NCBI GenBank assembly: GCA_963814275.1 | Contig: CAWFCE010000002.1 | Span: forward strand, 234,537-298,536 | Origin: Candidatus Parcubacteria bacterium | GTDB taxonomy: Bacteria; Patescibacteriota; Patescibacteriia; Patescibacteriales; UBA12075 | DNA: 64,000 nt | Direction of reading: 5' to 3' | Shown here: positions 1-64,000 of the stretch, piece after piece | How positions within the stretch are numbered: the stretch's first letter is position 1 | Layout of the letters: each line of letters begins with the position of its first letter | Made by a program: the position numbers and the translations under genes | Notes under the pieces: generated by a model | Database searches by the model: none | Seen by the model: only the letters and a program-made list of their open reading frames with translations | What the model was told of the DNA's origin: nothing

Positions 1-277
1 AAATTAGACAACCAATAAAAAAGACGGCTAACTTTGTTAATAACTATTATTCTGATTATTTAGCTGTCTTTACATCGGTTGTCTAACGTATATAATTTAC
101 CAAATATTAGCATTTTTGTCAAGCTTGACGCTTTTTTTAAACCCTTCGGGGCTGATACTTGATTTTTTTCGGCTTTTATGCTATTGTTAGCTTATTAAAT
201 AATCTTAATATTACTAAGTAGTTACCCCTACTTGGATGCGGCGTGGTTGTCCGCTTCTCGGTTGGGGCAAAAAGTTT

Positions 278-670
278 ATGCTGGACAAAAAAACCAAACA
301 GCGGGTGATCGGCAAATTCAAGATCCACGAATCCGACACCGGCTCGACACAGGTACAGATCGCTATTTTGACCGAAGAGATCAAACAGCTGTCTGACCAT
401 CTGAAGCGCCACAAACATGACCATTCTTCACGGCGCGGTCTACTCAAAAAAGTCGGCGAACGGCGCCGCTTGCTCAAGTACCTGCAGAAAGAGGACGAAA
501 AAGCCTTTGAAGAAGTCGCCAAGAAGCTCAAATTGAAGATCGCCAAGAAAATGATCGATGATGAAGAAGAGAAGCGCCGGATCGAGGCCGAACTGGAGGC
601 CAAACAATCGCTGAAGAACGAAGAAGAGGAAGAAGAGGAAACTACGGAAGAGAAGAAAGACGATGAGTAA
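278..670 (+). CDS. rpsO: 30S ribosomal protein S15 with an acidic/basic C-terminal extension
   Basis: Translation MLDKKTKQRVIGKFKIHESDTGSTQVQIAILTEEIKQLSDHLKRHKHDHSSRRGLLKKVGERRRLL matches the S15 core (DTGS..VQ..LT..I..L..H....KDH.SRRGLL). ATG at 278 preferred over the upstream in-frame start at 236. About 40 extra E/K-rich residues lie beyond the usual ~89 aa. Confidence 0.9.
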   Translation: MLDKKTKQRVIGKFKIHESDTGSTQVQIAILTEEIKQLSDHLKRHKHDHSSRRGLLKKVGERRRLLKYLQKEDEKAFEEVAKKLKLKIAKKMIDDEEEKRRIEAELEAKQSLKNEEEEEEETTEEKKDDE

Positions 671-770
671 TCGTTTAATCCAGCCAAAATATCTTATAAT
701 ATAATTTTGACATACAAATCGTATCCGAATCTCGGCAAATGAGGTTCGGATCGATTTGCAAGCCAAACCA

Positions 771-1268
771 ATGATCAAACACAAAGAACAACGGGTGGGC
801 GTACTGGTAGATGTATCGAATATGTACCACTCGGCCAAAAATCTTTACCACAAACGCGTTAATTTCAAGGAGGTGCTCCGCGAAGCGGTCGCCGGCCGGA
901 AATTGATCAGGGCCACGACCTACGTGATCCGGACCGAAACCGAAGAAGAGTCCGCCTTTTTCGAGGCGCTCTCCCAGCAGGGATTCGAGGTGAAAATGAA
1001 AGACCTGCAGATCTTCGCCGGCGGGGTGAAAAAGGCCGACTGGGACGTCGGCATCGCGATGGACGCGATCAAACTGGCGGAAAAGCTGGACGTGATCATT
1101 CTGGTCTCCGGCGACGGCGATTATCTGCCGATGGTGGAGTATTTGCAGAATACCAAGGGCTGCCTGGTCGAGATCATGGGCTTCCGGCAGACTACCTCTT
1201 CCCGCCTGATCGAAGCGGCGGATGATTTCATCAATCTGAGCGAAGAAAAAAGATTTCTTTTAAAATAA
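771..1268 (+). CDS. NYN/LabA-like (DUF88) putative RNase domain protein
   Basis: VGVLVDVSNMYHSAKNL...ILVSGDGDYLPMVEYLQ is typical of NYN/LabA-like proteins. ATG at 771 preferred over TTG at 756. Confidence 0.75.
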   Translation: MIKHKEQRVGVLVDVSNMYHSAKNLYHKRVNFKEVLREAVAGRKLIRATTYVIRTETEEESAFFEALSQQGFEVKMKDLQIFAGGVKKADWDVGIAMDAIKLAEKLDVIILVSGDGDYLPMVEYLQNTKGCLVEIMGFRQTTSSRLIEAADDFINLSEEKRFLLK

Positions 1269-1292
1269 CATACAACCACAGGAGAGGTGCGC

Positions 1293-1679
1293 ATGAATAA
1301 TACGGATTTGGCAGGATATTGTCACTATCGATTAGGGGTTCTGTTTTATTCTTTCCGTTTCCATTTGTACCATCATTTTGAAGAAATAACCGGTATCACC
1401 TACAAAGAACGAGCCGGACAATTATCTAATTTCCTGCTTTATATTCTGGGAAAACGCAACCGGGGACGAACACCGCCTTCATTCTTACAGGGTAGCGCCA
1501 GGGGACAGCAAATCAAGTTCACCCAGCACGTCAAATTTGGAGATAAAACAGTCCAACGCTCCTTTATCTTAAACAAACGCGGTGCCGGATACAATGGATT
1601 TTGGACGGCAAATTACGTTTCCGCCCCGCCGGGCAAAACGTTCGCCGGAACCGGACCGGCTAAATTACGCCTGAAATAA
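1293..1679 (+). CDS. hypothetical protein (weak call)
   Basis: ORF preceded by GGAGAGG 6 nt upstream of ATG 1293. I recognise no motif. Sits between the NYN gene and pnp. Confidence 0.3.
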   Translation: MNNTDLAGYCHYRLGVLFYSFRFHLYHHFEEITGITYKERAGQLSNFLLYILGKRNRGRTPPSFLQGSARGQQIKFTQHVKFGDKTVQRSFILNKRGAGYNGFWTANYVSAPPGKTFAGTGPAKLRLK

Positions 1680-1684
1680 CCAAT

Positions 1685-1939
1685 TAGCCGGCATTATATC
1701 AGGGCCGTCCACGACTGACGGCCCTGACCCCAATTAATAAGATGGGTGCGGTCGGTATGTCTCAAGGCGCACAAAATCAATTTGCGACTTATCATACCGA
1801 TATTACCGATCTTACTAGTTAATTAAATGGCCGTCGGGTATAGAGATCTTATGAGATTATTCTCAAGGTCTTAAATTCGACGGCCAGCTAAAGGATAAAA
1901 CCGCAAGGCCATGAGTCTTCGGTTTTATCGCGAAAAAAT
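1685..1939 (+). promoter_or_regulatory. structured leader upstream of pnp (several long perfect hairpins)
   Basis: Stems visible: CAGGGCCGTC/GACGGCCCTG (10 bp), CGGTATG/CATACCG, TGGCCGTCG/CGACGGCCA enclosing AGATCT..TGAGA/TCTCA..AGGTCT, and ATAAAACCG/CGGTTTTAT ending 16 nt before the pnp ATG. Confidence 0.4.
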
Positions 1940-4216
1940 ATGAACAAGAACGAAACGGTCTTATCGACCGAATGGCTTGGCCGCCCCCTCACTATCAAGA
2001 CCGGGCAACTGGCCCGGCAGGCTGACGCGGCCGTGACCGTCCAATACGGCGACACGGTGGTTTTGGCGACCGTAGTCGAGAGCAAAACAGAACGCGAAGG
2101 AATTGATTATTTCCCCCTGATGGTCGACTTCGAAGAGAAACTTTATGCCGCCGGTATCATCAAGGGCTCGCGCTGGATCAAGCGCGAAGGCCGCCCTACC
2201 GACGAGGCGATCCTGACCGGCCGAATGGTGGACCGCTCAGTCCGCCCGCTTTTTGACGGCGATTCCCGCCGCGACGTCCAGGTGGTTATCACCGTATTAT
2301 CGGCTGACCAGGCGAACGACCACGATATTGTCGCCCTGATAGCGGCCTCAGCCGCGCTCTCGATCTCCGGAGTGGCCTGGAACGGTCCGATCGGCGGCAT
2401 CCGCGTCGGACGGGTGGACGGCAAGCTGGTTTTTAACCCCACCTATGAAGAGCGCAGCCAGAGCGACCTGGACCTGATCGTCGCCGGCACACCGGAAAAA
2501 AGCATAATGATCGAAGCCGGCGCCAAAGAGGTTGACGAGGCGGCAATGTACGAAGCGATCGTCGCCGGGCAAAAAGAAATGCAGCCCGGCATAAAACTGA
2601 TCGAAGAATTGAAAAAGGAAGTATCCGCCAAAGAAAAAAACGAGCCCAGGCATCTTGAATCAGCCGACGAGATCGAAGCGAAAAAAGAAAAGGAAGAGCT
2701 GGTGGCCAAGGCGAATGTCTGGCTCAAGGCCAATATCAACCCGATCCTATTCGATAAGAACTACTACACCAAAGGCGAGCGCAAACTGGCGGTCCTGGCG
2801 ATCAAAGAGAAGCTTGACGCTTATCTCTTTGAACAAAATGTCGGCACCGACAAGCGTAAATATATAATCAATAAAACCGTGGAAAAAGCGGTCGACGCTG
2901 AAGTTACCCGCGAGATCCTCGAGCATGACCGCCGGGTGGACGGCCGCGGCCTGACCGAAATCCGCCGCCTGCAGTCCGATGTCGAGGTTTTGCCCCGTAA
3001 TCATGGCGCCGGACTTTTTTCCCGCGGGGAGACGCAAGTGCTTTCGATCGTGACCCTGGGCGCGCCGGGCCTGGCCCAGTCGCTAGAGGGAATAGAGGGT
3101 ACCGGTTCGAAGCGCTATATGCACCATTACAACTTTCCCCCATATTCGGTCGGCGAAGCGCGTCCGATGCGCGGCCCGGGACGGCGCGATATCGGCCATG
3201 GCGCCCTGGCGGAAAAAGCCCTGGAACCGATGATTCCGGACAAAGATGACTTTCCCTATACGATCCGCGTGGTTTCCGAGACCATGGGCTCCAACGGTTC
3301 TTCCTCGATGGGTTCGACTTGCGCCAGTACGCTGGCCCTGATGGATGCCGGCGTACCGATCAAGAAGGCCGTAGCGGGCGTCGCGATCGGACTGGCGTCA
3401 AATGACGACATGAGCCAATGGAAAGTACTGACCGATATCCAGGACCTGGAAGACGGCCAGGGAGGGATGGATTTCAAGATTACCGGTACGGCCGACGGTA
3501 TTACCGCCATCCAGCTCGACACCAAAACCAACGGTTTGAATACCGATATCATCAAGCAGGCCTTGAAGCAGGGCCTGGACGGCCGGCTGGAAATCCTCAA
3601 GGTAATGGCGGAAGCGATTGCCGAACCGCGGCCGGAACTATCGCCTTATGCCCCGCGCGTGGAAACATTCAAGATCGACCCGGAGAAAATACGCGACGTG
3701 ATCGGCAGCGGCGGAAAAATAATCAACAAGATCATCGAGGAATGCCAGGTGGAAATCGATATCGAAGACGACGGCTCGGTGTTCGTTACCAGCCTGACGC
3801 CGGAAGGAATGGCCAAAGCGCTTAAATGGATCAAAGACCTGACCCGTGAGATCGAAGCCGGCGAGGTTTTTGCCGGCAAAGTGGTCAGGATGCTTGAGAT
3901 CGGCGCTTTTATCGAGGTATTACCCGGACGCGACGGCATGGTCCATGTCAGCGAGCTGGCTCCGTACCGTGTCAGCAAGCCTTCGGACTTTCTCGAAATC
4001 GGCCAGGAAGTGACGGTCCGGGTGAAAGAGATCGACGACCAGGGGCGGGTTAACCTGAGCATGAAAGGCCTTAAGGAAAACGAACCGCTCTGGGTGAATG
4101 AAAAGGGCAAGGACACCGGCGGAGGATTCAGTGGCGGAAGAAGCCGCTTCAACGACCGCCGTCCGGGCGGACGCCCTAGCGGCCCCAGAAATGGCGGTTT
4201 CCGCGATCGGCGATAA
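1940..4216 (+). CDS. pnp: polyribonucleotide nucleotidyltransferase (PNPase)
   Basis: 758 aa with two RNase PH-like halves (FPLMVDFEEKLYAAGIIKGS; HHYNFPPYSVGE), KH (GSGGKIINKIIEE) and S1 (GEVFAGKVVRMLEIGAFIEVLPGRDGMVHVSE) modules, plus an R/G-rich tail. Confidence 0.97.
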   Translation: MNKNETVLSTEWLGRPLTIKTGQLARQADAAVTVQYGDTVVLATVVESKTEREGIDYFPLMVDFEEKLYAAGIIKGSRWIKREGRPTDEAILTGRMVDRSVRPLFDGDSRRDVQVVITVLSADQANDHDIVALIAASAALSISGVAWNGPIGGIRVGRVDGKLVFNPTYEERSQSDLDLIVAGTPEKSIMIEAGAKEVDEAAMYEAIVAGQKEMQPGIKLIEELKKEVSAKEKNEPRHLESADEIEAKKEKEELVAKANVWLKANINPILFDKNYYTKGERKLAVLAIKEKLDAYLFEQNVGTDKRKYIINKTVEKAVDAEVTREILEHDRRVDGRGLTEIRRLQSDVEVLPRNHGAGLFSRGETQVLSIVTLGAPGLAQSLEGIEGTGSKRYMHHYNFPPYSVGEARPMRGPGRRDIGHGALAEKALEPMIPDKDDFPYTIRVVSETMGSNGSSSMGSTCASTLALMDAGVPIKKAVAGVAIGLASNDDMSQWKVLTDIQDLEDGQGGMDFKITGTADGITAIQLDTKTNGLNTDIIKQALKQGLDGRLEILKVMAEAIAEPRPELSPYAPRVETFKIDPEKIRDVIGSGGKIINKIIEECQVEIDIEDDGSVFVTSLTPEGMAKALKWIKDLTREIEAGEVFAGKVVRMLEIGAFIEVLPGRDGMVHVSELAPYRVSKPSDFLEIGQEVTVRVKEIDDQGRVNLSMKGLKENEPLWVNEKGKDTGGGFSGGRSRFNDRRPGGRPSGPRNGGFRDRR

Positions 4217-4244
4217 AAATACATCTTGGCAATATTGAAGATAC

Positions 4245-4276
4245 AAAGACGGGACTTTTCGGTCCCGTCTTTTACA
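4245..4276 (+). terminator. rho-independent terminator after pnp
   Basis: AAAGACGGGAC-TTTTCG-GTCCCGTCTTT stem-loop followed by T residues. Confidence 0.7.
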
Positions 4277-4416
4277 TTTGCTTGGTTAACCGGGGAAATA
4301 ATTACTACCCGGGCGCCGCTATTTATTTATCCGCTTTCGTTGCCCAACAATGCCCTGTCTGGATCGGTCGCTTATACGCGATAAATTTGTTATAATAAAT
4401 ACATAGCTTTTCGCTT

Positions 4417-5457
4417 ATGTCTAAACAAATATTCATTCGTTCCGCAAAGAACCCGATAATTACCCCCCTGCCCGGCAGTGTTTGGGAATCGGTAAAAACC
4501 CATAATCCAGGGGCGATCCTCCATCGCGGAAAATACTATTTGCTCTATCGTGCCGTCGGCGGGGCTTGGGTATCGAAAATAGGAATAGCCGAGTCAAGCG
4601 ATGGGGAAAATTTCGTCCGCCGCCGCCAGCCGATTATCGAACCGAAATTGCCGATAGAGAAAAACGGCGTTGAAGATCCTCGTGTCACCAGGGTCGGTTC
4701 CGTCTTTTATCTCACCTATACCGCTTTTGACGGAGAGACGGCCAGACTCTGCTGGGCCGGCTCTTTCGATCTCGAGAACTGGGAACGGCTGGGGCAGATG
4801 CTGCCGGACTGGGACGGGGAGCGGGCGGGAGAATTTATCGTTCCCTGGGATGCCGCGCAGAATAACGGCAAAGGTAATTCGCGCTGGGTCAAGTCGGGCG
4901 GTATTTTCCCGGAAAAAATAAACGGCCGCTATTGGCTTCTTTTCGGCGACCGCTGCCTCTGGTTGGCCTCGTCCAAGGATATGAAACGCTGGGTACCGGA
5001 ATATGAACCATTCATCAAGCCCCGCCGCGGATATTTCGACAGCGCCCATGTGGAAATGGGGCCGCCACCGCTTCGTACGGATAACGGCTGGCTGGTGTTG
5101 TACCATGGCGTTGACGAACATATGGTCTATCGATTGGGATATATGCTTCTTGCCCTCCATAATCCCGGCCAGATCATCAAGCGTTCAAACAAGCCGATAT
5201 TCGAGCCGCGGAAGCCTTACGAAATTTCCGGTCCCGCGGACATTCTGCCTGGCGGATATAAAAAGATGGAGACTATGGAAGCAGGACAACTATCCGAATT
5301 TATCGAAAAAAAAGGGGTAAATGGCGAAATGCCGCAAGTCATCTTTGCTTGCGGAGCAATATTAACTGACGGCGTTTTACGCCTATATTACGGCGCTGGT
5401 GATGCGGTAATCGGCACTGCCGCCGCCAACCTTAAAGAAATAATAAGATCGGACTAA
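4417..5457 (+). CDS. GH130-family glycoside phosphorylase-like protein (DUF377 type)
   Basis: NPIITP...HNPGAILHRGKYYLLYRAVG...GVEDPRVTRVGSVFYLTYTAFDG...LVLYHGVD is the pattern of GH130 beta-mannoside phosphorylase-like 5-bladed propeller proteins. Confidence 0.75.
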   Translation: MSKQIFIRSAKNPIITPLPGSVWESVKTHNPGAILHRGKYYLLYRAVGGAWVSKIGIAESSDGENFVRRRQPIIEPKLPIEKNGVEDPRVTRVGSVFYLTYTAFDGETARLCWAGSFDLENWERLGQMLPDWDGERAGEFIVPWDAAQNNGKGNSRWVKSGGIFPEKINGRYWLLFGDRCLWLASSKDMKRWVPEYEPFIKPRRGYFDSAHVEMGPPPLRTDNGWLVLYHGVDEHMVYRLGYMLLALHNPGQIIKRSNKPIFEPRKPYEISGPADILPGGYKKMETMEAGQLSEFIEKKGVNGEMPQVIFACGAILTDGVLRLYYGAGDAVIGTAAANLKEIIRSD

Positions 5458-5594
5458 GCATTCCGGTTTGCTTTATCGGTTTGACAAACACCGGCAAATT
5501 ATACTAAAATATTAAACACTTTATAGATTAAACATGCTTTGGTATAATAAAAAGTGTGCGATAACACTTTTTATTTATTATTAAAGATATATTT

Positions 5595-6542
5595 ATGGCG
5601 CCCAGCCACAAATCCGAAATTCGCAAGGCCTATTTATTGAATAAATACGTAATTATCACACCGCTGCGCGACAAACGACCGCGCGACATCAAGGAACAGA
5701 CCGTGATCCAGCGAACCGGCGACTGCGCGTTTTGTCCGGAAAAAATCGAAATTTCCGCCCGGGAACATCCCGGCTATATCAAAGACCGGATTAACGGCCC
5801 GGACGGCAAGTGGCAGGTGTTGGCGATAGATAACGTTTTTCCCGCCGTTACGCTCGATAACGACCGTGCCTACGGGGCGCAGGAAGTGATTATTGAAACG
5901 CCCGACCATTCCCCGGAATTGGCCCACCTCGACCAGGAACAGATAGAACGGGTGCTCAGGATGTATGCCCGGCGCACCGAAGCGATCAGCCGGAACGAAA
6001 AGATCGATTACGTACTTTGCTTCAAAAACCAGGGCTCCAAAGCCGGCGCCAGCGTCGTGCACGCCCACAGCCAGGTATTCGCCACCCACATCCTGCCGCC
6101 TAATGTCGTGGAAGAACTGATTGCCGCCCAGTCCTATCAGGTAAAACATAAGATTTGCGCGTATTGCGATATCATAAAAAAAGAGATGGCCGAGGAGCGG
6201 CGGATTTTCGAAGATAAGCATATCGCGGCGTTCGCGCCTTACGCCAGCGAATACCATTATGAGGCCTGGGTTTTCACCAAACGGCACCTGGACAACATCA
6301 CCCAACTGACTGACGAAGAGTTCCGTTCTTTTGCCGCAGTTTATAAATTAATCTTGGAAAAACTGGGGCGGCTGGATTTGTCTTTCAATTGTTTTCTGCA
6401 TCAAGCGGCATCATACCGCGACCAGCATTTCTATATGAAGATCCAGCCCCGGGCGAATGTTTGGGCCGGTGTCGAAATGGGCAGCGGCCTGGTCATCAAC
6501 TCCGTACCGCCCGAAGCAGCCGCCAAATATTATCGCGAATAA
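5595..6542 (+). CDS. GalT-like (HIT superfamily) hexose-1-phosphate nucleotidyltransferase/phosphorylase
   Basis: N-terminal Cys motif CAFCPEK and active-site-like VVHAHSQVF (His-x-His-x-Gln as in GalT HPHGQ). 315 aa. Confidence 0.7.
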   Translation: MAPSHKSEIRKAYLLNKYVIITPLRDKRPRDIKEQTVIQRTGDCAFCPEKIEISAREHPGYIKDRINGPDGKWQVLAIDNVFPAVTLDNDRAYGAQEVIIETPDHSPELAHLDQEQIERVLRMYARRTEAISRNEKIDYVLCFKNQGSKAGASVVHAHSQVFATHILPPNVVEELIAAQSYQVKHKICAYCDIIKKEMAEERRIFEDKHIAAFAPYASEYHYEAWVFTKRHLDNITQLTDEEFRSFAAVYKLILEKLGRLDLSFNCFLHQAASYRDQHFYMKIQPRANVWAGVEMGSGLVINSVPPEAAAKYYRE

Positions 6543-6642
6543 ACTAAAGCAAATATTCCCAAAAACAGCTTTCCTATGATTAAATTCGTTTTTTATAATG
6601 ACAATTAAAAACAAGACAATAAACAATTTTCATTAATCATAT

Positions 6643-9615
6643 ATGCCGATCAAGCCGCTTAAAAACAAAAACAGCCAGCAGGGCTGGCGCAATGGAAAAA
6701 AGAAATACTACGTCAATCGCCAGAAACCGCCGACACTCAATTTGCGCCGGAATAACCACGGCTCCCGCCCCGGTTACAAAACCGGCGGCAGGCGGTGGGG
6801 CATGAAGCTGAAACGGGCGCTTCTTTGGAGTGTCCTGATCATCGGTGCGCTTGGCATATTGGGCAGCCTTTCCCTGGTGGCCTATATTTCCCGCGGCCTG
6901 CCCGATCCGGACAAACTATTGGACCGAGAAGTGCCGCAAAGCACGGTAATTTACGACCGCACCGGCACGCAGGTATTATATGATATTCACGGCGAAGTCA
7001 AACGAACATTGGTAACTCTGGATGATATTCCGGATTATGTGGAATGGGCGACGATTGCCATCGAAGACAAGGATTTCTACCACCATAGCGGCATCAGTCT
7101 GTGGGGTATTTTCCGCGGGGTCGTCTGGCAGGCCATCCGCGGCAGGTCGATCCAAGGCGGCTCGACCCTGACTCAGCAATTCATCAAAAATGCCATCCTG
7201 ACCAACGAACGGACAGTCACCCGCAAAATAAAAGAATGGCTATTGGCTTACAAAGTCGAACAGCGCTTTTCCAAAAATGAAATCCTGCAAATGTACCTCA
7301 ATGAAATTCCCTACGGTTCGACCGCCTACGGCGTTGAAGCCGCCAGCCAGCGCTATTTCGGCAAAAGCGTCCGGGACATCAATCTGGCCGAAGCGGCTAT
7401 TCTGGCGGCCTTGCCGCAAGCGCCCAGCCGCTATTCCCCCTATGGATCGAACAAGGACCTTCTGATATCGCGCCAGCACTATGTTCTCGATCTGATGGTG
7501 CAGCAAAAATACATAAGCCAGGAACAGGCTGATGAAGCCAAGCAGTATATTCTCGATTTCCAGCCGCCCACCGCCAATATCAAGGCGCCCCACTTCGTTA
7601 TGTATATCCGGGAAATGCTGGCGGATAAATACGGTGAAAAGGAGGTCGAACAGGGCGGACTGAAAATTATCACTACCCTGGACCTGTACAAACAGGAAAT
7701 AGCGGAAGAGGTCATCAAGGAGCACGCCGAACAGAACGAAGAAAAATACGACGCCACCAACGCGGGGTTGATTTCGATCGACCCGAAAACCGGACAAATC
7801 CTGGCCATGGTTGGTTCCCGGGATTACTTCAGCGAAGACATAGACGGACAGGTCAATATCACCACCTCGCTCCGCCAGCCCGGTTCGTCGATCAAGCCGC
7901 TGGTTTATTCAGCCGCTTTCCTCAAGGGCTATACGCCCAACACCGTTCTCTATGACGTGGTAACGAATTTTTCCAACGACCCCGACAACCCGTACGAACC
8001 GCATAACTATGACCTAAGCGAACACGGTCCGGTCACGATCCGCAAAGCCTTGGCAGGCTCACTCAATATTCCCGCCGTCAAGGCGATCTATCTCGCCGGC
8101 GTCGATAATGTCCTTGATCTGGCCCAGGAAATGGGCTATACGACCCTGGTCGACCATGACCGCTACGGCTTGGCCCTGGTTCTGGGGGGAGGCGAGGTCA
8201 AACTCCTGGAACACACGAACGCGTTTGGCGCTTTTGCGCGCGAGGGCGTCCGCAACGAGCCGACCGGCATATTGCGTGTCGAAGACCGCAACGGCAAAAT
8301 ACTGGAGGAATACAAAAGCGAAGATTCGAAAGTAATCGACCCCAAAGTCGCCCGGATGATCAATGACATACTGTCGGATAATGAAGCGCGCGCCTATACA
8401 TTCGGCGAGCGCAACTGGCTGACGCTCGGCGACCGGCCGGTGGCGGCCAAAACGGGCACGACCAACGATTACCGCGACGCCTGGACGATCGGCTACACTC
8501 CCTCCATTGTAACCGGCGTCTGGGTCGGCAATAACGATAATAGTGAAATGAAACGCGGAGCGGCCGGCGGCGTCGTAGCGGCGCCGATCTGGCACGATTA
8601 TATGGATCGGGTATTGGGCGATACGCCGGTCGAATATTTCAAAAAACCGGAAATCCCGAAAACCGGCAAGCCGATATTGGACGGCGAGGTGGGCTCGGCT
8701 CAGATTGTCAAAGTCGATAAAATCACCGGACTGCTGGCAACCGAGTATACACCAGCCGAATTAATAGAAGAAAAGTCCTATTTCGAACCGCACTCGATCC
8801 TCTTTTATGTCGATAAAAACGATCCTCTGGGCGCTGTCCCCGACGATCCGGGCCGAGACCCGCAATTCGACCTATGGGAATCCCGGGTAAAACTTTGGGC
8901 GGAAAAAGAATTGGCCAGCTCAACCGCCGCTGCGACCTCTTCGCTCCTGGGCGAAACTCCGCCGATGGAAAGCGACAACGTCCATTTGCCGGAAAACATC
9001 CCCCAGGTATCCATCGTCACTCCCGGGAATAACCAAACGATTACCGACCCGGAATTGGATGTCCGCCTTCAGGTAAGCGCTCCGCGCGGGGTAAAACGGG
9101 TGGACTACTTTTTGAATGACGCCTTATTCTATACGACCACCGACTATCCCTTCAATATGAAAAAATCGATCGACTTTCTCGGTAACGGTTTTCACAATCT
9201 GAAAATAAAAGTTTGCGACGACGTGGATAATTGCCAAACAAGGGAACTGGAATTTAACCTGGTGTTGTCGAATCATGCCGTTTCCGCCCCGACCGAGATA
9301 AACTGGGTTTCCCCTATGAGCGGCTTGGCCCTGTCCAATATCGACTTTCCTTTAACTCTGCAGTTAAAAACCAACAACCCGACTACGCTGGCAAAAATCA
9401 ACATTTCCTACCGCCGCCAGGAAGGCGACAATCCTGTCGTATTTATCGCCGCCGCCGAACCGGTTGACAGCCAAACCGTCTCGATCCGCTGGAATGACAT
9501 ACCCCCGAGCGGCACATACCAGATAGAAGCCGAGGCAGTGACCTGGGACAAACAATCCATCCGTCCGAAGCCGATCACGCTTATCATCAACAATATCACC
9601 AACAATAACGAATAA
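6643..9615 (+). CDS. class A penicillin-binding protein (transglycosylase + transpeptidase) with long C-terminal extension
   Basis: GT51 motifs (AIEDKDFYHHSGI, GGSTLTQQ, RKIKEW), transpeptidase motifs (SSIKP, SLN, KTGTT), an N-terminal TM segment, and ~330 aa after the transpeptidase domain. Confidence 0.9.
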   Translation: MPIKPLKNKNSQQGWRNGKKKYYVNRQKPPTLNLRRNNHGSRPGYKTGGRRWGMKLKRALLWSVLIIGALGILGSLSLVAYISRGLPDPDKLLDREVPQSTVIYDRTGTQVLYDIHGEVKRTLVTLDDIPDYVEWATIAIEDKDFYHHSGISLWGIFRGVVWQAIRGRSIQGGSTLTQQFIKNAILTNERTVTRKIKEWLLAYKVEQRFSKNEILQMYLNEIPYGSTAYGVEAASQRYFGKSVRDINLAEAAILAALPQAPSRYSPYGSNKDLLISRQHYVLDLMVQQKYISQEQADEAKQYILDFQPPTANIKAPHFVMYIREMLADKYGEKEVEQGGLKIITTLDLYKQEIAEEVIKEHAEQNEEKYDATNAGLISIDPKTGQILAMVGSRDYFSEDIDGQVNITTSLRQPGSSIKPLVYSAAFLKGYTPNTVLYDVVTNFSNDPDNPYEPHNYDLSEHGPVTIRKALAGSLNIPAVKAIYLAGVDNVLDLAQEMGYTTLVDHDRYGLALVLGGGEVKLLEHTNAFGAFAREGVRNEPTGILRVEDRNGKILEEYKSEDSKVIDPKVARMINDILSDNEARAYTFGERNWLTLGDRPVAAKTGTTNDYRDAWTIGYTPSIVTGVWVGNNDNSEMKRGAAGGVVAAPIWHDYMDRVLGDTPVEYFKKPEIPKTGKPILDGEVGSAQIVKVDKITGLLATEYTPAELIEEKSYFEPHSILFYVDKNDPLGAVPDDPGRDPQFDLWESRVKLWAEKELASSTAAATSSLLGETPPMESDNVHLPENIPQVSIVTPGNNQTITDPELDVRLQVSAPRGVKRVDYFLNDALFYTTTDYPFNMKKSIDFLGNGFHNLKIKVCDDVDNCQTRELEFNLVLSNHAVSAPTEINWVSPMSGLALSNIDFPLTLQLKTNNPTTLAKINISYRRQEGDNPVVFIAAAEPVDSQTVSIRWNDIPPSGTYQIEAEAVTWDKQSIRPKPITLIINNITNNNE

Positions 9616-9631
9616 TAAATTATTATTTCCA

Positions 9632-9660
9632 TAAAAAAAAGCCCCCTAGGGGCTTTTTTG
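9632..9660. terminator. bidirectional terminator between PBP gene and dnaN
   Basis: AAAAAAAAGCCCC-CTA-GGGGCTTTTTT, a palindromic GC stem flanked by A and T runs. Confidence 0.7.
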
Positions 9661-9677
9661 ATTTATGATAAAGGGAT

Positions 9678-10805
9678 TTATTGTTTGATCGGCATTATCA
9701 CGTATAAATATCCGGGGTTGTCTTTCGATTTCAAGACACACGGCGTGGCCCCGTCTATGATATTCAGGATTACCTGTTCGCTGTCGATATTGTTTATGCC
9801 ATCGAGCAAATAACGGAAATTAATAACGATGCCGTTGTCTTTTCCTTTCACCTGGGCAGTTAAATTAATGGTGTTCTCGCCCACCTGGCTCGATTCGGAA
9901 GTTACCGTTATCTGATTCTTCCCCAGGGGAAAATCAAGATTAATGTCATTGATGCCCGATTTTGCAAATATCGCCGCCGCCTTAACCGCCCGCAAAAGCT
10001 CGGTTTTATCGACTGACGCTTCCGTTTCCGGACGTTCGGGAATAATTTGCTCATAATCGGGATACTGTCCCTCGATCAGCCTGGAAATCAATTCAATGGA
10101 ATCGATTACGAACAAGATCTGATTGTCAGAAACATAGATTTCTATTTCCCGTTCGCCTTCTCCAGCCGTATCGATCTTCAGATTAGACAGGATGCGCACC
10201 ACTTCCTGCAGGGTCTTTGCCGGTACGATTATCTTCTTCTCCGCTTCGGCATTGGTCGATACCGCAATTTTACGCTCAGCCAAACGGTAGCTATCGGTTG
10301 CCGCCAGCACCAGCTCGTCTTTTTTGAAGTTCAACAAAACCCCGGACAATTCTATCCGGGTTTCCGAGTTCGATACGGAGAAAATCACCTGCGACAAGGC
10401 GCGTTTGAAATCTTCCGCTTTAACTTTGTAGTGATGCTCGCGCTCCACCTGCGGTATAAGAGGATATTCGTCGGCCGCCTGGCCATGGAGCACGGTTTTA
10501 TAATTATCGCATTGCACCTTAAGCCGGTTATCTTTGAGCGCAATATCGACTTTCTGGTTAGGTAGCAACGCTATATATTCGGACAATACCCGGGAATCGA
10601 CCGTGAACACCCCTTCTTCCTCGACTTTGCCGCGCACCGTGGCAACAATACCGATTTCCAGATCGGTCGTGGTCAGTTTTATATGGCCGCTTTCGGCCCG
10701 GATCAAAACATTATTCAAAATCGGGAGATTAACATTTTTACCGGCAATATGCCCCACAGTCATTAAAACGCTTTTTAAATTTTCCTGCAAACTGGAAATT
10801 TTCAT
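9678..10805 (-). CDS. dnaN: DNA polymerase III beta sliding clamp
   Basis: 375 aa. MKISSLQENLKSVLMTVGHIAGKNVNLPILNNVLIRAESGHIKLTTTDLEIG is typical of DnaN, and the gene lies directly downstream of dnaA. Confidence 0.93.
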   Translation of the reverse strand: MKISSLQENLKSVLMTVGHIAGKNVNLPILNNVLIRAESGHIKLTTTDLEIGIVATVRGKVEEEGVFTVDSRVLSEYIALLPNQKVDIALKDNRLKVQCDNYKTVLHGQAADEYPLIPQVEREHHYKVKAEDFKRALSQVIFSVSNSETRIELSGVLLNFKKDELVLAATDSYRLAERKIAVSTNAEAEKKIIVPAKTLQEVVRILSNLKIDTAGEGEREIEIYVSDNQILFVIDSIELISRLIEGQYPDYEQIIPERPETEASVDKTELLRAVKAAAIFAKSGINDINLDFPLGKNQITVTSESSQVGENTINLTAQVKGKDNGIVINFRYLLDGINNIDSEQVILNIIDGATPCVLKSKDNPGYLYVIMPIKQ

Positions 10806-10835
10806 AGCTTTTTCCGTTTAACAATAACTTTTTTA

Positions 10836-12185
10836 TTATACGTTTACTTGCAATACCTGTTTAATCGCTTCGATATCCTGTTTTATCCGATCGTTATTTT
10901 CCATTTCTTTTTCAATCTTATTGTAGGCATGCATCGCGGTCGTGTGGTCGCGCCCGCCCAGTTCGTGGCCGATAGTGGGGTAACTATTGTTAAGTTCTTT
11001 GCGCAAAAGATACATGCTGATCTGGCGGGGATAAACCAATTCTTTTTTGCGGCTTTTTCCGGTCAGATCCTTATCACTGATGTCAAAAAAATTGGCTACC
11101 GCATCAAGGATGTGGCGGCTGGTCGTGGATTTGGATTTGATCGTCGACAACAAGCTGTTCAAAACGCTTTTCGTAGTATCCAGGGTGGGTTTGGAATTAT
11201 TGAATTCATGAAAAGCGATCAAACGATTAAGCGCGCCTTCCAGCTCGCGGATATTCGATTGTACATTGTTGGCGATATAATAAAGTATTTCCTGTTCCAG
11301 GGAATAATTCTTTTCCCGGCACTTGGTTTCCAGAATAACCACCTTGGTTTCGATATCAGGAGGGGTAATATCAGCTATCATTCCCCATTCAAAACGGGAC
11401 AAAAGCCTTTTTTCCAGGGCAGGAATGGATTTGGGCTGGCGGTCAGAGGTCAGGACTATCTGCTTATTGGTTTGGTGTAATTCATTGAAAGTATGAAAAA
11501 ACTCCTCTTGGGTACCATCCTTGCCGGCCATAAACTGGATATCATCAATCAACAAACAATCGACATTCCGATAACGCTCCTTAAAATCCTTAGCCTGCCC
11601 GCTTTTTACCGACTGGATGTAATCATTGGTAAATTTTTCACATGTTACATACAATACGCGTCCGTTTTGCTTGGTGATCTCGTGTCCGACCGCTTGCAGT
11701 AAGTGGGTTTTCCCCAATCCGACACCGCCATAAATAAACAAGGGGTTGTAGGCATTTCCCGGGTTGGCCGACACAGCCTGGCTGGCGGCATGGGCGAGCT
11801 CATTACCCTTGCCCACTACAAAGGTTTCAAAAACATAACGCGAATTAAGACCGTAACGATTTATTGGCGCCGCCGGTTCTGTTTCATCTTTTTTAATCTT
11901 AATCCTCTTCAGTAAATCACCCATGGGTGATGTTTTTCTGGTTTCAACTTTGTAATAAACTTTATTAACCTTTTGCTGGCTGATATTAGAAATCGCTTCC
12001 GCGATTTGCTGATGGTATTTCTTTTCCAGCCAAGCCTTGGTGAAGGTGTTGGGAACACAAACAATACATTTATCATTATCAAAGTCGGAGATAAACGTGT
12101 TTTTGAACCAGGTGGTAAAATTTGCTTTAGATAAATTCAGTTCGATTTCACCTAATACCGCCTGCCACAGTTGATCATTGTTCAT
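10836..12185 (-). CDS. dnaA: chromosomal replication initiator DnaA
   Basis: Walker A GGVGLGKTHLLQA, LLIDDIQF, sensor SNIRELEGAL, and C-terminal DNA-binding signature GGRDHTTAMHAYNKI. Confidence 0.97.
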   Translation of the reverse strand: MNNDQLWQAVLGEIELNLSKANFTTWFKNTFISDFDNDKCIVCVPNTFTKAWLEKKYHQQIAEAISNISQQKVNKVYYKVETRKTSPMGDLLKRIKIKKDETEPAAPINRYGLNSRYVFETFVVGKGNELAHAASQAVSANPGNAYNPLFIYGGVGLGKTHLLQAVGHEITKQNGRVLYVTCEKFTNDYIQSVKSGQAKDFKERYRNVDCLLIDDIQFMAGKDGTQEEFFHTFNELHQTNKQIVLTSDRQPKSIPALEKRLLSRFEWGMIADITPPDIETKVVILETKCREKNYSLEQEILYYIANNVQSNIRELEGALNRLIAFHEFNNSKPTLDTTKSVLNSLLSTIKSKSTTSRHILDAVANFFDISDKDLTGKSRKKELVYPRQISMYLLRKELNNSYPTIGHELGGRDHTTAMHAYNKIEKEMENNDRIKQDIEAIKQVLQVNV

Positions 12186-12940
12186 AGATAAGCGCGTTTA
12201 TAAATAAAACATTAAATTTTTGTTGTGTTTTTGGAGAGCTCGCTTTTGATAGTTGCATTATATCAATTAAAAAATAATTTAAAAACCCCTGTTTTTGTTT
12301 ATAACCTGTGCATGGATAGTGGATACCCCAAGAAGCAACCAATAAAAACTAAACGCGAAGACACGTTTATACTATTCTATATATGATTTAAATTCAAGTT
12401 CTCAAGTCAAATTTGGTTATTCATTTAATTTTATTTTAATGTTAATAAATCCCAATTCTGTTTAATTAATTCGGCTTGATAATTTTTAAATTATTAATTA
12501 ACCCGATAGTTTAAAATTACCGCGATAAAAAATAAATTAATAATTTGATTACTTAGTAACAATTTTATTGATGATTATTTTTCCTCCTTTAGTTATTGTA
12601 TTATTAATATATAGATATAACTAATAATAACAATAAGACGGTGATTAACTTTTCATTAAATTTTAATTTTCCTATTATTAATGCATTTTCCGGCTTTTTT
12701 CGTATGCCTAATAGGGTGATTATCTGTTGGTTAATAATGCACGGTAGTGTGGGTAAGTGTTATTTTGGGAGTTATCCAGTTTTTAGCCACGAAAACACTT
12801 CAGGTTAATCACGGCCAACCCGCACGAAGTTAACAGCAAAGCCCACAGGGATAAACACAGAAACAGCGGACCAGTTTGACCAATGGGGATAAAAGTGATA
12901 TGTTAAATTAGAATAAATTTAGATTTTGTTAAATTAAAGT
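12186..12940. other. putative oriC (dnaA-rpmH intergenic region)
   Basis: 755 bp non-coding with a very AT-rich core (~12400-12720). DnaA-box-like 9-mers: TGTGGGTAA 12748-12756 and TGGGGATAA 12884-12892 (1 mismatch each), TTATCCAGT 12772-12780 and AGTGGATAC 12318-12326 (2 mismatches each). Classic dnaN-dnaA / rpmH-rnpA divergent context. Confidence 0.6.
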
Positions 12941-13078
12941 ATGTCCAAAAAAACATTTCAACCCAATAACCTAAGGGCTAAAAAGAAACATGGTTTCCGA
13001 ACCCGTCAAGCGGATAAAGCCGGGCGGAATGTATTGGCAAGCCGGAGAAGTAAAGGACGCGCTAAAATAAGCAAATAA
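12941..13078 (+). CDS. rpmH: 50S ribosomal protein L34
   Basis: Not in the ORF track (45 aa). [45 protein letters not shown] is a canonical L34. Immediately upstream of rnpA. Confidence 0.9.
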
Positions 13079-13092
13079 AGTCTTTATTATTT

Positions 13093-13437
13093 GTGTTGGC
13101 AAAACAACTAAGACTAACCAAACAAAAAGATTATGACCGGGTGTGGCAGGATGGTGTAGCCAGTTTTACTAAGATGTTAGGCGTAAAAGCCGTAAAGACG
13201 GCATCATTAACTAGCCGTGTTGGAGTGGTTGTTGGTGTGAAAGTCAGTAAAAAGGCAGTGGTCAGGAATCGGATTAAGAGACGAATCCGGGCTGTAATCG
13301 AAGATCAGAAACCGGTTATGAAAGCCGGTTTTGATATAGTGGTTGTTGCCTTGCCGTCCATTGTTGACATGGAATCGGGTGATATCAAGAAGGCGGTCTT
13401 GTCGTGTTTACAGAGGCTAAAATTAATAAATGAATAA
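13093..13437 (+). CDS. rnpA: ribonuclease P protein component
   Basis: GTG start. 114 aa basic protein ([16 protein letters not shown] = RNR motif) in the rpmH-rnpA-yidD-yidC order. Confidence 0.85.
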
Positions 13438-13711
13438 AATATTCAACAATGCGGCGGCGCGTTTTTTTGTTTATTGGCCGCGCTATACGGCAATTACCCT
13501 GATTAAGATCTATCAAAAGACCCTTTCCCCTGATCATGGGTTGATCAAATTCCGTTTTCCATACGGTTATTGCCGTTTTAAACCAACATGTTCGGAATAC
13601 GCGATTGACGCTTTGAATAAATATGGTTTTTGGGGAGGCGGTTTGCGCGCGGTTTGGCGTCTTTTGCGCTGCAACCCCTGGAACAAAGGCGGCTGGGATC
13701 CGGTGAAATAA
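13430..13711 (+). CDS. yidD: membrane protein insertion efficiency factor YidD
   Basis: YQKTLSP...[40 protein letters not shown] is the YidD signature. Overlaps the rnpA end by 8 nt. Confidence 0.85.
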
Positions 13712-13812
13712 TTACTAATACCTAAAATATAATTTTTTATTTTGTATATTAAAACAGCATTGGTTCCAGAAAGCAATATTTGAAAATTATAATTTAGGTA
13801 ATTAGAGATTTT

Positions 13813-14583
13813 ATGTCTATATTCCAAACATTTTTTTATCAACCGATACTGAATCTATTGGTTTTTCTTTATGATATTATCCCGGGCCACGATTTGGGGG
13901 TGGCGATCATCCTCCTGACGGTAATTATCAAATTGCTTCTTTTGCCCCTGTCCCGCTCCTCGATCAAATCGCAGAAGGCCATGCAGGACATACAGCCGAA
14001 GATTGATGCCCTCAAGCAGAAGTACAAAGACAACAAAGAGGCAATGAGCCGGGCCATGCTTGGTATTTACAAAGAAAACAAAGTAAATCCTTTTTCGTCG
14101 TGCCTGCCGTTAATAATACAAATGCCGTTTTTGTTCGCGGTATTCCGGGTATTTAGGAATGGCCTGACCAATGGCTCTCTGGACCTGGTCTACCCTTTTA
14201 TCGCCCGCCCGGAATCGATCAATTATATTTCCTTTGGATTTGTCGATCTGGCCCAGCGCAACGTGGTAATGGCTGTAATGGCGGGCGCCGCCCAGTTCTG
14301 GCAGTCAAAAATGATGATGACCAAGCGGCCGGCAGTCAAGGGACCGGGCGCCAAAGACGAGGATATGATGGCGATAATGAATAAACAGATGCTGTATTTT
14401 ATGCCGGTCCTGACGGTAATTATCGGTTTGCAGTTTCCCGGCGGCTTGGCTCTGTATTGGTTGACTACTACGATTTTGACCGCATTGCAGCAGCTCTGGT
14501 TGTTTCGTAAGAAAAACGGAAAAAGCGACGAAACAGGCAAGGGCAAGATAATCGAAGGCGAGGTTATAAAAAGTTCGAATTAA
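13813..14583 (+). CDS. yidC: membrane protein insertase YidC/Oxa1 family (short form)
   Basis: 256 aa, multi-TM. LPLSRSSIKSQKAMQDIQPKIDALKQKYKDNKE..NPFSSCLPLIIQMP is a typical YidC core, with conserved synteny. Confidence 0.85.
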   Translation: MSIFQTFFYQPILNLLVFLYDIIPGHDLGVAIILLTVIIKLLLLPLSRSSIKSQKAMQDIQPKIDALKQKYKDNKEAMSRAMLGIYKENKVNPFSSCLPLIIQMPFLFAVFRVFRNGLTNGSLDLVYPFIARPESINYISFGFVDLAQRNVVMAVMAGAAQFWQSKMMMTKRPAVKGPGAKDEDMMAIMNKQMLYFMPVLTVIIGLQFPGGLALYWLTTTILTALQQLWLFRKKNGKSDETGKGKIIEGEVIKSSN

Positions 14584-14606
14584 CCCGAGTTCAAGGCTGT
14601 ATACTC

Positions 14607-14632
14607 CGCCATATTATTTATGGCGGTTTTTT
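14607..14632 (+). terminator. rho-independent terminator after yidC
   Basis: CCGCCAT-ATTATTT-ATGGCGG followed by TTTTTT. Confidence 0.7.
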
Positions 14633-14646
14633 GATATAATATATAT

Positions 14647-15075
14647 ATGAAGATAATCCAAAAAGCCGCGATCAAGGCCGGAAACAAGTATTTGATAATG
14701 CGCCGTTCGGCCAAGGTGGATATTAATCCGGACTGCTGGGATTTTCCCGGCGGCCGGCTTTATGACGGCGAAGACCCGGAACCGGGCCTTATCCGCCAGG
14801 TGTTCGAGGAAACCGGACTTAAGATCAAGGTGCTTCAGCGGCAAACCAACTATGAGATCGATACCAACGATCTTCCTTATCATTATGTAATTTATGGCGC
14901 AAAAATTCTCCAGGGCGAGGATGTGGTATTGTCGGTAGAACACGACGAATACCGCTGGTCGACCAAAGAAGAAATGAAGACACTTTCGTTGAATAAGTTT
15001 TTGGTCTATTATATCAATGACGACTCGATCATTTTCAACGATGATACAGGCAAAACACCGCCATCAAACCAATAA
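14647..15075 (+). CDS. NUDIX hydrolase
   Basis: Nudix box GGRLYDGEDPEPGLIRQVFEETGL. Confidence 0.8.
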   Translation: MKIIQKAAIKAGNKYLIMRRSAKVDINPDCWDFPGGRLYDGEDPEPGLIRQVFEETGLKIKVLQRQTNYEIDTNDLPYHYVIYGAKILQGEDVVLSVEHDEYRWSTKEEMKTLSLNKFLVYYINDDSIIFNDDTGKTPPSNQ

Positions 15076-15095
15076 AATTATATTTGAAAATAAAG

Positions 15096-15124
15096 CAACG
15101 CCATAATGACTTGGCGTTGTTTTC
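15096..15124 (+). terminator. rho-independent terminator
   Basis: CAACGCCA-TAATGACT-TGGCGTTG followed by TTTTC. Confidence 0.6.
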
Positions 15125-15214
15125 AATTGGTGTATTCGCAGTGATTTCCCTGCCATGAGCGGGGCCGAAGGATAATCCGCGGTATGGGGGAAGCGCAAGA
15201 CGGCAAATAAATAT

Positions 15215-15994
15215 TTAGAATTTACGGTCTTTGCCTACGATCAAATTGATTTTGACCGGTGCCAGGCGGATATCGACCGGACACTTGAGTTCCTGGGCGC
15301 CGTCGATCAATACCGGATGATGCTGGTTGGAAATCCGCAAGCGATTGAAAGAGAAGACACTGGAGCTTTCTCCGCTGCCGCGCATCGGCAATAGGCGCTT
15401 GCCCTGCTTGGTCTTGATGATCAGTTCAAGTACCCCGTCAGCCGGGCTGGTCTTCGCTTCCGGCGGCAAGGATATGCCGACGGGCAGGTTGACAACATCG
15501 ATCTCGCCCGCCTCCTTGATCTCGATCGTATAGTTCTCATCGATTTCGACAGTGGTCGCTTCGGTCGAAACGGCGGCAGTAAAAAGAAAATAATTATCGT
15601 TGGCTTGGCCGAGGTCCAATGTCTCGATTCGCCGTTGCGACAATACATCGCAGGCGACTTCGGTCATGCCGGTACCCAAAAATTCGGCCAAAAAGTTATC
15701 TTTTTTACCGACCGGAATAAAACCGAGCGGTATGGCGCTGCCGATCGATTCGCTGGCGTTGATGCGGGCCATGGCGTTTATCGTCTGGCTTAAAATACGG
15801 TTATCGCCGACCGCCACGATTGTTTTCGCGCCCTTTTTCACTTCATTTTCGACCGCGTTATATACCGAGCTTACCGTGCCGAGGCGGATGATCTTGCCGT
15901 TTAGCCCCAAATCGGTAATCCGGGTTTCGATCTTGGCCGCCTCAGATGAGTATTTTTTATCGGAAATAAAGGTGTCGTAGATATAAACGTGCAT
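15215..15994 (-). CDS. diacylglycerol/lipid kinase-like protein (divergent)
   Basis: 259 aa. The overall pattern (N-terminal beta-alpha unit, TIVAVGDNRILSQTINAM in place of GGDGT, C-terminal beta domain) resembles the DAGK/YegS family. The motif is degenerate. Confidence 0.5.
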   Translation of the reverse strand: MHVYIYDTFISDKKYSSEAAKIETRITDLGLNGKIIRLGTVSSVYNAVENEVKKGAKTIVAVGDNRILSQTINAMARINASESIGSAIPLGFIPVGKKDNFLAEFLGTGMTEVACDVLSQRRIETLDLGQANDNYFLFTAAVSTEATTVEIDENYTIEIKEAGEIDVVNLPVGISLPPEAKTSPADGVLELIIKTKQGKRLLPMRGSGESSSVFSFNRLRISNQHHPVLIDGAQELKCPVDIRLAPVKINLIVGKDRKF

Positions 15995-16020
15995 ATTATA
16001 AAATTATCGGCTTTTCAAAA

Positions 16021-16401
16021 TTATTTACCTGCTACAGCTGCCGTGCCCTCGTCTTTCCCCATCCGGCAATGGCCGTTTATGATCGCGCCCTTTTCGATTG
16101 ACAGCTGACCGGCGCTCAGGTCGCCCTTGATCCGGGCGCTTGCATTGACTTCGAGGTAGCCCGCGACGGTAATATTGCCGCTGACCCGGCCGCCGATACG
16201 GGCATCCTTGGCCTGGATGTCCGCGGTGATCACTGCCTTATCGCCTACCAGCAGGTGGTTGTTGGTTTTGACGCTGCCCTCGACCTCGCCTTCGATGACG
16301 ATATTGCCGTCACCATGGAAGTTGCCCTTGACTTTGACCGACTGGCCGATAATGGTTTCGGCCTGTTTGAGGCCGCTATCGTTGTTTTCGTTTTTGAACA
16401 T
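16021..16401 (-). CDS. bactofilin family cytoskeletal protein
   Basis: TIIGQSVKVKGNFHGDGNIVIEGEVEGSVKT..LLVGDKAVITADIQAKDARIGGRVSGNITVAGYLEVNASARIKGDL is the bactofilin beta-helix repeat pattern. Confidence 0.85.
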   Translation of the reverse strand: MFKNENNDSGLKQAETIIGQSVKVKGNFHGDGNIVIEGEVEGSVKTNNHLLVGDKAVITADIQAKDARIGGRVSGNITVAGYLEVNASARIKGDLSAGQLSIEKGAIINGHCRMGKDEGTAAVAGK

Positions 16402-16563
16402 AATTCGAATTTAAAGTAAAAAATATATGAATAATATATAATGGTTAAATAGCAACATCATCCTTATAATCGGAATACAATATTATTTTTAACTAAACTG
16501 GATAGCCTTAAAGCCCGGGTAAATTAAAGTATTGTTTGATTTTATATTAAACTAATTTTAAAT

Positions 16564-16598
16564 AAAAATCAACAAAAAACAACCTTAATAAGGGTTGT
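16564..16598 (-). terminator. rho-independent terminator (minus strand) following the structured RNA
   Basis: Minus strand reads ACAACC-CUUAUUA-GGUUGU followed by UUUUUGUUGAUUUUU. Confidence 0.5.
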
Positions 16599-16909
16599 AA
16601 TGTTTTTGCGACAAAATGTTTTGTGGGGGCGGGAATGCGAAACGCTTCCCGTTTGTCGGTTGTTTTGATCTACTATAAAGCACGGAGCGGATTTTACCGT
16701 TGGTACGGCGTCAGCCGTAAGACTGTTTAAAACAGCGATTGCTTACCCAAACGCTTTTGGAGCGGCGCGTGGAAATGGTTATTACAAGCAATCTGGATCT
16801 AGGTAATGATAAATACAATAAAGAGCTGATAACGGCGGGTTTCGAACAGTTTGCCGAATAACCGCCTTACTTCCTCTGTACCCCCGCAACACCTTTTGTC
16901 AGTGATTAT
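16599..16909 (-). ncRNA. unclassified structured RNA (~300 nt) with long-range closing helix
   Basis: Ends pair over 16 bp: GACAAAA 16610-16616 with TTTTGTC 16897-16903, and TTGTGGGGG 16619-16627 with CCCCCGCAA 16884-16892. At least six internal hairpins. No ORF. Minus strand assigned from promoter and terminator. One G-U pair in the closing helix would favour the plus strand. Confidence 0.5.
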
Positions 16910-16915
16910 TGATGT

Positions 16916-16943
16916 ATTATAGAATAGTGATGTTGCTAGGCAA
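16916..16943 (-). promoter_or_regulatory. sigma70-like promoter for the structured RNA
   Basis: Minus strand TTGCCT (16943-16938), 16 nt spacer, TATAAT (16921-16916). The closing helix starts ~13 nt downstream. Confidence 0.45.
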
Positions 16944-17028
16944 TTAAATTTTTCTTAAAATAAAGTAAAATAGTTAATTTGCGAACTTAAGCCATTTATA
17001 GATGCTATAAGGAGAGGTGATTAAACAT

Positions 17029-17490
17029 TTATATTCGTTTCGACATATAGACATCGTGGTGGTCCAGATGCTTCCTGATCTTGTCCGTGCGGTAACCCAG
17101 GTGTTTGTAATAATCCGGCAATCTCTTCTCACGGGCGCAATCCAGGGTAATCCGGTGGCAGCCTTTTCGTCTGGCTAATCGCTCAACGCATTTGACCATT
17201 TTCGCGCCGAGCCCCCGGTTGCGGCAACTTTTCAAGACGGCCAGTTGGTAAATATATAAAACGTTATTGGCAAGCATTTTATATTTAACCGCACCGACTA
17301 TGCGGCCGTTGATGATTGCCACGATCGTGAAAAATTCCTTGTTGTGGAAACGAAAATGGATATTTTTCGGTACGTGCGGTATGGTCGTTCTGGCGCCGCT
17401 TATGTAGGGAATCCGGTAGGCCATTCGGGTAACCGCGATAACCCGGCGTAATTCCGCCGGCCGGCCTTGCCTGATAGTAATTTTTGTCAT
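17029..17490 (-). CDS. GNAT family N-acetyltransferase
   Basis: QLAVLKSCRNRGLGAKMVKCVERLARRKG is the acetyl-CoA binding motif (Q/RxxGxG/A). Confidence 0.8.
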   Translation of the reverse strand: MTKITIRQGRPAELRRVIAVTRMAYRIPYISGARTTIPHVPKNIHFRFHNKEFFTIVAIINGRIVGAVKYKMLANNVLYIYQLAVLKSCRNRGLGAKMVKCVERLARRKGCHRITLDCAREKRLPDYYKHLGYRTDKIRKHLDHHDVYMSKRI

Positions 17491-17573
17491 AAGCTTATAG
17501 GCATTGCCATTCTGGAATTATTATGTTAACATAATTTGTTATAAATATAATATAAAAAAGGAGGTAAGCTTGA

Positions 17574-17804
17574 ATGGCTAATTTTAAATTCGTTTTATGT
17601 AATCATTGCCAGGCAGAAATTTTGTTGGCGGGCAAAAAACACATCCCCCTAAACAAAAATATCGGAGAAGCTGACAGCGTAACCCGATGCACAAATTGCC
17701 AGTGTGAAGTTCTTTACAATAGTAAGACGCTTAAGGTAGTGGACTTTAGTAAGGTCGAGCAAGAGCGTCTTGTGTTGCGCGCAATGCAGGCGGTAGGCAG
17801 ATAA
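17574..17804 (+). CDS. small zinc-ribbon-like protein
   Basis: GGAGG RBS upstream. Two CxxC pairs (CNHC...CTNCQC). 76 aa. Confidence 0.5.
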   Translation: MANFKFVLCNHCQAEILLAGKKHIPLNKNIGEADSVTRCTNCQCEVLYNSKTLKVVDFSKVEQERLVLRAMQAVGR

Positions 17805-17826
17805 TACCGCTCCATGCCTTGCCCCT

Positions 17827-17859
17827 ATCGGCAGTCTCAGTCTGGGCTGCCGATTTTTA
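17827..17859. terminator. bidirectional terminator
   Basis: ATCGGCAG-TCTCAGTCTGGG-CTGCCGAT followed by TTTTTATTTTTT. Lies between convergent genes. Confidence 0.6.
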
Positions 17860-18210
17860 TTTTTTCATTTTGACGCGGCAAAAACCTTCAAAGCGGATAT
17901 CACCCCCTTTGAATACTTCTACAACCCGGTATTTTCCCCGGGTATAGGCAAGGTTATTTTCGATAAAGTGGGTGGCTTCGAGAATGATTATACTCGCTTT
18001 CGGCCGGGACAATACTTCATTGCCCTTGGTCTCGATCAGGGGGATTTCCCCGAAGAGCCAATAGTTCCGATGGTCGCGCTTCAGAAAAGAGTAAATTTCT
18101 CCGGCCGTCAGGTCATTCGGGATGCATTCCTCGATCCGACGGTTGCCGTTCTGGTATTCAGCTATATTGCGGAGCGCCAAATCCGGGTTGTATTCGACTT
18201 TAATTCCCAT
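17857..18210 (-). CDS. hypothetical protein
   Basis: 117-aa ORF with no overlapping better frame. No motif recognised. Confidence 0.5.
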   Translation of the reverse strand: MGIKVEYNPDLALRNIAEYQNGNRRIEECIPNDLTAGEIYSFLKRDHRNYWLFGEIPLIETKGNEVLSRPKASIIILEATHFIENNLAYTRGKYRVVEVFKGGDIRFEGFCRVKMKK

Positions 18211-18231
18211 ACTTTTTAATAAATTATCGAA

Positions 18232-18849
18232 TTATTTTTTTACGCTGTCTTTTATCATTTTCACGATCTCCGGGAATTCAGTGATTTGGAAATGCCCCTT
18301 GATGTGTTTGTAGATGATTATGTCCGCGCGTTTAAGCTTCTTCCGGTATTTTTCCGCGTGGACCGGTGGAACCACCTCATCTCTGGCCGAAAAGAAAAGT
18401 TTGAGGTTGGGGCAATTTATTTCAAGTAACGACAGGTTGGATTTAAGCGTAAAACCGCCCACCAGATCCTCAGTGGAGTGGCTGTTGTCATAAGGCGGAG
18501 CGACCAGATAGACGGACCGGATCTTTTTCGGGAATTTATGTTCGGACAGGTATTTGGCCAGGAAGATCCCGCCCAGGGAAGTGCCGACCAGGATCACGCC
18601 GTTTTTCATCAGCGGAATATATCGTTCGAAATATATCCGCCAATCTTCATAGCGCGCGTTCTCCGCCAGGGGCATCATGGGCCGGATGATATCGAATTCA
18701 CGATCCAGTTTATGTTCCAGGTACTCCCCTTTCCAGCTTGGTTTCTTGGTCAGTTTAACCTCCTTGGTCCGGAGGTAATGAAGGAAATCGCGGCGGCTTT
18801 TGAAGGTTATGCCGCCGTGGATTATGAAAATTTGCTTTTTTCTTGACAT
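18232..18849 (-). CDS. alpha/beta serine hydrolase (YdeN/RBBP9-like)
   Basis: Nucleophile elbow VGTSLGG, ~200 aa, late His in IKGHF. Confidence 0.7.
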   Translation of the reverse strand: MSRKKQIFIIHGGITFKSRRDFLHYLRTKEVKLTKKPSWKGEYLEHKLDREFDIIRPMMPLAENARYEDWRIYFERYIPLMKNGVILVGTSLGGIFLAKYLSEHKFPKKIRSVYLVAPPYDNSHSTEDLVGGFTLKSNLSLLEINCPNLKLFFSARDEVVPPVHAEKYRKKLKRADIIIYKHIKGHFQITEFPEIVKMIKDSVKK

Positions 18850-18863
18850 AGGTTTAAATTAAT

Positions 18864-18892
18864 TTGACAATATAAAAGGCTTAGTATATTAT
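18864..18892 (+). promoter_or_regulatory. sigma70-like promoter of the tRNA-like gene
   Basis: TTGACA 18864-18869, 17 nt spacer, TATTAT 18887-18892. Confidence 0.5.
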
Positions 18893-18918
18893 AAAAAAAT
18901 CGTTCCTTGTGTTTTTAT

Positions 18919-18994
18919 GGGGGAAAATGACAGTCGTCAGCGCCGGCCCACCAAGCCGGAGTCGCAGGAGTTTCGAGACCTGCTTCCCCCGCCA
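18919..18994 (+). ncRNA. atypical tRNA-like RNA (76 nt, Gly-like ACC anticodon position, encoded GCCA end)
   Basis: 7-bp acceptor GGGGGAA/TTCCCCC then G-CCA. 5-bp anticodon stem CCGGC/GCCGG with 7-nt loop CCACCAA. D arm reduced to TGAC-AGTC-GTCA (no GG). T arm GCAGG/CCTGC with a 10-nt loop AGTTTCGAGA. Confidence 0.5.
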
Positions 18995-19003
18995 AAAAAT
19001 CAT

Positions 19004-19035
19004 GAGAGCCTTTAACATTCGGCTCTCTTTTTTTT
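19004..19035 (+). terminator. rho-independent terminator after tRNA-like gene
   Basis: GAGAGCC-TTTAACATTC-GGCTCTC followed by TTTTTTTT. Confidence 0.7.
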
Positions 19036-19104
19036 GTCTAAATATCTTTGGGAAGCGGAGGATGGTTTATCCTCCGTTAGGGGGTTGGCGCCTTTGGCGT
19101 TCTG

Positions 19105-19281
19105 CTATTTCGGTTCCGGTTTTTCTTTGTTCTGGATCTCGAGTGCTTTGGCTTTCCAATCTTTGATCGTTTTGGCGATCCGGTACACGGTATCGGTCGA
19201 AGACTTGCCCCTTGACCGTATGGCCTGGTTGCGTGCGAAAATATTGTGCTGCCGCCAGCTGAAATAAGGTTTTGTCCTCAT
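19105..19281 (-). CDS. small basic hypothetical protein (58 aa)
   Basis: Not in the ORF track. AGGAGG (19293-19288) lies 6 nt before ATG 19281. Encodes MRTKPYFSWRQHNIFARNQAIRSRGKSSTDTVYRIAKTIKDWKAKALEIQNKEKPEPK. Preferred over the overlapping GTG-started 73-aa frame. Confidence 0.4.
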   Translation of the reverse strand: MRTKPYFSWRQHNIFARNQAIRSRGKSSTDTVYRIAKTIKDWKAKALEIQNKEKPEPK

Positions 19282-19406
19282 TCTGCACCTCCTTTGTTTA
19301 TTTGAATGTTGCGCTTCCCGGAGATATTTAATTATTATTTTGAATTGACAGTTAAATTATTATATGAAATATTAATATAATTTGCCAAGCATTTTATTAC
19401 TATTGA

Positions 19407-19871
19407 TTAACATTTTAGGCGTTTCCTAGCCTGTTCAATAAACTTGAAATCGCGGTTGTTCATCGCGATCTCATCCGGTTTTTTGCTCCTGACATTCGCG
19501 AACAGTTCAGCGGCCTCTTCAAAAGTCCGCCAGATCAGGTGGAAATTGTTGTCTTTTTCCTCGTTGGTAAAGTTCGTCGCCAGAAGGTCACGGGTTTTTT
19601 TGGCCAGGAAGCAGACCGAATGGTTGATCAGATCCGGGAATTCCGGGGTTTCGAACTGGGACTCGTCCAGACGGGCAATGATCTCGACATCGCAGGCCGC
19701 TTCCTCGCGCGCTTCCCGCCGGGCGGCTGCTTCCGGATTTTCGCCCTCCTCGATCTCGCCGCCGGGGATCTTATGGTAATCCCCGTCTTTAACTTCCAGG
19801 ACGGCGATCTTACCGCTGTTCCCGTCCAGCACGACAGTTCGCGCCGCCCTTCGGATTTTTTTATTGATCAT
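19407..19871 (-). CDS. NUDIX hydrolase
   Basis: Nudix box GGEIEEGENPEAAARREAREEAACDV. Confidence 0.8.
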   Translation of the reverse strand: MINKKIRRAARTVVLDGNSGKIAVLEVKDGDYHKIPGGEIEEGENPEAAARREAREEAACDVEIIARLDESQFETPEFPDLINHSVCFLAKKTRDLLATNFTNEEKDNNFHLIWRTFEEAAELFANVRSKKPDEIAMNNRDFKFIEQARKRLKC

Positions 19872-19887
19872 AAATAAAAATTGCTAA

Positions 19888-20142
19888 TTATTTTTTTGTC
19901 AGGTTTTCCAAATCGACCGCCAGATCATCGAAGCGGTTTTTCAATAAATGATTAGCGTCTGCCACGCCTTTGTTATAGAGGGCGGATCCGGCAGTCTGCA
20001 AAAACATATCCAGGATATTTTCGGCGGCGATGACCCCGACCTCCTCATCCCGCTCATTTTGGAAATATTCGATTATTGCCTCAATTGTCGATCTCCTTTT
20101 TTCATCAGGCAATAAATCGTTTTGGCGTTTGCTTTCTTTCAT
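19888..20142 (-). CDS. DUF2164-like small protein
   Basis: IEAIIEYFQNERDEEVGVIAAENILDMFLQTAGSALYNKGVADA resembles the DUF2164 family pattern as I recall it. Confidence 0.55.
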   Translation of the reverse strand: MKESKRQNDLLPDEKRRSTIEAIIEYFQNERDEEVGVIAAENILDMFLQTAGSALYNKGVADANHLLKNRFDDLAVDLENLTKK

Positions 20143-20189
20143 ATTGCGTAGTTAACTTTAAATTGATTTTTCCCTAGAGGCACACTGCG

Positions 20190-20522
20190 CTAAACCTGGT
20201 TTTTAGCCAGATTGATGATCGTCAATACCAGACCGACCACAAAGATCGCCGTAAAAATAGTTTTGTTGTGTTTGGCCAGCCACCGGGGCAGATAAATATC
20301 GAAATTGGGATTCCGGTCAGCCGTATATTTGGCTGCCAGCGGCGTCAGCGGGCAGGTCCATTTGTTCCAGACCAATACCACTGACTCCAGTATGACCAGA
20401 ATGATCGAGGCCAGGACTAGCGCGTTGAAAGTGCCGGCCAGCCCGGCATAGAGGACATAAATGACAGCCGAGGCCATCACGGCCCAGACAGCGGTATGGA
20501 TAAGTTTAATTGCTTTGATCAT
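20190..20522 (-). CDS. small membrane protein (DUF2784-like)
   Basis: Three predicted TM segments with a conserved-looking WTCPLTPLAAKY motif. Confidence 0.5.
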   Translation of the reverse strand: MIKAIKLIHTAVWAVMASAVIYVLYAGLAGTFNALVLASIILVILESVVLVWNKWTCPLTPLAAKYTADRNPNFDIYLPRWLAKHNKTIFTAIFVVGLVLTIINLAKNQV

Positions 20523-20642
20523 AAATGGACTGTTGCGCGGTTCTTATAATATTATAAGAACATTGGACGATATTCAATTTATGTGATAATGTATAATTTC
20601 TTTAAATTAATAATATCATAAATACAAAAGGAGGAAATCACG

Positions 20643-20942
20643 ATGAAACGTATAAAAGTATTGGTAGCGATTGTTTTGGTTCTCGTGTCCTTGTTTCCGA
20701 TGATGGTTGTCTATGCCGGGAACTTTGCGTACAAAGATTTTAAACGGGGAGATTTCATCGAACTCACGGACGGGAAGTTCTATTGGGTGCAGGACAAGCT
20801 TGACGAACAGAACATAGACGTCAGGCAGTATCAAATTTTTTGGAAAAGTTTTACCTGGAAAGAACTTAAAAAGGAGTTGAAAGCGATTTACAAGCCCGGC
20901 ACTAATGGATGGTGCGAAATGTCGCAAGAGTATTTGAAATAA
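20643..20942 (+). CDS. small secreted protein
   Basis: AAAGGAGG RBS. Signal-peptide-like N-terminus MKRIKVLVAIVLVLVSLFPMMVVYA. Confidence 0.6.
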   Translation: MKRIKVLVAIVLVLVSLFPMMVVYAGNFAYKDFKRGDFIELTDGKFYWVQDKLDEQNIDVRQYQIFWKSFTWKELKKELKAIYKPGTNGWCEMSQEYLK

Positions 20943-20986
20943 ACACGTTCCTGACCGCATATCAGAGGAAGCCAGCCCCAGCTGAT

Positions 20987-21346
20987 TTATCTGCCGGGGC
21001 TTTTTATTTGCCAATTGGCTGTCAGGGTCAGCGCAGTTGGCGGCAACAGTAGAATGGTAAAGCCGATCACTACCGGCATATAGTAGTCGAAGAGCAGCGT
21101 GCCGGCAAGCGCCGTGATTATGGCCGCGATCAAACCGTAAACAAGATTATATTTCGTTTTCTGTAATTTTTTTACGATCATTATCGCAAGCAGACTACCG
21201 AGTGAGATTCCCAAAATACCGAAAAAGGCGCCGCCGGCTTCGTAGCCGACGTTGCCGCCGAATTCGAAAAAGCCGTAATTACCACCGATATAGGAGCCCG
21301 CTACAAGGCCGAAGATCCCAAACAGCATGCCGCCCAGGAGGCTCAC
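20987..21346 (-). CDS. glycine-zipper membrane protein
   Basis: Gly-rich TM segments (GGMLFGIFGLVAGSYIGGNYG...GAFFGILGISLGS). Start uncertain (GTG). Confidence 0.5.
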   Translation of the reverse strand: MSLLGGMLFGIFGLVAGSYIGGNYGFFEFGGNVGYEAGGAFFGILGISLGSLLAIMIVKKLQKTKYNLVYGLIAAIITALAGTLLFDYYMPVVIGFTILLLPPTALTLTANWQIKSPGR

Positions 21347-21449
21347 AATAAATTGAATGAATATTGTTATTCAAAAATAAATTTATGGAAAATAAATATT
21401 TTCAGGAAGCGGGAAAGCCGGATGAGGCTTTCCCGGATTTTACGAAGAG

Positions 21450-21668
21450 CTAAGCCAGCGCGACCATCAGAAGGGCGTCCGCAAATTTTTCAATGGTACC
21501 CCATTCTTTGCCTGTGAAGCTGGCTAATCCCGGTTCACATTCATACCTGGTTTCGGGATAAATATGCCTTTCCCTTTGTTCATGTATGAACATGACTGTT
21601 ACGTCTGACGGGTTTATCCCCATGTCTTGTGCAATAGCATCGGTAAAAATTTTTTCCAAATTTGGCAT
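21450..21668 (-). CDS. hypothetical small protein
   Basis: AGGAGG RBS 6 nt upstream of ATG. 72 aa. 17 nt downstream of the RHH-like gene. Confidence 0.5.
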   Translation of the reverse strand: MPNLEKIFTDAIAQDMGINPSDVTVMFIHEQRERHIYPETRYECEPGLASFTGKEWGTIEKFADALLMVALA

Positions 21669-21685
21669 TTATGACCTCCTTTGTA

Positions 21686-21883
21686 TCATTTCTTTTTTTC
21701 GAACAATCTCCTTCTTTGCGTTTCACGAATTTCTTTTTGCGCCACTGCGGGCAGAATCTTGATTAATTGGTGCGCGAGCTCTCCGGATGATTCGCCGGAT
21801 TCTATACGCTGGTCGCGGCGCCTGTAGATATCTGCTATGCTAAGATTAATTCTGACCGGCGGAAAAAATTTATTTCGAGTCAT
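21686..21883 (-). CDS. ribbon-helix-helix-like small protein
   Basis: AAGGAGG RBS. VRINLSIADIYRRRDQRIESGESSGELAHQLIKIL fits a strand-helix-helix (CopG/Arc-like) layout. Confidence 0.4.
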   Translation of the reverse strand: MTRNKFFPPVRINLSIADIYRRRDQRIESGESSGELAHQLIKILPAVAQKEIRETQRRRLFEKKK

Positions 21884-22043
21884 TTGATCCTCCTTATGGT
21901 TTTGTAATTGGCTTCCTGAAAATATTCATTTCTTATGCGGCAACTCTAATTACCCACTACCGGATTTTATTCTTATTAGTGCGATTGGTTTTTATCGGGC
22001 GGCAAAATATTTTTAGAGGGGAGGCATTAAATGTTAATGCCGA

Positions 22044-22271
22044 TTAAGTTACAGATTTTAACAAAAGATCATGGGTATGCCAGGCCGCCATATCTTTGGC
22101 GCAGGCAACGATAAGCGCGATGGCGAAGTAGGCGGTGAAAAACCAGTCACCGATGATGAAGAAAACGATCGTCAGCATGAGTATATCGAAGAAAACAGAA
22201 GTTATTACCTGGGCGTCGGTCTTGTGCGCTTCCCGCATTTCCTGTTCGAAATATTGGTTGATCGGATCCAT
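22044..22271 (-). CDS. small membrane protein
   Basis: GGAGGGAAGGAGG upstream of ATG 22271, with two TM segments. The longer upstream extension in the track is unlikely. Confidence 0.5.
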   Translation of the reverse strand: MDPINQYFEQEMREAHKTDAQVITSVFFDILMLTIVFFIIGDWFFTAYFAIALIVACAKDMAAWHTHDLLLKSVT

Positions 22272-22424
22272 AGCACCTCCTTCCCTCCCCCTCTGAAAAT
22301 ATTTTGTCAAAGATGGAATGCCGGGAGCGGATTCTGAGCTCCCGGCAATCAATTAAAAGTTCGTTGTTAGGAATGTCGAATGTACGTTTGACTGTTTCTG
22401 TGCATCCGGCCAGATCACCAGTCG

Positions 22425-22874
22425 CTATGGCGAGATACGCTTGATCGTGCGGTCTTGGCGGTTGAGCTCCCAGGCTTCGCTTTTTTCGACAGCATGACAG
22501 TAGCCGTCAATGCCGAATTCCGTCAGATAATTGTCCGTTAGATATTCGGTGTATTCCAGATGGGTGACTACAATGACGGCATCAGTCTTGCTGGCTACGG
22601 CATCGATCAGTATTTGGGATTCTTCCAGGTTTCCCCCGTGCCCTTTGTCGTTCCAGAGCGCCTCATGCTCTTCGACCGGACATTTAAGTACATTGCCGAT
22701 TGCCCTGGCGCTGTCCGCCGCGCGCGGCGCCGACGAGGCCAATATCTTGACCGAGGCGCCGTTCAGTCTGGAGTGGATCTTCCCGGCCAGAATAGTCATT
22801 TGTTCCCACCCGTCAGGCGTAAGCATGCGGGCTGAATCATAGGGACCGTGCCTTACAATGTACAGTTTATCCAT
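22425..22874 (-). CDS. histidine phosphatase family protein (SixA/PGAM-like)
   Basis: N-terminal LYIVRHGP (RHG motif) and a later VVTHLEY His motif. Confidence 0.75.
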   Translation of the reverse strand: MDKLYIVRHGPYDSARMLTPDGWEQMTILAGKIHSRLNGASVKILASSAPRAADSARAIGNVLKCPVEEHEALWNDKGHGGNLEESQILIDAVASKTDAVIVVTHLEYTEYLTDNYLTEFGIDGYCHAVEKSEAWELNRQDRTIKRISP

Positions 22875-22933
22875 TTCTTCCTCCTTCGGTCTTATTTTCC
22901 TGTTTTCTATTTAGCGATTTTTTACACCCAGTT

Positions 22934-23119
22934 TCAGACCAAAAAGCCATTCCCGATGCCGAATTTCCGGCACCATTCCAGATATTTCCTGTTGAGCGGA
23001 TGCGGCGAAGGCGGCACTTTGATCATGTTGTCTTTGCAGCGCAATCCTCTCGGCAGGGCTTTTTTCATTTCTTCGGTTACCCCGGTAATGATAGTGTGTC
23101 TTTCCCATTTGATTGCCAT
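22934..23119 (-). CDS. hypothetical small protein
   Basis: AAAGGAGG RBS upstream of ATG 23119. 61 aa. Confidence 0.45.
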   Translation of the reverse strand: MAIKWERHTIITGVTEEMKKALPRGLRCKDNMIKVPPSPHPLNRKYLEWCRKFGIGNGFLV

Positions 23120-23213
23120 CGATGTGCACCTCCTTTACTGTTTTTATTATTACGGACATTTAATCAATCGATAAAATGTTTATGGGTAGGGTGAGGAGTG
23201 CCGTTTTTCCCGA

Positions 23214-23492
23214 CTAAAGGCCAAGCGCTGAATGGTATTCGATGCGTTCCCAGGTTCTGGGATTGGCTTTTGCCTGATCTTTACTTAGGTTATAAAGAAT
23301 CATCGTTCCGTGGCAATTTTTTGTTTTGCATCCGATGTGATCGGCATCGCGCATTTCATCATGCCAGAAAATCCGCGCCAGGCCGCAATCTGGGCATATA
23401 TAAACCAGGAGTCTTTCCCAGTCTTTGATCTTTCCATTTTGATAGACAAGTCCGTACCGCACAACCCTTAAGAGAAAATTATTTCCGTGCAT
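23214..23492 (-). CDS. hypothetical Cys/His-containing protein
   Basis: AAGGAGGG RBS. CPDC...HIGCKTKNCH suggests a zinc site. Confidence 0.5.
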   Translation of the reverse strand: MHGNNFLLRVVRYGLVYQNGKIKDWERLLVYICPDCGLARIFWHDEMRDADHIGCKTKNCHGTMILYNLSKDQAKANPRTWERIEYHSALGL

Positions 23493-23701
23493 ATTCCCTC
23501 CTTTTCCCGCATAACGGCAATCTTTTGTATTATAGAATGCTTTTGCTTTTTGTTTCGTCGTCTTGAGCGAAGCGGAAGGCCACTTATCACGTCTCGCTCC
23601 GTTCGAAATGGCAAAAATAACGAGGCAATTATTATGTGTTAATGTTTTTGGTCTTGGGCATGATTTTGACGGGGTGTCCGCTCGGTTTTTTCATACAAAA
23701 A

Positions 23702-24049
23702 TTATTCCATCACTTCGATCTTGTTCCCGTCAGGGTCGGCCAGCGCGAATGTTTTGCCCCAGCTTGCCTCCTGTAGGCCCTTGGTTATCGTGGCTTTTTT
23801 GTCCAGTAACGCTTGATATATTTTCTCGATATTTTCGGTTTTTAAAATCACGGTTTGCCGGCCGGGAACTTTTTCCGGTGTGTTTGCCATGTTAACGGCC
23901 AGACAAGTGCGGTCATTTACATTAGCCTTGAAGGCGACGTAATTCCCCTGGTCGCTCACCAAAGTGAAGCCCAGGGTTTCCAGATAGAACTTTTTGGACT
24001 CCTCAATGTCTTTGGTATAGAAAATTACGGCATAGAGAGAATTGAACAT
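23702..24049 (-). CDS. VOC (glyoxalase/bleomycin-resistance) family protein
   Basis: 115 aa. FYTKDIEESKKFYLETLGF...ALADPDGNKIEV is a typical VOC fold signature. Confidence 0.8.
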   Translation of the reverse strand: MFNSLYAVIFYTKDIEESKKFYLETLGFTLVSDQGNYVAFKANVNDRTCLAVNMANTPEKVPGRQTVILKTENIEKIYQALLDKKATITKGLQEASWGKTFALADPDGNKIEVME

Positions 24050-24075
24050 AGGTAATTTAAATAAAAAGCAAGTTA

Positions 24076-24549
24076 TTACAAATCGACTTCCAAAGTCAGG
24101 GCATAGTCTTTGAAATGGTTTTTTCGATAAAATTTGATGGCTAATTCATTCTGGGCAGAGGCTTCAACCTTTACCTTGCCGACTTTCTTTTCCCTGCACC
24201 AGACAAGAAATTCGTCGTAAAGTTGTTTGCCTATCCCCTTCGACCGGTAATCCTCCTGGACGAAAGTGTTTTCCAGTTCGGCCACAAGCGGTAGTTTCCG
24301 GTAAACCTCTGCCTTGGTTAATCCGCCGCAAAGGTAACCGACGATTTCGTTATCGGCCAGGGCGACCAGAACGCAGCCGTCATCCTTGGCGATCCTGTTT
24401 TGGAAGTATCCGGTTCCAGCCTCACCGAAAGTCCAGCCCAGGTCCAGTAATGGGTCATATTCTTTGTATTCTTTCTCGAATAGCTTGAAGTTCAATTCCT
24501 GGATCTTTTGCAGGTCATTTAGGTCCGCTGTTTTGATCGTAATATTCAT
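24076..24549 (-). CDS. GNAT family N-acetyltransferase
   Basis: FVQEDYRSKGIGKQLYDEFLVWCREKK acetyl-CoA motif. Confidence 0.85.
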   Translation of the reverse strand: MNITIKTADLNDLQKIQELNFKLFEKEYKEYDPLLDLGWTFGEAGTGYFQNRIAKDDGCVLVALADNEIVGYLCGGLTKAEVYRKLPLVAELENTFVQEDYRSKGIGKQLYDEFLVWCREKKVGKVKVEASAQNELAIKFYRKNHFKDYALTLEVDL

Positions 24550-24563
24550 ACTTGCTTTTTGTT

Positions 24564-24866
24564 TTAGAGTTTAACTAATAAGCCAGAGATAATAAGATAT
24601 TGCGCGAGTTCTAATCCGATAGAAAACATAAATGCGGTTAAAAAATCATAGCCCAGAAATTTCATTATCACCATTAAATTGATTATAGCGGCAAATAAAG
24701 CCCCCAGTATGCCCAGCATTTTGCCAAGAGTGCTGACAATAACCAAAACAAGCGCGAGCAAAGAAATTCTTTTTATTTTATCGTTAATGCCATGGTCAAA
24801 TAAGGTAACCAATAACCAAAGACTGATAAAAGAGATAAGAAACGAAATAATAAACGGCACAATCAT
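24564..24866 (-). CDS. small membrane protein
   Basis: 100 aa, three hydrophobic segments. Confidence 0.5.
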   Translation of the reverse strand: MIVPFIISFLISFISLWLLVTLFDHGINDKIKRISLLALVLVIVSTLGKMLGILGALFAAIINLMVIMKFLGYDFLTAFMFSIGLELAQYLIISGLLVKL

Positions 24867-25035
24867 TTAATAAGAAATTATGAATCAAATATGTATACAT
24901 AATATCGCCTGGGATATCGGCGTATTTGATATTTCATTACAGCTGCAACTCGCCAAAGCGGAAACTGAACTCAGAAGTGTGAGCGTTAAGAATAACATTA
25001 CATTTTTTCTGACTATTTATAGTCGCCTTTCAGGG

Positions 25036-25599
25036 CTAGCTAGCGTCTGCGTCCTGGTCTGCGTCATTATTACAATATTTTAAATAAGTATCGATTGCAC
25101 TGTCAATGATATTAATGTTTTTTATCGTTTTACTTTTTGGGTTTTTCGCATATTCTTTTATCCAAACCAATGAATCGTGCGCAGATTCTGCTATTAGATC
25201 CGAAGTTGTCAATAAAAATGGACTTATCCAATCGGATATCATGATGCCGTTAAATACAACGTTAGAACGTCGGTGATGCGTGTTCTTCGGAAGGATCGTA
25301 ACCACTGGTCGTGAAAAATATTTTGCCACTATAATTTCTTGTGCAGTACCTGCACCGATACCAGTACCGATTTCTTTCTCCGCGTTAACGATTACAAGGT
25401 CCGAGGTTTTGACAAGATTAGCAGCATGACCAAAAAGCAAGAATGGTTTTGTGTCATCTTTCCAGGTATCACCATCCATAAAATCAACATTACTAAGTTG
25501 AGAAAAAATTTCTTTATAATGCGTTTTCCAGTCGTCCCATTTATTTCTGTTATCATCGCCCTTGGGAACGGATCCGGCTAAAAATATTTTGAACAGCAT
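25036..25599 (-). CDS. nucleoside 2-deoxyribosyltransferase-like / YtoQ-like protein
   Basis: MLFKIFLAGSVPKG...SDLVIVNAEKEIGTGIGAGTAQEIIVAKYFSRPVV resembles the NDT-like flavodoxin fold. ATG 25599 preferred over TTG 25641. Confidence 0.5.
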   Translation of the reverse strand: MLFKIFLAGSVPKGDDNRNKWDDWKTHYKEIFSQLSNVDFMDGDTWKDDTKPFLLFGHAANLVKTSDLVIVNAEKEIGTGIGAGTAQEIIVAKYFSRPVVTILPKNTHHRRSNVVFNGIMISDWISPFLLTTSDLIAESAHDSLVWIKEYAKNPKSKTIKNINIIDSAIDTYLKYCNNDADQDADAS

Positions 25600-26126
25600 A
25601 GTAACAGAATGCCTAAAATTAATTCCGAATATGAGTAGCAAATTTAAATTATAAGTTATATCTGGACTTAACGAGTTCCTACTTTAATCCTAGCTCAATA
25701 ATATGTATAAGGCAAGGCGGACAGACAAGAATAATAGGGTAAATATTGGTATTTGGGACGCTTGCCAAATCCGTAAAACTACATTATTATAATATTATTG
25801 TTAGATAGTGAATTTTCGGTAGTTTGTTTGAAAAATAAGAATACGAATTGGCACAAACTGGAGACGAATGATCACCAACGATTTTAACTAGTGTATACAT
25901 TATATATACAAGCAAAATCCCCTGCTTGCTCGTGAATATAAGGACTGGTCTTAAACAATTTATAAAGAAAATCTAAAGAAGATTTAAAGATGTTATAAAG
26001 CCGGAAAGATTCCGGCGTAGTTTTTGTTTACACGTTAAATATAGTATTATAGAACTATAGTAATATAGTACTATATATATTGTATAGCGGATCCATGAAC
26101 CCCGGGAAGAGGCAGCGTGAGTATTC

Positions 26127-26199
26127 GCCCCTGTAGTTCAGCCGGATAGAACGGGGGTTTCCTAAACCCTAAATAGAGGTTCGAGTCCTCTCGGGGGCA
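26127..26199 (+). tRNA. tRNA-Arg (anticodon CCT)
   Basis: Manual cloverleaf: acceptor GCCCCTG/CGGGGGC, D arm GTTC..GAAC, anticodon loop TTCCTAA, T arm AGAGG-TTCGAGT-CCTCT. Confidence 0.9.
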
Positions 26200-26475
26200 C
26201 TAGTTTGGTTATAAAGTTGAAAGTAAAAAGTTGTAAAGACGGAATGGTCATTTGGACCAATATTAGGCTGATTCATAATTTTATTTGGCTAATATTAAGT
26301 AAATTATAGCATTTGGTTAGTATTTAATGAAAATTTAAAATTTTTGGTTTGATAATAGATAGAAGATAATAGATAACATCTAAATTTCCTTTCTGATGAA
26401 ATGAGGTACTGGATCCTTTCGTCATTGTGGGGGTCCAGGATGAGGAAACAGCGATGTTCTATTTAGAACGTTCTT

Positions 26476-26550
26476 CTACTCGACTTCAGTCGAGGTTTGG
26501 GTGGGTTTATCTGCATACGATTATATCAGGCTAAAGCCTGGCGAACCTTC
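26476..26550 (+). repeat. hairpin-module intergenic repeat, copy A
   Basis: CTACTCGACTTCAGTCGAGG..TTTATCTGCATAC..CAGGCTAAAGCCTGG..AACCTTC aligns with 52351-52429. Contains hairpins CTCGACT/AGTCGAG and CAGGCT/AGCCTG. Confidence 0.7.
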
Positions 26551-26627
26551 GGCCCTGCCTGCCGGCAGGCAGGAAAAGACAAGTGGAAAAATCGAAAATT
26601 GGAAAATCACCATTCGAAAATTAAATT

Positions 26628-26701
<74 letters not shown>

Positions 26702-26702
26702 C

Positions 26703-26741
26703 ATTATATAATTCCACTGTCGCACAGTGGAATTATATAAT
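26703..26741. other. perfect 17-bp hairpin immediately after tRNA-Ala
   Basis: ATTATATAATTCCACTG-TCGCA-CAGTGGAATTATATAAT. No T-run follows. Confidence 0.6.
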
Positions 26742-26778
26742 GCTGATGATAATGGCGATTTGAATTTTAGCTTGTTGT

Positions 26779-26814
26779 GGGGCTTCCGCCCCTTCGAATC
26801 CATTATAGTCCGCA
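26779..26814 (+). pseudogene. degenerate tRNA 3'-half fragment (resembles tRNA-Ala T arm/acceptor)
   Basis: GGGGCTTCCGCCCCTTCGAATCCATTATAGTCCGCA compared with the tRNA-Ala 3' end AAGGGTTCGAATCCCTTATGGTCCACA. Confidence 0.4.
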
Positions 26815-27341
26815 TAAACATATAATTTAGATAAGGTAGAAGTTCCAGGTGGAACAAAATAGATCAGAAATACATTTACATAAATATCTGGAATTCCGAT
26901 GGCTCGGAAATGACAGATTAAAATAGAAATAAAACAGGACTCACAAACAGGGGAATAAGGCATGGCTATTTAAGTCCACAAAAATGTGGACTTAAAATAT
27001 TTTGTATTGGGGAAAAGTCTAGATTTTTGTAGACAAAAAGCCATTTTTAATTTAATATTAGCAAAAATAAGTCTAGTGGATAAATAGGGGAAAAGTGGGT
27101 ATAAATTAGGGTGAAATTGGATATTAATATATTAGCAAAGGGGTCATATTACACCTATTTCAAGTTAGGTGGTAAATTTTCAATAATCCAATAATCCAAA
27201 TTGATTATTGCCCGGCTGTTTTAGGCCAGAATAGTCTATAAAATTTTGATATTGAAAATTAGTTATTGATTGGATAATTGGGTTATTGAAAATTGAAAAT
27301 TAGTAATCTGACGTTGTATAAAAAAATAATAAGACATTATT

Positions 27342-28322
27342 ATGGAAAATAACAATGAAAATATTTACGATGTTATAATCATCGGCTCCGGTCCGGCGGG
27401 GATTACTGCCGGGATCTACGCGGTCCGGCGGGAGATGAAGGCTCTGGTGATCGGTAAGGATGTTGGCGGGCAAGTGGTCTGGGCCAGTGAAGTCGATAAT
27501 TATCCCGGCCTGCCCCGCATCGGCAATATCGAGCTGATCGAGAAATGGCATGAGCATGCCAAGGGGTTGGGAGTGCAGTTCAAGCTTGACGAGATCAAAG
27601 AGATCAGGAAGGAAGGGGAGTACTTCAATCTATTCACCAACAAAGAAACTTATACGACCCGGACAGTGATCATTGCCATGGGACTGGTGCCGCGTCGGCT
27701 GGCAATACCCGGCGAGGAGAAGCTGACGGGCAAAGGGGTGTCCTACTGCGCTAATTGCGACAGTCCGTTCTACCGTAATCAGGATGTGGCCGTGGTCGGC
27801 GGAGGCAACTCCGCCCTGGATGCGGCCGAGATCCTGTCCAAGATCGCCAAGCAGGTCTATCTGGTCCACCGCCGCGATGAGTTCCGCGGTTTCGACGCTC
27901 TGCTCTCCGAGGTCAAATCCAAGCCGAACGTCAAGATCTATACGCCCTGCGAGATCTCCGAAATCCAGGGTGAGGAACGCGTGACCGGCCTCAAACTCAA
28001 AGACACCAAGAACGGCGAATGCAGCGAGGTGAAATTGAACGGCGTCTTCATCGAGATCGGCCGTATTGCCCACAGCGACCTGGTGGCGGAATTTGTGGAC
28101 CGCACCAAGAAGGGCCAGATCATTGTTGACGACAAATGCCGCACCAAGACCCCGGGCCTCTATGCCGCCGGCGACATCACGACCACGCCCTACAAGCAGA
28201 TCACGATCGCCATGGGCCAGGCGACGATCGCCGCCTTGGCCGCCTATGAATATATCCAGATGAAGGAAGGCAAAGATATCACCGGTCCGGTATTTGACCG
28301 GGGACCGAAGAAACTGGACTGA
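27342..28322 (+). CDS. trxB: thioredoxin-disulfide reductase
   Basis: FAD motif IIIGSGPAG, redox site CANC, NADPH motif VVGGGNSALDAA, C-terminal AAGD. Confidence 0.9.
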   Translation: MENNNENIYDVIIIGSGPAGITAGIYAVRREMKALVIGKDVGGQVVWASEVDNYPGLPRIGNIELIEKWHEHAKGLGVQFKLDEIKEIRKEGEYFNLFTNKETYTTRTVIIAMGLVPRRLAIPGEEKLTGKGVSYCANCDSPFYRNQDVAVVGGGNSALDAAEILSKIAKQVYLVHRRDEFRGFDALLSEVKSKPNVKIYTPCEISEIQGEERVTGLKLKDTKNGECSEVKLNGVFIEIGRIAHSDLVAEFVDRTKKGQIIVDDKCRTKTPGLYAAGDITTTPYKQITIAMGQATIAALAAYEYIQMKEGKDITGPVFDRGPKKLD

Positions 28323-28445
28323 TTGTTGGCCAGTTGTGAAATAAGTAAAACGGACAACACCAGTTGTTCGTTTTTAGAAGTATTTAGATAACAGACAACA
28401 GTTATTAGATGATTATGCTTTTTGCTATCTGTTGGCTAGAATTCA

Positions 28446-29075
28446 ATGCTCGATTTAAGAACCGAACAAATTTATTGGTTAAGAGGTTATAGGATTATCG
28501 GCGCGATTGACGAAGCCGGGCGCGGCCCCCTGGCCGGACCGGTGGTGGCGGCCTGCGTGCTGGTCCCGGCCGATTTCACAATGCCCGATTCTTTGGCCGG
28601 TGTTAAAGATTCCAAAAAGCTTACGGCAAAAAAGCGGGAAGAGTTGTATGATGAGATCATGGACGCATTTGCGGAAGTCGGGGTCGGGATCTGCGATCAC
28701 GCGGCGATCGACCGTATCAATATCCTGGAGGCGACCTTCCTGGCGATGAAGAAAGCTTTGGGCACCCTCAGGCGCAAACCGGATATAGCCCTGATCGACG
28801 GCAACCGGCCGATCCCCAACAGCTCACTGGTCCAAAAGCCGATCGTCAAAGGCGATGCCCGGGTATTTTCGATTGCCGCCGCCTCGATCATCGCCAAAGT
28901 CACCCGCGACCGGCTGATGCTTGCGTTCCATGAGCGATATCCGAAGTATGGCTTTGATAAACATAAAGGCTACGGTACGAAACAGCATCTGGAATGTCTG
29001 GAGAAGTACGGACCGTGCGAAATACATCGGAAAAGCTTTGCGCCAGTCAAGAAGCACATGGCACATATCACGTAG
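28446..29075 (+). CDS. rnhB: ribonuclease HII
   Basis: GAIDEAGRGPLAGPVVAA...DSKKL...KGDA...SIIAKV...GYG is the canonical RNase HII motif set. Confidence 0.9.
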   Translation: MLDLRTEQIYWLRGYRIIGAIDEAGRGPLAGPVVAACVLVPADFTMPDSLAGVKDSKKLTAKKREELYDEIMDAFAEVGVGICDHAAIDRINILEATFLAMKKALGTLRRKPDIALIDGNRPIPNSSLVQKPIVKGDARVFSIAAASIIAKVTRDRLMLAFHERYPKYGFDKHKGYGTKQHLECLEKYGPCEIHRKSFAPVKKHMAHIT

Positions 29076-29155
29076 CACATAGCATGTAGTATAAAACAAT
29101 TTTTTTCGATAATCATGTTATGTGATATGTGTTGCGTGATATGTGCTATGTGTTT
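29055..29155. repeat. inverted pair of tandem heptanucleotide arrays (CACATNG type)
   Basis: CACATGG CACATAT CACGTAG CACATAG CATGTAG (29055-29089, covering the rnhB stop) faces the inverted array TGTGATA TGTGTTG CGTGATA TGTGCTA TGTGTTT (29113-29155). Confidence 0.7.
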
Positions 29156-29219
29156 CTTGTCCATTCCCGCTAAATTCAGTATAATTAGATTAAGGCGATT
29201 ATTTTTAAAAAGCCAATGT

Positions 29220-29777
29220 ATGCATAACATCACTACCGGTGGTAATTCGCTTCTGGATGCCGGCATTATTATGACCAAGGCCGGTGTGGCGCAGGGGATG
29301 ACCGTGGCTGATCTGGGATGCGGCAGTTCCGGACATTTTGTGTTTCCAGCCGCGGAGATCGTCGGTTTGCAGGGCAAAGTCTACGCAGTCGATATTATGA
29401 AAACCGCCCTCGAATCCATAAGTAAAAGGAAACGGCAGGATGATTATGCCAATATCGAGGCGGTATGGACTAATTTGGAAGTATTCAACGCCACCAAGAT
29501 CGAGTCCGGTTCGCTCGATGTCGCATTGCTCATAAATACCCTTTATCAGTCCCATAAGCGGGTGGAAATACTCAGGGAGACCGTGCGGATGCTTAAAAAG
29601 AGCGGGATTTTGGCGGTAGTAGACTGGAAGAACGTTACCCTTCCCTTCGGTCCGCCAGTTAGCGAGCGGGTCAATCGGGAAAACCTCATAAATGGCGCTC
29701 CTAAATTGGGCCTGGAATTCCAGGAAGAATTTTTTGTCGGCCAATTCCACTATGGCTTGATTTTTATGAAAATTTGA
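29220..29777 (+). CDS. class I SAM-dependent methyltransferase
   Basis: Motif I VADLGCGSSGH. ATG 29220 preferred because the upstream part of the ORF is encoded by the heptamer array. Confidence 0.7.
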   Translation: MHNITTGGNSLLDAGIIMTKAGVAQGMTVADLGCGSSGHFVFPAAEIVGLQGKVYAVDIMKTALESISKRKRQDDYANIEAVWTNLEVFNATKIESGSLDVALLINTLYQSHKRVEILRETVRMLKKSGILAVVDWKNVTLPFGPPVSERVNRENLINGAPKLGLEFQEEFFVGQFHYGLIFMKI

Positions 29778-29850
29778 TTTAAGGTGTTTGTATCGATTGC
29801 AGATACTGCAAGGGGCAGTTAATTAATTGTCTTAATATAATTGACTAACT

Positions 29851-30240
29851 ATGAGCACATTATTATCACTACAATATTGGGTAAATATGCGGCCCGGATC
29901 ATTGTCCGGTCTGGCAATGCAGGCATTTTTGATATTTGTTATTGCTTTAGTCGCGCTTGGTTTTGTCACTTTCCTTCTAAAAAAGAAAAAAAGCGCCGGT
30001 TTATATAAGAAAGTATGGCAGCGCCTTAACAGTTTTTCCATCGGCAACACCGTGATTGGAATCATTATAATGTTTTTTACCTATGAGCAATTGCCATTTT
30101 TGTCGATGCGCTTGTGGTTGCTTTTATGGTTGGTCGGTATGGCGGTCTGGCTCGGGTTTATTGTTAAATCATTATTGCAAGTCCCGATTCTGAAAGAGCA
30201 ATTGGCCAAAGAACAGGAATATCAGAAATATATCCCGTAA
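29851..30240 (+). CDS. membrane protein
   Basis: 129 aa, three TM segments. Confidence 0.55.
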   Translation: MSTLLSLQYWVNMRPGSLSGLAMQAFLIFVIALVALGFVTFLLKKKKSAGLYKKVWQRLNSFSIGNTVIGIIIMFFTYEQLPFLSMRLWLLLWLVGMAVWLGFIVKSLLQVPILKEQLAKEQEYQKYIP

Positions 30241-30267
30241 TTTTGCTAATATTAAATATTTTATACT

Positions 30268-30288
30268 AGGGCCGTAAGGCCCTTTTTT
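30268..30288 (+). terminator. rho-independent terminator
   Basis: AGGGCC-GTAA-GGCCCT followed by TTTTT. Confidence 0.65.
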
Positions 30289-30300
30289 ATAGTAAAAATC

Positions 30301-30660
30301 ATGTCATATCGTCAAAAAATTGGTGAATTTGGTGAAAAATTAGCCAAAAATTACTTATTAAGAAAGCAATATAAGATTTTGGAGACAAATTTACGCGTCG
30401 GCCACAAGGAAGTTGATATTTTGGCTAAATTTAATAAAAAACTAATATTTGTAGAGGTGAAAACCCGCTTATATGGCGATAGTACCGGCGCAGATGAAGC
30501 GGTAGATGAAAATAAAATTAATTATTTGACCAGTGCCTTAAGCCAGTATGTTTATGCACACGGCTATGATCCGGAAGCGGTTAGGCTGGATTTAATCGCA
30601 ATTACCCTAAATAAAGTGAATAATACTGCTAATATTAAACATTACAAAGATATTTTCTAA
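30301..30660 (+). CDS. YraN family (UPF0102) endonuclease-like protein
   Basis: GEFGEKLAKNYLLRKQYKILETNLRVGHKEVDILA...LIFVEVKTR is the YraN signature. Confidence 0.8.
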   Translation: MSYRQKIGEFGEKLAKNYLLRKQYKILETNLRVGHKEVDILAKFNKKLIFVEVKTRLYGDSTGADEAVDENKINYLTSALSQYVYAHGYDPEAVRLDLIAITLNKVNNTANIKHYKDIF

Positions 30661-31052
30661 AATTTGAAATTTATCGAAATATATAAGTTTAATCCTTAAT
30701 TCGGGGTTAAACTTACTTATTTTTCCACATTTTTTTCCACATGAAATACCGGGTTTTCCCCCAGTTTATGTACTTGACTTGGGACAATAAGTCAGATAAG
30801 GTGAAGAAGCCAAGGTAAATTGGCAAATCCATTTCTACTTTTTTTCAATTTGCGTTGGGGGATTCAGGGGTCAGTTCGGATAACATCTAAACTGCACCCC
30901 TGGCCCCGAATGCGATATATTACCCTTATTGAAATGCTTATATCCGATTAATTTGTCCCGATAAAACGGCCCAGATTCACGGATCGAAAGCACTGTAAAG
31001 CGGGGTTAAGATAAATATTTTTGATTGTTTGAGGAGGAAACGTCAGTTCGGT

Positions 31053-32588
31053 ATGAAGAACAAAAACAAACGTTTCGTTTTTTTATTTACACTGTTTTTG
31101 GTATTATTCCCGTTAGTTCAGGCCAATGCCAGTTCAGTTCCGCAGCCGCGTATAATCGCCGTCAGGCAGAATTACCCGGGAACAGTAACCCGTCCGATCG
31201 TGACCGGATTAACTGCTGCTAATACTGAAATCTTGATATATCTAAACGGAAAGTTTGCCGGCAATGCCCATATAAACAGCAAAGGCACAGTCACCGATAA
31301 TTTCTATTTCCAGCCAACCGAGCCGCTTGCAACCGGAGATTATTCAATCAATGCCGTAGCAAAAGACAAAAGTTCCCTGGCTCAATCCGACTTTAGCGCG
31401 CCAATTGCCATAACTATCCCTGAATTGTCTGCGCCGACGCTCCTGGAGCCGAACGAAAGCACGGTTACCGGAATGGTGAAGCCGGTAATCGTCGGTCTGA
31501 CCGAAAGCGAAACGATTGTTCATGTATTCGTTGACGGGAAAATAAACGGCAACACCGGTTTGTTGGCTGACCCGTCCGGCACGGCGCATTTTTCCTATCG
31601 CCCCTTTTTGAATCTGAGCGTGGGTGAACACAGCGCCTGGGCCGTAGCGGTGAGCGAAGACGGACGTATAAGCCAACAGTCCAATGTCCTTTCTTTCCGG
31701 GTCGAGGAACCGATGCCCGCGCCGACTTTGTTTGCGCCAGTGGTGAACAGCCAATCCAGCCGCACCCAGCCTTTTATCGTCGGTCTAGCCAAGAATGGAT
31801 CCCTGGTCAAGGTATATATCGACCAGCAGCTTAACGGTCAGTTTGCGGTTACAGATGATCCGACCGGCACGGCAAGTTTTTCTTATCGTCCGTTCCTACC
31901 CCTTAAGCCCGGCAATCATTTGCTCTATGTGACAGCCACCGACAGTCGGGGCAAGGTCAGCCAGTGGTCGAGCTTGATGAATTATACCGTAGCTCAACCG
32001 GCAATCAGCGAAGGCGCCGCCGAAGAAAATGTTGATGTGTTGTCCAGTGAAGGTGTGTTCGGTTCACGTTTGGCCGATCTCCTGGTGCTGGCCCGATTGT
32101 TTACTGCCGACCGGACGGTATCCGTATCCGCCGAACAATTAGCGGCGATCGAAACGTTGCTGCGTAATCCGGGTAACTACTCGGTCAGTCCGGAAGAATT
32201 GGAACAGCTGAAGGCGCTTTATGAAGCCCAGACCGGCACCACTACTCCGCCTGCCGCGGCCGGCGAAGAAGCGCAGCCGGGCGAAAGCACGAGTACGGCT
32301 ACGACGACCGATCAGACGACCGATCAGGAGCTGGAAGCGATACTGAACCAGCCGGGCGGCACTTCGACTACCGCCACCGGGTTGATCAACGAAAGCAAGA
32401 AACTGGCCGGCAAACTTAGTTTGAACTTGATCATCTTTATATTGTTTCTGATCGCTGTGATCGCCTGGATCTTTTGGGTGAACCGGGAGTTAATTAAAGA
32501 ACGCCGTGAACAATCGGAAAAGGATAAAATCGCGGGCAATGGCGGACAAGAGAAGAAAGAAAGCGACCAGGATAAATTTAATTTATAA
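31053..32588 (+). CDS. surface protein with tandem Ig-like repeats and C-terminal TM anchor
   Basis: Signal peptide MKNKNKRFVFLFTLFLVLFPLVQANA. Three ~90-aa repeats (..P.IVGL...V.V..DG..NG...) and C-terminal TM LNLIIFILFLIAVIAWIFWV. Start uncertain. Confidence 0.6.
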   Translation: MKNKNKRFVFLFTLFLVLFPLVQANASSVPQPRIIAVRQNYPGTVTRPIVTGLTAANTEILIYLNGKFAGNAHINSKGTVTDNFYFQPTEPLATGDYSINAVAKDKSSLAQSDFSAPIAITIPELSAPTLLEPNESTVTGMVKPVIVGLTESETIVHVFVDGKINGNTGLLADPSGTAHFSYRPFLNLSVGEHSAWAVAVSEDGRISQQSNVLSFRVEEPMPAPTLFAPVVNSQSSRTQPFIVGLAKNGSLVKVYIDQQLNGQFAVTDDPTGTASFSYRPFLPLKPGNHLLYVTATDSRGKVSQWSSLMNYTVAQPAISEGAAEENVDVLSSEGVFGSRLADLLVLARLFTADRTVSVSAEQLAAIETLLRNPGNYSVSPEELEQLKALYEAQTGTTTPPAAAGEEAQPGESTSTATTTDQTTDQELEAILNQPGGTSTTATGLINESKKLAGKLSLNLIIFILFLIAVIAWIFWVNRELIKERREQSEKDKIAGNGGQEKKESDQDKFNL

Positions 32589-32765
32589 TCCGATAGCCGG
32601 ATTACGGAAGACTTGATATATATAATTTCCATTAGTTTGGAATATTGGTTCGATCTACTTATGTTTATGTGCAGATTAAACAGGGGAAATCGAACTTCTG
32701 TTAGCCGGCATAGCCGTTCGCAAGGCGGATAAGCCGGACAAACAGGCCCCTTCTTTTGCAAAAAA

Positions 32766-32800
32766 CAAAAACTCCTCCCGTGAAAGCGGGGGGAGTTTTG
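32766..32800. terminator. bidirectional terminator
   Basis: AAAAACTCCTCCCG-TGAAAG-CGGGGGGAGTTTTG between convergent genes. Confidence 0.7.
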
Positions 32801-32830
32801 TATTTCTGCAAATTCGTAATTCGTAGGAAT

Positions 32831-33799
32831 CTATTTATTGATAATAGACGATAAAATTTCATTTGCCTGGTCGCTGCGGATGAAAATTATATGCGGGTAA
32901 GCTTGGCTGAGGTCGCCGATGGCGCCGTAATAATCGGTATTCGCGAAAACATATAGAGGGCCAGCATCCAAGGTCTTATCGGGCGCGGACAATGCGATAA
33001 AGCCGGCCCGTGTCGTGCTGGCAAGTTCGTTCAGTGGCAGCGAGTTTGCTATCTGATTTGCTGACAATCCGTTATTAAAGATTTCGATCAAATCCGTGAG
33101 TTGATTGCCGATAATGGGATTATCCAGAGGATAAGCAAAAAAATGGGCGGCAATTATCGGGGTGATAGGGTTTTCCGCTAGCATTTTCCCGCTGTCGGGA
33201 TGGTTGGCGGCATAGACGCTGGCCTGGACTTTGAGCAAATCAATTGTTTCCGGCGCGAGTCCGTTCGGCACGGCTGGATGCTCTGTCGGAGTTGATGAAG
33301 CGGACATGGTTTTGAACGCGCTTGTTTCCGCCGCCGCAGGCGCCATTTCCGGTTTTGGCGCAGATTGAAGCGTGGCGTTTTCTTTTTCGAGCGTGATATT
33401 TTTGTCCTGCAGGTCTTTTATCTTGGCTTCGTTTTTCTGTGGTTCGTTAAGAGCCTTTACCGAATTGGCTAACTTGGTCCGGACTTTTTCCAGTTCTTTT
33501 CTTTTGTTGACCAGTTTTTGAGCCTCTTTGACGCGTTTGATCTCCTGGTTAACGGTCCGGATCTCTTCCTGGACGCCTGACGACTTACTTTCCAGCTTGA
33601 ACAAGTTATTCTGAATTTTCTGCTTTTTGTCGGCATTGCTTATTTCTTTATCGACCATTCGGTTATATTGGTCCAGTATTTTTGTTACCGACTGCTGATA
33701 ATCTAAGCCAGCCGCATTGGCCATTGTTCTGTTGGCTAAACCGGAAAATGAAATTGCGGTTATTATTACCGTGGCAATAGTGTATTTTAGCGCTTTCAT
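32831..33799 (-). CDS. secreted/anchored coiled-coil protein, unknown C-terminal domain
   Basis: N-terminal hydrophobic segment, ~110 aa K/E/Q-rich heptad-like region, then a ~140 aa globular C-terminus. No motif recognised. Confidence 0.6.
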   Translation of the reverse strand: MKALKYTIATVIITAISFSGLANRTMANAAGLDYQQSVTKILDQYNRMVDKEISNADKKQKIQNNLFKLESKSSGVQEEIRTVNQEIKRVKEAQKLVNKRKELEKVRTKLANSVKALNEPQKNEAKIKDLQDKNITLEKENATLQSAPKPEMAPAAAETSAFKTMSASSTPTEHPAVPNGLAPETIDLLKVQASVYAANHPDSGKMLAENPITPIIAAHFFAYPLDNPIIGNQLTDLIEIFNNGLSANQIANSLPLNELASTTRAGFIALSAPDKTLDAGPLYVFANTDYYGAIGDLSQAYPHIIFIRSDQANEILSSIINK

Positions 33800-34169
33800 A
33801 AGTTTAAATTAATTGGAAATAGGCATTTTTATCTGTTTTTTTGTTTGGGTATAAGTTGTTTATAACTTCTTACCAGGGGTTTTACAAGCTAAACGAATAA
33901 TTAACAATAGATTAATCGCAATAAAATTTTAATGATTCTTTATTTCATTTTTTATTTACGGCCCATCGTTTAATCTTGGCAAGACTGGGTCGCATTATAT
34001 TAAGTGCATATTAAACCGGTCTTGAATATTGATAATAATCTACTAATATAAGCAGAAATTAACTTGACAGTTTTTATAGCCAGCCTATTATTAGTATTAC
34101 GATAAAATAAAACGGGCAAATATAAAAAGTAAAAATTATAAATTCATTAATTCTTAATACTTTCTTTTT

Positions 34170-35552
34170 ATGAAACATTATACTTGGTTTTCCGTCGGGG
34201 CATTGGTCATAACTATTTTGGTCTTTACCCCCCTGTTGGCGTTCTATCATTCCACCCTTGTCAACCAGCCAAATGAGATTTCCGCCCTTGACCTCAATTT
34301 CAGCGACAATGGAACAGTATCGCTTGGCGCCACTTTGTCGGCCGCCGACGATACTTTGCCGATTGCCGACGTGGCGGAATTTCCGGCCGATAATGCCCAT
34401 GGTACGGTAGTCCTGATACCGCAGAATCATCGCTACCCGGGTACCGAGATCAATGACCCGAAGAATGATTCGGCTGAAGAAGCCCAGTCGCAGATATATG
34501 ACATCGAAAAATATCTGCATGAACAGCAGGGCATCGATTTCGTCATGATCGAGGGTGAACTGTACGGCGCGGTCCCGGCGCAAACAATCGATAAGGAAAA
34601 GAACCTTATCGCCATCAGAAACGACCTGGTAGCCGGCACCGATAGTCTGAAAAGCGAAATGGACGGAAATCCATATTTGGGCCTAATGGGTGCCTCGGTG
34701 GCGATGGAAGCCGAATCGGTCGTGGACTATGTCGACCGGACGATAATCCTTAAGGGCTCAGCCTATAAATTGGCGGCCGAAGGCGAGGATTTGGCCCTCT
34801 ACGGCACAGAAGATCCGCAAACCCAGGCGGAATGCGCCGCCATCGTCCGCGACTATATCTATCAGCAGGATCAGCTGGCGGCTTGTTCCACCCAGCCGAC
34901 TTATGCCGGCGTCGGTTCGGTTGATAACGCCAATATATCCGACCGTCTGAAAGCCGCTTACGAAGTGCTCAAAAAGAGCCTGACCGGCGGCCAGGTATCT
35001 GCCGCCGCGCCCGATCCGGCCGCTTCGGGGATAACTGGCGCTAATCTGTCGCATCTTTTCAGTATCGCCGACCTGGGGGGTTTATTGGGGGGACACGGCG
35101 TTCAGCTGGATGCATTCCAGAATCAGCTCAAAACCCTTCTCGCAACAGTCCAGCCGGGAGATCAGGGCAGTTTAACCCAGGCGGTGGGATCCCTGATCGA
35201 TACTGTCGGCCGTTTGATCGACTGGCAGAATGAGACGGAAGCGGTCGCTTCGACCGCGCCATCCCGGTCCGATAATCCTTACGCTTCGATTACCGACCCC
35301 GCGGAGTTGAAGCAAATGATCAGCGACACGGAAGATAAGATCGAATCGGAAGTGGTTGAACGCCGCAACCGGGAAACCGCGGAATTTTACGACCAGGCCA
35401 GCCTGGAGAAGGGCGAGGATATCGGTATTCTGCAATATGGCGCCGGCCACGAAGATGGTTTGGTGGAAGAATTGAATGCCCAGGGCCTCAATGTTGTCGT
35501 GGTCAAGCCGGATGAGGTCAAACGCCGGGAACTCTCGGGAGAAGACGAATAA
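34170..35552 (+). CDS. membrane-anchored protein with TraB/GumN/Tiki-like motif arrangement (tentative)
   Basis: N-terminal TM. HGTVVLIPQNH...FVMIEGE...ILQYGAGHEDGLVEELNAQGLNVVVV resembles the H / E / GxGH..G...L...G layout of the TraB-PrgY/GumN/ChaN superfamily. Judged by eye only. Confidence 0.6.
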   Translation: MKHYTWFSVGALVITILVFTPLLAFYHSTLVNQPNEISALDLNFSDNGTVSLGATLSAADDTLPIADVAEFPADNAHGTVVLIPQNHRYPGTEINDPKNDSAEEAQSQIYDIEKYLHEQQGIDFVMIEGELYGAVPAQTIDKEKNLIAIRNDLVAGTDSLKSEMDGNPYLGLMGASVAMEAESVVDYVDRTIILKGSAYKLAAEGEDLALYGTEDPQTQAECAAIVRDYIYQQDQLAACSTQPTYAGVGSVDNANISDRLKAAYEVLKKSLTGGQVSAAAPDPAASGITGANLSHLFSIADLGGLLGGHGVQLDAFQNQLKTLLATVQPGDQGSLTQAVGSLIDTVGRLIDWQNETEAVASTAPSRSDNPYASITDPAELKQMISDTEDKIESEVVERRNRETAEFYDQASLEKGEDIGILQYGAGHEDGLVEELNAQGLNVVVVKPDEVKRRELSGEDE

Positions 35553-35628
35553 AATTTTCAAGGAGCTTGGCGGAAACCGGAAAACAATATTTTAGCCGGA
35601 CTGGTTGCGGCCAACACTGATAATTAAT

Positions 35629-36183
35629 TTAATTTATCATATTAACATTGAACAACTGATCCAGGATAAAGAGATCACCCAAGTTCGGGCCATCGGGCGA
35701 AAGCAGTCCGTTGCTGTTACCCTTAAACAGCTGATCCAGGACAAAGAGATCACCCAAACGGTTTAATCGGTCGGAAATCAGGTCCGGCTGACTGCCGAAC
35801 AGCTGATCCAGGACAAAGAGATCACCCAAGTTCGGGCCATCGGGCGAAAGCAGTCCGTTGCTGTTACCCTTAAACAGCTGATCCAGGATGAAGAGACTAC
35901 CCAGCGAAAGGTGCTTTGGCGGGGCGGAATTATCCGCTCCGCTTTGTTTTGTTACGGTCGGTGCCGGTTGAAGCGGTTCGGTTGTCGTTGCGCTTTCTGC
36001 GATAGCGGCCGCCTCCGGGGCCCTAAACTCCGAAACGCGGGATACTGTCTTGTCGTAGCCCGATTTTGCGGGGTTATCGATAATTTTACCGATAACGATA
36101 CTCTTCGCCTTCACCCCCAGATAAGCGAACAGGGATGCGTTTATTATCAAGAATGCAATTGCCGTATTTCTAATTAGTTTCAT
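35629..36183 (-). CDS. LGDLFxLDQLF-repeat secreted protein A (4 motif copies)
   Basis: N-terminal TM/signal, then LGSLFILDQLF, LGDLFVLDQLF x2 and LGDLFILDQLF separated by 13-14 aa linkers. The last motif is 6 aa from the C-terminus. Confidence 0.75.
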   Translation of the reverse strand: MKLIRNTAIAFLIINASLFAYLGVKAKSIVIGKIIDNPAKSGYDKTVSRVSEFRAPEAAAIAESATTTEPLQPAPTVTKQSGADNSAPPKHLSLGSLFILDQLFKGNSNGLLSPDGPNLGDLFVLDQLFGSQPDLISDRLNRLGDLFVLDQLFKGNSNGLLSPDGPNLGDLFILDQLFNVNMIN

Positions 36184-36301
36184 AGATTTTTTTGCCTATT
36201 TTTCCGGAATTCGTTCTTTGAATCCTGGAATGCCATATTTAGCCTTAAAGGCGGCCCCGCCTTATGTTTAGCGGGGTCGCCTTTTTCGGACAGAATGTAT
36301 C

Positions 36302-36850
36302 TTATTTGAACAGCTGATCCAGGATAAAGAGATCACCGACATTGGCTTGGCCATTACCGCTCAAGACATCGCTGTTCGATCCGAACAGGTTGTCCAGAAT
36401 GAAGAGATCACCGAGCGAGTTGCTGTCGCCGCTGCCCAGGATACCGCCATTACCGCCCAGCACACTGCCGTTGTCGCTGAACAACCGATCCAATGTGAAC
36501 AAATCACCCAAGTTCGGATTCTTGACGCCGGTAATGTTGGTGTTGTTGGTGAACAGCTGGTCCAGAATGAAGAGATCGCCCAGTCCGGTATTGCCGCTGT
36601 TGCTCGAGAGCACGCTAGTGTCATTATTCCCGAACAATTGGTCCAATACGAACAGGCTGCCCAGATTGGTGGTGCCATTCGTACCGATGACGCTGTCGTT
36701 GTTGAACAGGTTGCTCAGAACGAATAGATCGCCCAGTCCGCTGTTGTTGTTGCCAAGGACACTGGCCGAAGCTGCCATCGGGCTTACCGCTAATGCCGCC
36801 ACCATCGCTACCGCTGCCACTCCGCCGATTACTTTCGTTTTTAATTTCAT
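36302..36850 (-). CDS. LGDLFxLDQLF-repeat secreted protein B (6 motif copies)
   Basis: Signal peptide ending ASA. Motifs LGDLFVLSNLF, LGSLFVLDQLF, LGDLFILDQLF, LGDLFTLDRLF, LGDLFILDNLF and VGDLFILDQLF-K(stop), with N/G/S-rich linkers of 13-21 aa. Confidence 0.75.
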   Translation of the reverse strand: MKLKTKVIGGVAAVAMVAALAVSPMAASASVLGNNNSGLGDLFVLSNLFNNDSVIGTNGTTNLGSLFVLDQLFGNNDTSVLSSNSGNTGLGDLFILDQLFTNNTNITGVKNPNLGDLFTLDRLFSDNGSVLGGNGGILGSGDSNSLGDLFILDNLFGSNSDVLSGNGQANVGDLFILDQLFK

Positions 36851-37017
36851 ATAACAGGATTTGAATTATTTATTAATTTTCACCTTCCCGTATGCGACCT
36901 TTATTCTCTTTATTTGTGGATTTTGCCGGGAAGGCGCTGATCGATATTCGATCTGTCCTTTTTGCAATACCCACGACTCTATTATTGCTTTTATGCGGAT
37001 ACATTAATCCGCCGCTA

Positions 37018-37668
37018 CTATTGCTCCGCTATTGAACCTGCCCCAATCGCGATTTTCGCAATATTCGCGTTGGTAATCCCCAATCCGAATTTCTTGATCA
37101 GGCTCTGGGCTCCGCTGGGTCCGGACACATAATTGATGCTCCGGTCCACCGGATATATATAATAGAGCTGGCCTTTATCCTCGGATTTGATGATGAATTT
37201 GCCCGCTAGGCTGGTCGGTGCTTTGCCGGCCTGCACATATGAGTTATAGTCCGCGTTGCTGATGCCTACCGCGAATTTGCTCATTTGGCCGAATGCTGTC
37301 GCCGGCCCATCAAGGTAATAGCGTTTCTGGTCGCTCGGATTCACATACCAGGCCTCCCCGTTCTTTTCCGTCTGGATCAATATGCGGCCGCTTAACTGCT
37401 GCCCCAGACTGGCGGGGGTAGTGGCTGCGGCGGTTGTCACCGGAAATAGCTGGTCAAGGATGAAGAGATTGCCGAGATTTACCTTGCCTGAGCTGATTAT
37501 CTTACTGTTACCTGCACCGGCAAATAGCCGGTCAAGCGTAAAAAGGTCGCTTAAACCGCTTTTCCTGGTAAACAAATCACCGATGGCCGCATTGGCCATA
37601 GCCGGAGCTATTGCCATTACTCCGATGACCGCGGCAATTGCCAGAACGAATGCTTTTCTTTTGTTCAT
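37018..37668 (-). CDS. LGDLFxLDQLF-repeat secreted protein C with two C-terminal ~55-aa repeats
   Basis: Signal peptide ending ANA. Carries IGDLF, LSDLFTLDRLF and LGNLFILDQLF, then duplicated modules GRILIQTEKNGEAWYVNPSDQKRYYL.. and GKFIIKSEDKGQLYYIYPVDRSINYV.. Confidence 0.75.
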   Translation of the reverse strand: MNKRKAFVLAIAAVIGVMAIAPAMANAAIGDLFTRKSGLSDLFTLDRLFAGAGNSKIISSGKVNLGNLFILDQLFPVTTAAATTPASLGQQLSGRILIQTEKNGEAWYVNPSDQKRYYLDGPATAFGQMSKFAVGISNADYNSYVQAGKAPTSLAGKFIIKSEDKGQLYYIYPVDRSINYVSGPSGAQSLIKKFGLGITNANIAKIAIGAGSIAEQ

Positions 37669-37988
37669 ATGATTTGCCCTGAATTAAATTATTAGTCTTT
37701 TTTTATTTTCTCGACTCGACCTTTTGCCGCTAAATGCAGTGCGATATTTTCCGGGAGAACGATTGATTTATTTATCCCAATATAGCCTATAATATGATTT
37801 CGGCTTAAATTTCAATTTTCTCCCGTATCGATCCCACCGTTTTTGCGGCGCCTATTATATGATGACGCATGTATGTGCAAATTATGATTTTATTAATCAG
37901 TAATTATTTTTTTTTAATGTATTTCTTCGGGGATTGCCATCTTTAGCTCCTACGAATTTTCGCTCCTGCAAATTCGTAATTCGCAGGA

Positions 37989-38026
37989 CAAAGCGAAAGG
38001 CGGCTTTTTGAGCCGCCTTTGCTTTG
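37989..38026. terminator. strong GC hairpin
   Basis: CAAAGCGAAAGGCGGC-TTTTTGA-GCCGCCTTTGCTTTG. Confidence 0.5.
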
Positions 38027-38036
38027 CTGTTTTGGT

Positions 38037-38063
38037 GAACAGCTGATCCAGGACAAACAAACC
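38037..38063 (-). pseudogene. stranded fragment encoding GLFVLDQLF (remnant of a fourth repeat-protein gene)
   Basis: GAACAGCTGATCCAGGACAAACAAACC is the same nucleotide motif as in genes A-C. The frame is closed upstream by TAA and has no start codon. Confidence 0.5.
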
Positions 38064-38315
38064 TTGTGGGCTTGTTTTTTTCGTGCGAACACCCCCTCGA
38101 CCTTTATCAGACCACGTTCGGGAGTTATGTTATTTAACGGGCGATTGTCTAGGCGAAGAATAGACAAGGCCTTCCCGTTCGCTTGAATCATGGTCCTATA
38201 TATTCAGACGTATGCCGGGATAATTATGATTTTGTTAAGAAGGGATGAAATAAGCCGGAAAGTTAATATAATAAAAAATGCCCCGTTTCGCAATCGCGTA
38301 TACGGGGGCTATTAA

Positions 38316-38546
38316 TTAAGGATGCCTGGATCTATCAGCCGTAAAATGGTCAGCGCTTCGCCTGAACGCCTCCTCCAGCACGGTTGCTTCGCCTTTATTT
38401 TGGTATAGTGATTTTCTTACGTATATAAAGAGTGAATATCCGTTATTATTCCTGTCCTGTCCGCAGCGCGGCACTGCGCTTTGGCACGCAAATCCTAATT
38501 CACCCAATCTATTGCCTAATTCACAATCCGGATTACAATGCTTCAT
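38316..38546 (-). CDS. small Cys-rich protein downstream of the ECF sigma gene (possible anti-sigma, positional guess)
   Basis: MKHCNPDCELGNRLGELGFACQSAVPRCGQ has five Cys in the first 30 aa. No TM segment. Confidence 0.45.
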   Translation of the reverse strand: MKHCNPDCELGNRLGELGFACQSAVPRCGQDRNNNGYSLFIYVRKSLYQNKGEATVLEEAFRRSADHFTADRSRHP

Positions 38547-38689
38547 AGGTCTTCGTCCTTTTATTGTTTACATTTGTCTTTAAGAAGGTGCAAAGCGAAA
38601 ATTAGTATATCATTTGTATTATATGATATATTTATTAAAAATAAATTATAGTTTTGTCGCAGAATATAATTATTGCGGGTATATTCCGG

Positions 38690-39214
38690 CTAGGCTGGCA
38701 CGCGTCTGGACCGACCGACAAATTGGCGTAATTTTTTCGTGGCTTGGTAAATCAGAACGCTTACATAGTTTGGTGATTTGCCGGTTCGCTGGCAAATCTC
38801 GTCTATGCTGAGATGTTCGAAATAGCGATATTTAATAACCCGTCGATGGTTTTCGTCCAACTGTACCATGAAATGGCGGATAGCTTTCTCTTTCAATTTG
38901 ATATCGACTGCTTCTGCCGCTCCGGAGTCATAGCTGAAGTATTTTTCGTCAATTGATTCGATCGAAATCGGGATTTTATGCTTTTGCCGGTAATAGTCAA
39001 TAATCAGGTTGTTAGCAACCATATAAACGAAGCTTTTGATATCGTCGATATTACCGTCATTGTCTACCAAATATTGCCAAGTCCGGGAAAATGTTTCCTG
39101 AAGGAGATCGTCCACTTCGCTGCTTCTTACCCGGTAATGCAAATGGGATGCTATTTTCGGTTTTAATTCTATGTACGCGCCGGTGAATTCGCTTTTGAGC
39201 GTTTTACTAGCCAT
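38690..39214 (-). CDS. ECF-type sigma-70 family RNA polymerase sigma factor
   Basis: Region 2 (DDLLQETFSRTWQYL...FVYMVANNLIIDYYRQ) and region 4 HTH (YRYFEHLSIDEICQRTGKSPNYVSVLIYQATKKLR). Confidence 0.85.
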   Translation of the reverse strand: MASKTLKSEFTGAYIELKPKIASHLHYRVRSSEVDDLLQETFSRTWQYLVDNDGNIDDIKSFVYMVANNLIIDYYRQKHKIPISIESIDEKYFSYDSGAAEAVDIKLKEKAIRHFMVQLDENHRRVIKYRYFEHLSIDEICQRTGKSPNYVSVLIYQATKKLRQFVGRSRRVPA

Positions 39215-39420
39215 TGAGGATGCCCGTTAATTGAATTGTTTCTAGCGCATGGGGGATTAATGACCTTTGCCCGATTACTTTAACATTGCGGCATTAACCA
39301 ACACTGAAAATAGCATTAGATGCGCTTAATCTTTATTTTTGGCCAATTTTACGTGGTTTACTTGAAAAATAACGGTCATTAGTGTTATGATAGGGTTAGT
39401 TTTAAATTTTATTTGATAAT

Positions 39421-40674
39421 ATGAAATTGCTCAATATCGCCGTTCTAATAACGGTTTCATTTTTTTTATTTATCGGTTCGGGCGTCAATGCCGAAGAACC
39501 GGTTAATTTGTATTTTTTTTATGGCGATGGTTGCCCGCATTGCGCTAAGGAAGAAAAATTCCTGGATATCCTTGAGCGGGATCACGAAAATGTGAAGATA
39601 TACCGGTTCGAAACCTGGTATAACCAGGATAATGCCAGGCTCCTGGCTAAGATCGGACAACGGATGGGGATTACGGTCGGCAGTGTACCAATGCTTTTTA
39701 TCGGCGATCAGACGATCACCGGTTATTTTAACGATGAAACGACAGGACAGAAAATCAGCGACTTATTATCCGATTACGAAACCAACGGCTGTACCGACGT
39801 GGTTGGACCGATAATCGGCGTCGGCACAGAAAACCCCGAATGTGTTCACGGCTGTGATGCCGGCGATAGCGAGTGTATCCACGATTGCGGCTGCAGTGCC
39901 GATACGATCACCGCCTCGTCATCCGTGCCGGATACCGTCAGCATCCCCTTTTTCGGCGCAGTGAGCGTGAAAAACGTTTCTTTGCCTATATTCACTCTGT
40001 TGGTGGGCGCGGCGGACGGGTTTAATCCCTGCGCCATGTGGACGCTATTGTTTCTGATCAGCCTGCTTTTGGGTATGAACAACCGCCGCCGAATGTGGAT
40101 CCTCGGCTCGTCTTTCATCGCCGCTTCGGGTTTTGTCTATTTTCTGTTTTTGGCCGCTTGGCTTAATCTGTTCCTGTTTTTGGGCTTTGTCATGTGGATC
40201 AGGGTGCTTATTGGTTTGGTGGCTCTGGGAAGCGGGGTTTGGCACCTGAAATCAGCCTGGGACAACCGCGAGGGCTGCCCAGTCACCGAGGACGAAAAAC
40301 GCAAGCGAATATTCACCAAATTGCGCGCCCTGGTCGGGGAACGCAATTTCTGGGTGGCGCTAACGGGAATTATCCTTCTGGCCGCGGCCGTAAATCTGGT
40401 CGAACTGGTCTGCTCGGCCGGATTGCCGGCAGTTTATACCCAGGTACTGGCCCTGGCCCACTTGCCGGTCTGGCAATATTATCTGTATTTGGTTTTTTAC
40501 ATTTTTATCTATATGCTGGATGACTTGCTGGTATTCATAATCGCTATGTCCACTTTGCGGATGAAGGGAGTGGGTGTGCGTTATACCAAGTGGTCGGGCT
40601 GGATCGGCGGCATCTTGATGGTATTGATCGGTCTGCTGCTTCTCTTCAAGCCGGGCTGGCTGATGTTCGGGTAA
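39421..40674 (+). CDS. thioredoxin-fold (CPHC) domain fused to a DsbD/CcdA-like membrane domain
   Basis: Signal, YFFYGDGCPHCAKEEKFL, Cys-rich linker ECVHGCDAGDSECIHDCGC, then a multi-TM region with GFNPCAMW. Confidence 0.7.
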   Translation: MKLLNIAVLITVSFFLFIGSGVNAEEPVNLYFFYGDGCPHCAKEEKFLDILERDHENVKIYRFETWYNQDNARLLAKIGQRMGITVGSVPMLFIGDQTITGYFNDETTGQKISDLLSDYETNGCTDVVGPIIGVGTENPECVHGCDAGDSECIHDCGCSADTITASSSVPDTVSIPFFGAVSVKNVSLPIFTLLVGAADGFNPCAMWTLLFLISLLLGMNNRRRMWILGSSFIAASGFVYFLFLAAWLNLFLFLGFVMWIRVLIGLVALGSGVWHLKSAWDNREGCPVTEDEKRKRIFTKLRALVGERNFWVALTGIILLAAAVNLVELVCSAGLPAVYTQVLALAHLPVWQYYLYLVFYIFIYMLDDLLVFIIAMSTLRMKGVGVRYTKWSGWIGGILMVLIGLLLLFKPGWLMFG

Positions 40675-40853
40675 TTTATATAAATATTATTTTTATATAG
40701 AATAAAGCGTTGGCCGCTAATTGACGGGCAAATGATATCCCGCCTATTCAAACGGCAGATAGCAGTTTCTGGCACAATTTGTTCTCTGTAATCTGCTATC
40801 TGAAAATAATGTAAATTATTATAAATAACTGAATCAGTATATAACAATATAAG

Positions 40854-42353
40854 ATGAACAGTACTATTCTGAAAATTATCGTTTTTGTTTCCGGAGCGGT
40901 CGTGATGGTGTTCGAACTGGTCGGTTCGCGTATTATGGCACCCTATGTCGGAACTTCGATTTACGTTTGGACGGCTTTGATCGGCGTAATCCTCGGTAGC
41001 CTGAGCATCGGCTATGCCTGGGGCGGGCGGTTGGCGGATAAGCGTCTGTCCCCCAGGGTCTTGGCCATGATCCTGGCGATTGCCGCGTTTCTGTTGGCCT
41101 TTACCGCCATATTCCAGGGTTTGATCCTGGGGATGGTAGTGCATATGGTCGGCGATATCCGTTTAAGCGGCGTTTTGGCCGCCCTCATCCTGTTCGCGCC
41201 GGTAAGCGTCGCCCTCGGTATGGTGTCGCCCTATGCCATCCGGCTCCATCTGACCGCGATATCGTCTAGCGGGAAAGTCGTCGGTACTTTGTATGCCATC
41301 AGCACCTTGGGCAGTATTATCGGCACTTTTGCCGCGGGATTTTTACTCATTCCTTTTCTTGGGAGTGTCCGTATTATCTGGTTTTTGTCGGCGGTACTTT
41401 TTGCCGCGTCCCTGATCACCGAACGGTCAGCCGCGTTCCGGTTGCGTTTCGCCGGTTTTATCCTGACCGCGTGTGTCGGTATCAGCTTGGGACTAGCCAG
41501 TCCTTTGTTCGCCCAGAGCGGACAAGCAGACCGGGAGACCATATATAACCACATTAAAATAGCTGACCTTATTAGGGTTGCCGACAATGTCCCGTTGCGG
41601 ACGCTCAGTACCGACCCTTACGGCATCCAGGGGGCGGTATCGATGGATGATCCGGGCGCTGTGATCCTGGAGTATGCCCAGCTGTTCCGTTTGGCCGACC
41701 AGTTTTTTCCCGAACCGGAATCCGCCCTGGCGATCGGCGGCGGCACTTATACTGTCCAGCGTGATTTTTTGAGCCGCCACCCCAAGGCGGTGATTGATGT
41801 CGTTGAGATCGATCCGGGGATCACGGAAGCGGCGCGTGAATATTTCGGCCTGACCGACGACAGCCGGATGAGCATTTACCACCAGGACGGCCGGACTTTT
41901 TTGAACCAATGCGCCGGTTCTTACGATGTCGTGTATTTGGACGCCTACGGCTCCCACCTGACAGTGCCTTTTCACCTCACTACCTATGAAGCGCTTAAGC
42001 GCGTAAAAGACATACTGTCGGACGACGGCATTGCGGTCGCCAATCTGGTCGGCGCCATGAACGGTCCGGGCAGCAAATTTTTCCGGGCCGAATACCATAC
42101 CTATCGCGAGCTTTTTCCGCAGGTATTGGTATTCCCGACCAAGCCTCAGACCCCGAATGCATTGCAAAATCTGGTTTTATTTGCTCTCAAATCAGAATCC
42201 GCTCCGGAACTAGAAAGCGATAATCCGGAAATGGCCGCCTATCTCGGCAAGCTCTGGCAGGAAGAGATTGCCGTCGATCTGCCGGTATTGAAAGATGATT
42301 ACGCTCCGGTGGATTATTATGCCCTGGCTGCGTTGAATAACTATAAGCGCTAA
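40854..42353 (+). CDS. fused membrane domain / spermidine synthase-like protein
   Basis: ~200 aa of TM helices followed by a methyltransferase-fold aminopropyltransferase-like domain (ALAIGGGTYT...VVEIDPGI...DVVYLDAY). Confidence 0.7.
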   Translation: MNSTILKIIVFVSGAVVMVFELVGSRIMAPYVGTSIYVWTALIGVILGSLSIGYAWGGRLADKRLSPRVLAMILAIAAFLLAFTAIFQGLILGMVVHMVGDIRLSGVLAALILFAPVSVALGMVSPYAIRLHLTAISSSGKVVGTLYAISTLGSIIGTFAAGFLLIPFLGSVRIIWFLSAVLFAASLITERSAAFRLRFAGFILTACVGISLGLASPLFAQSGQADRETIYNHIKIADLIRVADNVPLRTLSTDPYGIQGAVSMDDPGAVILEYAQLFRLADQFFPEPESALAIGGGTYTVQRDFLSRHPKAVIDVVEIDPGITEAAREYFGLTDDSRMSIYHQDGRTFLNQCAGSYDVVYLDAYGSHLTVPFHLTTYEALKRVKDILSDDGIAVANLVGAMNGPGSKFFRAEYHTYRELFPQVLVFPTKPQTPNALQNLVLFALKSESAPELESDNPEMAAYLGKLWQEEIAVDLPVLKDDYAPVDYYALAALNNYKR

Positions 42354-42455
42354 GAGCGGCTTGCGCTAAAAAAAACTATATTATCTACCGGACAGCTTTA
42401 TTTAACGGCTGTTTTTTGTTATTATTATAGTAGTTTATTCAATTAGAATATCATT

Positions 42456-43184
42456 ATGTTAAAAGTTAAGGATTTGTCAAAATCGTTTAATGATACCAAG
42501 GCCGTGGACGGAGTGGGCTTCGGGGTCAATCCGGGGGAGATATACGCTTTGATCGGGCCGAACGGCAGCGGCAAGACCACGATCATAAAAATCATCGCCG
42601 GTCTGCTCCGGCCGTCAACAGGCGCAGTAGTCGTCGACGGCCATGATGCCGTCCGCGACCCGCGCGAAGCCAAAGCCAGGGTTGGCTATATTCCGGATGA
42701 GCCGGCGGTCTGGCCTTCGTTCACCGGCCTGGAATATCTGCATTTTACCGGCGCCTTATTCGGCTTGAGCGAAGAAGAGCGTACCCGCCGCATTCCCGGG
42801 CTATTGGATATATTTCGTCTTAAGGGAATCGAGAACGGCTATTTCGAGGATTATTCACGCGGCAATAAGCAGAAGTTCACCATTCTGGCCGCCCTGCTGC
42901 ACGGGCCCAAATTACTCCTGATCGACGAACCGATCGTCGGTCTCGACCCGGTGAGCGCAGAAGTGGCCCAGGAGCGTTTTGTCCAATTTGCCCAGCAAGG
43001 GGGCGCAGTCTTATTAGTAACCCATACATTGTCGGTGGCCGAACGGATAGCTAATCGTATCGGTGTGCTCCAATCCGGCCGTCTGCTCGCCTCCGGTACG
43101 TTGTCAGAATTGAAGAACCGTGCCCAGTTGGACGATAATTCTTCATTGGAGGAGGCTTATATCAAGTTAACCGAAAAAGAGTAG
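42456..43184 (+). CDS. ABC transporter ATP-binding protein
   Basis: Walker A GPNGSGKTT, signature YSRGNKQK, Walker B LLLIDEP. Confidence 0.9.
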   Translation: MLKVKDLSKSFNDTKAVDGVGFGVNPGEIYALIGPNGSGKTTIIKIIAGLLRPSTGAVVVDGHDAVRDPREAKARVGYIPDEPAVWPSFTGLEYLHFTGALFGLSEEERTRRIPGLLDIFRLKGIENGYFEDYSRGNKQKFTILAALLHGPKLLLIDEPIVGLDPVSAEVAQERFVQFAQQGGAVLLVTHTLSVAERIANRIGVLQSGRLLASGTLSELKNRAQLDDNSSLEEAYIKLTEKE

Positions 43185-43318
43185 TTTTTTGCAGAATTCA
43201 TATTCCGGATTCAATCCTGTTTTTTCATTTTTAAATTTCAAATTTCGCGAATGCCCTATGCCTTTTTCTTTCCCCGGGCCTATGCCCCATTTTGCTTATA
43301 ACTTTTAACAGATAAAAT

Positions 43319-45007
43319 ATGTTTATATTGTTTTGGCATCATTATTGGCGCGGTTTGCTTCATTATTTCCGCACGCGCCGGACCGCCAAGATCATTACTA
43401 TCAGCCTGTTCGGGCTGGTTTTTACGGCAGTCGGGATCGGTATTTTTCTGTTTTTCCGCGAAGGTTTGTCCTATATCAAAGCTGACTCCTATTTCGGCCA
43501 GGCTTTATCGTATTTCGTTTATGAGATGTATTTGATAATTTTTATCGCTCTGGTCGTCATGAGCGCGCTTATTAACGGCATATTTCGCTGGTTCAAGCGC
43601 GGACACGATTCCTGGCTGATGGGTTCGCCGCGCTTCGACCTGTTGCCTAAGCACGTTTTCGTAACCGTTTGCCTCGAGTCGCTATGGCCTTTTTTGGTCA
43701 TTGTCATCCCCCTGGTTTTTGCCCTCGACCGCGTATTTCCCGTTTCCGGCAGCGGGGCGGCGCTTATCGCGATCGGTGCCATTTGCCTGGTGGTATTTAT
43801 GGCCGGTTCGACCATGTTTCTTTTGGCGGGCAGCGGTACGGTGTTGCGCTTGCTGGCCCTTAAGTGGCCGAGATTCCGGCTGTCGCTTCGTAAATTGGCG
43901 TTTCTCGTAATGGTAATAATGGGCCTGGCCTTGTGGTTTGTTTGGCGCCATAGTATCGATGCCGATCTGGTCAGGATGTTCCACGCCCAGGACCTGGCCC
44001 GGGGAAGCGCGGGGCTGGATATGATCAGGGACAATTTCCTGGTATTCCCCTCGCATTTTTTGGCCAGCGCTCTTTTTTCCTGGCAATCAGGAAACAGCTT
44101 GCTTATGTTAATGTATGTCGCGGCATTGTTGTTCCTGGCGGCGGCGGTTACCGTGGCCTGGTGGATCGTATCCCCCTGGCTTCTGCCTCTTTGGGTGGAA
44201 ATGCAGGCGGGAACAGCAGTGCCGACCGGCGGAAAAACAGCCGTCCGTACGGCACACGGCGTGAACTTTACCTTCCGCGGCGGGCTGGGGCGGGCCCTTT
44301 TTGGCAAGGAAGCGATCGTATTTTTCCGCAATACCCGCGGAATAATGTGGTTCTTATTCCTGGTCGTGATCTGGCTTATCCAGGCCGCCGTTAATCTGAC
44401 GGTAAGCCGCAATACAAAGGCTTATGAGCTTGAATTCGCCACTTTGCCGGCAATTATCCAGATTATGCAGTATTTGACCGCAGTTTATTTCGTGTCCGCT
44501 TTCGTTTTACGTTTCGCCTTGCCGTCTTTTAGCGCCGAGCGGCGGACGGCTTGGCTTTTGGCTAGCGCTCCGGTCAATTGGCGTCGGGTTTATCTGGCAA
44601 AACTGGCGTTTTTCAGCCTCGCCTTTGTGGCAATCGGCATGGTTATCGGCTACGCCAATATCGCGATCCTTGATATTCCCACAGGCACGGCGATGATCTC
44701 GTATATAACTTTTCTGGGGGCGATACTGTTCATCACGACCTTGGGCCTGTCGCTGGGGCTGATGTTCCCGAATTTCGATACGGATGATCCGTCCGCCCTG
44801 GGCACTTCGCTTTGCGGTCTGGGATTTATTTTCGGTTCACTGGTATACGGCGCGATCGGCGCCGGGGTGTTGTTATTCACTTTCTCCGGCGCGGCATATT
44901 GGCCGGTAATCGGTTTTTGGGCAGTTACTGCCGGATTGATCCTGCTGCTTATCAAAATCGCGCCCCAAAGGCTCGAACGGATTGATTTTGTCCGAAATCT
45001 TGGTTGA
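43319..45007 (+). CDS. large polytopic membrane protein, putative ABC exporter permease partner
   Basis: 562 aa with >10 hydrophobic segments, directly downstream of the ABC ATPase. Confidence 0.6.
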   Translation: MFILFWHHYWRGLLHYFRTRRTAKIITISLFGLVFTAVGIGIFLFFREGLSYIKADSYFGQALSYFVYEMYLIIFIALVVMSALINGIFRWFKRGHDSWLMGSPRFDLLPKHVFVTVCLESLWPFLVIVIPLVFALDRVFPVSGSGAALIAIGAICLVVFMAGSTMFLLAGSGTVLRLLALKWPRFRLSLRKLAFLVMVIMGLALWFVWRHSIDADLVRMFHAQDLARGSAGLDMIRDNFLVFPSHFLASALFSWQSGNSLLMLMYVAALLFLAAAVTVAWWIVSPWLLPLWVEMQAGTAVPTGGKTAVRTAHGVNFTFRGGLGRALFGKEAIVFFRNTRGIMWFLFLVVIWLIQAAVNLTVSRNTKAYELEFATLPAIIQIMQYLTAVYFVSAFVLRFALPSFSAERRTAWLLASAPVNWRRVYLAKLAFFSLAFVAIGMVIGYANIAILDIPTGTAMISYITFLGAILFITTLGLSLGLMFPNFDTDDPSALGTSLCGLGFIFGSLVYGAIGAGVLLFTFSGAAYWPVIGFWAVTAGLILLLIKIAPQRLERIDFVRNLG

Positions 45008-45185
45008 TTATTTGCGGAAGATATAAGACGCAAGTAATGAGTAATAAGCCCGTAGCCAAGACCACTAACGTAAAACAGTTAATTACTTATGCCACATTAC
45101 TTATTACTATTTGTAATTATCGGGCGAATAAGGATTATATTAGTATTACTCCCAAAAAATTTGCAAACGTTATTATATTAAAATC

Positions 45186-45211
45186 CATGCCTGTAAAAAG
45201 CATGTTTTTTT
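45186..45211 (+). terminator. rho-independent terminator
   Basis: CATGC-CTGTAAAAA-GCATG followed by TTTTTTT. Confidence 0.55.
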
Positions 45212-45217
45212 ATACCC

Positions 45218-45269
45218 TTGACAAAACTGCCCGGTTTGCTATAATTTAGATAGTTGTCTAAATATCTAA
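45218..45269 (+). promoter_or_regulatory. consensus promoter plus inverted-repeat operator of the ArsR/SdpR-like operon
   Basis: TTGACA 45218-45223, 16 nt spacer, TATAAT 45240-45245, immediately followed by TTAGATA (45246-45252) N10 TATCTAA (45263-45269). Confidence 0.6.
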
Positions 45270-45285
45270 TGATAAAACAACCCTT

Positions 45286-45549
45286 ATGACTTTAAATAAC
45301 ACGTTTCATGCTTTGACCGACGCGAACCGGCGGAAAATCCTGGAACTACTAAAGAAAAAAGACATGTCCGTGGGCGAAATCCTCACCCATTTCAACATCA
45401 CCATGCCCTCATTGTCGCACCACCTGAGCGTCTTGAAACAAGCCGGTATGGTAACGGCTGAACGCCAGGGCCAGGAAATCATTTATTCTCTCAATTTAAG
45501 CGTATTTGAAGAAGTGGCGGAAATGCTGGTCAAATTTTTTCGTAAATAA
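45286..45549 (+). CDS. ArsR/SmtB family transcriptional regulator (SdpR-like)
   Basis: FHALTDANRRKILELLKKKDMSVGEILTHFNITMPSLSHHLSVLKQAGMV is a winged-HTH of ArsR type. Confidence 0.85.
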   Translation: MTLNNTFHALTDANRRKILELLKKKDMSVGEILTHFNITMPSLSHHLSVLKQAGMVTAERQGQEIIYSLNLSVFEEVAEMLVKFFRK

Positions 45550-45602
45550 TATCATTAATATTAATTTGAGATTATAGTTTAGAAACTAGAAATCAAAACC
45601 AT

Positions 45603-46292
45603 ATGAATCCCACTAAACCTAGTTTAAAAACCGAAGCAGTTTCGATCCTTTTTGTCGTGAGCGCGATCGTCTTGTCATTCTATTTTTTCCGGGTGTTTCC
45701 GGAAAAAGTTCCCACCCATTGGAATTTCGCCGGTGAAGTCGATCAATACAGTTCACGCGCGTTCGGAGCTTTCTTGTTGCCGGCAATGCTGGTTGGAATT
45801 TACGCCCTATTTTATTTCCTTCCCTATCTTGATCCGAAAAAAGAGCGTTATGCGCAGTTTAGTAAAGTTTATCATTTTTTCAAAACTTTCATTATTTTTT
45901 TCATGTTTGTGATATATCTGCTTACCGGCCTGGCCGCTTTGGGATACAAGATTTCGATCGGAACCTGGGTGCCTGCCCTGGTTGGAGTGTTGTTCGTTTT
46001 TATGGGCAATTATTTCGGCAAGATAAAGCCCAACTGGTTCATGGGCATTCGCACGCCCTGGACGCTTTCGAGCGAAGATGTCTGGAATAAAACACATCGC
46101 CTGGGCGGCAAATTGTTCATCCTGGCGGGAATCATAATGGTCATTATACCTTTTTTGCCGGCAAGCTGGGCATCGGGGCTTCTGATCGGTGTCGTGGCTA
46201 TTGCCGCACTGGTGCCGATGATTTATTCATATCTCCTTTATAGCAAGGAACAAAAGCAAAAAACGCATGAAACGCATAACCAGCAGCAGTAA
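45603..46292 (+). CDS. SdpI/YhfL family membrane protein (DUF1648 + SdpI domain)
   Basis: FPEKVPTHWNFAGEVDQYSSR (DUF1648-like) and GNYFGKIKPNWFMGIRTPWTLSSEDVWNKTHR (SdpI motif). Confidence 0.75.
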   Translation: MNPTKPSLKTEAVSILFVVSAIVLSFYFFRVFPEKVPTHWNFAGEVDQYSSRAFGAFLLPAMLVGIYALFYFLPYLDPKKERYAQFSKVYHFFKTFIIFFMFVIYLLTGLAALGYKISIGTWVPALVGVLFVFMGNYFGKIKPNWFMGIRTPWTLSSEDVWNKTHRLGGKLFILAGIIMVIIPFLPASWASGLLIGVVAIAALVPMIYSYLLYSKEQKQKTHETHNQQQ

Positions 46293-47058
46293 TCCGTTGG
46301 TCAAGGACATTATCCGTTTGCGCAAAAGTACGGTGCGCCGTGACCAGGGGGTGATTTTAATCGAGGGATATAAGGAAATCGCTTTGGCGGCCAAAAGCGG
46401 TATCGAGCTTGCGACTTTGGTCTATTGTCCCGATTGCGCGGCCACCGCGCTGTCGCCTGATACCATTCCGGTGCGCCAGACCGTACATACCGACTCGGTG
46501 GTATTCGGCAAGATAAGCTATCGGGAAAATCCGGATGGGTTTTTGGCATTGGCCAAACGGCCGCGGCCAGAACTAAAAGGCCTGAAGCTGGGAGTCTCGC
46601 CGCTTATCGTCCTGGTTGAGGCGGTGGAGAAGCCGGGTAATCTGGGTGCAATCATCAGGACCGCTGATGCCGCCGGTGTCGATGCGGTCATTGCCCTGGC
46701 CAGCCAAACCGATCTATACCATCCGAACGTGATCCGTTCCAGTATTGGCACGATTTTTTCCGTCCCGACCGTTGCTGTTGATAAGGCAGAGCTTATGCCC
46801 TGGCTGGATGAACATAAGTTCGCCACCATTGCAACCACGCCGGGCGCAAAAACACTTTATACCGATTTTGATTATAGGGTGCCTTGCGCGATTTTGGTCG
46901 GCGCCGAGCACAACGGCCTGAGCGGATTTTGGCTTCATGAGGCAGTCAAACAGGTGAAGATACCGATGTATGGGCAAGCCGATTCCCTGAATGCTTCTGT
47001 CAGCAGCGCCATCGTGCTTTATGAGGCTGTCCGGCAAAGGCGTTTGTTGGATAAATAA
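46267..47058 (+). CDS. TrmH/SpoU family RNA 2'-O-methyltransferase
   Basis: PGNLGAIIRTADAAGV, GAEHNGLS, SLNASVSSAIVLYE. Confidence 0.85.
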   Translation: MKRITSSSNPLVKDIIRLRKSTVRRDQGVILIEGYKEIALAAKSGIELATLVYCPDCAATALSPDTIPVRQTVHTDSVVFGKISYRENPDGFLALAKRPRPELKGLKLGVSPLIVLVEAVEKPGNLGAIIRTADAAGVDAVIALASQTDLYHPNVIRSSIGTIFSVPTVAVDKAELMPWLDEHKFATIATTPGAKTLYTDFDYRVPCAILVGAEHNGLSGFWLHEAVKQVKIPMYGQADSLNASVSSAIVLYEAVRQRRLLDK

Positions 47059-47110
47059 GCAAAAAATGTTATAATAAGCACTGATAGAAGAATTAGTAAC
47101 ATTTAGTTTT

Positions 47111-49537
47111 ATGTTTTGCTCCAGAATGCTACCGCCCCGGCAGTGCTTGGCAGTTGTAATAGCCGCTTTCATGGTTTGCAGCCAGGCGGTTTTTTTATTT
47201 CCCTTGAGCGCTTCGGCCCAAGCGACGGCAGACCCGGCAATCGGTAGCAACAATGCGATCGCCAAGTTTACGGACCATTATTTCCGTTCCCCCCTGGTAG
47301 GCAGCCATTTGAGCGGAAAAGTAGCTATTACGCTTGTGTTGCTGCCGGCTAAGGCCGATACGCAAAAGATAAGAATAATTCGCGAAGACGGTTCGGTGGT
47401 AAAAAATGATCTTGTCTTGTCCTATTCCGATTCCGCATATAGCGGAACCTGGGACGCGAGCCGGCAGAGTGCCGGGCCTTATTGCCTGGTATCGATTACG
47501 GATATTGCCGGTTATGATCCGTCCACTGTTAAGGTTTGTTTATATATCGATGAGGCCGCAAACGAAATTAACAGCGATTCGACGACACCTTCTCCGTCCG
47601 GCAGTGTCATAGCGGATGAAACGATAGCTACATCCGGGCTGGTTGAATTACCTCAACCAGAGAATACACTGTCTCTTATCGCAACCGGCAGTGAAGCGGA
47701 AATAATTACCGAAGAAATGGAAACAGCCGCCACGTCGAGCGTCCGGTCGGTGAAACTTATAGATATGCCGGAAATCAGCGGGAACGAGACGGTAATTTAC
47801 GCTGAATGCAACTTTACGCCCAGCCGGGTAACTTTTAGCGTACAGGGAGTGGCGACCGTCGAATATGCCGGCCGCACCCTGGGCGGCAACCGCTATTCAT
47901 TTACCTGGCCGCTTGGCGATTATTCCCATGGCCAATATATCATTACAGTAAAAGCGATAAGCGATCAGGAGATCCAGAGCGATCGGAAAACCGTACTTTT
48001 TGAGCCGTTAGCTAAAACAGAGCCGGACACGGAGGAAATGGCGGTAAATCCGCCGCTAATCATACCCCTGATCCAGGAGACCTATGTTTTGCCATTGATG
48101 GGGCAGGTTGAGATTAAGGCCAAAGTTGAAGAGCCGGTCGAAGAGATGATATTCCAGGTTCAAGGGGCGGGAATTACGAGAAAATATGCCGGTACGCTGG
48201 GTTATGCCGGCGCTTATTATTTTATCTGGCCGACTACCGAATTTCCCGACGGCGAGTATGTTTTGGAGGCGGCCGCTTTCATCCGGGGAAAGATCGTCGG
48301 GGAAAACAAACGGATCTTGACTATTCGCAACCAAGAACAGCATGATGAGGTTTTTGATCCAGCAGCCGACACGGAAAGTGTTAGTGTTTCGCCGGCGCAG
48401 GACGACTTTGACCAGGCTGCCTTGGCGGAATTGGCCGGTGACGGCGTATCGCCGGAGTGCATAGCGGCCGGTATCATGACGCTGACCCGCTGTCAGATGT
48501 ACACGGAATTGCCGCCGGAATGCCGCCGGCATGGACTCACTACCGAAGTTGAGTGCCATGAATATATACTTGATGAATTAATGCCGGCCATAGACTGTTC
48601 CGGCATTGATCAGGGAATATGCCGGAGTACGGTGGAAAAAAAATACATGTCGGCGATTACAGCCAAACAGGAGGTTTATGACCATTTGAAGGTGATAAAC
48701 GATAATTCGGCACGCAGCCTGGATGAATGGCAATCGCAGCCTGGCATGACGGAAATTCAGCCGGCCCTGGGTGACAGGAAAGTGAAATTACGCTTGTGCG
48801 CCGTTAATCCCGCGTTGATCATCCGGTCTGACGGGGCATTGGTACAGACCGCTCCCCGGGCCATGATTATCGATAATGACAGCGATGGCCTGGGAGATGA
48901 TACGGAAAGGAGGATCGGTACCGATCCCTACCTCGCCGATACCGATAATGACGGTTTTTCGGACGGGGAGGAAGCGGCTAATGGCTACGATCCGCTCGGA
49001 CCCGGTTTGCTCGAAACGGTCATCCTGGCTCCGGCCGAGCAGGCGATGATTACCGGCCAGTCTCTGGAACAGCCGATTGCCGGGGGACCTATCGGCCGAG
49101 AATTAGCGGTCGTTTCCTTGGAATCCGATGCTGGCGCCGCGGCAATTGCTTACCGGATCGCCGGGAGGGCCATGCCCGATACGGTCTTGAGCCTTTTTAT
49201 TTATTCGGATTTACCGCTGGTGATAATGCTCAAAGCCGACCATCAAGGCAATTGGCAATATGAATTGAGCTCTGCCCTGGCTGAAGGCGAGCACGAGGCA
49301 TACCTGGCCATAAACGACGCCACCGGCAAGCTCGTCAAAAAAAGCCAACCTTTTGGCTTTTTGGTAAAGGAGGCGCGGGCGGTAACGCTTGACGAATCGG
49401 CCGCACCGATCCCGGACAGCGCGGCTATACCGGCGCCACAGCGCATGATGCGTTTTTATATCCTCCTTGCCTCCGGCATTATCCTGGCCGGCATAATATT
49501 CTTTATCGGTTTTTATCTATTGCGCCATGAAGTTTAG
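47111..49537 (+). CDS. large surface protein with Ig-like repeats, Ca-binding TSP3-like repeats and C-terminal TM anchor
   Basis: Signal peptide ending SASAQA. Repeated YAG..G.YYF.WP...PDG.Y modules, DNDSDGLGDDTERRIGTDPYLADTDNDGFSDGEE, and terminal TM FYILLASGIILAGIIFFIGFYLL. Confidence 0.65.
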   Translation: MFCSRMLPPRQCLAVVIAAFMVCSQAVFLFPLSASAQATADPAIGSNNAIAKFTDHYFRSPLVGSHLSGKVAITLVLLPAKADTQKIRIIREDGSVVKNDLVLSYSDSAYSGTWDASRQSAGPYCLVSITDIAGYDPSTVKVCLYIDEAANEINSDSTTPSPSGSVIADETIATSGLVELPQPENTLSLIATGSEAEIITEEMETAATSSVRSVKLIDMPEISGNETVIYAECNFTPSRVTFSVQGVATVEYAGRTLGGNRYSFTWPLGDYSHGQYIITVKAISDQEIQSDRKTVLFEPLAKTEPDTEEMAVNPPLIIPLIQETYVLPLMGQVEIKAKVEEPVEEMIFQVQGAGITRKYAGTLGYAGAYYFIWPTTEFPDGEYVLEAAAFIRGKIVGENKRILTIRNQEQHDEVFDPAADTESVSVSPAQDDFDQAALAELAGDGVSPECIAAGIMTLTRCQMYTELPPECRRHGLTTEVECHEYILDELMPAIDCSGIDQGICRSTVEKKYMSAITAKQEVYDHLKVINDNSARSLDEWQSQPGMTEIQPALGDRKVKLRLCAVNPALIIRSDGALVQTAPRAMIIDNDSDGLGDDTERRIGTDPYLADTDNDGFSDGEEAANGYDPLGPGLLETVILAPAEQAMITGQSLEQPIAGGPIGRELAVVSLESDAGAAAIAYRIAGRAMPDTVLSLFIYSDLPLVIMLKADHQGNWQYELSSALAEGEHEAYLAINDATGKLVKKSQPFGFLVKEARAVTLDESAAPIPDSAAIPAPQRMMRFYILLASGIILAGIIFFIGFYLLRHEV

Positions 49538-50942
49538 TTCATTATTCGAAAAACACCGGGAATCCGCGCAATTGGCGTACGGTGTGGTTTTGATCATTAT
49601 TATTCCGCTCTTGATCGCGTTGAATACGCTTTTTATCATGAGCCAATACAACCATAGTATTGATGTCGTGCTGCAGCGCCAAGCGTTATCGGTGGGTCGA
49701 TCGATATCGACCCTGATGAGAGCCGATCTGCCCTGGGAAGATTTTCTTCAAGCCAAGCTAGGCACCCTTGCTTCGAGCAATCCGGAGCTGCTCGAGCTGT
49801 CGGTATTGAAGCCGGACGGTGATGATTTCAAAATCATCGCCTCGACCGAATCCGGTCGTATCGGCCAGACTACTACTTCTTATTTCTACAAGCTGGCCTG
49901 GGTACAGCCGGAAAACGACGGCTTGGCAACGGACTCGATGCATTTGACCGGACCGGAAACGGAATACGAAGATTTCAGCGAAGGGAAAATCGACCGATTC
50001 TGGCTGGTGGCCGTGCCCATGCGCGACGACAGCAACGAAAAGCAGGCGCTATTGGCGGTAAAACTGTCCTCCCAAATCGTCGATGAGCTGACCCGCTACA
50101 ACCGCAATGCCTCGATCTATCTGCTGGCCGGAACTGTCCTGGTGGTGATACTTTTCCTTTTGGTGGTGGTCCGTTTGTGGGATTATGCGGTCTTGTACAA
50201 AAAAACCAAAGAGATCGATAAACTGAAGGACGAATTCGTATCGATGGCCTCGCATGAGCTGCGGACCCCCATAACGGGAATATCCGGCTTTATCAGAATG
50301 CTATTAGCCGGGGATATGGGTGAACTTTCCGGCCAAGCGCGCCAGGCGCTCCAAATGACCTTATCCGCCAGCAAACGGCTGGCCAATCTGGTCGATGACC
50401 TGTTGGCGGTCGGCCGGATTGAACAAGGCCGCATGTCGTTGAAGACGTATCCGCAGGATCCTGATCCGATAATTCGCGGCACATTAAAAGAATTTTCGCT
50501 GCAAGCGGCGGAAAAAGGTTTGCATCTTGGCTACCACCCCCATTCCCCTGCTTCGCCGCATATCAATATCGACAGTGATCGTTTTAAGCAGGTATTGATC
50601 AATTTGATCGGGAACGCCATAAAATACACACCGCAAGGCGATGTCCAAATAGTTACGCGCAGCCGTTATGACGGCCGTGTTCTGGAAATAGTGGTCAAGG
50701 ACAGCGGTATCGGCATGTCTGCCGGCGACCGCGAACGTTTGTTTGAAAAATTTTACCGTATCCGCAATGGCGAAACGGCCAAGATAAGCGGCACCGGCCT
50801 GGGTCTCTGGATTACCAGGCAGTTAACGGAAATGATGCATGGAACGATTATGGTTGATTCGATCGAAAAGGTCGGCACCCAGATGACGCTGCAATTTCCG
50901 GTCGTAAATCGGGACGCAGAGAGCGCAGAGCGTAAATCGTAA
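49527..50942 (+). CDS. sensor histidine kinase
   Basis: H box SHELRTPITGI, N box NLIGNAIKYT, G boxes DSGIGM and GTGLGLWI. Overlaps the upstream gene by 11 nt. Confidence 0.85.
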   Translation: MKFSSLFEKHRESAQLAYGVVLIIIIPLLIALNTLFIMSQYNHSIDVVLQRQALSVGRSISTLMRADLPWEDFLQAKLGTLASSNPELLELSVLKPDGDDFKIIASTESGRIGQTTTSYFYKLAWVQPENDGLATDSMHLTGPETEYEDFSEGKIDRFWLVAVPMRDDSNEKQALLAVKLSSQIVDELTRYNRNASIYLLAGTVLVVILFLLVVVRLWDYAVLYKKTKEIDKLKDEFVSMASHELRTPITGISGFIRMLLAGDMGELSGQARQALQMTLSASKRLANLVDDLLAVGRIEQGRMSLKTYPQDPDPIIRGTLKEFSLQAAEKGLHLGYHPHSPASPHINIDSDRFKQVLINLIGNAIKYTPQGDVQIVTRSRYDGRVLEIVVKDSGIGMSAGDRERLFEKFYRIRNGETAKISGTGLGLWITRQLTEMMHGTIMVDSIEKVGTQMTLQFPVVNRDAESAERKS

Positions 50943-51069
50943 ATCGGGGAGGATAAAATATTGGTTGAAGATGGACATTATAAATTTGCTCTACGATTTA
51001 CGATTCACGAAATAAACTAACAAAAAGACCCGCCAGCGGGTCTCTTTTATGTTTATGGGCCTGGCATAG

Positions 51070-52158
51070 CTATAATTCCAGGTTGCTGTCTACCTTTAGG
51101 CCCTGCCAGGGGGTAAATTCTTTGCGGCAGGCCTTGAAATAGCCGGCGGCCGCGATCATGGCGGCATTGTCGGTCGTATAGCGGAGATCAGGGATCGTAA
51201 ATCGGAGAGCGGGGAGTTTATCTCTGAAAACATCGGCCATTTGCTGGCGTAATTTTTGGTTAGCGGCTACGCCGCCGGCGAGCATTACGGTTTTTACTTC
51301 GTATCTTTTTGCCGCTTTAATGGTTTTTTTAACCAAGACATCGATAATCGCCTGCTGGTATTCACGGGAATATTCCGTTATTTTATTTTTCCAATCATTG
51401 TCCTTTTTAAGTTTGTACAGTAAAGATGTTTTCAAACCGGAAAAGGAAAAATCAAAGTTCGGTGAATCCATCATTGGCCGCGGCAGAGTAATTCGGCATT
51501 CGTCATTCGTCATTCGACATTTCGCGGCTTCAGCCGCGATTGCCGGGCCGCCGGGATATCCCAAATTCATCAGTTTGGCGCCTTTGTCAAAAGCTTCACC
51601 GGCCGCGTCGTCCCGCGTTTCCCCGATCGTTTCGTATTGGCCGTGGCTTTTTATCAATACGAGCATGGTGTGACCGCCGGATACGGTCAAAACCAAAGCC
51701 GGGAATATTATCGGAGAAAGTGAATCGGGAATCGTAGATCCACTATTAATAAAATTGGCATAGATGTGGCCCTCTATGTGGTTTATGGATACCAGGGGCA
51801 CATTCCAGGCGAGCGAGAGGGTTTTGGCGGTTTCCACTCCGACCATCAGCGAGGTAATGAGGCCGGGTCCGGCGGTGACGGCAATGGCATCGATTGTTTT
51901 CGGTTCTCCCTTTTTCCGGCTGTTGTTTGAAAATGCATCAGCGTCAAGGCCGGCATCCTTGAGCGCCTGGTCAATAACCGGTATTATCTTCAGTACATGC
52001 TCGCGCGCGGCCACTTCCGGGACGACGCCGCCGTATTGTTTGTGGATCTGGATCTGCGATGCCACCACGTTGGATAAGATTTTTACGGTTTCACCGTTGC
52101 CCTCGGCAACGGATGCCGCGGTTTCGTCACAGCTGGTTTCGATTCCAAGTATTATCAT
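51070..52158 (-). CDS. tsaD: tRNA N6-adenosine threonylcarbamoyltransferase TsaD
   Basis: MIILGIETSCDETAAS, INHIEGH, SGGHT, FSFSGLKT. Confidence 0.93.
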   Translation of the reverse strand: MIILGIETSCDETAASVAEGNGETVKILSNVVASQIQIHKQYGGVVPEVAAREHVLKIIPVIDQALKDAGLDADAFSNNSRKKGEPKTIDAIAVTAGPGLITSLMVGVETAKTLSLAWNVPLVSINHIEGHIYANFINSGSTIPDSLSPIIFPALVLTVSGGHTMLVLIKSHGQYETIGETRDDAAGEAFDKGAKLMNLGYPGGPAIAAEAAKCRMTNDECRITLPRPMMDSPNFDFSFSGLKTSLLYKLKKDNDWKNKITEYSREYQQAIIDVLVKKTIKAAKRYEVKTVMLAGGVAANQKLRQQMADVFRDKLPALRFTIPDLRYTTDNAAMIAAAGYFKACRKEFTPWQGLKVDSNLEL

Positions 52159-52258
52159 ATAATATAAATATTTCGAAAATTAAAACGCTTAGTACCGAGA
52201 ATCATTACCTGAATTCCGAGTACTAAGCGTTTTAATTCTCCGTGCTGTTCGTTATACG

Positions 52259-52330
52259 TAGCCCCTAGGGGAATCGAACCCCTGTTTACAGGATGAAAAC
52301 CTGGTGTCCTAACCATTAGACGAAGGGGCC
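52259..52330 (-). tRNA. tRNA-Glu (anticodon TTC)
   Basis: Minus strand GGCCCCTTCGTCTAATGGTTAGGACACCAGGTTTTCATCCTGTAAACAGGGGTTCGATTCCCCTAGGGGCTA. Anticodon loop TTTTCAT. G1-U72 wobble. Confidence 0.9.
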
Positions 52331-52350
52331 GCGGTAATTTTTAATGATTT

Positions 52351-52429
52351 CCACTCGACTTTAGTCGAAGGTTCGTGCAGATTTATCTGCGTACAAATAA
52401 TTGTACCAGGCTAAAGCCTGGAAACCTTC
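52351..52429 (+). repeat. hairpin-module intergenic repeat, copy B
   Basis: CCACTCGACTTTAGTCGAAGG..ATTTATCTGCGTAC..CCAGGCTAAAGCCTGGAAACCTTC aligns with 26476-26550. Confidence 0.7.
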
Positions 52430-52506
52430 AGCTAAAGCTGAGTGGAAGCCTGGAAACCTTCAGCTAAAGCTGAGTGGAAGCCTGGAAACCTTCAGCTAAA
52501 GCTGAG
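52414..52506 (+). repeat. 32-bp tandem repeat, ~2.9 copies
   Basis: Unit AAGCCTGGAAACCTTCAGCTAAAGCTGAGTGG starts at 52414, 52446 and 52478. Each unit contains the hairpin TCAGCT-AA-AGCTGA. No spacers. Confidence 0.85.
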
Positions 52507-52651
52507 CAAAAGAATGCGGCAAAAATAAATAGTCCGCCAATGGACTAAGGTTAGTATAGGCAAATCCGGAAAAAAAGTCAAGTTTTTAGCTAATTTTAAT
52601 TGACTTTTGCTATAATATTATCTATTATAAAATTAAATTTATGATAAAATT

Positions 52652-53041
52652 ATGGCCAAATTTTTAATAGTATCCGGACCGGTAATAATCAGGAAAGGGC
52701 AAGTGTTATTGGATATATCCAGCGGCGATGCTTTCTGGAAGTTCTGCGGCGGCCAGTCGCGGGAAGAGGAAACACTGCGGGAAACCGCAATCAGGCGGGC
52801 CAAAGAGGAGTTGGGTATCGATATCAAAATAACCGATCCTGAGCCATACATAATATATATACCGAAACCAGGCGCGGAAAAAACTGATGTGCTGCTGGTC
52901 CATTGGCTGGCGGATTTCAATGGTGATATCAGTCCTGGTCCGGACGTGGAAAAATGGGAGTGGTTCGAAATCTCTGCTTTGCCGGAAAATATTGCGCCAA
53001 ACATAAAACCAACCTTGAAGCATTTCAACAGTCTTGACTAA
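52652..53041 (+). CDS. NUDIX hydrolase
   Basis: Nudix box GGQSREEETLRETAIRRAKEELGI. Confidence 0.75.
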   Translation: MAKFLIVSGPVIIRKGQVLLDISSGDAFWKFCGGQSREEETLRETAIRRAKEELGIDIKITDPEPYIIYIPKPGAEKTDVLLVHWLADFNGDISPGPDVEKWEWFEISALPENIAPNIKPTLKHFNSLD

Positions 53042-53128
53042 GAAAAGATGAACTTTTAAATTATATTTTGTTCCTGGTAAAAAATCAGGAATAAAAGTAT
53101 TACGGAAACAATCAATAAAGGAAATAGC

Positions 53129-53929
53129 ATGAAAATAACCAGAATATTGGAGTTCAAGAATCGCGCGGATTTTCTCTTGCGGGGCGTATTGACATTGCCT
53201 CCGGAATTAAATTCCGCTTCAGCGGTAATGATGGGTGGCTTTGAACGCTCTTGTACTACGGAAGTGAAATTCAAAAGGCTGGCTGACGCTTTGGCCGTGG
53301 CCGGCATACCTTCGCTTCGTTTCGATCATACCGGCGTTGGTTTGTCAGATGGTGATTTCTGCGACATCAGTGTCCGCAGTCTGACCAGTGATTTGGGCTG
53401 CGCCCTTAAGGCGATTAAGCATGAGCTGTCTAGCGACCGGGTGTCATTCGTTTCCCACAGCTTACCGCCCTGTATCATGGCGGATAAAACCATGCGCGAC
53501 CGCTTTGACAAAATCGTTATGATATCGCCAGCCTTAAACCAAAGGGCACTGCTGCGCTATTGGTACGTGAAGAATAGTTTCAAACCAGATCCACCGGTTA
53601 AAATTACCTGGGACAATTATCGTGAATATTTTGACGAGGAATCTTTTCAGGCCTATAGCCGGTTGGAACAAAAAATCACTAAAGCCCATTTAGTTGGCCC
53701 GCATTATTACCTTGAAAGCATGGACGTGGATTATGCCCCGTTAATACCGGATAGCCGCAACATTCTGCACATACATGGCGAGCTAGACGATACCGTGCCC
53801 TTGGCCAGCCTGACCAAGAAATTCTCTAACCGGATCATAGTTCCACGGGGAGACCACGACGTAGAACGGCCTGATTTTATCAGCTATTGGCTATCTCAAG
53901 CGGTTGATTTCGTAATCGAATACCAATAA
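53129..53929 (+). CDS. alpha/beta hydrolase fold protein
   Basis: 266 aa with nucleophile-elbow-like VSHSLPP and late HGELDDTVP / GDHD motifs. Confidence 0.6.
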   Translation: MKITRILEFKNRADFLLRGVLTLPPELNSASAVMMGGFERSCTTEVKFKRLADALAVAGIPSLRFDHTGVGLSDGDFCDISVRSLTSDLGCALKAIKHELSSDRVSFVSHSLPPCIMADKTMRDRFDKIVMISPALNQRALLRYWYVKNSFKPDPPVKITWDNYREYFDEESFQAYSRLEQKITKAHLVGPHYYLESMDVDYAPLIPDSRNILHIHGELDDTVPLASLTKKFSNRIIVPRGDHDVERPDFISYWLSQAVDFVIEYQ

Positions 53930-54047
53930 AGGGGAGCGCAGCCGCTTCCCCTTTTTCTTTTGACAAAGAAGCCCAAAATCAGCTAAAATAATAGAACAAC
54001 CAGAGTTTAGCTTAATGCTGTTATAATCATTAATTATTATACTTTAT

Positions 54048-55292
54048 ATGAATTATGAAAATTTAATCAAAGAGGATCCGGAAGTATATGATACGATCGA
54101 ACGGGAGGGGGTAAGGCAGACGGAAGAGATAGAGTTGATCGCGAGCGAGAATTATGTCAGTAAGGCGGTGCTCGAGGCTATGGCAACCGTTTTGACCAAT
54201 AAGTATTCCGAAGGATACCCCGGACACCGCTATTACGGGGGCAATGCGATAGTCGATGATGTAGAGACGATCGCGATCGAGCGGGCCAGAAGATTATTCG
54301 GCGCCGAGCACGTCAATGTCCAGCCGTTATCCGGATCGCCGGCGAACGCGGCAGTTTATTTTGCATTTATTAAGCCGGGCGATAAGGTTCTGGGGCTGAA
54401 GCTGGATCATGGCGGCCATCTTTCGCACGGCCATCCGGTGAATTTCTCCGGAATGCTGTATAATTTCGTCCAGTATGAGGTCGAATCCGAAACCGGCCGG
54501 ATCGATATGGATCGGGTCAGGGAAATCGCCCTAAAGGAAAAGCCGAAAATGATCGTCGCCGGTTACAGCGCCTATTCGCGGGAGATCGAGTGGCGGCGCT
54601 TCAAGGAAATCGCCGACGAGGTCGGAGCATATACATTTGCCGATATCGCCCATACCGCCGGACTGATCGCCGGCGGTGAAATGGACAGCCCGGTACCTTT
54701 TTTTGACGTCGTTACCACTACCACCCACAAAACCCTGCGCGGCCCGCGCGGCGCGATAATAATGTGTAAGGAGAAATTCGCCAAAATGGTGGACCGGGCG
54801 GTGTTTCCCGGAATGCAGGGCGGCCCGCACGACCATATTACCGCCGCCAAAGCAGTAGCATTCGGGGAAGCTTTGAAGCCTGAATTCAAGGATTACGCCA
54901 GGCAGGTGATCGCTAATTGCAAGACTTTGTCCGGGGAAATGACCGCTTTGGGATATCGGATAATCTCTGGCGGTACCGACAACCATCTGATCGTGGTTGA
55001 TCTGAGCAGCCAGGGACTGGTCGGCAAAGACGCCGAAACGGTTTTGGAGCGGGTGGGTATTTCTATTTCCCGTTCGACCATACCCAATGACCCTAATCCG
55101 CCCTATAATCCGTCCGGTATCCGCATCGGCACACCGGCCGTGACCACCAGGGGCATGAAAGAAGGAGAAATGAAGCAAATTGCCGTTTGGATCGACCGCG
55201 CCCTGAAAAATCGCGCAGATGAGACGGTTTTAAATACGATTAAAAACGAGGTCAAAGATTTGTGCCTTGGATTTTCAATACCGAGTAAATAA
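54048..55292 (+). CDS. glyA: serine hydroxymethyltransferase
   Basis: ELIASENY, YSEGYPGHRYYGG, PLP site TTTTHKTLRGPRG. Confidence 0.96.
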   Translation: MNYENLIKEDPEVYDTIEREGVRQTEEIELIASENYVSKAVLEAMATVLTNKYSEGYPGHRYYGGNAIVDDVETIAIERARRLFGAEHVNVQPLSGSPANAAVYFAFIKPGDKVLGLKLDHGGHLSHGHPVNFSGMLYNFVQYEVESETGRIDMDRVREIALKEKPKMIVAGYSAYSREIEWRRFKEIADEVGAYTFADIAHTAGLIAGGEMDSPVPFFDVVTTTTHKTLRGPRGAIIMCKEKFAKMVDRAVFPGMQGGPHDHITAAKAVAFGEALKPEFKDYARQVIANCKTLSGEMTALGYRIISGGTDNHLIVVDLSSQGLVGKDAETVLERVGISISRSTIPNDPNPPYNPSGIRIGTPAVTTRGMKEGEMKQIAVWIDRALKNRADETVLNTIKNEVKDLCLGFSIPSK

Positions 55293-55319
55293 TATAAACA
55301 AAAAAAGGAGGGATATGCC

Positions 55320-55640
55320 GTGCGAAGCAAGATAATCGATCCGGTAAGATCGTTTTTCAGATTTTTGTCCGGCGTATTCGTCGGTTTGAGCTTGCCCGAA
55401 AGATTCATATCGTATTTAACGATCAGTCGCGATTGGCTATCGGCTGCGAAAAAGTATCATGAAGAAAACAATCATGAAGCAGAGGCCGAAGCGGTTATTG
55501 AAGCGCGCAAAGCCTCTGATCTGGCCGTGGCGATCTTCGAGCGCATGACCGATGAAAACAAGAAAAGTTTCCAAAACGAGATCTATAAGCTGGACAGGGA
55601 TTTTTATCAGTTCAAAACATCGTATTTATGCAATCAATAA
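55320..55640 (+). CDS. hypothetical protein
   Basis: GTG start 7 nt after AAGGAGGG. 106 aa, no motif recognised. Confidence 0.4.
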   Translation: MRSKIIDPVRSFFRFLSGVFVGLSLPERFISYLTISRDWLSAAKKYHEENNHEAEAEAVIEARKASDLAVAIFERMTDENKKSFQNEIYKLDRDFYQFKTSYLCNQ

Positions 55641-55681
55641 CCGGCATCAAGCACTAAACGTCCTTGATGCCGACCTTATTT

Positions 55682-56557
55682 ATGAGCGCGAACATTATTG
55701 ACGGCCGGCTGTTGGCCGAAAAGATTAAAGATAAGATTGTTAAAGACATTGTGTCGTTATCCGGCGGCCTTGATAATTACGTTAATCATCGGCCCAATCT
55801 GGCGATCGTTCTGGTGGGAGAGCGGGAAGACTCCAGGATTTTTGTCGAGTTGAAGGAAAAGGAAGCCAAGAAGGTCGGTATTGATACCCACTTATATAAG
55901 TGTCCCGGCAATATTCCGGAAAACGAACTTTTAGCGATAATCAAGCATTTGAATTCCGATGATCTGATCGATGCTATTTTGGTACAGCTGCCTTTGCCCC
56001 CTGGATACGATACTGACGGTATAATCAGGTCAATTAATCCGGAAAAGGATGTTGATCGTTTTCATCCTGACAATTTGGGTATCTTATTTTCCACTTGCGA
56101 CCACCAGCACGTGCTACCGCCGGTTTTTACGGCGGTTCTGGAAATACTCGGAAGCATCAAGTATGAGCTGGAAGATAAAAGGGTTTGCGTGGTGGCTAAT
56201 TCGGATATTTTCGGCCGGAGTTTGTGCCGGGTATTGGAATGCCGCAAAGCGAGCGCCGTTTATGTCAAACCAGATGATCCCGACCTAAAGAATAAGACTA
56301 TGGATGCCGATGTGTTGATCAGCGCAGTGGGCAAAAAACATTTTATAACGCGCGATATGATCGCCGAAGACGCGATTATCATCGATATCGGCATTACCAA
56401 GGAAGGCCGCAAGGTTTATGGCGATGTCGATTTTGACGAAGCAGCCGACAAGGCAAGTTTCATTACGCCGGTCCCCGGCGGAGTCGGCCCGTTAACGGTT
56501 GCCACTACCCTCCTCAATACCCTTGAGCTGCACAAGAACCGTTGTTGCCAAAAATAG
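55682..56557 (+). CDS. folD: bifunctional methylenetetrahydrofolate dehydrogenase/cyclohydrolase
   Basis: MSANIIDGRLLAEKIK..., LAIVLVGEREDSRIFV, VQLPLP, TPVPGGVGPLT. ATG 55682 chosen to match the usual FolD N-terminus. Confidence 0.93.
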   Translation: MSANIIDGRLLAEKIKDKIVKDIVSLSGGLDNYVNHRPNLAIVLVGEREDSRIFVELKEKEAKKVGIDTHLYKCPGNIPENELLAIIKHLNSDDLIDAILVQLPLPPGYDTDGIIRSINPEKDVDRFHPDNLGILFSTCDHQHVLPPVFTAVLEILGSIKYELEDKRVCVVANSDIFGRSLCRVLECRKASAVYVKPDDPDLKNKTMDADVLISAVGKKHFITRDMIAEDAIIIDIGITKEGRKVYGDVDFDEAADKASFITPVPGGVGPLTVATTLLNTLELHKNRCCQK

Positions 56558-56699
56558 CTGAGCTTAAATAAAAAGCAGCCATATCTTTTTACGATATGGC
56601 TGTTTTGCTAATATACGCCGAAATTGCTTATTATGTGATAGTTTGTTACTATGGATATTAGTTAAACTTGCTTTATTTACGAATATTGTGGTGTAAAAT

Positions 56700-58865
56700 A
56701 TGTCAGAAGCAGACAAACTCAATACAGCCAGCGAACTATTGAAAGTCCATTACGGTTATACCAGTTTCCGTCCCGGACAAAAACAAGCAATCGAAGCGGC
56801 TTTGGCCGGATGTTCTGTCGCGGTCATAATGCCGACCGGCGGAGGAAAGTCCCTCTGCTATCAGCTGCCCGCTTTGGTTTTGCCCGGCGTGACCATTGTC
56901 GTCTCTCCTTTGATCGCCTTGATGAAAGACCAGGTGGATGGCCTTACGAAGGTCGGTATTCCGGCTACTTTCATCAACTCTTCGATTAGCCAGGCGGAAA
57001 CTTTCAATCGCCTGGAGGCGGTAAAATCGGGCCAATGCAAACTTCTCTATATCGCGCCGGAAAGGTTTTATAATGCCGAGTTCACCACGGCTCTCAAAAA
57101 TATCGAAGTCAGCTTATTTGCCATCGATGAAGCGCATTGTATCAGCCAATGGGGACATGATTTCCGTCCCAGTTACCTGAAGCTCAAGTGGGCGATCGAA
57201 GCAGTCGGCCGGCCGCCGGTGATGGCTTTGACCGCGACCGCTACTCCGGAAGTGCGCGCGGACATCATCAAGCAATTAGGCCTGGAAAATCCCAAATTGG
57301 TCGTTACCGGGTTTGCCCGCCCGAACCTGCAATTCGGCGTTATCCATGCGAATGAAACCAAGAAACCGCAATTGGTAATAGATGCCCTTACGAGCGTACC
57401 GGATGGAACGGGAATAGTATATGTCAGCACCCGGGCGCGGGCTGATGCCCTCCTGCAGTTCCTCTTGGAACACGATATAGAAGCGGTTGGCTACCATGCC
57501 GGTATGGAAGCGGAGGACAGGAAATGGGTGCAGAATAATTTCATGAGCGGCCAGGCCAAAGTGATCGTGGCAACCAATGCTTTCGGCCTGGGTATTGATA
57601 AACCCGATATCCGGTTTGTCATCCACTATGATATGCCGGGCACGGTTGAAGCTTATTATCAGGAAGCCGGCCGAGCCGGCCGGGACGGACGCCCGAGTTT
57701 CTGCCTGCTGCTTTACAATTCACGAGACCGGGCTTTGCATGAGTTTTTCATCAAGGGCGACAATCCTCCCCCGAATGTAATCCGCGAGTTATATGAAATA
57801 TTGCTTAATTACGAATCGGATGTCGTATTGATCACCTATGCCGAATTGGCGGCAATGCTTTCGGATAAACTGCCGGAAATGGCTATCGGCACAGGAATCA
57901 AAATACTCGAACGGGAAGGTTATATCGCCCGTTCGACCGAGCGGAGCGGCAATGCTTTTTTAAAATTTTTGAAAGGAGCCGAATATATTTTGGATACGAT
58001 CAGCCCGCAAGCCAAGAAGCTCAGAGAAACGGTAATTAAACTTAAGGACCGGTTCGGGAATGAAGTGGCTGACGGCTGGCAATTCAACCCGGATGAAGCT
58101 GCGGAGATCCTGGAAATTAAGCGCGAATCGCTTATGCGGGCGATCAGGAAGCTGAACGATGAAGGCCTTCTGGAGTACCGGCCGCCATTCAAAGGCACGG
58201 AAATCCGCGTTCTGAAACGGGTAAATCCCAGTGAGATTGAATTCGATGAAGCCGCTATGCGGGCCAAACTCAAAGCGGCGCATGACAAACTTGATAAGAT
58301 CGAAGAATATGTTTACGATTTCGGCTGCCGCCAGAAATTCATGCTCGATTATTTCGGCGACCACGATTCAGGCGCATGCGGTAAATGCGACATTTGTCTG
58401 ACCGGCAAAGCGCTGGGAGCCAAGCAGCAACCACCCGGATTGCCCGTTAAAAAACCGGCCGGCTATTTTCATCGGGGCATGAAAAGGCCGGCAGACGAGA
58501 ATTATGCCGCTGATCCTCCGGAGCGGAAGTCCGGGCTAAGCACCAAGTTGACCCAGCTGGAAACCCTTGAGCTGTATAACCAGGGCAAAGATGTCAAAGA
58601 GATCGCCCGTCTGCGGGACCTTGAACCGCCCACGGTCATGGACCATATCTGCTATTTGGTGGAAAAAGGGATTATCAAAAATATCGACAAACTGGTAGAT
58701 AAAAAAACCGTTGTCCGGGTAATGGAAACAATTGAGAAGATTGGCGGGGACAAGCTCAAACCGATCTATGAGCAATTGGAGGGGGCGGTGGATTATGATA
58801 AAATAAAATTAATAATTTCCAAACGCATAGCGGATCGCCATAAATTGCAGATCCGTAACCGATAA
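56700..58865 (+). CDS. recQ: ATP-dependent DNA helicase RecQ
   Basis: MPTGGGKSLCYQLPA, DEAHCISQWGHDFRPSY, ATNAFGLGIDKPDIRFVIH, QEAGRAGRDG, Zn module CRQKF...CGKCDIC, and a C-terminal HTH-like tail. Confidence 0.93.
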   Translation: MSEADKLNTASELLKVHYGYTSFRPGQKQAIEAALAGCSVAVIMPTGGGKSLCYQLPALVLPGVTIVVSPLIALMKDQVDGLTKVGIPATFINSSISQAETFNRLEAVKSGQCKLLYIAPERFYNAEFTTALKNIEVSLFAIDEAHCISQWGHDFRPSYLKLKWAIEAVGRPPVMALTATATPEVRADIIKQLGLENPKLVVTGFARPNLQFGVIHANETKKPQLVIDALTSVPDGTGIVYVSTRARADALLQFLLEHDIEAVGYHAGMEAEDRKWVQNNFMSGQAKVIVATNAFGLGIDKPDIRFVIHYDMPGTVEAYYQEAGRAGRDGRPSFCLLLYNSRDRALHEFFIKGDNPPPNVIRELYEILLNYESDVVLITYAELAAMLSDKLPEMAIGTGIKILEREGYIARSTERSGNAFLKFLKGAEYILDTISPQAKKLRETVIKLKDRFGNEVADGWQFNPDEAAEILEIKRESLMRAIRKLNDEGLLEYRPPFKGTEIRVLKRVNPSEIEFDEAAMRAKLKAAHDKLDKIEEYVYDFGCRQKFMLDYFGDHDSGACGKCDICLTGKALGAKQQPPGLPVKKPAGYFHRGMKRPADENYAADPPERKSGLSTKLTQLETLELYNQGKDVKEIARLRDLEPPTVMDHICYLVEKGIIKNIDKLVDKKTVVRVMETIEKIGGDKLKPIYEQLEGAVDYDKIKLIISKRIADRHKLQIRNR

Positions 58866-58866
58866 T

Positions 58867-59577
58867 ATGGACCAAAAAACCCAAAAAGAACTTTGCGATA
58901 TCGTAAAACATAATTATGAGGAAATCGCGGAAGAATTCCATGAAACCCGCCGAAAGTATTTGTGGCCGGAATTGATCAAATTGGCAAAAAACGTCAAAGA
59001 CGGAGACCGGGTGTTGGACGTCGGTTGCGGCAGCGGGCGCCTGGCCGAAGCGTTTATGGGTAAAACCGTGAGTTATATCGGCGTCGATGCCTGCCGCCGC
59101 CTGATCGAGATCGCCCGCGAAGAAGAGCCGGATTGCCGATTTTTAATCGGCGATGTGCTAGAATTGGGCTTGATTCCGGAGATTGAATTCGATTATGTCT
59201 TCTGTATCGCTATGCTGCAGCATATACCGGGAAGCAAGCTGCAAGTCGACGCTTTGAGACAGATGCGCAACAAGATCAAGCCGGGCGGACAGGTTATCGT
59301 TTCGGTGTGGAATATGCGGAGCCGGATTTGGGCGGATAAGAAACCGTACCGCCGCCTGATTTTCAAGTTCATGCTTCTTAAATTGATCGGTAAGAATAAG
59401 ATGGATTTTGGCGATATCATAATCGACTGGAAGAATCCGGCCGGACAAACGATAAGCAAGCGTTATTATCACGCATTCCGCGGCCGGGAACTCAAGCGTC
59501 TGGCCAGGAAAGCGGGCCTTAGGGTCAAGAAATTCTACAAAGATCAGTATAATTATTATTTGATTTTGAAAAGATAA
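58867..59577 (+). CDS. class I SAM-dependent methyltransferase
   Basis: Motif I VLDVGCGSGRLAE and post-I/II motifs. Confidence 0.8.
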   Translation: MDQKTQKELCDIVKHNYEEIAEEFHETRRKYLWPELIKLAKNVKDGDRVLDVGCGSGRLAEAFMGKTVSYIGVDACRRLIEIAREEEPDCRFLIGDVLELGLIPEIEFDYVFCIAMLQHIPGSKLQVDALRQMRNKIKPGGQVIVSVWNMRSRIWADKKPYRRLIFKFMLLKLIGKNKMDFGDIIIDWKNPAGQTISKRYYHAFRGRELKRLARKAGLRVKKFYKDQYNYYLILKR

Positions 59578-59669
59578 TTCCAATCCGCAAATTTATCCGG
59601 ATAACACAAACAACTTTAAAACTTTTGGAATAATTCGAATATTAATTAGTAATATTCAGATTATATTTT

Positions 59670-60047
59670 ATGAATATCAGTTCTGAACAATTCGAAAAGA
59701 TCGTGGCTGAAGCCATTGACTCATTGCCCGATAAATTTCAGGTAAAGATCAATAATCTGGCAGTATTAGTTGAGGATTTTCCCACCGCTGAGCAGTTAAA
59801 AAAAGTTAAACTTCACAATAAATGGAGCTTGTTCGGCCTGTACGAAGGTTATGTACAGTCGCGCCGTGTTAATGTCGGCGCAGTCCTGCCGGACCGGATA
59901 TCGATTTTTCGCCAGCCGATACTGAGGAGCTGCCATAATCCCGAGGACTGCCGTGAACAGATTATCAAGACGGTCAAGCACGAGATCGCCCACCATTTCG
60001 GCTCCGATGAGACTGGGGCGAGAAAAGCGGGAGGGAGCAAAACTTGA
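59670..60047 (+). CDS. zincin-like metallopeptidase family protein (DUF1025-like)
   Basis: 125 aa with C-terminal HEIAHHFG (HExxH) in the arrangement typical of this small family. Confidence 0.7.
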   Translation: MNISSEQFEKIVAEAIDSLPDKFQVKINNLAVLVEDFPTAEQLKKVKLHNKWSLFGLYEGYVQSRRVNVGAVLPDRISIFRQPILRSCHNPEDCREQIIKTVKHEIAHHFGSDETGARKAGGSKT

Positions 60048-60258
60048 TTTATTTTTTCTTTTATGTTAGTCTATAAAAGACTCCGAAAGGGAGTTTTTTG
60101 TAATATTGACAGTTGCTAAACGCTAGTATTTATTCTAAAATACTTTCGGTAATATATAATTCAAAATAAACAATATTTGTAAGCTCCCGTGGTGAAACGG
60201 ATATTATATCCCGCGAAGCGAGTGCCTGTAGCTCAATAGATGGCCCCGCACCTTTTGC

Positions 60259-60332
60259 GCTCCGGTAGCTCAACTGGATAGAGCGTGTGGCTTCGGACCA
60301 CAAGGTTAGGGGTTCAAGTCCCTTCCGGAGCA
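60259..60332 (+). tRNA. tRNA-Arg (anticodon TCG)
   Basis: Acceptor GCTCCGG/CCGGAGC, D arm GCTC..GAGC, anticodon loop CTTCGGA, T arm AGGGG-TTCAAGT-CCCTT. Confidence 0.9.
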
Positions 60333-60502
60333 CAGAAGGTGCGGGGTCGAACAAAAAGGTTACGGGTTCGTCAGGTCATTCGACCTGACGCCCGGTCGAA
60401 TGACCGGGCGAGTCCTGACGGGAGCACACGGAAATTTTCGATTGACGATTTATGATTTTCGAAACAATTCTGAGATCGAAAATCGTAATTCGAAAATTGC
60501 GG

Positions 60503-60576
60503 GGCTGGGTAGCTCAGTTGGTTAGAGCGTAGCACTCATAACGCTAAGGTCGTGGGTTCAATCCCCACCCCAGCTA
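60503..60576 (+). tRNA. tRNA with CAT anticodon (elongator Met or Ile2; not initiator-like)
   Basis: Acceptor GGCTGGG/CCCAGCT (G1-U72), anticodon loop CTCATAA, T arm GTGGG-TTCAATC-CCCAC. No three G-C pairs in the anticodon stem. Confidence 0.85.
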
Positions 60577-60692
60577 CGAGCAAGCTAAGAAGTTCGTAAA
60601 GTTTAAAGTTTGTAAAAGCTACGGACGATTAGTATTGTGCGATTAGGCAAAATATACTTTCAACTTTAAACTTTTCGACTTTAAACTATTTT

Positions 60693-60713
60693 GCCCTCAT
60701 AGCTCAGTTGGTA
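60693..60713 (+). pseudogene. duplicated 5' fragment (21 nt) of tRNA-Lys
   Basis: GCCCTCATAGCTCAGTTGGTA is identical to 61023-61043, then diverges into a GC hairpin and the GIY-YIG ORF. Confidence 0.6.
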
Positions 60714-60761
60714 CCGCGCCCGCAACGCTCTCGCTTGCGAGGCGGGCGGGGAGCAGCGTTT

Positions 60762-61001
60762 ATGTTTTATTATACTTATGTCTTAAAAAGCAAAGTTGAT
60801 GATAATTTGTATATCGGATATACTGCAGACTTGGCAAAAAGAAAGATTGATCACGATAATGGGATGGTTGGAGCTACAAAGTTCAGAAGACCATTGGACT
60901 TAGTCTATTATGAAGCTTGCATGTCCGAGACAAAGGCGCTGGAAAGGGAAAAATATTTTAAAACCGGCTATGGCAGAAGATTTTTAACAAATAGATTATA
61001 A
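60762..61001 (+). CDS. GIY-YIG nuclease family protein (small, UPF0213-like)
   Basis: YYTYVLKSKVDDNLYIGYTADLAKRKIDHDNG...REKYFKTGYGRRFL has GIY (YTYVL) and YIG motifs plus the conserved Arg/Glu. ATG 60762 chosen. Confidence 0.8.
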   Translation: MFYYTYVLKSKVDDNLYIGYTADLAKRKIDHDNGMVGATKFRRPLDLVYYEACMSETKALEREKYFKTGYGRRFLTNRL

Positions 61002-61022
61002 TATAATGTGCCGCCCTCATAG

Positions 61023-61098
61023 CTCAGTTGGTAGAGCAGCTCCCTCTTAAGGAGATGGTCGAGGGTTCGAATCCCCCTGGGGGCACCAGGTATTTTAT
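61023..61098 (+). tRNA. tRNA-Lys (anticodon CTT), CCA encoded
   Basis: Acceptor GCCCTCA/TGGGGGC, anticodon loop CTCTTAA, T loop TTCGAAT, then A-CCA. Confidence 0.9.
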
Positions 61099-61119
61099 TT
61101 AACAAAATTGCGAAAGCTG

Positions 61120-61156
61120 GACTCTAATCTCTGCTTTCGCTTTTTTGTTTACTCTA
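61120..61156 (+). terminator. rho-independent terminator after tRNA-Lys
   Basis: GCGAAAGC-N15-GCTTTCGC followed by TTTTTT. Confidence 0.7.
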
Positions 61157-61172
61157 ATGCTTTATAATCGAA

Positions 61173-61331
61173 TTATATAGTGGATATTTTTTTGCCCCTA
61201 AGATAATTGGTCCCGTATGTGCTCTCTGCCCCCCAGTAAGTCTTTCCAGTGTAGTTTTTTGTCTCGATAGTAAAAATTCCATTCGGGCAGACTAAGACGT
61301 AATCAATCGCCCGTCGAATTGGTGACATCAT
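61173..61331 (-). pseudogene. truncated NERD-domain fragment (52 aa)
   Basis: Not in the ORF track. MMSPIRRAIDYVLVCPNGIFTIETKNYTGKTYWG... matches the central NERD motif (IDhllv.pnGifvIEtKny.G) but lacks the rest of the domain. Confidence 0.5.
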
Positions 61332-61664
61332 TCAAGCAGGTGATAATTGTCATTAAAATTTTTCTTAATTGCCGAGATAACTGCCATTCGGCGATAGCTC
61401 CGTCCAGAAATTTTGTCCCCACCAAGCAATAAAAGGAAATGCAATAAGTGTACCCAGCGTAATGAAAACATTTAACGGAAGAAGCATCCTCCCAACTATG
61501 ACAACAGCAAAGCCAACAAGAATATATATGCCAACTGAAATGTAAAAGCTTTTTTGTTTAGTTTCTTAAATTACCATATTTATATTTTTTCAATCAATTA
61601 AGCAAAAAGAAAGTGCCTGGAGCATAAGCCACAGGCACTTCAATAGTTCGGTTTTGGCAGAAAA

Positions 61665-62912
61665 TTACCTTCTTCCACCTAAAACACTCGTAAGCAATTC
61701 TCCTTCCTTGGGGTCTTTGAGGGCATCGGCAACCGTTGCCAAACCATCTTCGGTAATACCTCTTCCGCTAAAAGCGTCTGCCAGTACAGCTATAGCTCCC
61801 CAGGCATTGGGATTGTTTGTAACGCGAGCCGAGTTTGGCTCAACGCCTTGGCAAAATGAGGCAATCGCCTTAATCATTCCTGGACCACTTTTGGGAGCCC
61901 GAGAAATCATATTGTCCCACTCATCAATGTTGATGGTAGTAAAATGCTCAACGTACAGTCTCATTCGCTCCAGATGCACCTCGTAAAAAGCGGGGCGGTC
62001 ATCCTGGTAGTAGTAGTCACAGCGTGATACCATTCCCGCAGAGTGGATGATTTCTTCGTGCAAACTGGCAGAAGGTACTTTTGGTGCCCAATGCCATGGC
62101 TCATAGATGGTGTAGGACTCAGGAATCGGCAAACGGTCAAACATATCGCTGTACTCTTTACCTTGGAAAAGTTTTACCACTTTGTGGTTCCACTTGTTTC
62201 CGTAAGTATCGGTGGTATTAACAACACCAACCCGATGAAACTCATACGGCAAGGCGATAAGCGATTTGCCAAAACGACGATTTTCCTTACGAGATTTGAT
62301 GGCTTCGGCTTGTGCGTGTCTGCCCTGTGTTTTCAAACGGCGGATATGTTTCCGCATTCCTTTGGAAAGTCTGGCAGGAATCCGATGAAATTGATGACTG
62401 TTGGCATCAAGGACTTTCTGGGCGGTATCACTTTTTAATCCGCTCAATCTTCTGCCGTCTAACGGTTTTGGGTAGAGCAGGAGACAGCCCGATTCTTCAT
62501 CATAGTCAAAAACTTTCATCTTGACGTCATTTGACCAGAAGCCACGTTCACCGCTGGCATCCTCCACGAAGTAAAAGCTTATGGTTGAACCATCAACAAA
62601 CTCGTGGTAGGTGTAGGTTCCACAGACTTCGCATTTATGTTTGTGGGATTGGATACCCCGCACATCAATGTAAGAGCCACAGGAACCGCATTTGCCTTTG
62701 CGTTCGCAGACATCGTCACGAAGACTGGCATACCACAAATATGTGCCGTTTTTTTCTTGTACTTCTCGTGACGGCCTGCTGTCATCCTGGCTGCAATCTT
62801 TTACTTCGTAACCCGTTTCTTTGAGTTCTTCAAGTAAAGCCGCCAATGCTTCGGGTGACTTTGGATAAAGACTGCAATTCGGAATCTCAACCACATCTTT
62901 TGTTTTAACCAT
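61665..62912 (-). CDS. hypothetical 415-aa protein of the tRNA-Lys insertion
   Basis: Long uninterrupted ORF with AGGAGG RBS. Zn-ribbon-like CGSCGS...HKHKCEVCG and a basic stretch RKHIRRLKTQGRHAQAEAIKSRKENRR. No recombinase motif recognised. Confidence 0.7.
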   Translation of the reverse strand: MVKTKDVVEIPNCSLYPKSPEALAALLEELKETGYEVKDCSQDDSRPSREVQEKNGTYLWYASLRDDVCERKGKCGSCGSYIDVRGIQSHKHKCEVCGTYTYHEFVDGSTISFYFVEDASGERGFWSNDVKMKVFDYDEESGCLLLYPKPLDGRRLSGLKSDTAQKVLDANSHQFHRIPARLSKGMRKHIRRLKTQGRHAQAEAIKSRKENRRFGKSLIALPYEFHRVGVVNTTDTYGNKWNHKVVKLFQGKEYSDMFDRLPIPESYTIYEPWHWAPKVPSASLHEEIIHSAGMVSRCDYYYQDDRPAFYEVHLERMRLYVEHFTTINIDEWDNMISRAPKSGPGMIKAIASFCQGVEPNSARVTNNPNAWGAIAVLADAFSGRGITEDGLATVADALKDPKEGELLTSVLGGRR

Positions 62913-63337
62913 TGCATATCCTCCTTTGTAGGTAGCTAAAAATTGTTTACGTTTTTATAAACTTGTTTATTTATTATAAAATGTTCGTGTTTATAGCCAT
63001 CTTAACACGAAAATATTAAGCATAGCTAATAATAAAATATATCATAAAATTGCTATTTTGTCAATGTCATTTTGCTAAAATTAAACAAATAATACTAAAA
63101 TTAAACAAAAAAACACCAGTATTTTCTGTTAATCCTGGTATTTTCTTGAAATAATCCTTGCCTCGTCTCCTCTATATTGATTTAAGCAAACCAATGCCCA
63201 AATATTGCCCACGAGACGAGTGCAGATGATTACTCTTAGTGATAAGTGAGTGCGAATGAGAAAGCTGATTTACTGTAACTTTATTTTAGAAATAAAGTTT
63301 TGGCCCAACCTAACAGCAAAGAATTTTTTAGCAGTTT

Positions 63338-63362
63338 AGGGTTCGAATCCCCCTGGGGGCAC
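63338..63362 (+). repeat. 25-bp direct repeat of tRNA-Lys 3' end (putative distal att site)
   Basis: AGGGTTCGAATCCCCCTGGGGGCAC is identical to 61072-61096. Confidence 0.75.
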
Positions 63363-63369
63363 GTAAAAC

Positions 63370-63405
63370 AAAAACTACAGAGTTAACTCTGTAGTTTTTG
63401 TTTTA
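63370..63405. terminator. bidirectional terminator
   Basis: AAAAACTACAGAG-TTAA-CTCTGTAGTTTTT followed by GTTTT. Confidence 0.75.
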
Positions 63406-63421
63406 TGGGATTTTTGACCAA

Positions 63422-63706
63422 TTATATTTTGCCCTTCAAGGCGTCCTTCAGGGTTTTGCCTGTTTTGAATTTGGCGACCGTTACTTCCGGGATCTGGATG
63501 CGCTCGGACGGTTTCTGCGGGTTGACGCCGCCGCGGGCGTGGCGCTTGCGGGCGAGGAAAGTGCCGAAGCCGGTGATAGTCACTTCATTGCCGGCCTTGA
63601 GTTCGTCAATGATGATCTTGACCAATGATTCGAGCATGCGCTCGGCTTCCTTTTTGGAGACGGCGGCTTCAGCCGCGATTTTTTCGATTAGGGATGCTTT
63701 ATTCAT
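63422..63706 (-). CDS. hup: HU family DNA-binding protein
   Basis: MNKASLIEKIAAEAAVSKKEAERMLESLVKIIIDELKAGNEVTITGFGTF..RKRHARGGVNPQ...IQIPEVTVAKFK.GK.LKDAL. Internal ATG 63706 matches the usual HU N-terminus. Confidence 0.9.
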   Translation of the reverse strand: MNKASLIEKIAAEAAVSKKEAERMLESLVKIIIDELKAGNEVTITGFGTFLARKRHARGGVNPQKPSERIQIPEVTVAKFKTGKTLKDALKGKI

Positions 63707-63860
63707 AATGTTATTTTGGTCCGGGCTCATTAATATATTAAAAGGCCCAAAGACAATATTTTATTAAATATATGAATTTTAAGTAATACTAGTAAGATTA
63801 GTAATATTAGTAATTACTGCGTTACAAGTCTTACTAAGTACCAGTCTTACTAGCTATACA

Positions 63861-64000
63861 TTAATTTATTTCAATAAACTCGCTTATCGGTTTAATGGCT
63901 GTCGCCTGTCCTTCACTATTATTGAATTTTATTAAAACCGCGTTAAATATGGCCTGGCCTTTTTCCGGAATCACATGCGGCTCTTTGACCTGGGTCAGGA
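63861..64000 (-). CDS. 3' end of an unidentified gene running off the window
   Basis: Open frame ...LTQVKEPHVIPEKGQAIFNAVLIKFNNSEGQATAIKPISEFIEIN-stop. No identification possible. Confidence 0.3.
   Translation of the reverse strand, partial: LTQVKEPHVIPEKGQAIFNAVLIKFNNSEGQATAIKPISEFIEIN

Follow-up and report, generated by a model that had tools for sequence, protein, structure and literature searches.

An ORF-less element upstream of a bactofilin gene as a candidate member of a group of inverted-repeat-bracketed transcription units in Patescibacteria

Overall, there is about an even chance that the element in the gap between the bactofilin and GNAT genes is an ORF-less member of a group of inverted-repeat-bracketed transcription units of Parcubacteria- or Falkowbacteria-like Patescibacteria. 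Three further units with related arms lie 2.5-5.5 kb from the element within the 64 kb of DNA that were analysed (the window). They enclose small genes with Shine-Dalgarno sites of the AAGGAGG type. The bracket family looks undescribed and appears to be the more interesting lead, since the element as a candidate RNA is an orphan without conservation and of modest interest alone. The strong claim of the original prediction, a new class of highly structured RNA, is not supported.

The main point is that this group of the candidate phyla radiation has a strong excess of long-range inverted repeats that bracket single genes. Moreover, one arm motif of 20 nt is kept nearly unchanged across genera, whereas the enclosed genes diverge or differ. 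A search of the literature on structured RNAs, gene-flanking repeats and integrons in Patescibacteria returned nothing relevant.

Position and layout of the element

The gap between the two genes comprises 627 bp, and the locus is situated near dnaA, rpmH, rnpA, yidD and yidC. The vicinity of rnpA, which encodes the protein subunit of RNase P, is not counted as evidence for an RNase P RNA. With 0.46-0.47, the G+C content of the element differs from that of its flanks (0.21-0.34). The gap had been described as free of a credible ORF, which agrees with our searches, as no reading frame gave a Pfam match, no protein homologue was detected and no ORF with a ribosome site is present. All hairpins named in the original prediction were found at their positions, and the same applies to the minus-strand promoter and terminator sequences (TTGCCT-16-TATAAT at 16943..16916, hairpin with T-tract at 16598..16579). 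The ends had been supposed to pair from 16610 to 16903. The arms are indeed real, since 17 of the 20 positions in GACAAAATGTTTTGTGGGGG (16610-16629) are complementary to CCCCCGCAACACCTTTTGTC (16881-16900) and shuffles of the window gave no such match, but the helix already stops at 16900.

From the promoter-like site, transcription is predicted to start at about 16909; such sites are not enriched in the A+T-rich gap (three compared to 2.9 expected from shuffles). The extended stem of the terminator appears in the minimum-free-energy fold of the full minus-strand transcript. These signals plausibly belong to an independent transcription unit on the minus strand, with a length of about 330-340 nt. 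The architecture of the sister units settles the strand, since it has the order of putative promoter, 5' arm, body, hairpin, 3' arm and terminator that the element exhibits on the minus strand (Table 1). Contrary to this assignment, the single G-U position in the closing helix of the element favours the plus strand.

Table 1 Coordinates of the element, its parts, the adjacent genes and the sister units in the window
Feature	Position	Strand	Remarks
Bactofilin gene	16021-16401	minus	start codon at 16401
Terminator-like hairpin ACAACC/GGUUGU	16568..16609	minus	A-tract upstream, U-tract downstream; outside the 3' arm
Unit a (the element)	16610-16900	minus	no ORF
3' bracket arm CCCCCACAAAACAUUUUGUC	16610..16629	minus	
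Stable hairpin CGGGAAGCG-UUU-CGCAUUCCCG	16630..16651	minus	abuts the 3' arm; first hairpin of the original prediction
ORF-less body	16652..16880	minus	several short hairpins; opens with purine-rich AGAGGAAGUAAGGCGG
5' bracket arm GACAAAAGGUGUUGCGGGGG	16881..16900	minus	related to the arms of the three sister units
Promoter-like site TTGCCT-16-TATAAT	16916..16943	minus	10/12 matches; just outside the 5' arm; prediction only
GNAT gene	17029-17490	minus	Pfam; stop codon at 17029
Unit d	19038-19331	minus	arms 19038-19057 and 19312-19331; AAGGAGG; ORF for a basic protein of 58 aa, 19105-19281
Unit c	21390-21931	minus	arms 21390-21410 and 21911-21931; two small genes, 21686-21883 and 21450-21668
Unit b	22001-22308	minus	arms 22001-22021 and 22288-22308; GGAGG, ATG; gene for a hydrophobic protein of 75 aa, 22044-22271; hairpin 22023-22041

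Bracketed units in the window and in related genomes

The first sign of sister units came from an inverted-repeat scan, which gave a second pair, GGCAAAATATTTTTAGAGGGG and CCCCTCTGAAAATATTTTGTC (22001-22021 and 22288-22308), with arms resembling those of the element. This arm motif is common to the four long-range repeats with the best match in the region from 16.6 to 22.3 kb. These repeats delimit the units a (the element), b, c and d. All four units possess a stable hairpin directly before the 3' arm (alignment A1), and each has an interior unrelated to the others. The layout of unit d is that of the element, with a predicted promoter (19388..19359, 11 of 12 matches) before the 5' arm and a terminator hairpin beyond the 3' arm. 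In position-weight-matrix scoring, the arms of units b, c and d reach 21-26, those of the element 20.9 and 14.9. The arms of the element are also the most degenerate ones of the family in regard to pairing (17/20, two of the mismatches being non-wobble).

The family as defined in this analysis is characterized by inverted arms of approximately 20 nt akin to GACAAAAT.TTTT...GGGG or AAATAAATATTTTTAGGAAG at a distance of 250-1000 nt, by a stable G+C-rich hairpin (GGGAAG...CUUCCC type) that immediately precedes the 3' arm when the sense strand is read, and by a Shine-Dalgarno site plus ORF between the arms. The element exhibits the first two of these features and lacks the third, which makes it an ORF-less or atypical member. 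Its body contains AAGGCGG, only one mismatch away from the Shine-Dalgarno sequence AAGGAGG of the family and at the site expected for it. The original prediction regarded the long helix as the closure of a dedicated structured RNA domain. This view is not supported, since related arms together with the same hairpin surround ordinary small protein genes, and such brackets enclose genes in relatives, too.

The proteins encoded next to the element assign the window to Patescibacteria, near metagenome-assembled genomes of Parcubacteria and Falkowbacteria, and the closest relatives among 5.8 billion proteins share 71% (bactofilin) and 56% (GNAT) amino acid identity. The loci of relatives were gathered via the diacylglycerol-kinase-like, GNAT and bactofilin proteins; altogether, about 175 kb of DNA from this lineage were examined. 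The nearest relatives keep the order of bactofilin, diacylglycerol-kinase-like gene and yidC, and the yidC-yidD-rnpA block is adjoining in most loci. Upstream of bactofilin they possess other genes, and in the closest loci read (L004, L014, L017 and L018) the gap measures only about 110-220 nt and contains no similar sequence. A GNAT gene adjoins bactofilin in L017 as well, but it is unrelated to the neighbour of the element. Since the short gap upstream of bactofilin holds no such element in the relatives, comparison of the loci identifies the element as a lineage-specific insertion into a variable spot. One Logan assembly contains the same strain, with 99.84% identity and a collinear arrangement that includes units a and d.

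Inverted pairs of the motif AAATAAATATTTTTAGGAAG, matching at 19-20 of 20 positions, surround genes in three relatives: a gene for 72 aa in L003, the ornithine carbamoyltransferase gene in L014 and a gene for 64 aa in L017. A second pair in L003, with a perfect match (20/20) and the variant arm AATAAAATACTTTTAGAAGG, surrounds a gene for 57 aa. The upstream copy of the arm is always located 15-25 nt before AAGGAGG and the downstream copy always right after a GGGAA...TTCCC hairpin, so the hairpin-plus-arm module of the window recurs in L003, L014 and L017. The second gene of unit c (21450-21668) is an orthologue of the gene in unit 1 of L003, and the arms of these two units are conserved far better than the orthologous protein. 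Within L003, the match between the two arms of a unit is better than that with the arm of the neighbouring unit in the same gap. Other bracket pairs are present in the more distant Patescibacteria L007 and L010; several of them are nested, and GTTATCGGAAATA is common to some. In L010, arms are situated within the convergent neighbour and overlap with the stop codon of the gene that they enclose. Brackets are not restricted to protein-coding genes, as tRNA genes are enclosed in the window (60244-60346, tRNA-Arg) and in L008 (4635-4835).

Long-range inverted repeats are about 8-40 times enriched in this lineage. Counting repeats with a match of at least 17/20 and a spacing of 150-1200 nt, we found 10 in the window, where 1.3 are expected from shuffles. 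The corresponding number for 111 kb of the relatives is 42 compared to 5.8 expected, and 12 of at least 18/20 compared to 0.3. A control of 50 kb from E. coli contained four repeats of at least 17/20, all of them inside coding sequence according to the gene table, and none of at least 18/20. Across the arms of eight units from four genomes, 94% of the positions are paired and 12 of 21 pairs have changed on both sides, a level reached by 0 of 500 shuffles and not closely approached in any slid register; this covariation test is partly circular, as the units were picked by the inverted-repeat scan, and the enrichment counts are the independent evidence.

Possible roles of the brackets

If the element functions as the family layout suggests, with a promoter, a 5' arm of 20 nt, a body of approximately 230 nt, the hairpin, a 3' arm of 20 nt and a terminator following each other, its transcription would yield an RNA of about 330 nt. 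Both arms might pair in this RNA and stack on the 3' hairpin, which would clamp the 5' and 3' ends together. Such a clamp could control the access of RNases and, in coding units, that of ribosomes too, and a duplex of 20 bp would have the right size for RNase III. One arm follows the predicted promoter and precedes the ribosome site, and the other is placed after the stop codon but ahead of the terminator. A role at the RNA level is supported by this placement, by the brackets around tRNA genes and by the arms in L010 that overlap a stop codon and a convergent gene. The wobble test on gene-bracketing repeats speaks against the sense RNA being selected for pairing, since only four transition mismatches read as G-U on the sense strand, compared to 11 that read as A-C there and as G-U on the antisense strand. 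The near identity of the arm across genera suggests that the sequence itself might be recognized, beyond pairing alone.

A more general proposal, which we make tentatively and consider to have somewhat less than an even chance, is that Patescibacteria of this group wrap single transcription units, that is mRNAs of small or ordinary proteins, tRNA precursors and an ORF-less unit, in brackets of approximately 20 nt, and that this represents an undescribed genome-wide system. If so, brackets acting in the RNA would be a general 5'/3' end clamp for processing, stability or translation in organisms with a minimal RNA-decay machinery, and would turn what are curiosities in icaR, hbs and hok into a general principle of transcript design in reduced genomes. 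Brackets acting in the DNA would be a new kind of gene-cassette boundary, and with it a new system for cassettes or recombination among bacteria with poorly known mobile elements. The element would be the first ORF-less example, either as a dedicated end-clamped small RNA or as a snapshot of cassette decay.

For the element itself, decay of a small-gene cassette comes close to an even chance, and a non-coding RNA with the same end clamp is possible with a somewhat lower probability. The former is suggested by AAGGCGG at the AAGGAGG position of the family and by the arms, which are the most degenerate of the four units. The codon log-odds of the best interior frame (-0.03) lie between those of true small genes (0.04 to 0.32) and those of A+T-rich gaps (-0.23 to -0.35). 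None of the frames of the element matched Pfam, local tblastn with the element gave only noise, and all minus-strand frames compared to 5.8 billion proteins gave nothing at E <= 1. No sign of a pseudogene of a known protein family was thus obtained from Pfam, tblastn or the 5.8 billion proteins, and no relative was confirmed in metagenome contigs. Decay of an orphan gene is compatible with these negative results, as small cassette proteins evolve fast.

Pairing of transcript ends is not without precedent. The hok mRNA possesses a fold-back (fbi) element with long-range pairing of its ends, and the precursors of rRNAs and some tRNAs have flanking processing stalks that are substrates of RNase III. 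Pairing between the 5' and 3' UTR of one mRNA has been described for icaR of Staphylococcus aureus (PMC3868564) and hbs of Bacillus subtilis (PMC5737220). As in icaR, hbs and hok, a sequence close to the 5' end of the bracketed units is complementary to one that follows the stop codon within the same predicted transcript, and the length of the duplex would suffice for RNase III. C and U predominate in the 3' partner (CUUCC, CCCCUC and CCCCC here, UCCCCUG in icaR), and unit b encodes a small hydrophobic protein like hok does. There are also significant differences. The pairings of icaR, hbs and hok are single, gene-specific and 7-14 bp long, whereas the arms described here comprise 19-21 bp, have a common motif and occur around many unrelated genes across genera. 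Furthermore, the arms leave the ribosome site itself uncovered, the element has no ORF at all, and pairing in the RNA is putative here, with a wobble pattern that does not favour it.

The similarity to processing stalks consists in the complementary leader and trailer around a stable RNA, an arrangement that tRNA-Arg in the window and the tRNA gene of L008 exhibit. The ORF-less bracketed element with its own predicted promoter and terminator resembles the precursor of a stable RNA. However, no known stable RNA corresponds to the 250 nt enclosed here, and they are not conserved in relatives.

It is also possible, though unlikely in our view, that the brackets act in the DNA, as ends of a mobile or recombining cassette (MITE-, mobile-insertion-cassette- or integron-like) or of an invertible segment that a site-specific recombinase flips, and that the element is a cassette without cargo. 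In the integron-like case, integration would split the palindromic site of the cassette. A function in the DNA would fit the conservation of the arm sequence across genera and loci, the better match between partner arms in L003 than with the arm of the neighbouring unit, the mismatches without a G-U bias on the sense strand, the location of the units among small accessory genes that form a variable array on a single strand, and the insertion of the element relative to the relatives. In addition, on the antisense strand a U-rich run comes after the hairpin by the 3' arm in units a and c and in L014, so that inversion would stop transcription early.

Like MITEs and mobile insertion cassettes, the units have terminal inverted repeats of 20 bp around a body of 250-1000 bp, related repeats occur at several loci, and the element is an insertion relative to sister genomes. 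However, there is no convincing target-site duplication, the scanned ORFs include no transposase, the interiors are unrelated and the predicted promoter and terminator lie outside the repeats. No duplication is present in three of the four window units and in the three units of relatives, and only unit c shows a possible one of 5 bp (TTATG). Of the hallmarks of a MITE or mobile insertion cassette, the element has the terminal repeats but not the others, as no duplication flanks units a, b or d and the interior of the element is single-copy. With invertons the units share inverted repeats of approximately 20 bp with a family consensus at several loci and a promoter outside the segment. They differ from them in that only one orientation was seen, in two assemblies of the strain as well as in the units of relatives, and by brackets that also flank tRNA genes or overlap neighbouring coding sequence; an invertase was not among the scanned ORFs.

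Further observations speak against the DNA-level explanation in general. Pfam detected no transposase, integrase or invertase among 29 ORFs, all eight units read are co-oriented with their neighbours, and in the second, independent assembly of this strain units a and d are part of a collinear stretch. Arms that overlap a stop codon and lie inside a convergent neighbour, as in L010, are awkward for a mobile or invertible segment, and the bracketing of tRNA genes speaks against it as well. We place an RNA clamp ahead of a DNA cassette or switch, but not by much.

The interior of the element

The original prediction had assumed an unclassified, independently transcribed and highly structured RNA. 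Read in this way, the long helix would close a functional multi-helix fold comparable to that of a ribozyme, a riboswitch-like leader or a large ornate RNA. We consider this improbable. The G+C island inside an A+T-rich gap, the promoter-like site and terminator of its own in an element without ORF, and the z-score of the whole transcript (z = -4.3) are in favour of it. The same is true for a junction, AAAACAACC, which is complementary to GGUUGUUUU in the 3' arm of the terminator plus U-tract and would allow alternative pairing as in a riboswitch.

The fold of the whole predicted transcript (16909-16566, minus strand) reaches z = -4.34. For the domain with arms (16600-16910) the values are -3.42 on the minus and -2.83 on the plus strand, and for the interior only (249 nt) they drop to -2.02 and -1.28, respectively. 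The background was determined on the minus strand from windows of 344 nt spread over the 64 kb, each compared with 20 of its dinucleotide shuffles, and has a mean z of -0.98, a standard deviation of 1.66 and a 5th percentile of -4.5. Because of this background, the interior is ordinary for the genome: its hairpins are no more than the genome yields anyway, and the signal stems from the arms and the terminator. The description of the element as highly structured holds true only if arms and terminator are counted, and the interior hairpins are no evidence of an evolved tertiary fold. For genome scans it follows that in these genomes a long closing helix with internal hairpins is by itself not evidence for a structured non-coding RNA.

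The absence of a known RNA family, as already claimed in the original prediction, was confirmed with Rfam and ARAGORN. At the gathering score, Rfam 15, with its models for RNase P RNA, tmRNA, SRP RNA, 6S RNA, riboswitches, large ornate RNAs and introns, detected only six tRNAs in the 64 kb. With E <= 10 and lax filters, the region 16400-17030 gave three matches of 16-19 bits (STnc240, K10_TLS and mir-360), all at chance level, and ARAGORN identified no tRNA or tmRNA gene between 16 and 17 kb. Homologues of the element were equally absent: nhmmer on 19 loci of relatives (15 distinct contigs) revealed only the same strain and one spurious match in dnaA of L008. Neither blastn against phages and plasmids nor exact 18-22-mers from two junctions in viral and metagenome contigs gave any match, and none of the candidates from six wobble-tolerant 24-nt probes across the element (a pseudo-protein from stop-free frames) was confirmed in metagenome contigs. 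The interior is single-copy in the window and absent from all loci of the relatives. Since there is no homologue, interior covariation cannot be shown, and the structured-RNA explanation receives no support from it.

Additionally, the closing helix and the adjacent hairpin are generic parts that also belong to protein-coding units, and the element is absent at the equivalent position in the closest relatives. The element resembles OLE, ROOL, GOLLD, raiA and HEARO in being located in a gap, G+C-rich, ORF-less and composed of several hairpins, but in contrast to these RNAs it has no covariance-model match, no homologues and no interior covariation, and its interior stability is that of the background.

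Least probable of all is that the element is not a separate unit but belongs to a neighbouring transcript, either as the 3' UTR of GNAT or as a long 5' leader or attenuator in the bactofilin operon. There is indeed no terminator between the GNAT stop codon (17029) and the element, no strong promoter was detected from the terminator (16579) to the start codon of bactofilin (16401), and a 17/20 repeat joins 17581-17600 to 16398-16417 and covers this start codon. However, a good promoter-like site right before the 5' arm and a strong terminator right after the 3' arm, the equally self-contained layout of unit d, the expression of bactofilin without the element in relatives and the unrelated GNAT genes next to bactofilin there all speak against it.

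Some other candidate functions were rejected as well. The arm motif is hardly a promoter, since candidates for a -35 region lie at inconsistent distances of 12-19 nt from its TATTTT. By eye, no replication origin or DnaA boxes were seen. RNase P RNA is characterized by the helices P1-P2-P3, a 5' strand of P4, a 3' strand of P4 between the 3' strands of P2 and P1, and the conserved regions CR-I and CR-V. With no more than 2-4 nt between the halves of the closing helix, whichever strand is read, the element cannot accommodate a 3' strand of P4, so that this topology is impossible; a match to the Rfam models of this RNA is lacking, too. Motifs resembling CR-I, CR-III and CR-V occur in this order on the minus strand.

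Bracketed genes in the window

Besides unit a (the ORF-less element bracketed by inverted-repeat arms), three further units on the minus strand of the window consist of small protein genes enclosed by arms akin to those of unit a (see table), and in all three a hairpin adjoins the 3' arm. A further arm-like sequence, CCCTACCCATAAACATTTTATC (23170-23190), is located at the end of a minus-strand gene for 92 aa (23214-23560) and is similar to the 3' arm of unit a. Its 5' partner is weak, and this gene and its arm may represent a degenerate fifth bracketed unit.

Bracketing is also found at tRNA genes. The acceptor stem of a tRNA-Arg in the window is extended by a 14-bp leader/trailer stem, and in the related locus L008 a 17/20 repeat has one arm approximately 85 nt upstream of the tRNA and the other directly after the tRNA 3' end.

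Bracket pairs and other features in the window and in related loci
Feature	Location	Content
Unit d	window 19038-19331	gene for 58-aa basic protein
Unit c	window 21390-21931	gene pair, 65 aa and 72 aa
Unit b	window 22001-22308	gene for 75-aa hydrophobic protein
Bracketed tRNA genes	window 60244-60346; L008 4635-4835	tRNA-Arg (window)
AAATAAATATTTTTAGGAAG-type pairs	L003 2902-3232, 3261-3524; L017 1594-1901
AAATAAATATTTTTAGGAAG-type pair	L014 320-1365	ornithine carbamoyltransferase gene
Nested pairs	L010 3859-4801, 4945-5515, 9465-10370; L007 6793-7580
Elements upstream of bactofilin	L003 4489-4612, 4700-4750; L014 1640-1710
Well-folding windows (minus strand)	28209-28552, 1549-2064, 37841-38184
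Well-folding window (minus strand)	52117-52480	tRNA-Glu and repeated arm
Well-folding window (minus strand)	18749-19092	3' arm of unit d and gap directly downstream of it (overlap)

Brackets in related genomes and the strand of arm mismatches

In three related genomes (L003, L014 and L017), near-perfect inverted pairs of the 20-nt motif AAATAAATATTTTTAGGAAG flank genes, and the differences from pair to pair are compensated inside each pair. The more distant Patescibacteria (L010 and L007) possess two nested bracket pairs per gene. The arm type GTTATCGGAAATA.T.AAAA is common to two genomes, where it occurs around apparently different genes. The arms in L010 run over the stop codon of the enclosed gene and into its convergent neighbour.

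Across all gene-bracketing repeats of the window and the loci, transition mismatches between the arms leave a G-U pair on the antisense strand in 11 cases, versus 4 on the sense strand of the gene. Selection acting on pairing in the mRNA would predict the reverse bias.

Additional pairings around unit a and upstream of bactofilin

On the minus strand, the junction AAAACAACC inside unit a (16660-16668) is perfectly complementary to GGUUGUUUU (16576-16584), which sits in the 3' arm and U-tract of the terminator of unit a. The two stretches could thus pair with each other instead, in competition with the terminator stem. Moreover, an A+T-rich 17/20 inverted repeat (16398-16417 with 17581-17600) spans both the GNAT gene and unit a, its lower arm covering the bactofilin start codon. 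With an expectation of about 1.3 repeats of this kind per window, it could be due to chance.

The regions upstream of bactofilin in the relatives hold other elements, among them a segment of approximately 125 nt in L003, closed by GATTAGAG/CTCTAATC, and the hairpin CCCTCTCCTTCTAAAGGAGAGGGG, which is common to L003 and L014. Neither the segment nor the hairpin has a match in Rfam.

The small-gene array and other structured elements

An array of small accessory genes occupies 17000-25700 (two GNATs, NUDIX, serine hydrolase, DUF2164, glyoxalase, histidine phosphatase and several orphans). Almost every gene in it is read from the minus strand, and it is placed in a region that is variable between relatives. 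It looks like a cassette array, but no integrase was seen among the ORFs scanned.

Further 344-nt windows on the minus strand fold far better than their shuffles (z -5 to -8). Within the one containing tRNA-Glu, 52349-52373 pairs with both 52423-52447 and 52455-52479. Between the genes for RNase HII and a methyltransferase there is a 37-nt inverted repeat (29048-29159; 86% complementary, arms separated by 38 nt), both arms of which contain repeated GCACAT units.

What the first reader, a model, noticed from the sequence alone, without database searches (positions are those of the whole stretch)
18864..19035. Stand-alone 76-nt tRNA-like gene with consensus promoter, terminator and encoded CCA but non-canonical D and T loops
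A TTGACA-17-TATTAT promoter and a GAGAGCC/GGCTCTC+T8 terminator enclose a sequence that folds as a cloverleaf of exact tRNA length:
- a 7-bp acceptor, GGGGGAA/TTCCCCC
- discriminator G followed by CCA
- a 5-bp anticodon stem with the 7-nt loop CCACCAA

Several features depart from a canonical tRNA:
- The D arm is a 4-bp stem with a 4-nt loop and no G18-G19.
- Three nucleotides, not one, separate the D and anticodon stems.
- Position 33 is C, not U.
- The T loop has 10 nt (AGTTTCGAGA).

The acceptor, the anticodon-loop context (NCC followed by AA) and the T-arm sequence most resemble tRNA-Gly, with ACC in the anticodon position.

Possible interpretations, all inference:
- a specialised non-ribosomal tRNA, by analogy with the Staphylococcus tRNA-Gly isoacceptors used for peptidoglycan bridges, which have altered D and T loops
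- a tRNA mimic or decoy
- a decaying pseudogene that kept its expression signals
Basis: partly seen in the sequence, partly recalled or inferred. Interest (0 to 1): 0.72.

Follow-up and report, generated by a model that had tools for sequence, protein, structure and literature searches.

The report
Orphan remodelled tRNA-Gly-like gene
A small bacterium of the Patescibacteria group carries a stand-alone gene for a 76-base RNA that clearly descends from a glycine tRNA. Its "elbow" has been rebuilt so that standard tRNA finders miss it, and no relative of it could be found, so whether it has a job or is a well-preserved dead copy remains open.

Summary
Window 18919-18994 (+) is a 76-nt cloverleaf with 21 Watson-Crick pairs, discriminator G and encoded CCA. 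It lies between a near-consensus promoter (18864-18892) and an intrinsic terminator (19004-35).

ARAGORN (bacterial mode) and Rfam find no tRNA there, even at E<=10. It is still tRNA-derived:
- A covariance model built from it alone recovers every E. coli tRNA isotype, with tRNA-Gly(UCC) the top hit.
- Its primary sequence is closest to tRNA-Gly(GCC): score 22, against 8.4+-1.9 for structure-preserving shuffles.

Compared with tRNA-Gly it has these changes:
- a rebuilt D hairpin (4 bp, 4-nt loop, no G19)
- 3 nt inserted before an otherwise canonical UUCGAGA T loop
- U8A, U33C, G34A (anticodon ACC), U73G and C2:G71 changed to G2:C71

No homologue was found. It sits in a ~9.7-kb insertion that four related Falkowbacteria-like loci lack or fill differently.

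Best reading (0.42): an expressed, tRNA-processed, non-decoding tRNA-Gly paralogue. The main rival (0.35) is a young pseudogene. Function is untested. It is a new variant of a known kind, of moderate interest.

The parts
18864..18892 (+). Sigma-70-type promoter: TTGACA, 17-nt spacer, TATTAT.
   Evidence: 11 of 12 matches. Only 10 sites this good occur in the whole window on both strands, and most lie just upstream of genes.
18899..18918 (+). Predicted 5' leader of about 18-20 nt. The start site is inferred from the -10 position. The leader would be removed by RNase P at G18919.
   Evidence: Inference from promoter geometry. The leader is unpaired in the fold of the whole transcript. The RNase P protein gene rnpA is in the window at 13093-13437 (synteny).
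18919..18994 (+). 76-nt tRNA-Gly-derived cloverleaf. Acceptor stem 18919-25/18984-90; D hairpin 18928-39; anticodon arm 18943-59 (loop CCACCAA, ACC in the anticodon position); T arm 18964-83 with a 10-nt loop; G73 and encoded CCA 18991-94.
18969..18971 (+). 3-nt insertion (AGT) on the 5' side of an otherwise canonical T loop, TTCGAGA (18972-18978).
   Evidence: Covariance-model alignments to the window's tRNAs and to E. coli tRNAs. MAFFT alignment A2.
19004..19035 (.). Bidirectional intrinsic terminator: 7-bp GC-rich stem, 10-nt loop, A6 upstream and T8 downstream. It is shared with the convergent 58-codon gene.
   Evidence: Sequence and fold. The consensus scan did not list it because its loop exceeds the scan's 8-nt limit.
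19105..19281 (-). Convergent neighbour: a 58-codon basic ORF with an AAGGAGGTG ribosome-binding site and its own promoter (19388-19359). No link to the element has been shown.
   Evidence: No family hit.
18232..18849 (-). Divergent neighbour: an alpha/beta serine hydrolase (PF06821). No link to the element has been shown.
   Evidence: Its 38 homologous loci show no synteny and carry no element.

Best explanation
The element is a diverged paralogue of a class-I tRNA, most probably of the tRNA-Gly(GCC) lineage. It is carried as its own transcription unit inside a strain-specific insertion of a Falkowbacteria-like Patescibacterium.

Proposed mechanism:
1. It is transcribed from the consensus promoter as a precursor of about 137 nt that ends at the intrinsic terminator (inferred).
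2. The intact 12-bp acceptor/T-stem helix plus the encoded GCCA make it a substrate for RNase P and for 3' trimming, giving a 76-nt RNA (inferred).
3. The elbow is rebuilt. A 4-bp D hairpin with a tetraloop (no G19) sits on an anticodon helix lengthened by two pairs, and the T loop carries 3 extra bases. U8 and U33 are lost (shown).
4. It therefore most likely acts off the ribosome. It could be an aminoacyl carrier for a non-ribosomal reaction, or a tRNA mimic bound by a tRNA-recognising protein. A regular glycine decoder is unlikely (inferred).

The helices appear to be kept by selection while the tertiary-contact bases have been let go.
For: tRNA descent is shown:
- A single-sequence covariance model of the element hits all E. 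coli tRNA isotypes at 15-37 bits. Top hits are Gly(UCC) 36.7, Val 33.4, Trp 33.3, Gly(GCC) 33.0 and Gly(CCC) 29.5. It also hits the window's own tRNAs.
- In global sequence alignment the best match is E. coli tRNA-Gly(GCC), score 22 at 67% identity, with Trp next at 16. Five hundred structure-preserving shuffles gave 8.4+-1.9, and none reached 22.
- That identity lies within the 58-75% range of genuine Patescibacteria tRNAs against their E. coli counterparts.

The remodelling is shown:
- Alignment A2 and the model alignments give the +3 nt in the T loop, the D region shorter by 2 nt, and the changes at 8, 19, 33, 34, 73 and 2:71.
- Standard tools fail to call it.

A selected structure is suggested:
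- All 21 pairs are Watson-Crick.
- The new D helix needs about five coordinated changes from a GCUC...AGUUGGUA...GAGC-type arm.
- Every identifiable lesion lies outside the helices (my inference).

Expression signals:
- The promoter matches 11 of 12 positions, one of only 10 such sites in 128 kb.
- The terminator forms in the transcript fold.

Other points:
- C35, C36, A37 and A38 of the glycine anticodon loop, G1:C72 and G3:C70 are retained.
- The T-stem 51-63 pair is A-U, as in the staphylococcal non-proteogenic tRNA-Gly that bind EF-Tu weakly, rather than the G-C of proteogenic ones (PMC7826273).
Against: - No homologue was found anywhere I could search, so there is no covariation or conservation.
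- The element lies in a hypervariable stretch that is absent from, or differently filled in, four related loci. That fits a young, possibly dead, duplicate.
- Its identity to tRNA-Gly is not lower than that of genuine tRNAs, so perfect helices may only mean there has been too little time to decay.
- Two acceptor-end features recalled as glycine identity elements in E. coli (U73, C2:G71; my knowledge, not tested) are changed, so glycylation is doubtful.
- No aminoacyl-tRNA transferase, spare synthetase or other tRNA-using gene was found among the roughly 55 ORFs annotated, which cover all seven flanking ORFs of the island.
- There are no expression data.
Confidence: 0.42

Rival explanations
1. 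It is a young pseudogene. A duplicated tRNA-Gly gene landed in a fast-turnover region and was inactivated by a D-arm deletion, a 3-nt T-loop insertion and anticodon-loop and discriminator substitutions. The helices and flanking signals are intact only because too little time has passed.
For: - It is an orphan, and it is absent from the syntenic region of relatives.
- It lies in a ~9.7-kb insertion of miscellaneous small genes.
- It has lost the near-universal U8, G19 and U33.
- It scores below E=10 with the Rfam tRNA model.
- Its overall identity to tRNA-Gly is within the range of genuine tRNAs, so divergence need not be large.
- Canonical tRNA sets are the rule in complete Patescibacteria genomes, where 85 of 95 have all 20 isotypes (PMC13011429). 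A spare copy would therefore be dispensable.
Against: - At least five or six independent lesions all fall outside the 42 helix positions, and none breaks a pair. That is roughly a 1-2% chance if hits were random (my estimate).
- The D arm is not merely damaged. It is re-paired in a new register with four Watson-Crick pairs.
- A near-consensus promoter 27 nt upstream and a terminator 10 nt downstream are kept.
Confidence: 0.35
2. It is a working elongator tRNA-Gly with anticodon ACC that reads GGU, or more codons. It uses a compact core like tRNA-Pyl or mitochondrial tRNAs in place of the usual D/T-loop contact.
For: - It has exact tRNA length and a 7-nt anticodon loop with C35, C36, A37 and A38.
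- It keeps an intact acceptor/T helix and CCA.
- ARAGORN in mitochondrial mode calls it Gly(acc) at the default threshold.
- Functional tRNAs with 4-5-nt D loops, no G18G19 and lengthened anticodon stems exist, for example tRNA-Pyl, tRNA-Sec and type II mitochondrial tRNAs (PMC7609411).
Against: - C33 replaces the near-universal U33 of the anticodon U-turn.
- A34 is hardly used in bacteria outside tRNA-Arg(ACG) (my knowledge).
- U73 and C2:G71 are changed.
- Patescibacteria genomes normally carry canonical tRNA sets.
- It is not conserved in relatives.
Confidence: 0.08
3. It is not an RNA gene. It could be a chance cloverleaf in an intergenic spacer, part of the hydrolase promoter or leader on the other strand, or the 32-codon ORF at 18917-19015.
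For: - A relaxed cloverleaf descriptor gives about one chance hit per shuffled window.
- A TATAAT box for the divergent hydrolase overlaps the promoter region on the minus strand (sequence).
- An ATG-initiated 32-codon ORF spans the element.
Against: - The primary-sequence similarity to tRNA-Gly is far above the structure-preserving shuffles.
- It has a canonical UUCGAGA T-loop core and a GCCA end.
- The ORF has no Shine-Dalgarno sequence, whereas the neighbouring 58-codon gene has AAGGAGGTG.
- The element lies upstream of, not within, any plausible hydrolase leader.
Confidence: 0.05

Closest known systems
Canonical bacterial tRNA-Gly(GCC) (e.g. E. coli glyV/W/X/Y)
   Same: - It is the best primary-sequence match, at 67% identity.
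- The acceptor is GNGGGAA/UUCCCNC.
- The anticodon-loop 3' half is CCAA, followed by G.
- The variable region ends in GUC.
- The T-loop core is UUCGAG.
- CCA is encoded.
   Different: - The D arm is re-paired, with a 4-nt loop and no G19.
- The T loop has +3 nt.
- The base changes are U8A, U33C, G34A, U73G and C2:G71 to G2:C71.
- It is not detected by the Rfam tRNA model or by ARAGORN in bacterial mode.
Staphylococcal non-proteogenic tRNA-Gly (NP1-3), glycine donors for FmhB/FemA/FemB
   Same: - They are tRNA-Gly paralogues with altered D and T arms and a weak A51-U63 pair.
- They escape EF-Tu and the ribosome yet remain processed and charged (PMC7826273).
- This is the nearest functional analogy.
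   Different: - The staphylococcal tRNAs keep the UCC anticodon. Their reported D/T-arm differences are base changes (T loop UGC or UGU), with no change of loop length described.
- They are charged by GlyRS as effectively as the proteogenic form (PMC7826273).
- They form a lineage found only in bacteria with pentaglycine bridges.
- Here there is no Fem-type gene in the window, and the loop lengths, position 33 and position 73 are changed.
tRNA-Pyl and type II mitochondrial tRNAs (compact-core tRNAs)
   Same: - They have a small D loop of 4-5 nt without G18G19.
- They have a lengthened anticodon helix and a short variable region.
- tRNA-Pyl has G73 and G1:C72.
- They work without the standard D/T-loop contact (PMC7609411).
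   Different: [quoted passage not shown]
- The element keeps UUC in an enlarged 10-nt T loop and has two bases at positions 8-9.
- There is no sequence relationship, and no pyl genes were seen.
tRNA pseudogenes / tRNA-derived relics next to tRNA genes
   Same: - It has a low score with tRNA models and has lost universal bases.
- It lies in a variable region, 7 kb from a tRNA-Arg/tRNA-Ala pair.
   Different: - No helix is broken.
- The D arm is re-paired.
- It has its own near-consensus promoter and terminator.

Membership tests
tRNA (Rfam RF00005 / canonical elongator tRNA) | Reaches the family covariance-model threshold, or is called by ARAGORN in bacterial mode. | tested here: not met
   There is no RF00005 match at gathering score, nor at E<=10 on 501 nt or 87 nt. 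ARAGORN gives nothing until the threshold is lowered to 60%. All six true tRNAs in the window score 63-68 bits.
tRNA (Rfam RF00005 / canonical elongator tRNA) | Cloverleaf with a 7-bp acceptor, 5-bp anticodon stem, 7-nt anticodon loop and 5-bp T stem stacked on the acceptor. | tested here: met
   This is the MFE and the centroid fold. Mutual hits with real tRNAs are found using the element's own model.
tRNA (Rfam RF00005 / canonical elongator tRNA) | Conserved tertiary-contact bases: U8, A14, R15, G18, G19, A21, U33, Y48, U54, U55, C56, A58, and a 7-nt T loop. | tested here: not met
   U8 is A, G19 is U and U33 is C, and the T loop is 10 nt. A14, G15, G18, A21, C48-equivalent, U54, U55, C56 and A58 are present.
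tRNA-Gly isoacceptor | Closest sequence relationship is to tRNA-Gly. | tested here: met
   E. coli Gly(GCC) is the best match among 29 distinct E. coli tRNAs, score 22 against 16 for the next. The three Gly species rank 1st, 4th and 5th of the distinct species scored with the model. Caveat: the same test assigns only about 13 of 23 genuine Patescibacteria tRNAs to the right isotype.
tRNA-Gly isoacceptor | Glycine identity set: C35, C36, G1:C72, C2:G71, G3:C70 and U73 (E. coli type; from my knowledge). | tested here: inconclusive
   C35, C36, G1:C72 and G3:C70 are present. C2:G71 is G2:C71 and U73 is G. The identity rules of this organism's GlyRS are unknown.
tRNA-Gly isoacceptor | Aminoacylated with glycine. 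| not testable with these tools
   This needs in vitro charging or acid-gel/tRNA-seq data.
Non-proteogenic cell-wall tRNA-Gly (staphylococcal type) | Belongs to the NP1-3 sequence lineage, has a UCC anticodon and co-occurs with Fem-family transferases. | tested here: not met
   The anticodon position holds ACC. No FemAB, MprF or other aminoacyl-transferase domain was found among the roughly 55 window ORFs scanned. The rest of the genome could not be read. The lineage is reported only in staphylococci (PMC7826273).
tRNA-Pyl | [quoted passage not shown] | tested here: not met
   The loop CCACCAA contains no CUA, and two bases (AA) precede the D stem. No pyl genes were found among the window ORFs scanned.
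tmRNA / tRNA-Sec / other Rfam tRNA-like families (clan CL00001, Y RNA-like and others) | Covariance-model match. | tested here: not met
   Nothing at E<=10. ARAGORN's tmRNA mode found nothing.

The most novel reading that the evidence does not exclude
The element may be the first seen member of a class of bacterial tRNAs with a rebuilt elbow: a tetraloop D hairpin on a lengthened anticodon helix, and a T loop that carries its own three extra bases in place of the D-loop contact. Such an RNA would still be processed and aminoacylated but kept off the ribosome. In a Patescibacterium it would serve as a dedicated aminoacyl donor, or as a decoy for a tRNA-targeting enzyme.
Probability: 0.12. Interest if true: 0.7.

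Novelty: new variant of a known kind. Interest (0 to 1): 0.42.

Why it matters
If the RNA is made and used, it would show that a bacterial tRNA can lose U8, G19 and U33, swap the D/T-loop contact for a different elbow, and still be kept. That pattern is otherwise known mainly from tRNA-Pyl and mitochondria. It would also point to an off-ribosome use of a tRNA-Gly paralogue outside the staphylococci, in a phylum whose cell-wall and symbiotic biology is poorly known.

There is a practical point too. Standard annotation (ARAGORN, Rfam and, by extension, similar tools) misses it entirely. Such genes would be invisible in Patescibacteria genomes, where tRNA annotation is already known to be incomplete (PMC13011429).

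If it is a pseudogene, it is an ordinary by-product of gene turnover next to a tRNA cluster.

Tried and rejected
Homologue searches, all negative:
- blastn against phages and plasmids.
- blastn-short, nhmmer and the element's model on 38 genome loci holding the neighbouring hydrolase. These showed no synteny and no element.
- One metagenome scan for both loops with the T-stem closing pair (CCACCAAN{12,14}GAGTTTCGAGAC). All 38 hits lie in protein-coding repeats of a conserved gene or are otherwise non-tRNA-like, and none matched the model at E<=1.
- Viral-contig scans for the loop pair, the exact T arm and the exact anticodon arm. Only local chance matches were found.
- Six loci holding relatives of the NUDIX neighbour.
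- Eight dnaA-anchored loci of the closest genomes (DnaA 76-79% identical), four of which (L063, L066, L120, L122) reach the bactofilin-trxB region. Three of these hold only canonical tRNA-Arg(CCU) and tRNA-Ala(GGC) there, and L063 holds no tRNA.

The source genome could not be fetched. The flanking protein is on record in a 1.27-Mb contig but is not in the gene-position index. So its own tRNA-Gly genes, and any Fem-type genes elsewhere in it, could not be examined.

Context:
- No family hit links any flanking gene to tRNA biology in Pfam, NCBIfam, PADLOC or PHROGs.
- No att-like repeats bound the insertion.

Rejected readings:
- tmRNA, tRNA-Sec, Y-RNA-like or riboswitch (no Rfam match).
- tRNA-Pyl (no CUA).
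- A type I toxin-antitoxin pair with the convergent 58-codon gene (its product is basic and hydrophilic, not a membrane peptide).
- The 32-codon ORF (no ribosome-binding site).

A supplementary table of complete Patescibacteria genomes (PMC13011429) was checked for this genome by size. The stored copy is cut short, and the genome was not found.

Full report
**What is there.** The window is part of a bacterial chromosome near its origin. It carries PNPase, a class A penicillin-binding protein, dnaN, dnaA (10836-12185, -), rpmH, rnpA, yidD and yidC. DnaA is 76-82% identical to proteins named Candidatus Falkowbacteria, Parcubacteria or Patescibacteria, and the same proteins are on record from one 1.27-Mb contig. 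The host is therefore a Falkowbacteria-like member of the Patescibacteria (CPR).

**The element and its signals.**
- Promoter: TTGACA-17-TATTAT at 18864-18892 (11 of 12).
- Gene: a 76-nt sequence at 18919-18994 with a 7-bp acceptor stem, discriminator G and CCA. It has a 4-bp D stem with a 4-nt loop, a 5-bp anticodon stem with loop CCACCAA, and a 5-bp T stem with a 10-nt loop.
- Terminator: 7-bp stem, 10-nt loop and T8 at 19004-19035.
- The cloverleaf is both the minimum-energy and the centroid fold (-33 kcal/mol, z -3.1). It persists when the whole predicted transcript is folded.
- Only ten promoter-like sites with 11 or more of 12 matches occur in the window on both strands, and most sit just upstream of genes. 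The consensus is therefore informative in this organism.
- The terminator is bidirectional. It also ends a convergent 58-codon gene (19105-19281, -) that has its own promoter.

**Is it more than chance?** The secondary structure alone is not. A relaxed cloverleaf descriptor finds the element and three true tRNAs on the plus strand, plus one other site on the minus strand. It also finds about one hit per shuffled window. The sequence is what counts.
- A covariance model built from the element alone recovers the window's tRNAs as its next-best hits.
- The same model recovers every one of the 20 E. coli K-12 isotypes fetched for comparison, at 15-37 bits. The leaders are tRNA-Gly(UCC) 36.7, Val 33.4, Trp 33.3, Gly(GCC) 33.0 and Gly(CCC) 29.5.
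- Such a model also rewards shared geometry, so I compared primary sequences as well. The best global alignment is to E. coli tRNA-Gly(GCC), score 22 at 67% identity, with Trp next at 16 and all others at 11 or less.
- Five hundred shuffles of the element that keep its helices and loop compositions gave a best score of 8.4+-1.9, and none reached 22.
- As calibration, genuine Patescibacteria tRNAs are 58-75% identical to their E. coli counterparts. This nearest-neighbour test names the right isotype for only about 13 of 23 of them. 'Gly' is the best call, not a certain one.

**How it departs from a tRNA.**
- ARAGORN in bacterial mode and the Rfam tRNA model do not report it, even at E<=10 on an 87-nt query. 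The six real tRNAs in the window score 63-68 bits.
- ARAGORN's metazoan-mitochondrial mode calls it Gly(acc).
- The alignments locate the differences:
  - The T arm is a canonical GCAGG/UUCGAGA/CCUGC arm with three bases (AGU) inserted between the 5' strand and the loop.
  - The D region is two bases shorter. Its stem is formed in a new register, between positions 10-13 (UGAC) and what are D-loop positions 18-21 in a normal tRNA (GUCA).
  - U8 is A, G19 is U, U33 is C, and position 34 is A.
  - The discriminator is G instead of U, and pair 2:71 is G:C instead of C:G.
- Retained features are A14, G15 with the C before the T stem (the 15-48 pair), G26.A44-equivalent (G24.A42), U54, U55, C56, A58, C35, C36, A37 and A38.
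- In the predicted fold, two bases after the D hairpin pair with the variable region. The anticodon helix is therefore two pairs longer, and the small D hairpin is pushed toward the elbow.
- This geometry recalls tRNA-Pyl and type II mitochondrial tRNAs, which work with 4-5-nt D loops lacking G18G19 (PMC7609411). That is resemblance, not relationship.

**Conservation.** I found no homologue.
- blastn against phages and plasmids gave nothing.
- Thirty-eight genome loci holding relatives of the adjacent hydrolase (at most 67% identical, no synteny) carry no element.
- A metagenome scan for both loops with the T-stem closing pair gave 38 hits, none of them tRNA-like.
- Viral-contig scans for the arms gave only local matches.
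- Loci holding relatives of the NUDIX neighbour gave nothing.
- Synteny is informative. In relatives L066, L120 and L122 the order is dnaA-...-DAG kinase-bactofilin-[0.4-1.6 kb]-tRNA-Arg(CCU)-tRNA-Ala(GGC)-trxB. In the window, about 9.7 kb of small accessory genes lies between bactofilin (16021-16401) and tRNA-Arg(CCT) at 26127. These include two GNAT acetyltransferases, a NUDIX hydrolase (a second lies just outside the insertion, at 14647-15075), a hydrolase, DUF2164, a glyoxalase and a SixA-like phosphatase.
- The element sits in this insertion. The relatives have only the two canonical tRNAs there.
- No repeats bound the insertion, and none of its genes has a tRNA-related annotation.
- The absence is real but weak evidence. 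The nearest available genomes are distant, the source genome beyond the window could not be read, and only exact-pattern scans of the large collections were possible.

**What it most likely is.**
- Shown: the element is a diverged copy of a class-I tRNA, closest to tRNA-Gly(GCC), with a rebuilt D arm and an enlarged T loop. It stands as its own promoter-terminator unit in a strain-specific region.
- Inferred: it is transcribed and processed by RNase P, because a 12-bp acceptor/T helix and GCCA are present and rnpA is in the window. It is probably unfit for normal decoding, because U33 is lost, A34 is unusual, the elbow is altered and the 51-63 pair is a weak A-U (PMC7826273).
- The choice is then between a maintained non-decoding tRNA-like RNA and a young pseudogene.
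- For maintenance:
  - All 21 pairs are Watson-Crick.
  - The new D helix requires about five coordinated changes.
  - All identifiable lesions (at least five or six events) fall outside the 42 helix positions, roughly a 1-2% chance if random.
  - The expression signals are near-consensus.
- For decay:
  - It is an orphan in a fast-turnover region.
  - It has lost bases that are universal in tRNAs.
  - Its overall identity to tRNA-Gly is no lower than for genuine tRNAs, so there may simply have been too little time for helices to break.
- I put the maintained, off-ribosome reading at about 0.42 and the pseudogene at 0.35. A true Gly(ACC) decoder gets 0.08 and non-RNA explanations 0.05. The remaining 0.10 is for none of these.
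The donor role is analogous to, but not a member of, the staphylococcal non-proteogenic tRNA-Gly. The changed discriminator and 2:71 pair argue against efficient glycylation by an E. coli-type enzyme (my knowledge, untested here).

**Comparison and novelty.**
- It fails the membership tests for canonical tRNA (model score, universal bases), for staphylococcal cell-wall tRNA-Gly (anticodon, lineage, no Fem genes seen), for tRNA-Pyl (no CUA) and for all Rfam tRNA-like families.
- It passes the tests for cloverleaf geometry and for tRNA-Gly ancestry.
- I found no description of tRNA-like RNAs in Patescibacteria in the paper library. The one systematic study of their tRNA genes concerns group I introns that hide tRNA-Asn and tRNA-Asp from annotation tools (PMC13011429).
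- I rate it a new variant of a known kind: a non-canonical tRNA paralogue. Interest is moderate (0.42). The architecture is unusual and invisible to standard tools, but a single orphan copy without expression or conservation data cannot yet be told from a well-preserved dead gene.

Noticed in passing
window 60692-61088: The first 21 nt of tRNA-Lys(CTT) (61013-61033) are duplicated at 60692-60712. Between the copies lie a GC-rich hairpin and a 79-aa GIY-YIG ORF (60762-61001; PF01541, E 3e-15). This looks like a GIY-YIG mobile insertion next to, or into, the tRNA gene. There is no Rfam group I intron match.
   Followed up: partly
window 60236-60440: tRNA-Arg(TCG) (60259-60333) is enclosed by a perfect 16-bp stem (60242-60257 with 60336-60351). 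It is followed by a GC-rich Y-shaped structure at about 60358-60428. The 205-nt stretch folds at -101.6 kcal/mol (z -7.2). It may be a processing stem or an unknown structured spacer.
   Followed up: partly
window 26590-26627 and 60440-60502: Repeated TCGAAAAT/TTCGAAAATT motifs lie directly upstream of tRNA-Ala(GGC) and tRNA-Met(CAT). They are absent upstream of the tRNA-like element.
   Followed up: no
window 16401-26127: About 9.7 kb of small accessory genes is inserted between bactofilin and the tRNA-Arg(CCT)/tRNA-Ala(GGC)/trxB block, compared with related genomes (L066, L120, L122). The genes include GNATs, a NUDIX hydrolase, a PF06821 hydrolase, DUF2164, a glyoxalase and a SixA-like phosphatase. 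No bounding repeats or integrase were found.
   Followed up: partly
window 18232-18849 (-): The PF06821 serine hydrolase is 57-67% identical to proteins spread over many Patescibacteria classes, DPANN-labelled archaeal bins and an Elusimicrobiales bin, with no conserved neighbours. The pattern suggests frequent horizontal transfer.
   Followed up: partly
window 19105-19281 (-): A 58-codon basic ORF has a strong Shine-Dalgarno sequence and its own near-consensus promoter (19388-19359). It converges on the element and shares its terminator. It has no hit in Pfam, NCBIfam, PADLOC or PHROGs.
   Followed up: partly
L107/L108 4813-6190: In one relative, a homologue of the NUDIX neighbour lies beside a reverse transcriptase and a bAvd gene, a diversity-generating retroelement. 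Nothing comparable was seen in the window.
   Followed up: no
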